From: an uncultured Candidatus Saccharibacteria bacterium | Lineage (GTDB): Bacteria > Patescibacteriota > Dojkabacteria > SC72 | Direction of reading: 5' to 3' | DNA length: 39,759 nt | Assembly: GCA_964557565.1 (NCBI GenBank) | Contig: CAZLAH010000001.1 | Coordinates: 37,112 to 76,870 of the forward strand | Shown here: positions 1 to 39,759 of the stretch, one piece after another | How positions within the stretch are numbered: position 1 is the stretch's first letter | Layout: each line of letters opens with the position of its first letter | Position numbers and translations under genes: made by a program | The notes under the pieces: generated by a model | Seen by the model: only the letters and a program-made list of their open reading frames with translations | What the model was told of the DNA's origin: nothing | Databases searched by the model: none

Positions 1-132
1 ATAGTGGAGATAAATAGGGGGATTAGTGATGCGGTCTTGTTAGTTAATGAAAATGCTTTTTTAGGAAGAACCATAAAGAATATAGAATTGATGGCAGACA
101 GAGTCATAATTAAAGGAAATATAGAGCGATAA
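1..132 (+). CDS. 3' end of an unidentified CDS entering from upstream (partial)
   Basis: Frame 1 is open from base 1 to TAA at 130-132 (...DAVLLVNENAFLGRTIKNIELMADRVIIKGNIER*). Too short to assign a family. Confidence 0.35.
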   Translation: MVEINRGISDAVLLVNENAFLGRTIKNIELMADRVIIKGNIER

Positions 133-135
133 CGC

Positions 136-165
136 TTGAATATCACCAATCCCATATGATACAAT
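136..165 (+). promoter_or_regulatory. sigma70-type promoter of groES-groEL
   Basis: TTGAAT (136-141), 18-nt spacer, TACAAT (160-165). TG at 157-158 gives an extended -10 (TGaTACAAT). Lies 37 nt upstream of the groES ATG. Confidence 0.5.
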
Positions 166-168
166 TCT

Positions 169-195
169 TTGGCAATCATTAAATTAATCTGCTAA
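169..195 (+). promoter_or_regulatory. degenerate CIRCE-like inverted repeat (putative HrcA operator)
   Basis: TTGGCAATC-N9-ATCTGCTAA against the CIRCE consensus TTAGCACTC-N9-GAGTGCTAA: 13/18 arm positions match and the spacer is exactly 9 nt. Sits between the -10 box and the groES start. Confidence 0.35.
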
Positions 196-201
196 ACAGA
201 T

Positions 202-501
202 ATGTCTAAAGATATACAAATTCAACCATTAGGTAAAAGAGTTTTGATACAACCAGATGTTCTAGAAGAAAAAACAGCTGGTGGTTTAGTTCTTCCTCCA
301 AGTGCAAATGATGACAAAAAACCTGAAACAGGAATTGTTGTTAAGTTAGGAAAAGGAAAGATAAAAGGAAAAGATATATCTTTTGATGTATCAGTTGGGG
401 ATAGAATATATTTCAAAAAATACTCTCCAGATGAAGTAGAAATAGATAATGAAAAATATCTTCTTCTTGATGTAGAAGATATCTTAGCAATCATAAAGTA
501 A
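202..501 (+). CDS. groES: co-chaperonin GroES (Hsp10)
   Basis: 99 aa. Shows IQPLGKRVLIQP...EEKTAGGLVLP mobile-loop and beta-barrel pattern. Immediately precedes groEL. Confidence 0.95.
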   Translation: MSKDIQIQPLGKRVLIQPDVLEEKTAGGLVLPPSANDDKKPETGIVVKLGKGKIKGKDISFDVSVGDRIYFKKYSPDEVEIDNEKYLLLDVEDILAIIK

Positions 502-524
502 AATAAATTTAAACACTTACTCAT

Positions 525-2153
525 ATGTCAAAATCAATAATATACAATGAAGAAGCAAGAAAAGCCTTAAAAGCAGGTGTAGATACAATAGCAAATGCTG
601 TAAAGGTTACATTGGGACCTAAAGGAAGAAATATTGCAATTGCAAAAAGTTTTGGATCTCAGGTAATTACCAAGGATGGTGTTACTGTTGCAAAAGAGAT
701 AGAAGACAAAGATCCTTTTAAAAATGTTGGTGTTGAGATGATTAAAGAAGCATCTAACAAAGTGAATGATGTCGCAGGAGATGGTACTACTACTGTTACA
801 GTACTTGCTCAAGCAATAGCTTCTGCAGGTTTCAAAAATGTAGCAGCAGGTTCCAACCCCATATCTCTTAAAAGAGGTTTGGACAAGGGTGTAGAGATAA
901 TTATTAACGAATTAGAAAAAACAGCCAAAAAGATTACAAGCAAGGAAGAGATATCTCAAGTATCTACAATATCTGCAAACAATGACAAAGAACTAGGAGA
1001 TATGATAGGTGGTGTATTTGAGAAGGTAGGAAAGGATGGAGTCATAACTGTAGAAGAAGCAAAAGGTCTTAAAGATGAAGTTGAATATACAGAAGGAATG
1101 GAATTTGATAATGGATATGTAAGTGCATATTTTGTAAATAATGCAGAAACATTAGAAACCATTATGGATAACCCATATGTATTCATAACGGATAAAAAAT
1201 TGTCTAATCTTCAAGATATTCAGGCAATAGCTGAGAAAGTCCTTGGTGCTGCAGATAGACCTCTTGTAATAATTGCTGATGATATTGAGAATCAAGCATT
1301 AGCAACTCTTGTTGTAAACAAATTGAGGGGTACATTGGATGTTGTAGCTGTTAAGGCTCCTGGTTTTGGAGATAGAAAGAAGGAGATGTTGAAAGATCTT
1401 TCAGTATTAACAGGTGCAGAATATATTTCAGAGGATTTGGGTAAAACATTGGATTCAGTAGAGCTTACAGACTTGGGTTCTGCAAAGAAGGTTATTGTAA
1501 ACAAAGAGAAGACAATCATTGTTGAAGGTAAGGGAGAGAAGAAGGAGATAGAAAGTAGAGTTAAAGAAATAAAGGCTCAGATATCAAGTACTACATCAGA
1601 CTATGATAGAGAGAAATTACAAGAAAGATTAGCAAAGATATCTGGTGGTGTTGCAGTTATTAAAGTTGGTGCAGCATCGGAGATAGAAGCTAAGGAGAAG
1701 AAGATGAGGATAGAGGATGCAATTAATGCTACGAGAGCAGCTATCGAGGAGGGTGTTGTAGCTGGTGGTGGTTTGGCATTACATAATGCTAAAGATGTTC
1801 TTAAGAAGGTTAAGTTAGATGACCGAGATGAGCAGTTAGGTATTGAAATTCTTAAGGGTATATTGAGTGAACCTCTTAAACAGATAGCTGAGAATGCGGG
1901 TGAGGATGGTGCAGTAATTGCTGCTAATTGTAAGGGTAATACAGGATTTAATGCTAAGACAGGAGAGTATGTAGATATGATTGAAGCAGGTATCATTGAT
2001 CCTGTTAAAGTTACAAGATTAGCATTGTCTAATGCTGTATCTGTAGGTTCTATGTTAGTAACTACAGAAGCAGTTGTTGCAGATATTCCTGATGAGAAAG
2101 ATAGCAAAGCTCCTATGGGTAGTGAAATGGGAGGTATGCCTGGAATGATGTAA
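525..2153 (+). CDS. groEL: chaperonin GroEL (Hsp60)
   Basis: 542 aa. Canonical AGDGTTTVTVLAQA ATP-binding motif, VAVKAPGFGDRRK-like segment and C-terminal GGMPGMM tail. Confidence 0.98.
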   Translation: MSKSIIYNEEARKALKAGVDTIANAVKVTLGPKGRNIAIAKSFGSQVITKDGVTVAKEIEDKDPFKNVGVEMIKEASNKVNDVAGDGTTTVTVLAQAIASAGFKNVAAGSNPISLKRGLDKGVEIIINELEKTAKKITSKEEISQVSTISANNDKELGDMIGGVFEKVGKDGVITVEEAKGLKDEVEYTEGMEFDNGYVSAYFVNNAETLETIMDNPYVFITDKKLSNLQDIQAIAEKVLGAADRPLVIIADDIENQALATLVVNKLRGTLDVVAVKAPGFGDRKKEMLKDLSVLTGAEYISEDLGKTLDSVELTDLGSAKKVIVNKEKTIIVEGKGEKKEIESRVKEIKAQISSTTSDYDREKLQERLAKISGGVAVIKVGAASEIEAKEKKMRIEDAINATRAAIEEGVVAGGGLALHNAKDVLKKVKLDDRDEQLGIEILKGILSEPLKQIAENAGEDGAVIAANCKGNTGFNAKTGEYVDMIEAGIIDPVKVTRLALSNAVSVGSMLVTTEAVVADIPDEKDSKAPMGSEMGGMPGMM

Positions 2154-2167
2154 TACTAAGTATTTAG

Positions 2168-2197
2168 AAAGAGGGGTTTACACCCCTCTTTTACTTT
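2168..2197 (+). terminator. rho-independent terminator after groEL
   Basis: Perfect stem AAAGAGGGGT / ACCCCTCTTT (2168-2177 / 2182-2191) with a ttac loop, followed by a T-rich tract. Confidence 0.8.
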
Positions 2198-2209
2198 ATC
2201 TTGTTCTAG

Positions 2210-3190
2210 ATGATAGAGGTCCAACAAAATAAAAATACAATATTCTTTTCCTTAATTATATATTTATTACTATTCAAAGAATTGGAATTAAAAACTCCAA
2301 CAAAACTCGCAACAAAAGTTTTCAAAGATTTCGAGAATATAAATGAAACGAAAGAAGCAAAAGAATTCATAGCAAGGTATAAAGATTCTAATCCATTGAA
2401 AATAAACTACCAATATAATCTTCTCTCTCTGTATACAGATTCCACATACTCAATAAAATATAAAAAAGAGTCTAAGATACTTAAAGAAATCCTTAATGAT
2501 TCTGAATATATAAAACATACAGAAACAATAAAGGAACTATTTCCAAAATTAAATGAATCTATTAAATTTGATGATTATTATGAAAAAAATATCCTTTCAA
2601 CTTATCAAGATTTGATAAAAGACATACAAGAAATCTTCAATTTTAATCCTAAAATTTATGAAAGTCTTATTTCTTTCTGGAAAATAGCATTTCAACCTGA
2701 ACTAATCTTTATCCCAAATTTTCTTTCAACAGGAGATTGCTTTGGGTTAAGGAAAGAAAAAAAATTCTATTCAGTTACTTCTGCTAAGATAAATAAAGAT
2801 ACAGGGGAGAGAGAGTTTTATCCAGCTCATGTTATATCTAATTCTATCCATGAGTTCTCGCATTCTTTCTTAGATGAGGCAATTAAGTATGAGAATTTAG
2901 TTGAAAATATATCTGATTTAGAAAAAGAAAAATACCAGAGAATAATCAATGAAGAAATAGATCCACAAATTTTGAAAATATACGGAAGTAAATATTTCAT
3001 CGAATGCTTCGATCGGGCAGCAACTTTGAGGGTAAAAGAAATGGCTGGAGTAAGTAATGTGAAAGAAAATTATTTTATCGAAGAGAGACAAAGGGGCTAT
3101 ATATTAACAGAACTCTTCTATAAAAATCTTCTTAATAATGAAGATAGCTCACCTGGGAAAATATACGTTGAAACCTTAAAAAGTATTTGA
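2210..3190 (+). CDS. hypothetical protein with HExxH motif (putative zinc metallopeptidase)
   Basis: 326-aa ORF with ATG start and a single HExxH (SIHEFSHSF). I recognise no other family signature. The N-terminal hydrophobic stretch (FFSLIIYLLLF) is too short for a confident TM helix. Confidence 0.55.
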   Translation: MIEVQQNKNTIFFSLIIYLLLFKELELKTPTKLATKVFKDFENINETKEAKEFIARYKDSNPLKINYQYNLLSLYTDSTYSIKYKKESKILKEILNDSEYIKHTETIKELFPKLNESIKFDDYYEKNILSTYQDLIKDIQEIFNFNPKIYESLISFWKIAFQPELIFIPNFLSTGDCFGLRKEKKFYSVTSAKINKDTGEREFYPAHVISNSIHEFSHSFLDEAIKYENLVENISDLEKEKYQRIINEEIDPQILKIYGSKYFIECFDRAATLRVKEMAGVSNVKENYFIEERQRGYILTELFYKNLLNNEDSSPGKIYVETLKSI

Positions 3191-3192
3191 TC

Positions 3193-3648
3193 CTATCTAA
3201 CAATCTCTAGCCAATTCTCTTTTAACCACATATCTGCCATATCCTGCTCTTCTATTAAATCTCTCTTAATCAATTCCTTCTTAATAATATTCCCTTGATG
3301 AGGATTTAAGAACCTCTTCTCTAATGGAGAACTAAAACCATGAGCATAATGACATAACTCATGAGCTACAGTAGCCCTAACTACATACTCAGGTATATAC
3401 TCATTCTTGTAATAGCTAGTTACAGTAATTACAGTAACACTCTTGTCATCCTGCACATCATAATCATCCCTTTTCTTTCTTAACAATCCCTTTATCCTTG
3501 TACCATCTCTTGCCAACTTAATACTCCCTAACTGTCTCTTGGAATACTTCCCAAACTTAATAACGACCAAATTCTTCCTTGGTATATCACAAAAATGATT
3601 ATCCCAAAGATCATAAAGTACTTCTTCTAAATAACTATTATCTCTCAT
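3193..3648 (-). CDS. SprT/DUF45-like small zinc metallopeptidase
   Basis: 151 aa with HExxH in TVAHELCHYAHG plus a downstream His (NPHQG). It is the only gene in the window with a strong SD (GAGAGGAGGAG, 9 nt before the ATG). Confidence 0.65.
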   Translation of the reverse strand: MRDNSYLEEVLYDLWDNHFCDIPRKNLVVIKFGKYSKRQLGSIKLARDGTRIKGLLRKKRDDYDVQDDKSVTVITVTSYYKNEYIPEYVVRATVAHELCHYAHGFSSPLEKRFLNPHQGNIIKKELIKRDLIEEQDMADMWLKENWLEIVR

Positions 3649-3682
3649 TCAATAACTCCTCCTCTCATGTTATCATGTTAAG

Positions 3683-5497
3683 ATGATTCTACAAAAATTC
3701 AAACAAAAATTCTCTACATTAACAAAAGTTCTTAAGTTCGTATACGGAAACTACACTGCAGTTGCAGTAATTAGAGATATCCTTTTTCTTGTATCTACAT
3801 CTGCAGAAATATATGGAATTACTGTTTTAGGAAAATTCATAGATGCCGCAACAAAGATCTTTCTAGAATGGAAGACCTTTGATCTTACACAATTCTTTGC
3901 CTCCGAAGCGTTTTTGTATTTAGCCCTAATCCTGGCTCTGTATGTCGTTGTTTTAGTTTGCAACAAAGCAAGAGAATATCTTTACAATGTCATCTCCGAG
4001 AAAGTGTGGGAAGATACTCAATACCTCATAATGGGAAAAGTGTCTACTTCGAATCTACACGATATTGAGAAAGATGAATTTCAGGACAAGGTCACATATG
4101 CTCCCGCATTTTCAATTGTGAGAATAATATCATCATATGACAACTTCTCCATAATTCTTAGTAGCAGTATTAGACTTCTAAGTGCTGTAATAATAATCTT
4201 TAACACAATGGGTCTTTCTGTTCTTTTCTTACTGTTAATTGTATTACCTGAGATTCTTGCTGTACATTTGAGAAGAAGAAAGATAAGGAGTTACTTAGAT
4301 AACGAGGTCGGAAGGATACGTTTTCTAAACTATGTTCAAAACATAGCCTTAACAATATCCAACTTCCTTGAATTAAGAGTAAACAATGTATATTCATACC
4401 TAAAAAGAAAATACATTGTTGAGTATGACAAATATGTGGACGGATATCTTGATACCCAATTTCGTTTTTACCGAGATAATATATCTACTTTAGTGATTGG
4501 TCAGATATTAAAATTTTCATATATCATATATGTTCTGTCAGTTACATTGGTTAAAGGATTTTCTTTTGGTAGTTTTAAAGCTCTGTATGACTATGTCGAT
4601 GTTACATACATGAGTGTTTTTGATATCCTTAATTCTCTCTCCTTGATATCTAATGATTTGGGATATATTGAAAAATTTTTTGACCTGATGGAATACCAAG
4701 GCTTCGGTGACCAAGAACATGGGGATGTTAAATTGGCCAACCATACACCTAAATTAGAATTTAAAAATCTCTCTTTTGCATATCCAGATGATCCAAATAC
4801 AAAGATATTAAAGAATTTAGATGTAGAAGTTAATCCTGGAGAAAAAGTAGCTTTCTTTGGTGGTGACGGCTCTGGGAAAAGTACTACTGTAAAAATATTG
4901 ACAGGTTTGTATCCTTTAAAGAATGGAGGATATCTTTTGGATGGTCATCAAACAAAAGATTTGGATAGAGGAGAATTGAAAAGAAAGCTTGCAGTTACAT
5001 TCCAGGACTTTGTAAACTACCATTTCAGTTTGAAAGAAAATGTTGTCATATCTGGTCAAAGACAAAATGTTGATACTCAATTGTATGAGAGTGTCATCAA
5101 GATAGCGGATGTAGATAGATTTAAGAAAGTAATTCATGTCGATGACAGTAGTATTCTTGGTAAAACATTCTCATCTGGTAAGGATCTTTCTCCAGGATAC
5201 TGGCAAAGATTAGCTATCGCGAGAATGCTTTACAGAAACAAAAGGATATTCATAATGGATGAACCATTTACTTTCATAGATGATGTCTCTGAAGAGAGGA
5301 TATTGGAGGATATTTTCAATTTCTTAGGTCAAGAAAAGTCTTTGATATATATAACTAGGAGTACAAAATTTTTAGAGAAGTTTGATAGGATCTACTACTT
5401 TGAAAATGGAAAAATCATAGAGTCAGGAACATGGAAAGAGTTGATGAAATTAAAGGGCCGGTTGTACGAAGAGAGGAAATTACAAAAAGACTCTTAA
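3683..5497 (+). CDS. ABC exporter half-transporter (fused TMD-NBD, MsbA/type I exporter-like)
   Basis: 604 aa with an N-terminal multi-TM domain. Walker A GGDGSGKST, Q-loop TFQD, signature LSPGYWQR, Walker B IFIMDEP. The H-loop position reads ITRS. Confidence 0.9.
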   Translation: MILQKFKQKFSTLTKVLKFVYGNYTAVAVIRDILFLVSTSAEIYGITVLGKFIDAATKIFLEWKTFDLTQFFASEAFLYLALILALYVVVLVCNKAREYLYNVISEKVWEDTQYLIMGKVSTSNLHDIEKDEFQDKVTYAPAFSIVRIISSYDNFSIILSSSIRLLSAVIIIFNTMGLSVLFLLLIVLPEILAVHLRRRKIRSYLDNEVGRIRFLNYVQNIALTISNFLELRVNNVYSYLKRKYIVEYDKYVDGYLDTQFRFYRDNISTLVIGQILKFSYIIYVLSVTLVKGFSFGSFKALYDYVDVTYMSVFDILNSLSLISNDLGYIEKFFDLMEYQGFGDQEHGDVKLANHTPKLEFKNLSFAYPDDPNTKILKNLDVEVNPGEKVAFFGGDGSGKSTTVKILTGLYPLKNGGYLLDGHQTKDLDRGELKRKLAVTFQDFVNYHFSLKENVVISGQRQNVDTQLYESVIKIADVDRFKKVIHVDDSSILGKTFSSGKDLSPGYWQRLAIARMLYRNKRIFIMDEPFTFIDDVSEERILEDIFNFLGQEKSLIYITRSTKFLEKFDRIYYFENGKIIESGTWKELMKLKGRLYEERKLQKDS

Positions 5498-5529
5498 AAA
5501 AACAAAATATCCTGTAAAATATATACCTA

Positions 5530-6384
5530 ATGGAGATATTAAATGGAAAAAACATATCTCAGAGGATACTAGATAGTATTTCTGAGGAAGTAAGCAATAT
5601 TAAACAGAGAGGTGAAAAAATTCCTAGGTTGGATATGATCTTGGTTGGAAATGATTATGGGAGTATCAAGTATGTAGGAATGAAAGAAAAGACAGCAAAA
5701 GAGGTTGGAATTGATGGTAATGTTCATCATCTAGATGCAGAAGTAAATACTTTGGATATTGTTAATTTAGTAGAATCTCTTAATAACTCAGAGGAAGTAG
5801 ATGGATACATGATCCAATTACCCTTACCTGAGCATATCAATACTAATCTTGTACTAGAAGCAATGTCACCTTTGAAAGATGTAGATGGATTAACACCCAC
5901 TAATTTAGGAAAGCTATTTCAAAAAGACAGATCATCAATCCCTCCTGCAACACCTTTAGGTATAATGAAATTATTGGAGGAATATAATATAAAGATATTT
6001 GGTAAACATGTAGTAATACTTGGTACAAGTAATATCGTAGGAACACCTTTAGCCGCAATGATGTTGGAAAAGAATGCAACTGTTACTCTTTGTAATTCCC
6101 ATACCGTAGATATTGAGCATATTACAAGAGATGCTGATATCTTAATCTCTGCAACTGGAAAACCCTTACTCATAAAATCACACTTCCTTAAGAAAGACAG
6201 TGTAGTAATTGATGTTGGTTCTAACAAACATCCTGAAACCGGTAAACTAGTTGGTGATGTAGATTGGAATGATGTTCAGGGAATACCTTCTTACATTACT
6301 CCAGTACCAGGCGGTGTTGGTCCAATGACAATAGCTTGTCTCATGCTTAATTTGATGAATTGCTACAAGAATGCAAAAAAATAA
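5530..6384 (+). CDS. folD: bifunctional 5,10-methylene-THF dehydrogenase / methenyl-THF cyclohydrolase
   Basis: 284 aa. Shows YVGMKEK..., [30 protein letters not shown] and [10 protein letters not shown] motifs typical of FolD. Confidence 0.95.
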
Positions 6385-7600
6385 AAAGATAGAATCCTTA
6401 ATCAACGAAGAATCCAAGAGGCAGATAGAAGGTATAGAATTAATTGCATCTGAAAACTATGTGAGTGAAGATGTTTTAGAAGCAATGGGTTCCATCCTTA
6501 CTAATAAATACTCTGAAGGATACCCATTTAAAAGATACTATGGAGGTAATGAATATATAGATAAGATAGAGCAAGAGGCAATAGATAGAGCAAAAGAGCT
6601 TTTTGGTGCAGATCATGTAAATGTTCAACCATATTCTGGATCTCCAGCAAATTTAGCAGTACATTTAGCATTAGTAGAACCAGGAGACAAGACATTGGGT
6701 ATGGCACTAGATGCGGGTGGACATCTTACACACGGTTTCAAGGTATCCATATCTGGAAAGTACTTTGATTCTGCAAGCTATGGTGTGAATGGTGATGGGT
6801 ATATTGACTATGAAGAGGTTCTAAAGATTGCAAAATCACATAAGCCCAAACTCATATGGGCTGGCTTCTCTGCATATTCTAGAACCATTGATTGGAATGA
6901 GTTTAGAAAAATTGCTGATGAAGTTGGAGCTTACCTTGTAGCGGATATATCCCATGTTGCAGGATTAGTAGTAGCAGGATTGTATCCATCTCCAGTAGGT
7001 ATTGCAGATGTAGTCACAACAACCACCCACAAGACGCTCAGAGGCCCTAGGGGAGCCATAATCATGTGTAATGAGGAATTAGGGGAAAAGATAGACAAAG
7101 CAGTATTCCCAGGATTACAGGGAGGTCCACATAATCATACAACCGCAGGTATTGCTGTTGCTTTACAAGAAGCGTCTACAAAGGAATTCAAAGAATATGC
7201 TATGCAGATAATTGCTAATGCAAAGAAACTTTCAGATGAACTTACCTCAAGAGGATATGTAATCATATCTGGAGGTACGGATAATCATCTTTTCCTTTTA
7301 GATACAGTTAAGTCTTGTAACATGACGGGAGCAGAACTCTCCAACCTTTTGGAAAAAGTTAATATAACGGTAAACAAGAACGCTATCCCTAATGACAAGA
7401 GAAAACCATGGGATCCCTCAGGTATTAGAATTGGTACACCGGCTGTTACAACAAGAGGTTTGAAAGAAAAGGACATGGAAAAGATAGCAGAATATATAGA
7501 TAGAGCTGTGAAGAACAAAGATAATGAGAAAGAGTTAGGAAAATTGAAAGAAGAAGTAAAGATATATATGTCCGACTTTCAAATACCAGGTATAAAATAA
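6371..7600 (+). CDS. glyA: serine hydroxymethyltransferase
   Basis: 409 aa. [11 protein letters not shown], the PLP-lysine motif [13 protein letters not shown], and GLQGGPHNH. Overlaps the folD end by 14 nt. Confidence 0.97.
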
Positions 7601-7611
7601 ATATAGAATAT

Positions 7612-9207
7612 ATGAAATTAAGCTTCAGAAAAGATTTAAACATAGCCTCTCTAACATCGGAATCTAATTGGAACAAATTCAAAGTTCATACTCTTCTACA
7701 AAACTGTGAGACGAAACAACCATCCATAAATGCATATCTTGGAGCAAGATACAGTAGATCCTCAGATTCCATACTTGATATTGCAAATGAGATAATAAAA
7801 AGTGGTACAGATGCTTCTGAAAGATTAGAAAAGATATTCTCAGGATATGGACATAAATCAGTTGGAGATATGGCAGATATTTTTGTATGTATAGAAAACA
7901 TCCCAATATATACAGCAATGAAGATCTTTTACATGACATCTGTAGTATCTGGACAGGAAAGATCCACTAGGTACCAGAATTTTGAGAATCCAGAATTCGT
8001 AAAAATTCCAAGAGAGGTATGTGAAGATCATAATGTAAGGAAAGAATATGAAAGAATAATCATGAAGCAAATGAAAGATTACAGAGAACTGCTTAAGGAA
8101 ACAAAGGATGCTCTTTCAGAGGCTTTTCAAATAAATGAAGAAAGCCAAGATGAAGTATCTGCGTTGAGATCAAGAAGCTTTGATGTAGCTAGATACCTAC
8201 TTCCATATGGATTGAACACAAGCTCTGCATATCTAATGTCGGCAAGAAATTGGTCTGAAATAATTAGCTATCTCTGTTCTAGTGATACAGTAGTTGAAAA
8301 TGAGTTGCATACATTGCTAATAAACCTTCTTGGAGACTCTAAATTAGAAGTAAAGGGATATACAAGAGAAGCGGATGGTCTTCTTCGACATACTGATGCA
8401 AATTGTTGTAGAAAGGTTTCCACTAGAAGCGTCTTAGAATATATGAAGAAAGGATTAAGCATGGAGCAGTTAACAGAGTTACCTGAAAATGAATGGGAAT
8501 CTGTAAATGTAACATACTCTCCTGATTGTACTGAAACTCTTATCTCTCACTACGAATTACTTCTTAATCCTCTTGGATCCAAAGAGGAATTTGAATTTAC
8601 CGAAGAGGATCAGGAAAATATTGGTAATATTCTTTTTGAAAAGCATGATCATCACAATTTACTTGGTAATATAGGGCAATCAGGAGCAATAAAGGTTTCT
8701 GGTTTTGCATCTTTGGGAACACTGAAGGATTTAAATAGACATAGAAGTTTGGAAAGGTTCATACCTCTTTTTCATGATGAAATAGATATGGATCAAGAAC
8801 TAAATAGAAGAAATGATAGTTGCTTTTTTCTTTGTGACTATCTTGATATACCAAGTCTTTCTAAATTGAGGGGAAAATATTCAGAGAAATTAGAAGAGAC
8901 ATATAAAATGATAAAAGAGTGGAGAGAGAAGCATAGGGATATTCTCTCAAAAGAAGTATGTGATGAATTTACAAAATATCTTCTACCTCACGCTCATAGT
9001 ACAAAGTATGTATTCTATGGTTCTTTTGATGATTATCAATATATTGTTAATCTCCGAACTAGAAATGGAGGTCATATCGCATACAGGAAATTGACGTATG
9101 AATGGTTAAGGAAATTAGCAAACAAAGACTTTGTGTGGAGGCCGTTATTAAAGAAAATAGTGGAGCCTAAGATAGATGATAAGCATCAATTTATTGATAG
9201 AAGTTAA
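7612..9207 (+). CDS. thyX: long (tandem two-repeat) flavin-dependent thymidylate synthase ThyX-like protein
   Basis: 531 aa. The N half has YGHKSV...SGQERSTRY (SxRY part of the ThyX motif) and VARYLLPYGLNT. The C half has HDHHN...LNRHRS (RHR) and YLLPHAHST...NLRTRNGGH. It sits between glyA and dcd. Confidence 0.65.
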   Translation: MKLSFRKDLNIASLTSESNWNKFKVHTLLQNCETKQPSINAYLGARYSRSSDSILDIANEIIKSGTDASERLEKIFSGYGHKSVGDMADIFVCIENIPIYTAMKIFYMTSVVSGQERSTRYQNFENPEFVKIPREVCEDHNVRKEYERIIMKQMKDYRELLKETKDALSEAFQINEESQDEVSALRSRSFDVARYLLPYGLNTSSAYLMSARNWSEIISYLCSSDTVVENELHTLLINLLGDSKLEVKGYTREADGLLRHTDANCCRKVSTRSVLEYMKKGLSMEQLTELPENEWESVNVTYSPDCTETLISHYELLLNPLGSKEEFEFTEEDQENIGNILFEKHDHHNLLGNIGQSGAIKVSGFASLGTLKDLNRHRSLERFIPLFHDEIDMDQELNRRNDSCFFLCDYLDIPSLSKLRGKYSEKLEETYKMIKEWREKHRDILSKEVCDEFTKYLLPHAHSTKYVFYGSFDDYQYIVNLRTRNGGHIAYRKLTYEWLRKLANKDFVWRPLLKKIVEPKIDDKHQFIDRS

Positions 9208-9224
9208 ATTATTATTCAAACAAA

Positions 9225-9791
9225 ATGATACTTTCAGATAAAAGTATAAAAGAGAAGATTAAGAAAGGTAGTATAACTATAAAGCCTTTTAAGGAAGAAT
9301 TCCTTCAGCCTGCTTCGTATGATTTACATTTAGATAAGTATTTTCTTGTATTCAATAAAGAAGAGATAGGTATATTAGATGTTAAAGAGAAGCCTAAGAA
9401 ATTAATGAGAGAGATAGTAGCAAATGAAAAGGATGGATTCATAATTCATCCAGGAGAATTTGTATTAGCAAATATAGTTGAAGTAACAGGTGTAGATAAT
9501 ATGCATGTTGGTAGGTTAGAGGGTAAAAGCTCTTTAGGAAGAATAGGGCTAATCATTCATGCTACAGCAGGTTTCCTAGATCCAGGTAACAAGCTTCGAT
9601 TAACATTAGAACTAGCTAATGTCTCTCCAATACCAATAAAGATATATCCTGGTATGAAGATTGCACAAATAGCTTTCGAAGAGCTTACTACAGAGTGTGA
9701 AAGGCCATATGGGTCATCAGAGCTAAATAGCAAGTATGTAGGTGACACAAAGGTCAAAGAAAGCCAAATGTGGAAGAATTTTTCTAAATAA
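9225..9791 (+). CDS. dcd: dCTP deaminase (possibly bifunctional dCTP deaminase/dUTPase)
   Basis: 188 aa. MILSDKSI..., QPASYDLHL, GRLEGKSSLGRIGL and the dUTPase-like fold pattern. Confidence 0.9.
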   Translation: MILSDKSIKEKIKKGSITIKPFKEEFLQPASYDLHLDKYFLVFNKEEIGILDVKEKPKKLMREIVANEKDGFIIHPGEFVLANIVEVTGVDNMHVGRLEGKSSLGRIGLIIHATAGFLDPGNKLRLTLELANVSPIPIKIYPGMKIAQIAFEELTTECERPYGSSELNSKYVGDTKVKESQMWKNFSK

Positions 9792-9799
9792 AAACTCTC

Positions 9800-11023
9800 C
9801 TACATTTGAGGAGGTACAGGAGGAAGTTCTTCTTCTGGTTGCTGTACTGGTGGTGTTACAGGAGTATTCTCTACGACCGGTTGTGTGACAGAAGTCTCTT
9901 CAGCCATCTGACCTGCAGGAATCTGTTGTATCTCGTTATTTACTAATTGTTGTAGATCTATTGCTTTCTCTTCGACATTTATAGTCTCAGGAGCACTAGT
10001 TACAGGAACTTCTGGAGCTATGTTCTCATTCATTACAGGTATAGCCTCTGGTAGGTTGTTGTTTGTCATTGGAGTTGAAAGAGGTGTTTCCATAGGACTT
10101 TCCATAACTGGAGGATTTGCAACAGGAGCAGCTTCTACAACAGGAGGTACAGTAGGAATATCCATCTTTACCTCAGGTTCGCTCTCTTTAGCTATTAAAT
10201 CCTTAAGATCATTTTGTTCCATACTCTGTTCTACAGGTGCTTGCATAGGAGGAGTTTCTACAGGAGTAGCAGTTACATTGTTTGAATTAACCATATCTTT
10301 TAAAGTAGGTTCTTTGGTAACTGTTTGTGTTTCAGTATTGCTCTCAACAGTTGGCTCTGTTTGAGGAGTTGTTTCTACAACATTGTCATCTTTCTTTCTA
10401 GTAAGAAGAACGCCAACAATACTTATTAGCAGAATTACAGAACCTCCAAGAAGTATGTATGGCAAATACTCCATTATATCAATACCAAAAAATGTTGAAC
10501 TACTAGATGATGTATCGTTTGTATTTGTAGAAACCAAAGCAACATCTTCTGTTGTACTCTCTGTTTCTGTCTCTGTAGTTGTAGTTTCCTCTGTTGTGGT
10601 TACAACCTCTCCAACATTAACTACAGTTCCTAATGTTGCATCACCCAAATCAACTGTATCTTCTACAACTGTTATACTGTAATCTTCACTCTCTGTAGTA
10701 AATATAATGTTAGCGACGATACCCTCTACTACAGTAGCCTCATCGAAAGTACATAGAAAATCAATTGAAGCAGCATCAATAGTAGGGGTAAATTCGCTAC
10801 ATACGACAGTACCACTATTTACTTCTGAAAATGTTATATCTTCTGATCCTTCTATTGTAAGTTGAATACCTTCTAAGGCATCAGTTCCTGAGTCTATTGT
10901 TAATGAGGCACTTTTGATAGTAGTTGTAGACTTATCCGCTAAGGTAATATCAACAGCTGCGAGAACTCTCAAAGGTAGTAAAAAGAATGAAAGCAAAAGG
11001 ACAGAGAGAAATACTTTTTTCAT
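9800..11023 (-). CDS. type-I membrane surface protein: signal peptide, cohesin-like beta-sandwich, Thr/Ser linker, TM helix, ~200-aa Pro/Glu/Val/Thr-rich tail
   Basis: 407 aa. Signal peptide MKKVFLSVLLLSFFLLPLRVLA/AV. T/E/S-rich linker at residues ~141-176. TM helix YLPYILLGGSVILLISIVGVLLT followed by RKKDD, then a low-complexity P/E/V/T tail to the C-terminus. Confidence 0.8.
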   Translation of the reverse strand: MKKVFLSVLLLSFFLLPLRVLAAVDITLADKSTTTIKSASLTIDSGTDALEGIQLTIEGSEDITFSEVNSGTVVCSEFTPTIDAASIDFLCTFDEATVVEGIVANIIFTTESEDYSITVVEDTVDLGDATLGTVVNVGEVVTTTEETTTTETETESTTEDVALVSTNTNDTSSSSSTFFGIDIMEYLPYILLGGSVILLISIVGVLLTRKKDDNVVETTPQTEPTVESNTETQTVTKEPTLKDMVNSNNVTATPVETPPMQAPVEQSMEQNDLKDLIAKESEPEVKMDIPTVPPVVEAAPVANPPVMESPMETPLSTPMTNNNLPEAIPVMNENIAPEVPVTSAPETINVEEKAIDLQQLVNNEIQQIPAGQMAEETSVTQPVVENTPVTPPVQQPEEELPPVPPQM

Positions 11024-11052
11024 AGTTTGGACAGTTTATATTATTCACATTT

Positions 11053-11081
11053 AGATTATCATTTGTAATACATCATGTCAA
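11053..11081 (-). promoter_or_regulatory. sigma70-type promoter for the 9800-11023 gene
   Basis: Read on the minus strand: TTGACA (11081-11076), 17-nt spacer, TAATCT (11058-11053). Confidence 0.45.
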
Positions 11082-11090
11082 AACAAATAT

Positions 11091-11119
11091 TTGACTTAAA
11101 GTAGTAAGAAATATACACT
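11091..11119 (+). promoter_or_regulatory. sigma70-type promoter for the Lon-like AAA+ gene
   Basis: TTGACT (11091-11096), 17-nt spacer, TACACT (11114-11119). Back-to-back with the divergent promoter. Confidence 0.45.
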
Positions 11120-11143
11120 TGTATATACATTTAAAACTGCCTT

Positions 11144-12337
11144 ATGGACTATCAAAATACATACAACAATAGTAGTCAATTCCCTTCAACAAGCTCTCAA
11201 GTAGAAGAGAACTTGAACGAGGTTTTGGCTTTGGAAAACAAACTAGCTACCTCTAATGCACCGGTTGGATTAAAAGAAGAAGCTATGAGAAGTGTTCAAA
11301 GATTAAAGAGAATGTTTAGAATGGGAGGCTACAGTAGCGAATTTGAGAATGTGAATAAGTATATAGATTGGATTACTAGAATACCTTGGGGGATTCTCTC
11401 CCAAGATAGTTTTGATATTCAAAATGCTAAAAAACTAATGGATAGTACTCATTATGGTATGGATACGATTAAGGATTTGATTCTTGATTATCTTGCTACT
11501 ATGCAACTTCAAAGCAGAGGTGTTGTCTCAACTATGCCTACTCAAGTAAGAATGAATGAAATGGATCAAACATCAGCTACTATGGTTAAATTAAAGGGTT
11601 CTTCTGCCAATGCACCTGTATTTCTTTTTGTAGGTCTACAAGGTGTAGGTAAAACCTCTATTGCCAAATCAATAGCTTCTTCTATGGGAAGAAAATTCAT
11701 AAGAGTATCACTTGGTGCAATTGGTGACGTTCGTACTTTAAGGGGAACACCTAGATACTCAATCGATGGAGAGCCAGGACAGATAATAAAGGCATTGATT
11801 AGATGTGAGAGTATGAATCCAGTTATATTGCTTGATGAAATAGAGAAATCTAGTGGTAATGCAGGTCTTCTTAACGATGTTATGGCAACTCTCTTGGAGA
11901 TATTAGATCCAGAACAGAATGCAACATTTGTCGATCATTATATCGATTATCCAGTAGATCTTTCTAATGTATTCTTCATATGTACTGCAAATAATCTTGG
12001 AGGCCTCTCTGCAGCTTTACTCGATCGTGTTGAGGTAATTAGATTTACTAGCTATTCTGATGAAGAAAAAGAAGTAATTGCTAAACAATATATTCTTCCA
12101 AAGGTATTAGAAAATCTTCATCTTACATCTGATCATATAAAGATAGAGGAAGAGGTATGGCCATTAATTATTCGTCCAGTAGGTTTTGATGCTGGTATTC
12201 GTCAACTTGAAAGAAATATTACTACCTTAGTAAGAAGTGCTGCTAGAATGATTATTGAAGGCCAGCAATTCCCAATAGTAGTCAATGCTACGAATCTAAG
12301 TCAATTTGTTCTAGCTGACCAAGGACCATTAAGCTAA
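11144..12337 (+). CDS. stand-alone Lon-type AAA+ ATPase (no Lon N-domain, no protease domain)
   Basis: 397 aa. Collinear with the Lon coiled-coil plus AAA+ module: YIDWITRIPW, HYGMDTIKDLILDYLA, Walker A GLQGVGKTSIAKSIA, Walker B ILLDEIEK, LEILDPEQNATFVDHYIDYPVDLSNV, LLDRVEVIRF, AGIRQLER. Ends at the point where the Lon protease domain would begin. Confidence 0.85.
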   Translation: MDYQNTYNNSSQFPSTSSQVEENLNEVLALENKLATSNAPVGLKEEAMRSVQRLKRMFRMGGYSSEFENVNKYIDWITRIPWGILSQDSFDIQNAKKLMDSTHYGMDTIKDLILDYLATMQLQSRGVVSTMPTQVRMNEMDQTSATMVKLKGSSANAPVFLFVGLQGVGKTSIAKSIASSMGRKFIRVSLGAIGDVRTLRGTPRYSIDGEPGQIIKALIRCESMNPVILLDEIEKSSGNAGLLNDVMATLLEILDPEQNATFVDHYIDYPVDLSNVFFICTANNLGGLSAALLDRVEVIRFTSYSDEEKEVIAKQYILPKVLENLHLTSDHIKIEEEVWPLIIRPVGFDAGIRQLERNITTLVRSAARMIIEGQQFPIVVNATNLSQFVLADQGPLS

Positions 12338-12585
12338 TACCCTTTAAAAGGATTTACTAATTTCAATGAAGATACTGCTCTCTGTAGTTGTGGATTCTTA
12401 ATGTTCTTAGCAATATTTGCTTTGTACTGACTTTTCTCTTCTGCCTTTTTTAGAAGATCTAAGTCTGTTTGAGAAGTTTGTTCTGGAATAGAGGAGGTAT
12501 CTACTTGTTTTGTAACAAGGTAGTTACTCTCATCCAAAAAATTTACATTCACATTACTATTGTTTGATTGATCCATTTTCTTCAT
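12334..12585 (-). CDS. small hypothetical protein, last gene of the VirB4-like module
   Basis: 83-aa N/Q/S/K-rich ORF with ATG start and no TM helix. Its start overlaps the VirB4-like stop by 29 nt. It is the only ORF covering this otherwise non-coding stretch in a very compact genome. Confidence 0.4.
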   Translation of the reverse strand: MKKMDQSNNSNVNVNFLDESNYLVTKQVDTSSIPEQTSQTDLDLLKKAEEKSQYKANIAKNIKNPQLQRAVSSLKLVNPFKGY

Positions 12586-14998
12586 CCGGATAACTTTGAA
12601 TAAGGCCTTGAGGAGTAAGATGAGACTTACCCTTTTGTATTTCCTCTCTGGACTTTGTAACTTGACCTGAGAGAGTTTTAGACTTCAGCTCTTGTAGGAA
12701 TGTTGTCTGAGATTTCTGTTTCTCTGGATTTAGCTCCATTTCTTGCATTCTCAATCTCTCTGCTAATTCCTTCTGATAATTCACTCTTTCTTCTTCAAGT
12801 ATATTCTCGTGTGTTCTTGTTTTATCTATGGCTTCTCTGATAATTTGATCTTGTCTTAAAGTGCTCATATCTTGGACTTTAACTTGTTGAGCAGGAGGCT
12901 CAAATATCTGAGCAAGTTCTTCTATACTTCTAGTATCTGTAGTTCCTTTTCTCTCTTTTAATTTCTCTAAATCTCGAGGATCAGATGTAATAATTTCATG
13001 TTCTGCTTGACTTGATATTACTTGGATTCCTACATGATTTGAACCAGCGAAAAATAGTCCCTGTCCTTTGTCACATGTAAGAAGGAAATTCCTTTCACCA
13101 TCAGAAAGATTGAAAACTTCCTGTAGCTTTTCTAAAGAAGAAGGACTTTGTTTCATTAGCATTTGCAAAGAGGAGTTAGAGATAATTGCTTTCCCCATAT
13201 CATTGTTTAAGAAATCTGCTACATCTTGTGTGATTGTTGATAGTCCTAAGTAATACTTCCTTGCTCTTTTTGCAATGGAGTACATGAAATTTGCAGAATC
13301 TTTTGATTGCATCATATACCAAGCTTCATCTACTATTAATAGTCTTCTCTTACGATCTTTCCTGATCTTGGTCCAAATAAAATCGAGCATAAGGTACATA
13401 GCAAGTGGTTTTAGTTCCTCTTGTAGATCTCTAATACTAAATACGGTGAAAGGATTGCTAATCTCGAAGTTACTGGCTTCGTTAAAGACTCCAGCACCAC
13501 TACCAATGATGTATTTCTCTAATCTTCTTGCTAAACCATGCGCCTCATTTTCTGCCATACCTTTGAGAACTTTATACAGATCTTCAAGTAGGGGAGGTTG
13601 TTTTGTTTGAGTAGCAGGATCAAATGTTATACCCTTCTCTCTATATGTAAGAATTAATGCTTTATCGAGAATAGATCCTTCAATACTAGTTATATCACCG
13701 AAAAGAACGCGGAAGAATCCCTGTAAGGAAAGCATCTTCATTCTTAATTCGTCATCTCCTTCTTCTGATACTCCTGAGAGCTCGAATGGATTCATCTTGT
13801 TTCCTTTGTCTTGAGAGAAGGAAATATATGCACCATTAACGGCATGTGAGAGATTTTCATACTCTCTTTCTGGATCTATGATTATTATCTCGGTACCAAG
13901 CATAAGGCTTCTTACAGCTTCTAATTTTACGAAGTAGCTCTTACCTGCACCTGACTTCGCAAATACAACTGTATTTGCATTCTCTAATTCAAATCTGTCA
14001 AATATAACTAAACTTCTATTATGCATATTTATGCCGTACATAATTCCATGATCCATAGTTAACTCTGAAGTTACAAATGGGAATGTAGTCGCCAAGGATG
14101 TAGTATCCATATTTCTTGTGATATACAGATTGTCGATACCCAAAGGTTGTGTACTTACAAATCCTTGCTCTTGTTGGAGTGTAGTAGGCTTTGCAGTAAC
14201 ATTTATAGCTGCAAGTGTAGAGATGACATTACGCGTATATTTTTCTAGAAGATCCTTATCTTCTGCATATATATTTATATACATTGAAAAATGGAAGAAC
14301 TTCTCAGTACCCTCCGCGATTGAATCCTGTAACTGCTGTGCGTCAGAAAGGGCAACTTTTAATGATGGGTCTACAACTTTTCTCTCTTCCATCTGTGCAT
14401 AGAGGGAAGCTTCCATCTCACCAATCTTCTTCTTCAATTTTTCTAATATCGTTTTTGAATCTACAGGATAGTAAAAGGTACTAATTCTCAGAGAGTGTTC
14501 AAAGTTAATGATTGGAGATAGCCAGTTAGGTCCTACAAATCTTGGATATCCACTTACGAAAAGAGTCTTGAAATAGTAATTACCCATTTGTAAGTGATTA
14601 AAATCAACCTCCAAATCTATCGGTGCAATGATATCTTGTATAGACATTTCTTCTCCATTCTCTATATTTATTGTATTTTGAATAATCTGCTCTTCTTCTT
14701 CCTGTTCTTTCTCTTTCTTCTTTTTAGACCCACCAAACATATCTTTGACATTCTCAAGGACCATCTCTGCTAAACCCTTTTTCTTTTTAATTTCTTCATC
14801 TTCAACTAAAGGATCAAAATACTTGTTACGATTATCACCATCATCTTTTGGTTCTACACTCTGTATCTCCTTCTGGATAGTCTCTCTAAACTGGGCATAC
14901 TTCTCTCCCTTTGTTTGAAACTTGTTTTGAGATTCCTCAAGCATCTTGCTTGTTGTATTCTCAATCCCTTGGTTGTTTAAACTATTTATATCTACCAT
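12557..14998 (-). CDS. VirB4/TraC/PrgJ-family type IV secretion-like ATPase
   Basis: 813 aa. Walker A VVFAKSGAGKSYFVK, Walker B RRLLIVDEAWYMM, RARKYYLGLSTITQDVADF (RK...TQ..D motif). VirB4-type N-domain (NYYFKTLFVSGYPRFVGPNWLSPIINF). Has charged low-complexity N- and C-terminal extensions. Confidence 0.85.
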   Translation of the reverse strand: MVDINSLNNQGIENTTSKMLEESQNKFQTKGEKYAQFRETIQKEIQSVEPKDDGDNRNKYFDPLVEDEEIKKKKGLAEMVLENVKDMFGGSKKKKEKEQEEEEQIIQNTINIENGEEMSIQDIIAPIDLEVDFNHLQMGNYYFKTLFVSGYPRFVGPNWLSPIINFEHSLRISTFYYPVDSKTILEKLKKKIGEMEASLYAQMEERKVVDPSLKVALSDAQQLQDSIAEGTEKFFHFSMYINIYAEDKDLLEKYTRNVISTLAAINVTAKPTTLQQEQGFVSTQPLGIDNLYITRNMDTTSLATTFPFVTSELTMDHGIMYGINMHNRSLVIFDRFELENANTVVFAKSGAGKSYFVKLEAVRSLMLGTEIIIIDPEREYENLSHAVNGAYISFSQDKGNKMNPFELSGVSEEGDDELRMKMLSLQGFFRVLFGDITSIEGSILDKALILTYREKGITFDPATQTKQPPLLEDLYKVLKGMAENEAHGLARRLEKYIIGSGAGVFNEASNFEISNPFTVFSIRDLQEELKPLAMYLMLDFIWTKIRKDRKRRLLIVDEAWYMMQSKDSANFMYSIAKRARKYYLGLSTITQDVADFLNNDMGKAIISNSSLQMLMKQSPSSLEKLQEVFNLSDGERNFLLTCDKGQGLFFAGSNHVGIQVISSQAEHEIITSDPRDLEKLKERKGTTDTRSIEELAQIFEPPAQQVKVQDMSTLRQDQIIREAIDKTRTHENILEEERVNYQKELAERLRMQEMELNPEKQKSQTTFLQELKSKTLSGQVTKSREEIQKGKSHLTPQGLIQSYPDEENGSIKQ

Positions 14999-15000
14999 AT

Positions 15001-15633
15001 CTATTCGTCTGGATTATATATTGTGTAAAATTCAGTTATTAATTCTTTTGTAGTAAGTTGATGACCATACAATCCCATTTTACTTAATTGCTTAAGAATG
15101 TGATCTCTTTTGGGGAAAAGAAAAAGCTTTGCTTTCTCTACAAGTTGATCTGTTTGCATCTTCTGATATCTTTCTTGTTCTTCTTTGTTTTTCTTTGAAT
15201 CAAAAAGATTCGCACCTGGTAATTGAAGGGCAGGGCTGTAAGGTACAACTAAGAAAAAGCTCTTGTCCAAAACATCATTTTGCACAATTAAGTTCTGTAC
15301 AAATGAAGTATATATTTCTAACTGTTTCTTCAAACCATCGCTCATTGGTTTCTCTTTTTGCTCTTTAAGATAGTCTATGTAGTTTGTAATATCAATTCTT
15401 TTAGTACGAATTAAAATCTGGATTCTGAAATTCAAAGAATTAAGTAATCCTGCAAAAGCATAAATTTTACTATCTTGCTCATACTCTGCAAGAAGATCAA
15501 AATTGATTGCAGATGTTTGAATTACCATTGATACAGTACCATTCTTGTTCACAATTAAGTCATCTACGATCTCTCTCAGAGCTAAATGCTCTTGTGTTGA
15601 TGAAGTTGTTCTTGCTCTTGCATTCTTATCCAT
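15001..15633 (-). CDS. hypothetical soluble protein of the VirB4-like module (possible VirB4 N-domain-like paralogue)
   Basis: 210 aa with no TM helix. Its ATG directly abuts the upstream stop (TAG at 15634-15636) and its own stop lies 2 nt from the VirB4-like ATG. Pattern NGTVSMVIQTSAINFDLL...LLNSLNFRIQILIRTKRIDITNYIDYLKE. Confidence 0.75.
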   Translation of the reverse strand: MDKNARARTTSSTQEHLALREIVDDLIVNKNGTVSMVIQTSAINFDLLAEYEQDSKIYAFAGLLNSLNFRIQILIRTKRIDITNYIDYLKEQKEKPMSDGLKKQLEIYTSFVQNLIVQNDVLDKSFFLVVPYSPALQLPGANLFDSKKNKEEQERYQKMQTDQLVEKAKLFLFPKRDHILKQLSKMGLYGHQLTTKELITEFYTIYNPDE

Positions 15634-16458
15634 CTATATTGCGTTAATCTTAATAGGTAATCTGTTTTCTTTGTTAGTTAATACAATCTGAACATTTGGA
15701 AACTTAAATTGTGGATGTTCAAAATTCAAAACATACACTCCAGGATCCCATATTTTGTTTGTTAGGAAATATCCATTAGGTCCAGTCTTGTTTGCGTAAA
15801 GCATTTTACCATCTTTGCTTCTTAAATATACTATGGTATTTGGTATTGGCTTTAACTCTTTTGTACAAAGCCAAATATTGATATTGCCAGGCAAACTATC
15901 TGAGCTACTAATGTTAAACTGGAAATTTTCTAAATTCTCATCAGTAATTACAAGATTGTTTGGATCTAAAGAAGCAACTACTGGCTCCATTTCTTCTTTT
16001 ACTTCTTCCATCTCACTAGTAACAACATCTTCTTCGCTACTTTGGGTATTCACAAAAGAAGCACCAATTATTTTTGGTTTCTCATCTTTAATCTCTTGAG
16101 GAACTAATTTCCCTTCCTCATTTGGTTTAACAGCGGGTTTTACTCTTTCAGCTTTCATCTTCTTGTTTAACCAAGCTCTTTGAGTAGGGTTGTTAATAGC
16201 TGTAATATAGCTTTGAATAAATTTGTCTGCATCTTGATCATTGATTGGTACCAAGCCGAGGAAGATACCAGAAACAGAGGAAAGAAAGAAAACGGGGATA
16301 CCAAGTATAGCGGGAATTACCTTGTCTACAGTTAAATATATCATCAATCCACCGAAGCCAATACCAAGTGCCAAGTAGGCGAATTCTTTTAAGGTAAACT
16401 TTGTAAAAAGTTTAAATTCCACATCTAATACATTTTGAGGAATTGCATGTTGTCTCAT
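15634..16458 (-). CDS. PrgI/VirB3-like membrane protein fused to a CarboxypepD_reg-like beta-sandwich domain
   Basis: 274 aa. N-terminus IPQNVLDVEFKLFTKFTLKEFAYLALGIGFGGLMIYL plus a second TM helix (IPAILGIPVFFLSSVSGIFLGLV) matches the PrgI-family hairpin. The C-terminus IVYLRSKDGKMLYANKTGPNGYFLTNKIWDPGVYVLNFE resembles the carboxypeptidase regulatory-like fold. Confidence 0.7.
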   Translation of the reverse strand: MRQHAIPQNVLDVEFKLFTKFTLKEFAYLALGIGFGGLMIYLTVDKVIPAILGIPVFFLSSVSGIFLGLVPINDQDADKFIQSYITAINNPTQRAWLNKKMKAERVKPAVKPNEEGKLVPQEIKDEKPKIIGASFVNTQSSEEDVVTSEMEEVKEEMEPVVASLDPNNLVITDENLENFQFNISSSDSLPGNINIWLCTKELKPIPNTIVYLRSKDGKMLYANKTGPNGYFLTNKIWDPGVYVLNFEHPQFKFPNVQIVLTNKENRLPIKINAI

Positions 16459-16532
16459 AGGCAGATTTTACTATTTTTACATCATAAAGTTTAGCAGAAT
16501 ATTAAAGAAAGTTTTAGTAGTATAATTAAAAC

Positions 16533-17318
16533 ATGTCTAGCAAGAACAAACAATTAGATGAACTAATAAAATTTCGTTCCCTTATGCACTTAACAGTGTC
16601 AAGAGAAGATATAAAAAGGATCTGGGGGAAAAAGTTTTTGAAAGAAGTAAAAACACAAAAATCAAAAGATTTTGGAAATGAGTCTGTAGATGAAAAGATA
16701 TTACTTGCAAAAGAGAAAATGTCTAAACTTCTTGTATTCGATTGGGTGAAATTTATAGCAGTATCAGGATCTGTAGCTGCAGGCTTCGCAGAAGACTCAG
16801 ATGATATTGATATATTCTTAGTAGTCAAAGATAATACGATGTGGTTATACCGAGGGATTGTCTCTATCGGAAATATATTTCATCACACAATTAGAACTAA
16901 AAAAGATAAAATAGTAAAAGACAAATTATGTTTAAATTTAATATCTGAGGAAAGAGATTTGGAATTTGAAAATGATATATTCAACTTTCATGAACTTATG
17001 TATCTAAAACCGATCTACAATGAAAAATATTCTCAATATATATATTCTAAAAATAAATGGCTCAAAGATAGTTATGGAGTAAAGAATGATTTACTAACTA
17101 CTAGAATATCTAATCTAAACAAAACGAACTATATTTTAAAGTTCTTTAACTCACTTGCTTTCGTTTTACAAACCCTATTTATGAAAATATCAAGGCATAG
17201 TCCAGAGATCCCTAGATTAATCGAAAATTCTAAAAAAGGAAAAATAGAATTCTTTGATAAAAATTACAAAAAGAAGAAAATAGAAAACTATTTAAAAGCA
17301 TTCAAATCAATTAACTGA
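16533..17318 (+). CDS. Pol-beta superfamily nucleotidyltransferase-domain protein
   Basis: 261 aa. Minimal NTase signature GSVAAGFAEDSDDIDIFLVV (G[GS]x9-13 D x D). TATAAT lies 6 nt upstream of the ATG. Confidence 0.65.
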   Translation: MSSKNKQLDELIKFRSLMHLTVSREDIKRIWGKKFLKEVKTQKSKDFGNESVDEKILLAKEKMSKLLVFDWVKFIAVSGSVAAGFAEDSDDIDIFLVVKDNTMWLYRGIVSIGNIFHHTIRTKKDKIVKDKLCLNLISEERDLEFENDIFNFHELMYLKPIYNEKYSQYIYSKNKWLKDSYGVKNDLLTTRISNLNKTNYILKFFNSLAFVLQTLFMKISRHSPEIPRLIENSKKGKIEFFDKNYKKKKIENYLKAFKSIN

Positions 17319-18331
17319 GCATTCTTTAAAATATCCTTTGGTATATCTTTGTAATCAATTACTGTAATAAAGGATTGTTGCTTCTTCAAATACTTCCTAT
17401 CGAATATCAAAGAAGTATTACTACTATCTAACTCGGAAGAAATATCATCAAGCAAAAGAGTAGGGTATGATCCAGTTTCCTCCTTGACTAAATCCTGAAT
17501 CTTGAAAATAAGTTGACCAATAGCTAGTCTTTTCTCACCTCTAGAACCATATCTCTTTATATCCTTACCATTTATCAATTCCCAGTCATCTCTATGTGGT
17601 CCAATATTTGTATACCCAGTAGCAATATCTCTCTTTTTACTCTCCTCTAAACAATCTTCTAAAGATCCAACTTTGTTTGATTTTACATACTCCAATCTAA
17701 AAGTTTCTTTGCCCAAGTCATTTATAATTTCTATCCTCTTTTTCTGGATAACATTTGCTACATTGAGGAACTCATTTGTCCAGAAATTTAATTGAGGATC
17801 ATTCCTTGCTATTACACCTCTCTCATAGAAATTTTTAGATAATTTTTTCAGATATGCATTCCTCTGCTTTAGGATTTTACTAAACAAGCTAAGCACATCA
17901 GAATATCCATAATCTAAAATGACTATTGTGTCATCTAGTAGGTTTCTTCTCTTACTAGGGGATATCATTAGTATTTCAATCTGTTCAGGATTGAAAATAG
18001 CAGAAGAATTTTTTTGAAAAAACTTCTTAGGTGTTGTTTTCTGTCCATCTATTCGTAACTCTTTTTTTGTCTCACACTTGTAATATGTAAAAACATTCTC
18101 ATCTGTTTCCATCTCAATCCTAGTATATTTCTCTCCTTCTTCTTGCTCGTTTTTAATGAATTCATCTGTAGAAGCCCAAGGAGAATGACCATTTGTAATT
18201 AATGAAATAGCTTCTAGTATTGTACTTTTGCCAATAGCATTGTTACCATGTAGAACTACAATATCTCCATCGAACTTGAGTTCTAGATTTTTGAACTGTC
18301 TAAAGTTTGTAAGCTTTAATCTCTTGATCAT
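17288..18331 (-). CDS. recF: DNA replication and repair protein RecF
   Basis: 347 aa. MIKRLKLTNFRQFKNLELKF, Walker A GNNAIGKSTILEAISL, GSRGEKRLAIGQL signature, LLLDDISSELD Walker B/D-loop. Confidence 0.9.
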   Translation of the reverse strand: MIKRLKLTNFRQFKNLELKFDGDIVVLHGNNAIGKSTILEAISLITNGHSPWASTDEFIKNEQEEGEKYTRIEMETDENVFTYYKCETKKELRIDGQKTTPKKFFQKNSSAIFNPEQIEILMISPSKRRNLLDDTIVILDYGYSDVLSLFSKILKQRNAYLKKLSKNFYERGVIARNDPQLNFWTNEFLNVANVIQKKRIEIINDLGKETFRLEYVKSNKVGSLEDCLEESKKRDIATGYTNIGPHRDDWELINGKDIKRYGSRGEKRLAIGQLIFKIQDLVKEETGSYPTLLLDDISSELDSSNTSLIFDRKYLKKQQSFITVIDYKDIPKDILKNAQLIDLNAFK

Positions 18332-18332
18332 A

Positions 18333-20159
18333 CTAAGTCTTTAATATCGCTAAAAATGCCTCTTGTGGAATAGTGACTTGACCAATCTGTTTTAGTCTCT
18401 TCTTACCCTTCTTCTGCTTCTCAAGCAATTTCTTTTTTCTAGAGTAATCTCCTCCATACAGTTTTGCTGTGACATCTTTTCTAAATGCACTAACATCTTC
18501 TCTGGCAATGATTTTGGCACCAATAGAGGCTTGGATTGGAATAGGGAACTGTTGTCTTGGTATGACTTTCTTTAACTCTTCGAGCAGTTTAACTGCCTTA
18601 AATCTAGCTTCATCTCTAACATCCAAAAAATTCAATACAGAAATATCCTCATGATTTACCAATATTGAGACTTTTACAATATCAGAAGGGAAGTAGTCGA
18701 TGAATTCATATTCCATAGAGGCGTAACCACTTGAGATATTCTTAAGGAGATCGAAATAGTTTGATATCAAAGATGCTAACGGCATATCATACTCCAAGAC
18801 AATATACTGCTCTTTAAGTTGGATATCTGGTCTGTTGTTACTTAAGTATTCAGTATTAACATACTGACCTCTTTTTAATTGGCACAATTTCATAATATCT
18901 CCTATGTATGTATCAGGAGTTAAAATCCTAGTTCTAACCCACGGCTCCCTTATTTCTTGTATCTCTGAAGGGTCTGGTAGCTCTTGTGGTGTTTGAATAG
19001 CTAATTCTGTCCCATCTGTCTTGGTAACCATGTATTCAACAGTAGGGGCTGTTACAATGAGATCCACGTTATATTCCCTTTCTAATCTCTCCTGAATAAT
19101 ATCCATATGCAGTAAACCTAGGAATCCACATCTAAATCCAGATCCTAACAAACTAGATCTCTGATCAGAGAATGAAAGAGAAGCATCATTCAGGGATAGT
19201 TTTGTTAAGGCTACTCTCAAATTCTCGTACTCCTCAGGATCTGTAGGAAAGAATGTTGCAAACATATTTGGTTTTGGTATCTCATACCCTTCTAAAGGTA
19301 GTGTATTTGGAGAATCAGCAACTGTATCTCCAACTGTGAAATAACTAATATCTTTTAATCCTGTAGCTATATACCCAACTTCACCTGCATACAGATCTGT
19401 ACTTTCTCTTAAATTTGGTGAAAATATACCAATCTCAGTGGGCTTAAATGATTGTTTTCTTTGTAGAATATGTAATTCAGAAGCCTTTCCAGGAATATAT
19501 CGAATATGGCCATCAAAGAGTCTTATAGCTATGACTACACCTCTATGTTCGTCATAGAAGGAATCGAACACGAGAGCTTTTAATGGAGAGTTAGAGTCTC
19601 CTACAGGAGGAGGAGTTTTCTCTATGATTGCATCAAGCAATGTTTCAACATTCTCTCCTGTTTTAGCAGATACTTTAATGATTTCATCTTTGGAAAAACC
19701 TAACAAAGATTCTATCTCTTTCTCTCTTTCTTCAATATTTATATTTGGTAAATCAATTTTGTTAAGTACTGGTATTAATTTAAGACCTAAATCTAGTGCT
19801 TTTCTTGTATTAGAAATTGTCTGAGCTTGTATACCCTGACTTGCATCTACTAGCAACAGTGCAGACTCACATGCAGCTAATGATCTAGATACCTCATATG
19901 AGAAGTCGACATGTCCTGGTGTATCTATGAGATTAAGTTGATGTCCTTTCCATTCCATCTTGCAGGCTTGTAACTTAATGGTAATGCCTTTCTCTTGCTC
20001 TAAATCTAATCTATCTAATACTCTCTCCTTTCTTTTATCTCTTGCAAGATCAGTATGTGCAGCCTCAAGCATCCTGTCTGCTAATGTAGACTTACCGTGA
20101 TCTATATGTGCAATTATTGAGAAATTGCGAATTTTATTTAAAGGAGTACCTTCATGCAT
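18333..20159 (-). CDS. lepA: translation elongation factor 4 (LepA)
   Basis: 608 aa. IRNFSIIAHIDHGKSTLADR, DTPGHVDF, NKIDLP and the LepA-specific C-terminal domain. Its stop is 1 nt from the recF ATG. Confidence 0.97.
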   Translation of the reverse strand: MHEGTPLNKIRNFSIIAHIDHGKSTLADRMLEAAHTDLARDKRKERVLDRLDLEQEKGITIKLQACKMEWKGHQLNLIDTPGHVDFSYEVSRSLAACESALLLVDASQGIQAQTISNTRKALDLGLKLIPVLNKIDLPNINIEEREKEIESLLGFSKDEIIKVSAKTGENVETLLDAIIEKTPPPVGDSNSPLKALVFDSFYDEHRGVVIAIRLFDGHIRYIPGKASELHILQRKQSFKPTEIGIFSPNLRESTDLYAGEVGYIATGLKDISYFTVGDTVADSPNTLPLEGYEIPKPNMFATFFPTDPEEYENLRVALTKLSLNDASLSFSDQRSSLLGSGFRCGFLGLLHMDIIQERLEREYNVDLIVTAPTVEYMVTKTDGTELAIQTPQELPDPSEIQEIREPWVRTRILTPDTYIGDIMKLCQLKRGQYVNTEYLSNNRPDIQLKEQYIVLEYDMPLASLISNYFDLLKNISSGYASMEYEFIDYFPSDIVKVSILVNHEDISVLNFLDVRDEARFKAVKLLEELKKVIPRQQFPIPIQASIGAKIIAREDVSAFRKDVTAKLYGGDYSRKKKLLEKQKKGKKRLKQIGQVTIPQEAFLAILKT

Positions 20160-20197
20160 AGGGCAATTATATCTTAATGGAGGACGGAATTATAGGA

Positions 20198-20761
20198 TTA
20201 GAGATCTGTTTTCTCTATGATACTCATTGTGAAAGTTTCAGAGAATTGTACATTCCCAAAATTCTCTACAACCAAAAATACAACAGCTTCATCATTTGGA
20301 GCTAATTTAATTTCTTGATTGTATCCAAAACCTTTGTCGTCTTGTAATTTGTATGTATCATTACCAATCTTTAAATATATGTTTGATCTTACATTCGACT
20401 CTGTTTGTCCATAGAAATACAAAGTTTTTGATTCTGAATTTTTATTTTCAACCTTTAATATTGGTTTTGAGTAGCTATCAGCTTCCCTTTTATTTATGTT
20501 TACAAAGTATTCATATCCTTTTTCTGATTTATTTAGTACTTCAGAAGTAAAGATATTATGCTTACCCTCTACAAGTGATACTGAGATATTGTTCTCTGTA
20601 GTTACACCTAAGATGTTTAATTTTTCTAATTGTTTTGTAATTGGAGAAAGATTGAGAACTGTAATGCTTGGAATTATGAAAAACAAAGCTAACAAACCTA
20701 AAGCAAAAGGTTCTAGAATCTGTAAAAACACTTTTTTTGCAACTTCTTTTCTATTATACAT
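20198..20761 (-). CDS. hypothetical N-terminally anchored membrane/exported protein
   Basis: 187 aa with a single N-terminal TM helix (ILEPFALGLLALFFIIPSITVL) and a beta-rich remainder. No recognisable family. Confidence 0.65.
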   Translation of the reverse strand: MYNRKEVAKKVFLQILEPFALGLLALFFIIPSITVLNLSPITKQLEKLNILGVTTENNISVSLVEGKHNIFTSEVLNKSEKGYEYFVNINKREADSYSKPILKVENKNSESKTLYFYGQTESNVRSNIYLKIGNDTYKLQDDKGFGYNQEIKLAPNDEAVVFLVVENFGNVQFSETFTMSIIEKTDL

Positions 20762-20766
20762 ATCTC

Positions 20767-21315
20767 TTAGTAATATCTATTGTTTCTTGGATATATATTA
20801 TCAGTTTCCAATTCGAATGTCTTCATAGTACCCCATATACTGAACAATGCTGTCACTCCTGCTACTATTCCTATCCATTGGTAGCAATTACCTTGTAATG
20901 TTTGTAGTATGACAATTATTGAAGCTAGTGTTAGGAAAGAAGACCAAAGGAATATTAACAGGAAGGAGGTATCTTTCTTCGTTATCCAATTTAAGATGTT
21001 TAATCTTGTGATTTTGACAATGGTTTTTGGATTCTGTAGTGAAGATTGGTAAATGGAAGTCTTTATGATGAAGTAGAATGTTGGTATTGCTAAAAGGATT
21101 AGCATAGCGAGATTTGAATATGAATTAACAAAAAGAGTAGTGTTGAAATCTGTAAAATATATCTGTACAGAGTAGATACCATTTACATTATTGTCTACGT
21201 AAAACTCAAGATCATATATGATGCCTACAATTACCATTCCCAAGAATTTAGCCAGAATCATTAAAATAGCTGGCCAGAGAGAAATTTTAAGAGCCCTTCT
21301 TAGCAGTTTTGACAT
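20767..21315 (-). CDS. hypothetical polytopic membrane protein
   Basis: 182 aa with about 4 hydrophobic helices. Its start overlaps the rpsT end by 29 nt. Confidence 0.65.
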   Translation of the reverse strand: MSKLLRRALKISLWPAILMILAKFLGMVIVGIIYDLEFYVDNNVNGIYSVQIYFTDFNTTLFVNSYSNLAMLILLAIPTFYFIIKTSIYQSSLQNPKTIVKITRLNILNWITKKDTSFLLIFLWSSFLTLASIIVILQTLQGNCYQWIGIVAGVTALFSIWGTMKTFELETDNIYPRNNRYY

Positions 21316-21583
21316 TATCTTTTGGCAGTTTGTTTAAATTCTTGGTAAGACGAGATTTCATTCTGTCAGCCTTACCTTTCTTTATTATATTCTTTTTTGC
21401 TGCTTTGTCTAAGACTTTGAAAACATTTTTCAAGTTCTTTTCACCCTCTGCAATAGCGTTAGCTTTCAAAAGAGAAGACTGTTTTTTAACTGCTTTTTTG
21501 ATTCTATTTCGAATTCTGTCATTAACGATTTTTCGTCTCTCGTTCTGTCTTAAATCTTTAATAGATGTTTTTAAATTTGGCAT
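21287..21583 (-). CDS. rpsT: 30S ribosomal protein S20
   Basis: 98 aa, highly basic. MPNLKTSIKDLRQNERRKIVNDRIRNRIKKAVKK is a typical S20 N-terminus. Confidence 0.9.
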   Translation of the reverse strand: MPNLKTSIKDLRQNERRKIVNDRIRNRIKKAVKKQSSLLKANAIAEGEKNLKNVFKVLDKAAKKNIIKKGKADRMKSRLTKNLNKLPKDNVKTAKKGS

Positions 21584-21678
21584 TGTTGTATCTTAAAAAT
21601 ATAATGGGTTGTAAATCAGGCTATTATATATATTATACCCTTGTTTGTAAACATATTTATTTATGTTAAACTTTTTCT

Positions 21679-22086
21679 ATGGTAAGAGGTAAGAAAACAA
21701 AGATAGTTTTAAGTGTTTTTTTAGTATGTTTAATATTTACAGTTGCTGTAGGATATTTTTTCTTAAAGAAGGAAGAGGAGAATACGGAATTGGAGAATGT
21801 AAAGGGTGTTACAAATGTGTCTGGTGTTCCATATATTGTTAATACTCCTCCTGTTTCTGCTATTATCGGAGAGGAGTATGTTTTTGTGATACAGGTAGTA
21901 GATTCAGATTCCAAGAAGAGTAAAATGTCATATGACTTAGTAGAAGGACCATCTTGGCTGTTTCTAGAGGGTAGTAGATTAAAAGGGACTCCTACAGTTG
22001 GCAGTGAAGGTACATATAGAATTGTCTTAAGGGTGTCTGATGGTAGCAATTCTTCTACAAAAGAGAGCTATATTTTAGTAGAATAG
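21679..22086 (+). CDS. N-anchored protein with one cadherin-like / putative-Ig (He_PIG-type) domain
   Basis: 135 aa. TM anchor IVLSVFLVCLIFTVAVGYFFL, then GEEYVFVIQVVDSD...YDLVEGPSWLFLEGSRLKGTPTVGSEGTYRIVLRVSDG. Confidence 0.7.
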   Translation: MVRGKKTKIVLSVFLVCLIFTVAVGYFFLKKEEENTELENVKGVTNVSGVPYIVNTPPVSAIIGEEYVFVIQVVDSDSKKSKMSYDLVEGPSWLFLEGSRLKGTPTVGSEGTYRIVLRVSDGSNSSTKESYILVE

Positions 22087-22090
22087 TTGA

Positions 22091-22498
22091 ATGAAAGTTA
22101 AACTGTTTGTTTTCTTAGGTGTGTTTTCTGTTCTGATAGTTTCGGTGTCAGCTATTTTACTCGTTGCAAAGAATGTCTCTAGTTTTGATATGTTTGGATC
22201 TAATGATAATGAATGTGTACCTTACAATGTATTTGTAGAGAAAGGTAGCAAAGATTACTCTGTGAATATTTCTTGGTCAACAAAAAATAAGTGCTTTTCT
22301 TTTGTACAGTATGGTTTGGATGAAAAGAGTATTAATATGATTGGGGTAGATTCTTCTTCGAGTTCTAAATCAAAAGAGCATTTAGTAGTATTGGAGAAAG
22401 TCTCTCCAATAGATAGATATTTCTTCTTGATAAATTCTGATAATCAAACATATGGTAATAATGGTATTCCTTTAGAGTTTTCTTTTAGTAATCTTTAG
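22091..22498 (+). CDS. N-anchored protein with one FN3-like domain
   Basis: 135 aa. TM anchor LFVFLGVFSVLIVSVSAILLV, then YSVNISWSTKNKCFSFVQYG...HLVVLEKVSPIDRYFFLINS (FN3 / purple-acid-phosphatase-N-like pattern). Confidence 0.7.
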   Translation: MKVKLFVFLGVFSVLIVSVSAILLVAKNVSSFDMFGSNDNECVPYNVFVEKGSKDYSVNISWSTKNKCFSFVQYGLDEKSINMIGVDSSSSSKSKEHLVVLEKVSPIDRYFFLINSDNQTYGNNGIPLEFSFSNL

Positions 22499-24261
22499 GA
22501 TTTTCTTCTTAGTTTTCTGATTGTTTTCTCTTCGAAGTATCTCTTTGGGTTGAATAATTTCCATGATACTATTTCTGCAGACTTGAAAGCTTTTGATTCT
22601 ACTAATTTACTTACCATTACTCTTCCAAAAGGTCTATTGTATATATACCAACCAATTGAGAGCATAATTATGCCAAGTAGTACTCTGCTAATGGTGCTAT
22701 CAAATAGTCCTGTTTGAGGAGTAGATGGTGTTGTTGGAGTGGTAGGTGTAGTTGGTGTTGTTGGAGCTTCACAATCTTGTTGTACACTTATGACATATTC
22801 TGTTCTTAGAGATGATGGATCTGCAGGTATCTCAACAGGAGTTATTATTGCCTCATTTTGGTTCGATCCTGTAAGAGCACTTGCACCTACAGAGGCTTGA
22901 AAGAGTATGACCAATGATTTGCCACTATCCAAACTCCATCCATCTGTCTTACTCCATACGATCTCCTTACTATCTCCAACATCAGTAACTTTTACATAGT
23001 CATTGTCATTTACCAAGACACCATTTATCTTTGTAGTACTTTGTACATACGCAAAACCAAGAGGTAATTTATCTTTTACAGAAGATATCACCTGAGCCTT
23101 AGAGCTATTGTTTGTTGTAGTTATTGTAAAGAGAACTGTATTGTTCGGAGAAACTCTCTCTACACACTCTAAATTGGCTGCTTTTGTAACTAAGAAATTA
23201 GATTCCTCCTTTGTTTCTCCTTCTTCTTCTTGTAGTGATTCTTTTGTTGGGAAAATCACAGATGTTGTAGTAGAACCTATGGAATCATTACTGTCTTGGA
23301 CGTCAACCGTTATTTTCATCTCTCCTTCATAGTCATTTAATTGTGAGAAACTAGTAGCTGTTGTAAAGTTGTCAGCGCTATACAAATCTTGTTCTAATAT
23401 CGTTATCTCTCCTTTTGCTGTGTCCAATGTAAACCCATCCTTCATTGTTATATTTGGGTAATTTTTACTAAAGGAGAAGAGTAGTGTGATGTCTGAATCA
23501 TCCTTTAGATTTCCTGCTTTAATTGTAATGTTAGAAAGCTTAAAGGTTTGATTATCAATTCTTGTTTGTACCTGCATCTCATTTACATTCGAAGAACCTT
23601 CTTGATCAACCTCAATTAATCTCCTACAAAGAGGAGAGTTAATCTGCTCCAAATTACTATCTTTTCCAGTAGCTACAATATTTAAAGAAGAAGAATCAAA
23701 AGAGCTTAATGTCTTTTTGATGGTTAATTTGTCAGGGGATATGATATCTGGTTCTACAGGTTCGTTATTGATTGTAAAAGAGTAGTCCGTATATTCTTTG
23801 TTAAACTTCGCCTCAATTGTAACTTCGTCATCTGTAGATATTTTCCCAGTTACAATTTTTCCATCTTTGTCTTTAACAATCATCTCTGAACATCTAGTAT
23901 CTTGTATTGTTTGTAATTGACATATTTGGAAAAGGTCTTGTTGTGTACTACTTTTAAGAAGATTTGTAGAAAGCTTACTTGTAGAACATGCCGCTTTACA
24001 TGTTTGGTCCTCAGGTACAGTAATAGTTTCAAACATGAAGCCTCTTCTAGGATCACTACATTCGGATATTACTGCAGGATCTATGTAGTAACAACCACAA
24101 GTTTTGGTCTTTGTGCCTTCACTATCAGTAGTATCTTTTATGGCGTAGAAATATATGGCTACACCAATTAATACTATCCCCAAAAAACCAACTATAGCAA
24201 TGAGAATAGTGATTGTTTTCTTAGGTGCTCTTGTTGTGGTTACTCTTCGAACTTCATCCAT
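22495..24261 (-). CDS. large surface protein with Cys-rich N-region, DUF11-like repeat domain, (TTP)n linker and sorting-signal-like C-terminus
   Basis: The ORF track starts at a TTG (24276); the first ATG is at 24261 (MDEVRRV...). N-terminal TM anchor. DUF11-like segment LVTKAANLECVERVSPNNTVLFTITTTNNSSKAQVISSVKDKLPLGFAYV. C-terminus TTPTTPTTPTTPSTPQTG plus a hydrophobic helix and a K/R-rich tail. Confidence 0.8.
   Translation of the reverse strand: MDEVRRVTTTRAPKKTITILIAIVGFLGIVLIGVAIYFYAIKDTTDSEGTKTKTCGCYYIDPAVISECSDPRRGFMFETITVPEDQTCKAACSTSKLSTNLLKSSTQQDLFQICQLQTIQDTRCSEMIVKDKDGKIVTGKISTDDEVTIEAKFNKEYTDYSFTINNEPVEPDIISPDKLTIKKTLSSFDSSSLNIVATGKDSNLEQINSPLCRRLIEVDQEGSSNVNEMQVQTRIDNQTFKLSNITIKAGNLKDDSDITLLFSFSKNYPNITMKDGFTLDTAKGEITILEQDLYSADNFTTATSFSQLNDYEGEMKITVDVQDSNDSIGSTTTSVIFPTKESLQEEEGETKEESNFLVTKAANLECVERVSPNNTVLFTITTTNNSSKAQVISSVKDKLPLGFAYVQSTTKINGVLVNDNDYVKVTDVGDSKEIVWSKTDGWSLDSGKSLVILFQASVGASALTGSNQNEAIITPVEIPADPSSLRTEYVISVQQDCEAPTTPTTPTTPTTPSTPQTGLFDSTISRVLLGIIMLSIGWYIYNRPFGRVMVSKLVESKAFKSAEIVSWKLFNPKRYFEEKTIRKLRRKS
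22717..22764 (-). repeat. imperfect 9-bp tandem repeat encoding (T-T-P)x5
   Basis: On the minus strand: cca aca aca / cca act aca / cct acc act / cca aca aca / cca tct act cct, giving PTTPTTPTTPTTPSTP. Confidence 0.7.
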
Positions 24262-24299
24262 TAACGGCAGTAACAATTTTAAGATAATTGCTCACACAA

Positions 24300-24328
24300 A
24301 GTTTAATTTAATACAGATACAGTGTCAA
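24300..24328 (-). promoter_or_regulatory. sigma70-type promoter for the DUF11-like surface protein gene
   Basis: Read on the minus strand: TTGACA (24328-24323), 17-nt spacer, TAAACT (24305-24300). Lies just downstream of the holA stop. Confidence 0.4.
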
Positions 24329-24338
24329 CATATACTTT

Positions 24339-25274
24339 TTAAAGATATGGACATATTAGTGTTAGACCTAAATTCCCATTGATTTGACCTGTTTTAATTT
24401 GAAAATCTAAATTAGAAAGCTTTGTGTATATCATTTTTAATCTCTCTTCTTTGTATGTTTTAGATGTACCAATTAAACTTGGGACTAGAAATGGAGGGAC
24501 CTTTAGTAAAGAAGCTATATCTTTTGATGTGTGATTGTTTTCAATCAAGAACTTTGTAAGCGTAACTAAACGTATATTTCTAGCTAACATGGAAATTGTA
24601 TAGTTAGGATCAACTGTTTGTCTATTCAAGTTCTCAAGGATATCCATACTCTTTACCTTGTTACCTTGGTTAATTGCATCTATTAAGGCCCATATGTTCT
24701 CTTCCAAAGTATCTGTTATCAAGGCATTTACATCCTCTGTTTTTATGATCTTTTCTTTGTCATTTAAAAGGAATTTCTCTATCTCATTCAAACATCTTTC
24801 AGGATCATAGTTTGTTCTAGTAGCCATTATCTTCAATGCTTCTGGTTCAATTTTTAAATCAGCCTCTTTTAATCTCTCTCTTAACCATGGTACAAATGAT
24901 CGTTTGTTTAATTCTTGTATCTCTTCTAAGTTCTTTTTGAAAAGTTTGTAATATTTGGTATTAGATTTTACTTTTTGATCCTCCCAGAAAATTGCAGTAT
25001 CTGAAGAATTGGTATTATTTAATATTTCTGAAAGACTTTCGTATATGAGGTCTTTCTTTTTGTTTTTGTTTAATCTTTTAAATATGAATATTCTTTTGGG
25101 TGCAAAAAGATCTTGAGACGAGAGTAGGTCGATTATCTTACTTGGATCAATACTGTCTGCGTCATAGAAATTTACCTGAGTTGTTGACTCTTCATTCGCT
25201 ACTTCTTTGATATGTGCATGAAGCCTTTCCAATGAAAGGTATGCAGAGTTACCATGATATAGTTTGTATTCCAC
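24339..25274 (-). CDS. holA: DNA polymerase III delta subunit
   Basis: 311 aa with a GTG start. Has the HolA-like layout (LYHGNSAYL..., DLFAPKRIFIFKRL, LKIEPEALKIMATRTNYDPERCLNEIEKF, ENIWALIDAINQGN). Confidence 0.8.
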   Translation of the reverse strand: MEYKLYHGNSAYLSLERLHAHIKEVANEESTTQVNFYDADSIDPSKIIDLLSSQDLFAPKRIFIFKRLNKNKKKDLIYESLSEILNNTNSSDTAIFWEDQKVKSNTKYYKLFKKNLEEIQELNKRSFVPWLRERLKEADLKIEPEALKIMATRTNYDPERCLNEIEKFLLNDKEKIIKTEDVNALITDTLEENIWALIDAINQGNKVKSMDILENLNRQTVDPNYTISMLARNIRLVTLTKFLIENNHTSKDIASLLKVPPFLVPSLIGTSKTYKEERLKMIYTKLSNLDFQIKTGQINGNLGLTLICPYL

Positions 25275-25276
25275 TT

Positions 25277-26698
25277 TTACTCTTCTTCTGTTTCTAATTG
25301 AATCTCTTTACCTAGTAATATTGTAACACCTCCATTGCCTACTTTTGAAGTAATATATTCTGGTTTTGTCTTGGATTCAGTTTTTAAGTAGCTTGCTACT
25401 GTATCAATACTGTTTGGGAAATCTTCAGTATTTGAATATACTACTATGCCTTCTTTGTCCTTAAAGAGTGTTCCGTTAAAAGTAATGCTAATGTATGGAT
25501 ATTCCAGTTTCATATCTTTAATTGTTTCTTGAACAGCCTTGTATCCAAGACCGGTATCGTATACATAGAGGTTTGGTTTTTCTGAGTAAAGAGCAGGTTC
25601 TGCAATAATATTTTCAATATATTCTTGTATTCTTGTATATACACCGTAACCATCCTTTGGTCCTATGGCATATGGTTCTGTAGATTTAACTTCTATGAGT
25701 GAGTAGCCTCCACTTGTCGGATCTAAGACAAATGAATATACTGTTCCATTTTCTTCATCAAACTTTTTTGCTAGGTTCAATCCAGCCTCAATATCATCTA
25801 ATGTAAAATCTGAAACTTTAATATTCTTTGTTACAGAAGAAATGATATCCAATATTTTTCTTGGGTTTGTTAAAGTCTCGCTACTAAGGACCTTGTCTTT
25901 CAATGCAACAATTACTTTTTGTTGTCTTCTTGCTCTAGCATAGTCAGATCCTTCATTATTCTGTTGTGAATGTCGTGATCGTGCATATTCCAAAGCTGTT
26001 GTGCCATCCATTGTTTGAGGACCAGCCTTGAAGCTAATTGTTTTGTAAGATTTTCCAATGGGGTAGAGATAGTCAGTAAAACTATTCTCTACATTCACAT
26101 CTATTCCTCCAACAGCATCAACTATCTTTGTAAAGCCTTTTAGATCTACCATTCCATAGTATTGAATCTCCAAATCTGTTACTTTTTCAACTGTCTTTTT
26201 AAGTGCTATTAAACCACTTCCTTCCTCTTTGTCCTCGGCATTAGCATATACAGCATTTATTCTAGAAAACCATCCCGAGTCTTCTCCTATCTCAACATTG
26301 AAATCTCTAGGGATGGAAAGCATCAAGGCTTTGTTTGTTTCGTGATTGTAAGAGAGAAGGATAATTGTATCAGTGCTATGTTCTTCACCTGTCTCTCTAG
26401 TATCTATTCCAACGATTAGTGCATTCGTGAATTTACCAGAGGAGTCCTTTTTTAATTCAGGAGTTTCTTGGTTTAAAATGGAGTTAGAATCAAATTTAAA
26501 TCCTATTCCTTTTGAAAGTACATATCCTTTGTAGGCAAGGAAACCAATCCCACATACAACTAGAGCTATGGCACTGAAAAGAATGACCTTTTTAGTATTG
26601 ATCTTCTTTTTAGGCTTCTCTACAGCAGGTGATTTAGCAGGAATAATTTTTTCCATCTTAGATAAATTTTTATCTTTCATTTCCATTTGTATAGTCAT
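25277..26698 (-). CDS. LytR-CpsA-Psr (LCP) family cell-wall glycopolymer ligase with LytR_C-like C-terminal domain
   Basis: 473 aa with an N-terminal TM anchor. LCP core NALIVGIDTRE...HSTDTIILLSYNHETNKALMLSIPRD, ...TALEYARSRH. Confidence 0.9.
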   Translation of the reverse strand: MTIQMEMKDKNLSKMEKIIPAKSPAVEKPKKKINTKKVILFSAIALVVCGIGFLAYKGYVLSKGIGFKFDSNSILNQETPELKKDSSGKFTNALIVGIDTRETGEEHSTDTIILLSYNHETNKALMLSIPRDFNVEIGEDSGWFSRINAVYANAEDKEEGSGLIALKKTVEKVTDLEIQYYGMVDLKGFTKIVDAVGGIDVNVENSFTDYLYPIGKSYKTISFKAGPQTMDGTTALEYARSRHSQQNNEGSDYARARRQQKVIVALKDKVLSSETLTNPRKILDIISSVTKNIKVSDFTLDDIEAGLNLAKKFDEENGTVYSFVLDPTSGGYSLIEVKSTEPYAIGPKDGYGVYTRIQEYIENIIAEPALYSEKPNLYVYDTGLGYKAVQETIKDMKLEYPYISITFNGTLFKDKEGIVVYSNTEDFPNSIDTVASYLKTESKTKPEYITSKVGNGGVTILLGKEIQLETEEE

Positions 26699-26715
26699 TG
26701 GGCAGTAGTAAAAAA

Positions 26716-27729
26716 TTATCTAAGATATTGTTGAACGTTACGATTATGTTCATCTAATGTTTTACCATAGTGAGGAGTACCATTATTGTCATGAATATAG
26801 TAGTAGTAATCAGTTGTGGTTGGATTTTTTACTGCAGTTATTGATTCTAATCCAGGATTGCATATTGGTGTAGGTGGTAGTCCAATTTTTTTGTATGTAT
26901 TGTATGGATTGTCATCTTCTTTGTCTGTAATGGTTATTACATGTTTCCAATCTTTTACAGGGTAAAGTAGTGTAGCATCTGTTTGTAACAACCAGCCTTC
27001 GTTAAATCTCTTAATTATTATTCCTGCAATTATTGGCTTGTCAGAAGAGCTGTATCCCTCTCTTTCTACGATACTTGCAAAGACAATGTCTTGATATGTG
27101 TAATCATCACCGACTCTGCTTTTGAAATTGTTTACCATTTTTTCAATAACTGTTTCAGTTGTAGAATCTATTGGAAATGCATATTTATCGGGGAATAGAA
27201 ATCCTTCTAAATCAGATATACCATCTATCAATCCAAGCCCTTTAATATATTCACTATTTGTTGTTAAGCTAAGGAATTCACTCTTGGAGAATTGAGTATT
27301 ACTGTTTCGAGTAAGCTCTTCTTCAAGTGTCTCTGCTATTTCATCCTTTCTCAAACCTTCAGGAATAGTTACCCAAATATCTTGGTTCTTACCGTTTTGT
27401 AATGTCTGCATAAGTTCTATGATATTTAGATTCAAAGGTAATTCATATACTCCTGCTTGTAGCTTAGGTCCTAGATCATTAAGTTTTAAATATATCTTTG
27501 TGTAATATTTGTAATTCTCTTTTAAAACATCTTTCTCAATGAGATTGCTTAAGATACTATCGACACTCTCTCCTGATTGAATCTCGAAAAGAACCTTCTC
27601 TGTACTCTCACTGTTTGCTTTTTTTAATGTAGAGTCATAGTTAAGTTTCAAAAACACACAAGATACAATTACGAAGAGTAGTAGCAGTAGAAAAATTTTA
27701 CTAAGGTTTTTGGGCTTTTTGCTATCCAC
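26716..27729 (-). CDS. mltG: endolytic murein transglycosylase MltG (YceG-like)
   Basis: 337 aa with a GTG start and an N-terminal TM helix. YceG signatures ASIVEREG, LQTDATLLY, YNTYKKIGLPPTPICNPG. Confidence 0.9.
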   Translation of the reverse strand: MDSKKPKNLSKIFLLLLLFVIVSCVFLKLNYDSTLKKANSESTEKVLFEIQSGESVDSILSNLIEKDVLKENYKYYTKIYLKLNDLGPKLQAGVYELPLNLNIIELMQTLQNGKNQDIWVTIPEGLRKDEIAETLEEELTRNSNTQFSKSEFLSLTTNSEYIKGLGLIDGISDLEGFLFPDKYAFPIDSTTETVIEKMVNNFKSRVGDDYTYQDIVFASIVEREGYSSSDKPIIAGIIIKRFNEGWLLQTDATLLYPVKDWKHVITITDKEDDNPYNTYKKIGLPPTPICNPGLESITAVKNPTTTDYYYYIHDNNGTPHYGKTLDEHNRNVQQYLR

Positions 27730-28162
27730 TATTTTTTTGTTTTGAATTTAAGAATTCTTGTAGGAATACAGTAGCAGCTATGCTGTCTATCTTGCCTCTT
27801 GTTTTCTTAATAGACTGACCTGAAGATGTTAGCATATTCTGTGCTGAAATTGTAGAAAAGCTCTCATCGTGTGTAATGATGGGAATATCTGTTCTACCCT
27901 TTATTTGCTCTATGAATTTTTGTATTTTTTGTTCTGTTTTTGTGTGAGATTCCTTAAACTTTTGTGGCATACCTATGAGTATTGTTTTTATTCTGTACTC
28001 TGTGCATATTTCCAGAATCTCCTCTATTACAGTATTGATATCTCTGTTTTTAGTTATGGATATGACATCAAGAGGAGAAGCTATCTTTCCATTGAAATCA
28101 CTGTATGCAATTCCAAAGTGTTTGTCTCCGTAATCTATTGCTAGTATTGGGTAGTTAGTCAT
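27722..28162 (-). CDS. ruvX: YqgF/RuvX-type putative pre-16S rRNA nuclease / Holliday junction resolvase-like
   Basis: 146 aa. ILAIDYGDKHFGIAYSD, IGMPQ, HDESFST. Overlaps the mltG start by 8 nt. Confidence 0.9.
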   Translation of the reverse strand: MTNYPILAIDYGDKHFGIAYSDFNGKIASPLDVISITKNRDINTVIEEILEICTEYRIKTILIGMPQKFKESHTKTEQKIQKFIEQIKGRTDIPIITHDESFSTISAQNMLTSSGQSIKKTRGKIDSIAATVFLQEFLNSKQKNSG

Positions 28163-28164
28163 AG

Positions 28165-29910
28165 TTATTGTAATATTGCTTTGATCCTTTTAATTCCAGC
28201 TCCAATATTTTCCTGTTTTGCTATCTTGAATGTACCAAGTTCTTTTGTGTTAGTTACATGAGGTCCATTGCAGATCTCTATTGAGTATGGGTTTGTTTTT
28301 TCTCCAATGTAGTAAACTTTCACAATATCACCATATTTTTCTGTAAATGCTGCAAATGGTACTAGCTTTAGAGCTTCTTCTTTACTTACTTCTTCGAATG
28401 ATACTGATAATTCCTTTTGTATTTGTTCGTTTACAATATCTTCAATCTTTTGTATTTGTTGTTCAGTAAGTTTTTCTTCATTTGGAAAATCAAATCTAAG
28501 TCTTTCAGGAGTAATGTTGCTTCCTTTTTGATATACGTGTTCTCCTAGTACTTCTCTTAGGGCTTTAAGTAGGAGGTGTGTAGTAGTGTGATATTTTGTA
28601 GACATATCAGAAGTATCTGCTAGTCCTCCTTTGAACATACCTGCAGAGGATGTTCTAGAGAGTTCTTGGTGTTGTTTTTGTGCTTCTTGGAATTCATTTA
28701 GAAGGTTTTCTTCGTTAAATTCTATGTTTCTATTTTGTAATTCCTCTATGGTAAGTTCTATTGGAAATCCATATGTTTCGTAAAGCTTAAATGCTTTCTT
28801 TGGTAAATCTTCTCCATCTTTAATTATTCTATCTAATTCTTTTAATCCATTTTCCAATGTTTTACTGAATTTTTTCTCTTCGTCCTCAAGTATATTAAGA
28901 ATTCTTTCCTTGTCTGTTTCTAATTTATTCCATACAGGTGAGAATTGCTGTATAGCTATATCTCCAATCTTTCTAGTAAACAAGCCATCTATTCCTAATT
29001 TCCTTCCATGCCTAATAGCTCTTCTGATTATTCTCCTTAATATATATCCCTGTTGATTTCTACTAGGTACAACACCATCCATGATGATCCATGTAGCTGC
29101 TTTAATATGGTCTGTAATGATTCTTTGGGATTCTAAGATATGATTCTTGCTTAATGATTTAACTAAATCAAAGATAGGTTTACAGATATCAGATTCATAG
29201 AAATTATCAATACCCTGGCTTACACAGGTAATTCTTTCTAATCCTCCTCCAAAATCTACATTGTGTCTCCCTAAATCTTTGTATTCATTTCCAACCTTAA
29301 GATATTCCATGAAAACATTGTTTCCTATCTCTACTAATTCACCATTAATTTCATAGAATATTTCTGAATCTGGTCCACACGGTCCACCAGTAGAAAGCTC
29401 CCACCAGTTATCTTCTTTCCCTTTTTCTAATATCTTCTCTCCAACCTTTGCATCTATTCCATACTCTTTGAAAATATTTTTCCATATCTCTATTGATTCT
29501 GTATCCTTCGGAGAGGTTTCATCTCCCATGAATACGGTTGCATATATTTTATTAATATCAAAACCTAATTCCTCAACGAAGAATTTTACTGTGAGTGCAA
29601 TTGCTTCTTTCTTGAAGTAGTCATTCAGAGACCAATTACCTAACATTTCAAATGCAGTATAGTGGTATGCATCGCCAACTTCATCAATGTCTCCAGTTCT
29701 TATACATCTTTGTGAATTTACTAGCCTTGTTCCATTTGGATGTTTCTCTCCCTGTAAGAAAGGTACTAAAGGAAACATACCTGCATTTACAAAGAGAACA
29801 GAAGGATCATTTTCTGGAACTAAAGGAGCACTAGGTATCTCTTCATGATTATTTTTCTTGAAGAAATCGATATATTTATTTCTAATATCAATGTATGAAA
29901 GATTTTTCAT
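28165..29910 (-). CDS. alaS: alanine--tRNA ligase, short form (no C-Ala domain)
   Basis: 581 aa. FFKKNNHEEIPSAPLVPENDPSVLFVNAGMFPLVPF, QRCIRTGDIDEVG, GNWSLNDYFK. Editing-core motifs HTTTHLL (HxxxH) and CNGPHV (CxxxH). Ends right after the editing core. Confidence 0.95.
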   Translation of the reverse strand: MKNLSYIDIRNKYIDFFKKNNHEEIPSAPLVPENDPSVLFVNAGMFPLVPFLQGEKHPNGTRLVNSQRCIRTGDIDEVGDAYHYTAFEMLGNWSLNDYFKKEAIALTVKFFVEELGFDINKIYATVFMGDETSPKDTESIEIWKNIFKEYGIDAKVGEKILEKGKEDNWWELSTGGPCGPDSEIFYEINGELVEIGNNVFMEYLKVGNEYKDLGRHNVDFGGGLERITCVSQGIDNFYESDICKPIFDLVKSLSKNHILESQRIITDHIKAATWIIMDGVVPSRNQQGYILRRIIRRAIRHGRKLGIDGLFTRKIGDIAIQQFSPVWNKLETDKERILNILEDEEKKFSKTLENGLKELDRIIKDGEDLPKKAFKLYETYGFPIELTIEELQNRNIEFNEENLLNEFQEAQKQHQELSRTSSAGMFKGGLADTSDMSTKYHTTTHLLLKALREVLGEHVYQKGSNITPERLRFDFPNEEKLTEQQIQKIEDIVNEQIQKELSVSFEEVSKEEALKLVPFAAFTEKYGDIVKVYYIGEKTNPYSIEICNGPHVTNTKELGTFKIAKQENIGAGIKRIKAILQ

Positions 29911-29916
29911 TCCGAG

Positions 29917-29925
29917 ATTATATCA
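29917..29925 (-). promoter_or_regulatory. extended -10 element (TGaTATAAT) 6 nt upstream of the alaS ATG; candidate leaderless promoter
   Basis: The minus strand reads aaatTGaTATAATctcggaATG. The -10 hexamer ends 6 nt before the start codon and there is no SD. Confidence 0.4.
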
Positions 29926-29929
29926 ATTT

Positions 29930-31966
29930 CTATCTTACTGTGCTATTTGTATCTTGATCCTGAGTCTGTTGAACTATTTGATCATTTATATTTTGTAACT
30001 GTTCAAAGGATGGTATCTCAGGTTCTGGTATTACAGGTTCTACTTGAACAGGAGGCATTGGTTGTTCTGCTGGAGCAACTTCTTGGACAAGAGGAGTAGG
30101 AGGTATCTCCGTTACAACTGCAGGAGCAGGAGGTGCTTCAGTTACAACTTCAGGAACACTCTCCGGCACAACCTCTTCTACTACTGGAGTTGGAGCTGAG
30201 AATGAATTCCAAACATCCTCGACAGGAGTCTCTTCTACAGGAGTATTTTCAACCATCTCCTTTATCTCAGGTACCTCCATTGGTTCGATATATGTATTTT
30301 CTTCTGAAGGTATTGATGGTGGTAATTTACTATTTGAATATACATCATCTCCTGTCTTCTTTTTGTCATCCTTCCATATGGATGCAATTACAAAAGGAGC
30401 TACAAGTGCAATAGCAACAATTAGTATACCAATGCCAATGATGATCAATGTTCTCTTTGCAATATCATATCCAAATACATTGATATATTCTGAATCATCC
30501 TTTTCTTCTCCAGTTACAGTAAAGTCCCATCCTTTTGTTATCTCCTTTTCATTCGTATCCTTGAAGTAGATCTCAGCTTTGTGTAATCCAGTACTCAGAT
30601 CTTCCTGAGGTTGATATATTAGGGTGAATTCACTTTCGGATATTCTGTTTATCTTAACATTCTCAGAAACATCTATACCGTCTACCTTAAATGAAATACT
30701 CTCTTCTTCAATCTTTGCTTGATCACTAGCTATTGCTGTTGCCTTTATGGTTATCCTTCTGTTTGTAATCTCATCCGTAGAAGAAGGAGACATATTTGTT
30801 ACCTGTGCAGTTGCCATTACAACTGAGTCATCATTCTCATCTTCTGTATCTGTTGTTCTAGATATTACTATCTCTTCAGAAGATATCGCTGTGCCTATAC
30901 CTGCAGGTGTTCTGTTGTCTACAGCTTTGGCAATTACTTTGTATGTCCCAGAGGAAAGAGATGATGTCGGAACAGTATATGATGTCTTGTCATATGCTAT
31001 GTTGTTGTCTACAGTTATCCAAGAGCTTTCATCTGTAGGATTCTTCGCCATGAAGAGTTGGTACTTAGAGATATGGTTCAAGTCAGAAGCTTCCCAAGAA
31101 GTCTTGAAACTATCCCCAGCATTTAATCTTAAACTCTCTAATGGATCTATGATCTTTATGACTGGTATATCATTCTCAGCAGGACTCACACTTATGACCC
31201 ATGATTGAGAACGAAGATGTGTGCTGTATCCATCATGGATGAATATATTGGCAAGGTAGCTAGAAGCTTTTTCTGAAGTACCCTTAAATCGAATAGTTAG
31301 TTTACCGTTAGAGCCATCCTCTACAATTGTTGGTTTTAACCAATCAGCTCTAGGAGTGAATGAGTAAAAGTAATTGATCCTATCCCCATCCTTGTCTTCT
31401 GCTGTTAATGTATATTCATATATGGTTCCTGTTTTAATGTCTTGTGATGGTTTAGAGGATGATGCTTTGGATGTAAATTCAGGGGAGAGATTATTTGAAA
31501 TTGCTCTTAATCCTTTTATATCATATGGACTACTGATTTTACATGCTACACTTCCACCTTCTCCTTTCTTAATTAATCCTAGAAGATCTACAGTACCTGA
31601 TTTTGTTGGTGTATAGCTAAAAGAGGTTCCTATTTCTAATGGATAATTCTCATATGTTTCTTGGTGTATGGAATTACCAGAAGAATCTGTAATTTCAAGA
31701 CCTGCAATCCCTGAGCCATCTAATTTTGCATCTACCTGTATGGTTACAGTTTTACCAACTTCCAATGTATATGGATTTACATGAGGTAGAGAAATTATAC
31801 ATGGATTTTCATCGCTTAATTCCAAATCATCAAAAGCTCTGTTTCTTGTATCAAAACTGTCTTGAAGTAAACCAAAAACAACTAGTGGTAAAGAAAGGAG
31901 GATAAAGAAAGATATGTTTATGATTGCTTTCTGTTCATGTTTTCTTGGGGCATTTACTCTTGGCAT
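29930..31966 (-). CDS. large type-I-like membrane surface protein with several Ig-like domains, C-proximal TM helix and Pro/Glu/Val-rich tail
   Basis: 678 aa. N-terminal hydrophobic anchor or signal IINISFFILLSLPLVVFGLL. He_PIG/cadherin-like segment TGTIYEYTLTAEDKDGDRINYFYSF. TM helix TLIIIGIGILIVAIALVAPFVIASI followed by WKDDKKK, then a 148-aa P/E/V-rich tail. Confidence 0.8.
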   Translation of the reverse strand: MPRVNAPRKHEQKAIINISFFILLSLPLVVFGLLQDSFDTRNRAFDDLELSDENPCIISLPHVNPYTLEVGKTVTIQVDAKLDGSGIAGLEITDSSGNSIHQETYENYPLEIGTSFSYTPTKSGTVDLLGLIKKGEGGSVACKISSPYDIKGLRAISNNLSPEFTSKASSSKPSQDIKTGTIYEYTLTAEDKDGDRINYFYSFTPRADWLKPTIVEDGSNGKLTIRFKGTSEKASSYLANIFIHDGYSTHLRSQSWVISVSPAENDIPVIKIIDPLESLRLNAGDSFKTSWEASDLNHISKYQLFMAKNPTDESSWITVDNNIAYDKTSYTVPTSSLSSGTYKVIAKAVDNRTPAGIGTAISSEEIVISRTTDTEDENDDSVVMATAQVTNMSPSSTDEITNRRITIKATAIASDQAKIEEESISFKVDGIDVSENVKINRISESEFTLIYQPQEDLSTGLHKAEIYFKDTNEKEITKGWDFTVTGEEKDDSEYINVFGYDIAKRTLIIIGIGILIVAIALVAPFVIASIWKDDKKKTGDDVYSNSKLPPSIPSEENTYIEPMEVPEIKEMVENTPVEETPVEDVWNSFSAPTPVVEEVVPESVPEVVTEAPPAPAVVTEIPPTPLVQEVAPAEQPMPPVQVEPVIPEPEIPSFEQLQNINDQIVQQTQDQDTNSTVR

Positions 31967-31981
31967 TGTATATAATAATGG

Positions 31982-33307
31982 TTATTGGTTAGTAACTGCA
32001 AGTTTTTCATTTATTGCTGTTTCTGCTTTTCTCAAAGCTTCATTAATATCCATTCCACTCTCAAGTATATTTGTAACCACTTCATTTAATGTAGATTTTA
32101 CAAATGACTCGTCCCCCATTTGCCATGACCTCATTTCTGGGGCCATCTCAGCTATAGCAGATACATATGCTTTGTCTACCATACTACTATTTAATTCTAC
32201 TAATGAGTAAGGCTCCCCAAATGCTCGTATTTGTGATGAATTAGAATACAGATTCATTTGTTGCTCCTTCTCAGAAAGGAATTTGATGAATTTCCAAGCC
32301 AAAGTTGGATTACTACATGTTTTACTCACAGAATCTCCCCAGTAAGTAGAGTAGTAAACTGTTTCTGTGTTAGCTTTTAATTGTGGTAATGGTGCAGTAT
32401 CAAATTCGATGGTTGGTGATGCCTCGATTACATCAAACACTCTCCAACTTGGTCCGATCATCATTGCTAATTTCCCAGAGAAAAACATTTCCAAATCAGT
32501 TGGGAGTGTAGAAGACCAAATTGCGGTGTCGCCTTGAGCTAGGTTAGTATATGTTTGGAAAACCTTAACACCTTTTAGGGTATTTAAAGATACTTTTGTT
32601 TTACTATCATCTATTATATCCATACCTTCTTGTAAAAGAAGAAAAGAAAGTATTTCTGCAGAATGCTTAATATTCTTGGATGTACCCATCGCCAAACCAG
32701 CCTGAGTTATCTTGCCAGCAGAATCTCTCTTTGTTAGATTTTGTGCCAACTCAAAAAATGAGTCCCAATCTTGTGGGGGTTCTTCTACTCCTTCTTCTGC
32801 TAGTATCTCTTTGTTGTAAAGTACCATCAAGCCATCTATCTCCCAAGGAATTGCATATATATTTCCATCTTTACTTGTAAAATCTTCAACAGCAGTAGGA
32901 TAGAAGAGATTGGAGTAATCACTTGCACTCATAACTGTACTTGGTAAAGGAGAAAGATATTTGTAATACTTCGGTACCCATGTGTTGTGTATTCTGAATA
33001 TGTCAGGAGCAGGTTCTGATGTGTTTGTAGATTGCTCTAGTCTTGTAAAAATTCTTGATTCATAGTTTGAGAAGGTCTGTTGGGAATATTGAATGTCTAC
33101 TCCAGGGTTTTGTGACTCAAATTCGTCAATTAATGGTTGCATGACTGAAGCGGGTTCCCATAATCCCCAGTATACAAGAGTTGTTGATTCAACCTTACTT
33201 TTTTCTCTGTTTTTCTCTACAAGAAGGAAAATAGCAGTTGCTACCAGTATCAGAAAAAGAGCAATACCTCCGAAGAGTAATATTTTTTTTGTTTTGTCGG
33301 AAATCAT
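31982..33307 (-). CDS. ABC-transporter extracellular solute-binding protein (family 1, sugar-type), TM-anchored
   Basis: 441 aa with N-terminal TM anchor ILLFGGIALFLILVATAIFLL. SBP_bac_1-like pattern (LVYWGLWEP..., PDIFRIHNTWVPKY, AIPWEIDGLMVLYNKE). Confidence 0.85.
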   Translation of the reverse strand: MISDKTKKILLFGGIALFLILVATAIFLLVEKNREKSKVESTTLVYWGLWEPASVMQPLIDEFESQNPGVDIQYSQQTFSNYESRIFTRLEQSTNTSEPAPDIFRIHNTWVPKYYKYLSPLPSTVMSASDYSNLFYPTAVEDFTSKDGNIYAIPWEIDGLMVLYNKEILAEEGVEEPPQDWDSFFELAQNLTKRDSAGKITQAGLAMGTSKNIKHSAEILSFLLLQEGMDIIDDSKTKVSLNTLKGVKVFQTYTNLAQGDTAIWSSTLPTDLEMFFSGKLAMMIGPSWRVFDVIEASPTIEFDTAPLPQLKANTETVYYSTYWGDSVSKTCSNPTLAWKFIKFLSEKEQQMNLYSNSSQIRAFGEPYSLVELNSSMVDKAYVSAIAEMAPEMRSWQMGDESFVKSTLNEVVTNILESGMDINEALRKAETAINEKLAVTNQ

Positions 33308-33324
33308 ATTGTATATCTAAAAAA

Positions 33325-34122
33325 TTATATTCTTCTCTCAGCGATAACTATTAACCTCTTTGTCCCTATGCCCAAAGGCCAACAGGTCATCATTGTTACG
33401 GTTTCTTTGTCATTTACAGGTTGCAAGATGGAGAAGTCGTCAGGAGATACTATCTTCTTGCTTCTTACTACATACTCTAGCACTTTTTCATCTCTTTTTA
33501 TTGTTACTTTCTGTCCTACATCTATACCATCCAGTCTTGAGAATATTGTTTCTGGATTGTTTGAGTGCTTGTTGAAGAATGATTCCACAGCACTATGTCC
33601 ATATATGAAGGAATTGCCACCATCTCCAGGAAGCGGAGTACCTCTGAAGTGTGCTACTCCTGTTTTTAAATATTGATTGTAAACATTCTCTTTCTCACTC
33701 TCTACATTAGCAGCTATCTTCACCCCTTTTATACCAATACTCTCAATATCGATATACATATTTTTTGAATATTCTTTGTCCACTTTGACCTCTACCTGTG
33801 ATCCAGTTTGAGGGTTGTATGAATACTGATTTGTTAGATCTAAATTCCCTAATTTCTGAGAAAGATTTGCAAAGTAACTAAGACCAGGATCGTAGTATGC
33901 AAATTCATCTTCAATATATTTTTTGTAAGACTCAGGAACAGGTTCTACTTTCATATCTTGTCTCTTCTCTTCCAATACGCCTTCTACATATGACTTTGTA
34001 AGAGGTATTACTTGGCTAGCAACAATTACAAGCCCTGCTGTCGCGAGGAAGAAGGAGGTATACAATCTTACCTTCCTTACTTTCTGTGTATCTTCTACTT
34101 TTACATTCCATTGGCTATCCAT
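33325..34122 (-). CDS. sortase family transpeptidase
   Basis: The ORF track starts at a TTG (34128); the first ATG is at 34122. N-terminal TM anchor. Catalytic His in GNSFIYGHS, Cys in TVTMMTCWP (TLxTC-type), Arg in TKRLIVIAER. Confidence 0.85.
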   Translation of the reverse strand: MDSQWNVKVEDTQKVRKVRLYTSFFLATAGLVIVASQVIPLTKSYVEGVLEEKRQDMKVEPVPESYKKYIEDEFAYYDPGLSYFANLSQKLGNLDLTNQYSYNPQTGSQVEVKVDKEYSKNMYIDIESIGIKGVKIAANVESEKENVYNQYLKTGVAHFRGTPLPGDGGNSFIYGHSAVESFFNKHSNNPETIFSRLDGIDVGQKVTIKRDEKVLEYVVRSKKIVSPDDFSILQPVNDKETVTMMTCWPLGIGTKRLIVIAERRI

Positions 34123-34177
34123 ATACAAAGATATTATCAGATTTCAACATATGTTTGAACAGTAATTTCTTAACTGA

Positions 34178-34204
34178 GTAGCAAATATTGTTTTTGTTTG
34201 CTAA
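34178..34204 (+). promoter_or_regulatory. degenerate CIRCE-like inverted repeat upstream of dnaJ
   Basis: GTAGCAAAT-N9-GTTTGCTAA: 12/18 arm positions match the CIRCE consensus with an exact 9-nt spacer. The core TAGCAAA/TTTGCTA is a perfect 7-bp inverted repeat. Overlaps a possible TAGCAA-17-TAAAAT promoter. Confidence 0.35.
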
Positions 34205-34217
34205 AATTATTCCTCAT

Positions 34218-35306
34218 ATGGAAAAAAGAGATTACTATGAAATATTGGGTGTGAAGAAAGATGCCAGCAATGGGGAGATAAAGAAGGCGTACAGAAAGCT
34301 GGTAAAAAAATATCACCCTGATGTAAACAAAGAACAAGATGCAGAGGAGAAATTTAAAGAGGTACAGGAAGCATACGAAATACTCTCTGATGAAAGTAAA
34401 AGATCGGCTTACGACCAATATGGACATGCTGGTACGGCAGGTTTCAATCCTGGAGGAACAGGTGGATATACAGATTTCAATGGAGCACCTTTTGATATGG
34501 GAGATATATTCAATTCTTTCTTTGGTGGCGGTTTAGGAGATGATTTCGGATTCAATTTCTCTTCCTCTAGCAGAAAAAGAGAAGATGAAGGAAGTGATAT
34601 TAGGTATAGGGTGAGACTAAGCTTTGATGAAGCAATGAGAGGTGGAGAGTACAAGATTGGTATAAGGAGGGAGGATAGGTGTGAGAAATGTGGTGGATCT
34701 GGTAGTGCTTCTGGGAAAACCAAAGAATGTCCTGTATGTAAAGGATCTGGGCAACAGCGTCAAGTTAGAAATACGATATTTGGTCAGATGGCAGTTATGT
34801 CTGTTTGTACTAATTGTAATGGGAAAGGATATGTAGTTGAGGACCCATGTAAAGAGTGCAAGGGTACGGGAGTTAAGATAAAAGAAGAGAGTTTTACAGT
34901 AAAAATTCCAGCAGGAGCATACGACGGTATGGTGTTGAGATTCAGAGGAGGTGGAAATGTAGGTAGAAATGGAGGCTCTGTAGGAGATCTCTATGTAGAA
35001 ATAGAGGTTGAGGTATCTACGAAGTTTGAAAGAAGAGGAAATGACATATATTCTACAGAAAATATCCCTGTGCATGTCGCAGTCTTAGGAGACAATATTG
35101 AGGTTAAGACAATATTTGAATCTGTTAAATTAAAAATACCTAAAGGTACTCAACCAGGGACTATATTTAAACTAAAGGGCAAGGGTTGTCCTTTATTCAA
35201 TTCCTCAAAAGACAGAGGAGACCAGTATGTAAAGATAGAGGTTGATATACCTACAAAGTTAAATGGAAAAGAAAAGAAACTTTGGGAGGAGATGGCTAAA
35301 GCATAG
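34218..35306 (+). CDS. dnaJ: molecular chaperone DnaJ (Hsp40), type I
   Basis: The track start at 34188 is a TTG inside the upstream inverted repeat. The ATG at 34218 gives the canonical N-terminus [13 protein letters not shown]-domain HPD (KKYHPDVN), G/F-rich region and four CxxCxGxG zinc-finger repeats are present. Confidence 0.95.
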
Positions 35307-35370
35307 TTTTGGATTTGGTATTGTACCAAATAATATGCTATACTTAACTCGAAAGTTATACAAAGAGAAG

Positions 35371-35399
35371 GGTGAGGATAGAATTCTCACCTTTTTTTT
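35371..35399 (+). terminator. rho-independent terminator after dnaJ
   Basis: Stem GGTGAGGA / TTCTCACC (one G-U pair), loop tagaa, followed by eight T residues (35392-35399). Confidence 0.8.
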
Positions 35400-35436
35400 A
35401 GAAAGAACTTTAACTTAAATTTTACATATTAGTGAT

Positions 35437-36531
35437 ATGTCAATGACATCTGAGTTCATATCAGCAATAAATCAAATATCTGCAGAAAGAGGTATTGAAA
35501 AAGAAGAAATATTTGAGGCTTTGGAATCAGCCATTTTAGTAGCATACAAAAAAGAGAAGTTTACAAATGAGGAGAAAGAAGAAGAGGAATTGGGCAGTAA
35601 TCTTACTGTTGAATTAAACAGAGAAACAGGAGAATTCAAACTAATTGCAACTAAAGAAGTTGTTAAAAAGGTTAAAGATAACGAATTAGAGATTTCAATA
35701 TCTGAAGCAGAATTAATTTCTCCAAATGTTGAAGTTGGTGACTCTATTCAAATCGAGATGCCTTCTGAAGATTTCGGAAGAATTGCAGCTCAAACTGCAA
35801 AGCAAGTTATTCTTCAAAAGATAAGGGAATCAGAAAAAGATGCAGTTATCAGTGAATATAGTGATAAGGTTGGAGAGGTGTTTTCTGCTTTGATGCAAAG
35901 AATGCAGAAAGGGCAGGTAATATTTGAGATTGGAAAAGCAACAGCAATAATGCCTTCTGAGGAACAGATATCAAATGAATTCTACAGAATGGGTGATAGA
36001 TACAAAGTTTTGCTTAAGGAAATTGTAGATTCTCAAATGATTGTTTCAAGAGCAGATCCTAAATTTTTGATAGAGCTGTTTAAGTTAGAAGTTCCAGAAA
36101 TAGAGTCTGGAGTTTTGGAGATAAAGGCTGTAGCAAGAGAAGCTGGTTCGAGAAGTAAGATGGCAGTGATTTCTAATCAAACAGGTGTAGATCCAATTGG
36201 TTCATGTGTTGGTCAAAGAGGTATTCGTATTGCAAATGTGATGAATGAATTGGGAGAGGAAAAGATAGATATCATTGAATGGGATGAAGATCCTGAGAAA
36301 TTTGTTGCAAACGCTTTAAGTCCTGCAAAGATAGAGGATGTTAAGATAGTAGAGGAAACAGCAACAGTTACAGTTCCTTCTGATCAGCTTTCTTTAGCTA
36401 TTGGAAGAGAGGGTCAAAATGTAAGATTGGCTTGGAAGTTAACTGGTTACAAGATTGATATAATTGGTTCTGGTGGTGAAATTGTAAAAAATGAAGAGAA
36501 TTCTGATGAAAAAGAATCTAAAGAGGAATAA
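35437..36531 (+). CDS. nusA: transcription termination/antitermination factor NusA
   Basis: 364 aa. N-terminal domain (FISAINQISAERGIEKEEIFEALESAILVAYKK), S1 domain and two KH domains (GSCVGQRGIRIANVMNELGEEKIDII; LAIGREGQNVRLAWKLTGYKIDI). Confidence 0.95.
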   Translation: MSMTSEFISAINQISAERGIEKEEIFEALESAILVAYKKEKFTNEEKEEEELGSNLTVELNRETGEFKLIATKEVVKKVKDNELEISISEAELISPNVEVGDSIQIEMPSEDFGRIAAQTAKQVILQKIRESEKDAVISEYSDKVGEVFSALMQRMQKGQVIFEIGKATAIMPSEEQISNEFYRMGDRYKVLLKEIVDSQMIVSRADPKFLIELFKLEVPEIESGVLEIKAVAREAGSRSKMAVISNQTGVDPIGSCVGQRGIRIANVMNELGEEKIDIIEWDEDPEKFVANALSPAKIEDVKIVEETATVTVPSDQLSLAIGREGQNVRLAWKLTGYKIDIIGSGGEIVKNEENSDEKESKEE

Positions 36532-36552
36532 TTTTTACAAAGAGGTTATACA

Positions 36553-38112
36553 ATGTCTAAGAATAGTACGAACAAAAAGGGAGAAATTAAAAGCACAAGC
36601 AATTGTGGTAGAGTCCCCATTGTCACTATTCTTGGTCATGTAGATCACGGTAAGACAACAATTCTTGATAATATCAGAAAGAGTAATGTACAAGAGTGTG
36701 AAGTTGGTGGTATTACTCAAAAAGTCTCAGTATTTACAGTAGATTTACCAGGCGGTAAAAAAGTTACTTTTGTTGATACTCCTGGGCACGAAGCATTTGA
36801 TCTCATGAGAGTCAGAGGTGGAAGTATTGCAGATATTGTTGTTTTAGTTGTAGCTGCTGATGATGGTGTGAAGCCTCAGACCAAAGAATCCATAGAGATA
36901 ATAAATAAATCAACAGTTAAACCAGTAGTTGCAATAAATAAATGCGATCTTCCCGATGTAAATCTTGAAAAAATAAAAAGAGAAGTTGTAAACAGTGGCC
37001 TTCAATTAGAAGGATATGGTGGAAGTGTACCTGTTGTAGAAGTATCCGGTAAAACAGGAAAAGGCTTAAATGAACTTCTTGATCTAATATCTCTAGTTTC
37101 GGAAGTGGAAGGATTAAGAGAGGATATATTGCTACCTGCTGGTGTTGTTGCAAAGGCATTTGTATTAGAATCGATAAAAGACAAATTCAAAGGAAATATT
37201 TCTTCCATAGCCCTAATACAAGGATGCATGGACCAGGGTAGTTGGTTCGGATACAAAGCAGGTGATGAATTTGTATTAGAAAAAGTTAAAGGAATGATTA
37301 CAGAGGAAGGTAAAAACCTTTGTTCTTTAGATTGTGGTTGTGGAGGAAAAATAATAGGTCTCTCTCATCTTCTTGAACTTGGTACCGAGGTTTTTGTTCT
37401 TTCTGAAAAGAATGAGAAACTTCTTAAAACTTTGTATTCTAAAGAAGAGAAATCTTTGATTGAAGAAGATGCTGAAATAGGTAGTTTCTTCTCTACAGTA
37501 AGTGAAGAAGAAGGTGGTCATCTTAATGTCATATTAAAAAGTTCTTCAGAAGGATCTTTGGAAGCAATAATGAAATCATTGGAGAAGATAGACGAAGATG
37601 GATTTAAGGTAAATATTGTTGATTTTGGAGTAGGAAGTATTACATTGAAGGATGCAGAGATGGCAGAACTTTCTAAATCAATTCTCTTAGGTTTTGAAGT
37701 CCCAATTGAAAAAGGAGTATTGGACTATGCAAAGAAGAAGAGAACTTTAGTAAAAACATATGACATAATCTACAAACTTTTAGAAGAGATTAAGGAAGCA
37801 ATAACCATAATGTCTTTACCTACTGAATCTGAAGAAGAGATAGGAAATGCTCTCGTAAAAACAATATTTACGCTCTCAGATGGTACTAGTATCCTTGGAT
37901 CTAAGGTAGAAAAGGGTTTGTTGAAGAAAGATTGTAAGGTATATATCGTTAGAAATGATGAAATAGTTGGAGAGAGTAAAATTAAGACATTGAGGATAAA
38001 CAAGGAAACTGTTACAGATGTAAAACAAGGTTTTGAATGTGGAATACAAATTAATGATAAGATAGAAGTGAAAGAAGGAGATCAGGTCTTCTGCTATAAA
38101 GTATCGAGATAA
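36553..38112 (+). CDS. infB: translation initiation factor IF-2, minimal form
   Basis: 519 aa. The G domain begins about 20 residues in ([32 protein letters not shown]). Domain II and the C1/C2 domains follow. A weak SD (AAGAGG) lies 8 nt upstream. Confidence 0.95.
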
Positions 38113-38121
38113 AGGCAATAC

Positions 38122-38150
38122 TTGACATATCCCATTTTTAATTATACAAT
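38122..38150 (+). promoter_or_regulatory. near-consensus sigma70 promoter of rpsO
   Basis: TTGACA (38122-38127), 17-nt spacer, TACAAT (38145-38150). Predicts a leader of about 60 nt before the rpsO ATG. Confidence 0.55.
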
Positions 38151-38216
38151 AGTGCACATTTTCATAAGGATTATCCCTTGTAAATACCGATATATGATGT
38201 TAACCTAATAATAAAT

Positions 38217-38480
38217 ATGGCACTAACAGGTGAAGAAAAAGCAGAAGTAATGAAGAAGTACGCCCTCCACGAGGGTGATACAGGTTCCCCTGAAGTTCAA
38301 ATAGCTTTACTCTCTCAACAGATAGATAGTTTAACAGAGCATTTGAAAACTCATAAAAAAGATAATCACTCAAGAAAAGGTCTTTTGAATATGGTCGGAA
38401 AAAGGAGAAGATTAATTCAGTACTTAAAGAGTAGCGAAGAGGAGCGATATAATGTGTTAGCTAAGAAGCTTGGTATCTAG
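38217..38480 (+). CDS. rpsO: 30S ribosomal protein S15
   Basis: 87 aa. [51 protein letters not shown] is the canonical S15 pattern. Confidence 0.95.
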
Positions 38481-38585
38481 GGATATCTTTCTACCCCTTT
38501 CTTTGTAAAAACTTTCAAATTAAAATAGATTAACCACTATTTGTATTTTTGGTTAAAATCGTAAATAAATTAAATATATTAAATA

Positions 38586-39759
38586 ATGTTGTTTAAAGAA
38601 ATAAAACACGAATTTGAGATAGAAGGAAGAAAGTGTGCCTTTGAAACAGGAAAACTTGCTCTTAAGTCTCAATCATCAATTCTTGCTAGAATGGGTGACA
38701 CAGTAATTACAGTCAATGTAAACAGTAAAGCATCCAATGGTGAATTGGACTATTTCCCACTTTCCGTTGAATATATAGAGAAATTCTATGCTTCAGGAAA
38801 GATAAGTGGATCTAGATTTGTAAAAAGAGAGAGATTCCCAAGTGATGATGCAATACTAAAAGCTAGAATGATAGATAGAGCAATAAGACCAAGATTTCCT
38901 CATGATTACAGAGATGAAGTCAGTATAATTGTTACAGTTATGTCTTTTGATGGAGAGAATGATCCATTGATTTTGGCATTGAATACAGTTTCTGCAGCTT
39001 TGATAAATTCTAATGTACCTTTTGAAGGTCCATTAGCTGGAGTCAGAGTTGGTTTGAATAACGATGCTCCTGTAAATACATTGAAGACATTGGATCTAAC
39101 TTCAGAAGAAGAGAAGATGAACTATGTAGTAGCAGGTGATGGAAAGGTATTCACAATGATTGATGCTGGTTGTTTCGAAATAGATGAGGAAAAAATAGTT
39201 GAGAGTATGGAAATGTCATTGAAATTAATGACACCATGGCTCGAAGCTCAAGATGGTTTTCTTTCAAAATTAGAAAAGAAAGAAAAAACATATGCAGGAT
39301 ATGAGACATCAGAAGATGTAATCACTGCAGTAAAAGAATTTTTAGGTGATGAAAAGATTCAAAAGAATCTTGAATCAGGAGATTCTAAATTACATAATGC
39401 TGCAAGAGATGAAATCTACAAGCAGTTTGAGGGTAAATTCTCTAAGGTAGCTATGAATGAAGCATATGATATTCTTCAGAAGAAGATGCTTCGAAAAGTA
39501 GTTCTTGAGAAAAATATCCGTGTAGATGGAAGAAAGATTGATGAAGTTAGGGAGATGGCTGCAGAAGTAGACCTTTTACCTAGAGTTCATGGATCTGCAC
39601 TTTTCACAAGAGGTGTAACTCAGACATTAACAATTGCTACATTGGGTAGCTTGAGAGATGTGAGATTGGTAGACGATATGGAAGGAGAGAGAGAGCAAAG
39701 ATATATGCATTTCTACAATGATCTTCCTTTTGCATATGGTGATGCAGATAGAGTTAAGT
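38586..39759 (+). CDS. pnp: polyribonucleotide nucleotidyltransferase (PNPase), 5' part; runs off the window end
   Basis: ATG at 38586 and open to the window end, so it is absent from the ORF track (no stop). MLFKEIKHEFEIEGRKCAFETGKLALKSQSSILARMGDTVI..., FPLSVEYIEKFYASGKISGSRFVKRE, VRVDGRKIDEVREM, PRVHGSALFTRG. Confidence 0.93.
   Translation, partial: MLFKEIKHEFEIEGRKCAFETGKLALKSQSSILARMGDTVITVNVNSKASNGELDYFPLSVEYIEKFYASGKISGSRFVKRERFPSDDAILKARMIDRAIRPRFPHDYRDEVSIIVTVMSFDGENDPLILALNTVSAALINSNVPFEGPLAGVRVGLNNDAPVNTLKTLDLTSEEEKMNYVVAGDGKVFTMIDAGCFEIDEEKIVESMEMSLKLMTPWLEAQDGFLSKLEKKEKTYAGYETSEDVITAVKEFLGDEKIQKNLESGDSKLHNAARDEIYKQFEGKFSKVAMNEAYDILQKKMLRKVVLEKNIRVDGRKIDEVREMAAEVDLLPRVHGSALFTRGVTQTLTIATLGSLRDVRLVDDMEGEREQRYMHFYNDLPFAYGDADRVK

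Follow-up and report, generated by a model that had tools for sequence, protein, structure and literature searches.

What are a VirB4-family ATPase and a PrgI/VirB3-like membrane protein doing among the housekeeping genes of a member of Candidatus Dojkabacteria (WS6, Patescibacteria/CPR), with no conjugation machinery beside them? A first-pass annotation of this DNA had read them as an orphan, domesticated and minimal VirB4-driven machine. We examined all ORFs of at least 80 aa for family membership in the window, by which we mean the whole stretch of 39.7 kb that was analysed. From 186 relatives found, 80 species representatives of Dojkabacteria/WS6 (MAGs) were kept for comparison.

Layout of the module

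Four minus-strand ORFs are tightly packed at 12334-16458. The ORF list and direct reading of the sequence bore out the packing, coordinates, junctions and motifs described in the first-pass annotation. In the order of transcription, preceded by the spacer upstream, the features are:

16459-16532, no strand: intergenic spacer of 74 nt separating the PrgI-like gene from the divergently oriented nucleotidyltransferase gene
15634-16458, minus strand: PrgI/VirB3-like ORF, 274 aa
15001-15633, minus strand: TrsD-like ORF, 210 aa
12557-14998, minus strand: VirB4-family ATPase ORF, 813 aa
12334-12585, minus strand: small ORF, 83 aa (80 aa from the second ATG)

As read from the sequence, the stop of the PrgI gene abuts the next start (ATA TAG ATG), a 2-nt gap separates the TrsD-like gene from the VirB4 gene (TAG-AT-ATG), and the VirB4 stop falls within the start of the small ORF. 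This overlap amounts to 29 nt from the first ATG of the small ORF and to 20 nt from the second, and the 80-aa form beginning at the second ATG is the one recorded by public gene callers. The spacer at 16459-16532 is presumed to be the promoter region because it is the sole non-coding DNA upstream of the module. A consensus promoter scan of the region returned sites at chance level (25 against 26.8 expected).

The 813-aa protein is a VirB4-family ATPase

The motifs FAKSGAGKSYF, LLIVDEAW and RK..TQ..D as well as KKKKEKEQEEEEQ were all found in the 813-aa translation. The NCBIfam model NF045971 (VirB4-like, CD1110 family) scored 384.1 bits with a cut-off of 325, and the models VirB4_plasma and TraC gave 285 and 175 bits, respectively. 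With Pfam, P-loop_TraG reached 93 bits and AAA_10 48 bits, and CagE_TrbE_VirB, with 19 bits, lay slightly below its cut-off. The VirB4 C-terminal domain structure PDB 4ag5 matched residues 337-671 with an E value of 1e-48. Given the NF045971 score above cut-off and the match to 4ag5, the earlier assignment was correct and the protein is a VirB4-family T4SS ATPase.

Two further matches could be taken to indicate a HerA/FtsK-type or phage terminase-like NTPase instead of VirB4, namely Pfam DUF87 (HerA central domain) with 31 bits and PHROG phrog_2666, annotated 'terminase large subunit', with 94.8 bits. A comparison with HerA/FtsK-type families had been named beforehand as the test of the VirB4 assignment, and VirB4 stands: the DUF87 score is set against those of the three VirB4 models given above, the strongest of which exceeded its cut-off. 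The 4ag5 match and the neighbouring PrgI and TrsD genes likewise speak against this identity, which the score comparison refutes and to which we assign next to no likelihood.

The conserved core of the ATPase spans residues 114-680 and comprises the remaining N-terminal domain and the RecA-like C-terminal domain with Walker A and Walker B. The charged, low-complexity extensions noted earlier at both ends (residues 1-113 and 681-813) are real, though poorly conserved, and lineage-specific. Identity was 20-26% in the N-terminal tail, 42-47% in the C-terminal tail and 83-85% in the core, the last being the average identity to the window's VirB4 across the 80 species representatives; for the whole protein it ranged from 60 to 87% across the same set.

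The VirB4 N-terminal domain is divided between two polypeptides

The 210-aa protein had previously been described as soluble and left without a family. The first part of that description holds, as a transmembrane segment is absent; the protein is not an unknown, since alignment and fold mark it as a TrsD-like, split-off sub-domain of VirB4. It matched NCBIfam TrsD NF041427 with 33.6 bits (E 3.3e-8), short of the curated cut-off of 200, and is a significant but distant relative of the TrsD/TraD family. The N-terminal part of VirB4_plasma NF045975 was matched at E 2e-7, the precomputed Pfam assignment is PF26593 TraC-like, and tblastn with the protein matched genes annotated as TrsD/TraD. The TrsD-like family comprises 1,533 representatives of 50%-identity clusters, and 77 of 80 related loci carry the gene, with identities of 56-88%.

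In BLASTP, the 210-aa protein corresponded to residues 5-167 of a single-chain VirB4 of 754 aa encoded on the Carboxydocella plasmid pCCELLA01 (E 5e-12), and residues 114-680 of the 813-aa ATPase align with residues 178-750 of the same protein (E 2e-68). The ATPase aligns with the NF045971 model from position 180 onward only. The N-terminal domain is thus not complete on one polypeptide, its first ~170 residues coming from the separate 210-aa protein. The AF2 model of this protein (pLDDT 84) was compared with the PDB by Foldseek, and the top 14 matches were all R388 TrwK/VirB4 chains, with modest TM-scores of ~0.42. In another CPR lineage, PrgI lies beside a 787-aa protein in which TraC-like and VirB4 parts are fused.

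We conclude that the second and third genes encode one VirB4 split into two polypeptides, as in pGO1-type systems: the TrsD-like protein is the detached N-terminal sub-domain, and the 813-aa protein contributes the rest of the N-terminal domain and the Walker A/B ATPase domain. The pair is collinear with single-chain VirB4 proteins (R388 TrwK, PDB 7o41/8rtb; Thermoanaerobacter VirB4, 4ag5; the pCCELLA01 protein), with a 4ag5-like C-terminal domain and a TrwK-like fold in the 210-aa protein. Unlike these, the Dojkabacteria protein consists of two polypeptides, and the ATPase chain begins, at its new N-terminus, with a low-complexity tail.

The PrgI/VirB3-like protein and the small NPF[KR]G protein

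The 274-aa protein matched Pfam PF12666 PrgI over residues 6-86 with 31 bits (cut-off 27), and its close homologues carry the NCBI name 'PrgI family protein'. Its AF2 model begins with an N-terminal helix, followed by two transmembrane helices (~23-44 and 50-69) and two short helices (77-89 and 93-104). An acidic disordered linker of about 60 aa (~105-165) then leads to a C-terminal beta-sandwich of about 105 aa (~168-272, pLDDT ~90) of the transthyretin-like/carboxypeptidase-regulatory-like type, for which Foldseek returned transthyretin-like, CnaB and carboxypeptidase D regulatory domains at E values of 4e-5 to 1e-3. VirB3 proteins are small (10-15 kDa) with short cytoplasmic ends (PMC12857230); at 274 aa, with linker and beta-sandwich, the Dojkabacteria protein exceeds this description. 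The gene was found in 72 of 80 related loci, and the combination of PrgI with CarboxypepD_reg recurs in other CPR lineages. The PF12666 score, the two predicted helices and the position directly upstream of trsD-virB4 uphold the earlier call of a two-helix PrgI/VirB3-like protein, and the first gene is a VirB3/PrgI two-helix membrane protein with an extra C-terminal domain.

Several motifs are conserved in the small, hydrophilic protein: YLVT, DL..L.KAE.K and, at the C-terminus, L.L.NPF[KR]G. The protein matched no family at curated cut-off in Pfam, NCBIfam or PHROGs; Pfam gave weak sub-threshold matches of at most 19.4 bits, and NCBIfam and PHROGs gave none. In 73 of 75 related loci, virB4 was immediately followed by a short ORF whose product ends in NPF[KRQ]G. 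The family consists of 54 proteins, none with a Pfam assignment, and all members with an organism name come from Dojkabacteria or bear a Microgenomates label (the closest-relative MAG, L001). The small protein is the product of a lineage-restricted, conserved fourth gene of the module and a probable partner protein.

The module is chromosomal and vertically inherited

Beyond the module, the ORFs of the window encode housekeeping, surface or uncharacterised proteins. The neighbours include GroES/EL, an ABC protein, FolD, SHMT, ThyX, DCD, a Lon-like AAA protein, NTase, RecF, LepA and S20, as well as HolA, LCP, MltG, RuvX, AlaRS, SBP, sortase, DnaJ, NusA, IF2 and S15. The order S20-..-LepA-RecF-NTase-PrgI-TrsD-VirB4-orf83-Lon-..-DCD is conserved in the 80 species representatives. 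The location among housekeeping genes that the first-pass annotation had described is therefore shared by the related loci, including the Lon-like and NTase/RecF/LepA flanks, and the proposed check for recurrence of the four-gene order beside such genes came out positive. In some related genomes, insertions beside the module hold a DMT transporter, an inositol monophosphatase or an ABC transporter.

In agreement with the earlier reading, profile searches found no relaxase, VirD4 coupling protein, integrase or other T4SS gene in the 39.7-kb window beyond the module. A VirB6-like channel, a VirB2-like pilin, a VirB8-like protein, a hydrolase and a T4CP were found neither in the window nor within ±10 kb of virB4 in the related loci. 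The term 'minimal' accordingly applies to the window and these ±10 kb only. The window also contained no tRNA gene that could serve as attachment site, its flanking repeats were short, chance-level matches, and its GC content showed no anomaly. Because VirB4 and the gene order are conserved in 80 representatives, and tRNA genes, meaningful repeats and a GC anomaly are lacking in the window, we conclude that the module is old, vertically inherited and chromosomal, and not an ICE remnant.

Such a remnant, in which the ATPase core alone survives from a decaying, non-functional integrated conjugative element or plasmid, would fit the absence of other transfer genes from the window and the fact that, outside CPR, the module is most closely related to VirB4, TrsD and PrgI from conjugative plasmids and ICEs of Firmicutes. 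Decay is at odds with four intact ORFs, tight start/stop coupling that has been kept, the high mean identity of the VirB4 core and a position among housekeeping genes retained class-wide. A conjugative element would have a relaxase and a type IV coupling protein, both absent from the window, and would leave integration signatures; neither integrase, tRNA, att-like repeat nor compositional shift was present, and the same locus occurs in the 80 representatives without a patchy distribution. The conservation data effectively refute the remnant, and we give it only a very slight chance.

Relation to known systems

The order VirB3-like, TrsD/TraD, VirB4 is shared with the Firmicutes MPF_FATA systems of pGO1/pSK41 (TrsC-TrsD-TrsE) and pIP501 (TraC-TraD-TraE). 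VirB3-TrsD-VirB4 also occurs in this order on the Peribacillus plasmid pSHB26, in a conjugative-type locus with VirB1, VirD4 and TrbL. The pGO1/pSK41/pIP501-type loci add VirB1 hydrolase, VirD4 and TrbL/VirB6 and lie on mobile replicons, whereas none of these genes is linked to the Dojkabacteria locus, whose TrsD match is well under the curated family cut-off.

A closer counterpart is the chromosomal T4SS of Patescibacteria. A survey of 3,035 Patescibacteria genomes recorded VirB4 in 2,417 of them and TrsD adjacent to VirB4 in 1,664, with relaxase nearly absent; its dataset includes Dojkabacteria, which the preprint version names (Quinonero-Coronel et al. 2025, Microb Genom, PMC12102498). In Southlakia epibionticum ML1, T4SS genes (SEML1_0006-0019) are essential for epibiotic growth, and neither a relaxase nor a coupling protein was recognisable in this T4SS (Wang et al. 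2023, Cell, PMC10633639). Our locus agrees with this system in its Patescibacteria chromosome and housekeeping context, the consecutive VirB3/PrgI, TrsD and VirB4 genes without a nearby relaxase, and its affinity to the MPF_FATA type, the Gram-positive mating-pair-formation class. The same core order appears in the Table S3 row for GCA_000505065.1 (genes 533-535; PMC12102498), and PrgI - TraC-like - VirB4 in three other CPR loci.

The locus differs from the known Patescibacteria T4SS in several respects. VirB6, a VirB2-like pilin array and a peptidase/hydrolase, present in Saccharimonadia loci and L087, are missing beside virB4 in the window and within ±10 kb in relatives. The module is not beside dnaA/dnaN, although recF is adjacent; the ATPase has charged tails of ~110 aa (N-terminal) and ~130 aa (C-terminal); and the lineage-restricted NPF[KR]G protein follows virB4. 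Since VirB4 is conserved vertically throughout the class and the published dataset covers Dojkabacteria, the window's VirB4 likely belongs to the monophyletic Patescibacteria clade nested in MPF_FATA. The module is real but not new: chromosomal VirB3-TrsD-VirB4 T4SS without relaxase have been published across Patescibacteria including Dojkabacteria, and therefore its framing as 'orphan' or novel fails. Its description as a 'domesticated', non-conjugative T4SS-derived machine agrees with the chromosomal location and the lack of a relaxase in the window.

Proposed role

Taken as a whole, the module is very probably the cytoplasmic-membrane ATPase core of the chromosomal T4SS characteristic of Patescibacteria. 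The N-terminal domains of VirB4 are embedded in the membrane and make contact with VirB3 as well as VirB8 (PMC12857230). By analogy with R388 and Gram-positive systems, VirB3 would anchor VirB4 to the membrane via the VirB4 N-terminal region, with the TrsD-like protein providing this region in trans. A VirB4 hexamer would use ATP to build a T4SS that spans the envelope, and might also drive transport through that system. On the same analogy, the other components, namely a wall hydrolase, a VirB6-like channel and VirB2-like pilins, may be encoded elsewhere or be too divergent for recognition. A complete envelope-spanning apparatus would then exist in the Dojkabacteria organism, although channel, pilin, VirB8, hydrolase and T4CP were found neither in the window nor within ±10 kb of virB4 in related loci.

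Alternatively, Dojkabacteria could have lost the VirB6 channel, pilins and hydrolase, leaving a truly minimal, self-sufficient machine in which VirB3, TrsD, VirB4 and the NPF[KR]G protein form a new translocase, alone or with unrelated envelope proteins. We know of no case in which VirB4 acts without a membrane channel partner, which counts against this proposal. Across all loci examined, just these four genes are linked, the insertions beside the module carry unrelated genes, and Dojkabacteria have additional conserved motifs in the ATPase tails as well as the lineage-specific fourth gene. All of this would suit a self-sufficient machine, as would the report that in some Patescibacteria classes VirB6 is rare or escapes detection (PMC12102498). 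The observed absence, however, covers about 10-25 kb around virB4 only; T4SS genes of Patescibacteria are dispersed, with T4CP and VirB2-like genes mostly distant from virB4 (PMC12102498), and homologues of VirB6 and VirB2 have diverged too far for simple HMMs to detect them. We consider loss of the remaining components improbable.

For the ATPase core of a Patescibacteria T4SS, host interaction rather than conjugation is the most likely role, because the window lacks a relaxase and a coupling protein and the Southlakia homologue is essential for epibiotic growth. By this comparison, the system would probably serve pilus or channel biogenesis and the passage of macromolecules between epibiont and host.

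A more specific proposal is nucleic-acid import in the manner of archaeal Ced or of ComB in H. pylori, in which VirB4 would energise the entry of host DNA or RNA as nourishment for an organism without nucleotide synthesis. Ced resembles our module in its chromosomal VirB4-family ATPase (CedB), the missing link to a relaxase and a proposed function in nucleic-acid import. The CedB model NF041017 matched VirB4 weakly (50.2 bits, E 1.6e-13), far under both its cut-off of 700 and the score of the conjugative VirB4 model, and no CedA-like or ComB-like partner was found, PrgI and TrsD being present instead. Transport direction and substrate are without direct evidence in any Patescibacteria, and opinions differ: import of DNA or macromolecules is the preferred hypothesis in the genome survey (PMC12102498), whereas Wang et al. 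2023 prefer protein export or an alternative role (PMC10633639). According to a 2026 preprint, which regards VirB4 as ancestral, a cultivated patescibacterium takes up host RNA and possibly bears T4SS pili. Import is thus possible but, on balance, doubtful for our module; the nucleotide-salvage-type enzymes ThyX and DCD in the window would suit it, though they are merely syntenic neighbours.

Gene organization of the module

Direct inspection of the sequence agreed exactly with the four minus-strand ORFs, the junctions and the motifs described in the first-pass annotation:

Genes of the module, from ORF translation
15634-16458, minus strand, PrgI-like/VirB3-like protein, 274 aa
15001-15633, minus strand, TrsD-like protein p210, 210 aa
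12557-14998, minus strand, VirB4-family ATPase, 813 aa
12334-12585, minus strand, small NPF[KR]G protein, 83 aa

The stop codon of the PrgI-like gene abuts the start codon of p210 (ATA TAG ATG), the p210 and virB4 genes are separated by 2 nt (TAG AT ATG), and the start of the small ORF contains the virB4 stop codon, the overlap being 29 nt with the first ATG or 20 nt with the second. Use of the second ATG gives an 80-aa form, which is the one recorded by public gene callers (protein P0395). The 813-aa translation contains every quoted motif (Walker A, Walker B and low-complexity). The module packs into one compact unit the genes for a VirB3-like anchor, a VirB4 in two pieces and a small partner. 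The remaining sizeable ORFs of the window are all housekeeping, cell-surface or uncharacterised:

Other sizeable ORFs of the window
First set: GroES/GroEL, ABC ATPase, FolD, SHMT, ThyX, dCTP deaminase (DCD), Lon-like AAA+, nucleotidyltransferase, RecF, LepA, S20
Second set: HolA, LCP, MltG, RuvX, AlaRS, solute-binding protein, sortase, DnaJ, NusA, IF-2, S15

No tRNA genes were found in the window, and repeats flanking the module amounted to short chance-level matches. GC content is flat across the window, and scans for promoter and terminator consensus sequences gave hits at chance level.

A VirB4 ATPase encoded in two pieces

The 813-aa protein scored 384 bits against the NCBIfam VirB4-like CD1110 family (curated cut-off 325) and matched the solved VirB4 C-terminal domain 4ag5 with an E value of 1e-48, whereas its score against the HerA domain was merely 31 bits. 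A better match to HerA/FtsK-type families had been named as the outcome that would overturn the VirB4 assignment; given the large difference in scores, the assignment stands. A match of the same protein (12557-14998, minus strand) to the PHROG family phrog_2666, "terminase large subunit", at 94.8 bits was rejected as reflecting a mis-annotated VirB4-like family. The phrog_2666 label looks wrong and could mislead phage annotation.

The 210-aa protein had been left as an unknown soluble protein. Profile, collinearity and fold matches now identify p210 as a TrsD-like protein, i.e. a VirB4 N-terminal sub-domain made as its own polypeptide. It matched NCBIfam TrsD with an E value of 3e-8, its score falling short of the curated cut-off, and also the N-terminal part of the NCBIfam mycoplasma VirB4 model; the public precomputed Pfam assignment is TraC-like (PF26593). 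In tblastn searches, matches in Firmicutes plasmids fell either on a gene annotated trsD or on the 5' end of a VirB4 gene. In the single 754-aa VirB4 of Carboxydocella plasmid pCCELLA01, residues 5-167 align with p210 (E 5e-12) and residues 178-750 with the window ATPase (E 2e-68), so that p210 and the window ATPase together run collinear with a single VirB4. In another patescibacterial contig, L087, a fused version of 787 aa is encoded beside PrgI, a Peptidase_M23 protein and dnaN/dnaA:

T4SS core of L087, a groundwater CPR contig
6659-13513, PrgI (273 aa), fused TraC-like and VirB4 protein (787 aa), Peptidase_M23 protein (890 aa) and a 332-aa protein, directly beside dnaN and dnaA

This contig exemplifies the unsplit VirB4 and the origin-proximal placement known from the literature. 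In Peribacillus plasmid pSHB26, a small membrane protein, TrsD and a VirB4-type ATPase follow one another, with VirB1, VirD4 and TrbL alongside, an order of the pGO1/pIP501 type. The AlphaFold model of p210 (pLDDT 84) had chains of R388 TrwK/VirB4 as its best 14 PDB matches; searches of PDB sequences with p210, either as a single sequence or as a 45-sequence profile, gave no match, and the fold search alone succeeded. VirB4 is clearly a two-piece enzyme here, its collinearity being revealed by comparison with fused forms from a Firmicutes plasmid and another CPR lineage. The Dojkabacteria p210 family compared with the Dojkabacteria VirB4 family by hhalign gave no match (probability 0.04). Hence p210 does not duplicate the N-terminal stretch that the ATPase retains, and its relation to VirB4 emerges only against single-chain VirB4s.

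An extended VirB3-like protein and a small fourth protein

The product of the first gene passed the Pfam PrgI cut-off (31 bits, cut-off 27). In its AlphaFold model, the two expected transmembrane helices and some short helices are joined by a long, disordered acidic linker to a confident C-terminal beta-sandwich (residues ~168-272), for which the best PDB matches were transthyretin-like, carboxypeptidase-regulatory and CnaB-type domains. Proteins combining PrgI with CarboxypepD_reg, 464 and 530 aa in length, precede the same gene pair in two other CPR contigs (L086, 8548-9942, and L089, 1385-2977). The extended VirB3 is therefore not peculiar to Dojkabacteria, and its architecture recurs in other CPR lineages. 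Given the usual VirB3 topology, the transthyretin-like domain would be cytoplasmic. A description of such an extension was not found in the T4SS literature surveyed.

The fourth gene is genuine: of the 75 loci having sequence there, 73 show directly after virB4 a small ORF whose product ends in NPF[KR]G and shares further conserved motifs. The family comprises 54 proteins without a Pfam assignment; the six with an organism name are from Dojkabacteria or, in the case of the L001 MAG, from Microgenomates. We regard the NPF[KR]G protein as a candidate extra subunit.

Conservation of the module across Dojkabacteria

A scan of one genome per species yielded 186 relatives of the ATPase, and the best 80, with 60-87% identity, were kept. 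Nearly all of these 80 carry the label Candidatus Dojkabacteria or candidate division WS6, or a generic Patescibacteria-type label. Analysis of the same 80 loci by tblastn gave a class-wide order of S20, two membrane proteins, LepA, RecF, nucleotidyltransferase (-), PrgI-like protein, p210, VirB4, small ORF, Lon-like protein (-), surface protein and DCD (-). Several loci are curtailed by contig ends; p210 was detected in 77/80 and the PrgI-like protein in 72/80. Mean identity to the window protein was 83-85% in the VirB4 core (residues 114-680), whereas it was 20-26% in the N-terminal tail and 42-47% in the C-terminal tail, which holds a few conserved motifs. Hidden T4SS genes were sought in insertions adjacent to the module in related genomes, and the content was unrelated (DMT transporter, inositol monophosphatase-like enzyme, hydrolase, ABC transporter). 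The module is old and chromosomal, has been inherited vertically under strong constraint, and does not represent a mobile element that was gained recently or is decaying.

The neighbouring Lon-like AAA+ ATPase (11144-12337, plus strand, 397 aa) has AAA and Lon lid domains and lacks a protease domain. Its gene converges on the small fourth gene with a 4-nt overlap, a position kept in 73 of the best 80 of 186 loci.

Comparison with published patescibacterial T4SS and possible function

VirB4 has been reported in 2,417 of 3,035 Patescibacteria genomes, mostly as one clade nested in MPF_FATA, the Gram-positive mating-pair-formation class (Quinonero-Coronel et al., 2025, PMC12102498). In that study TrsD is the most abundant partner, adjoining virB4 in 1,664 cases, PrgI/VirB3 also adjoins VirB4, the systems are chromosomal with relaxases nearly absent, and the authors infer the repurposing of a monoderm conjugation system. 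Their dataset includes Dojkabacteria genomes, and the preprint version names Dojkabacteria. A homologous T4SS is essential for epibiotic growth of Southlakia (Wang et al., 2023, PMC10633639), and the patescibacterial T4SS featured in a 2025 review. The feature is thus real, correctly located and largely correctly identified, and its kind is already known: the first-pass reading as a domesticated, non-conjugative VirB4 machine was right in substance, whereas its novelty falls to the published view (PMC12102498, PMC10633639). Few machines are known to be essential for patescibacterial life as an epibiont, and the chromosomal T4SS is among them; credit for this belongs to the published work. Compared with the published systems, the Dojkabacteria locus is bare, lies beside recF rather than dnaA/dnaN, and encodes a tailed ATPase and the small NPF[KR]G protein. 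These peculiarities are incremental. The window adds detail alone, namely a VirB3-TrsD-VirB4 locus that is unusually bare and keeps a fixed place among housekeeping genes, the split VirB4, the transthyretin-like domain of VirB3 and the NPF[KR]G protein. Such details could guide structural modelling or pull-downs and open no new question.

The N-terminal domains of VirB4 are membrane-embedded and make contact with VirB3 and VirB8 (PMC12857230). By analogy with R388 and Gram-positive T4SS, the TrsD-like piece and VirB3 would tether the ATPase hexamer to the membrane, and the tethered VirB4 would supply the energy for building an envelope-spanning apparatus and possibly also for transport across it. 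The apparatus is the weakest step, as neither the window nor the ±10 kb around virB4 in relatives yielded a VirB6-like channel, a pilin or a hydrolase. Two conserved membrane proteins encoded at 20198-21315 (187 and 182 aa) were weighed as VirB6/VirB8 candidates; they had no family support, and the genes for LepA, RecF and the nucleotidyltransferase intervene before the module. The 593-aa surface protein gave a faint match of 16 bits, spanning a transmembrane segment, to a mycoplasma ICE "pilin-like" family, and this match was dismissed as spurious.

With neither a relaxase nor a coupling protein linked to the module, and with its Southlakia homologue essential for epibiotic growth, a role in host interaction is more likely than conjugation, with protein export, pilus building or import of host nucleic acid as candidate activities. 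We consider it improbable that the Dojkabacteria T4SS has been reduced to a four-protein machine without VirB6 channel or VirB2 pilus. Such a machine would consist of the extended VirB3 with its tethered transthyretin-like domain, TrsD, the tailed VirB4 and the lineage-specific NPF[KR]G-terminated peptide, and would mean that the partner or substrate of a VirB4 ATPase is new and lies outside the T4SS.

Other genes in the window

Two ORFs, at 3193-3648 (minus strand, 151 aa) and 2210-3190 (plus strand, 326 aa), had no family match. An HExxH-type motif in the former, VAHELCHYAHG, is suggestive of a small metallopeptidase-like protein. The ThyX homologue at 7612-9207 (plus strand, 531 aa) is about twice the usual length with two matched Thy1 domain stretches, and may be a tandem-fused ThyX. 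The alanyl-tRNA synthetase at 28165-29910 (minus strand) has just 581 aa, comprising catalytic and SAD domains without the usual long C-terminal region.

The GC skew changes sign together with the coding strand in two places, the convergent junction at ~11-12 kb and, at ~34.1 kb, the divergent junction between sortase and DnaJ. As dnaA is absent from the window, the flips probably reflect coding-strand composition and not an origin or terminus.

Several predicted surface proteins lie around the region:

Predicted surface proteins
9800-11023, minus strand
21679-22498, plus strand
22495-24276, minus strand
29930-31966, minus strand
33325-34128, minus strand

The set includes a Thr/Glu/Pro-rich membrane-anchored protein with a signal peptide, two small He_PIG/FN3-like proteins, a DUF11-repeat protein with a C-terminal anchor and a Big_7 protein, and a sortase is also encoded in this region. 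The 407-aa surface protein is poorly conserved, being detected in 29 of the best 80 of 186 loci with 29-57% identity.
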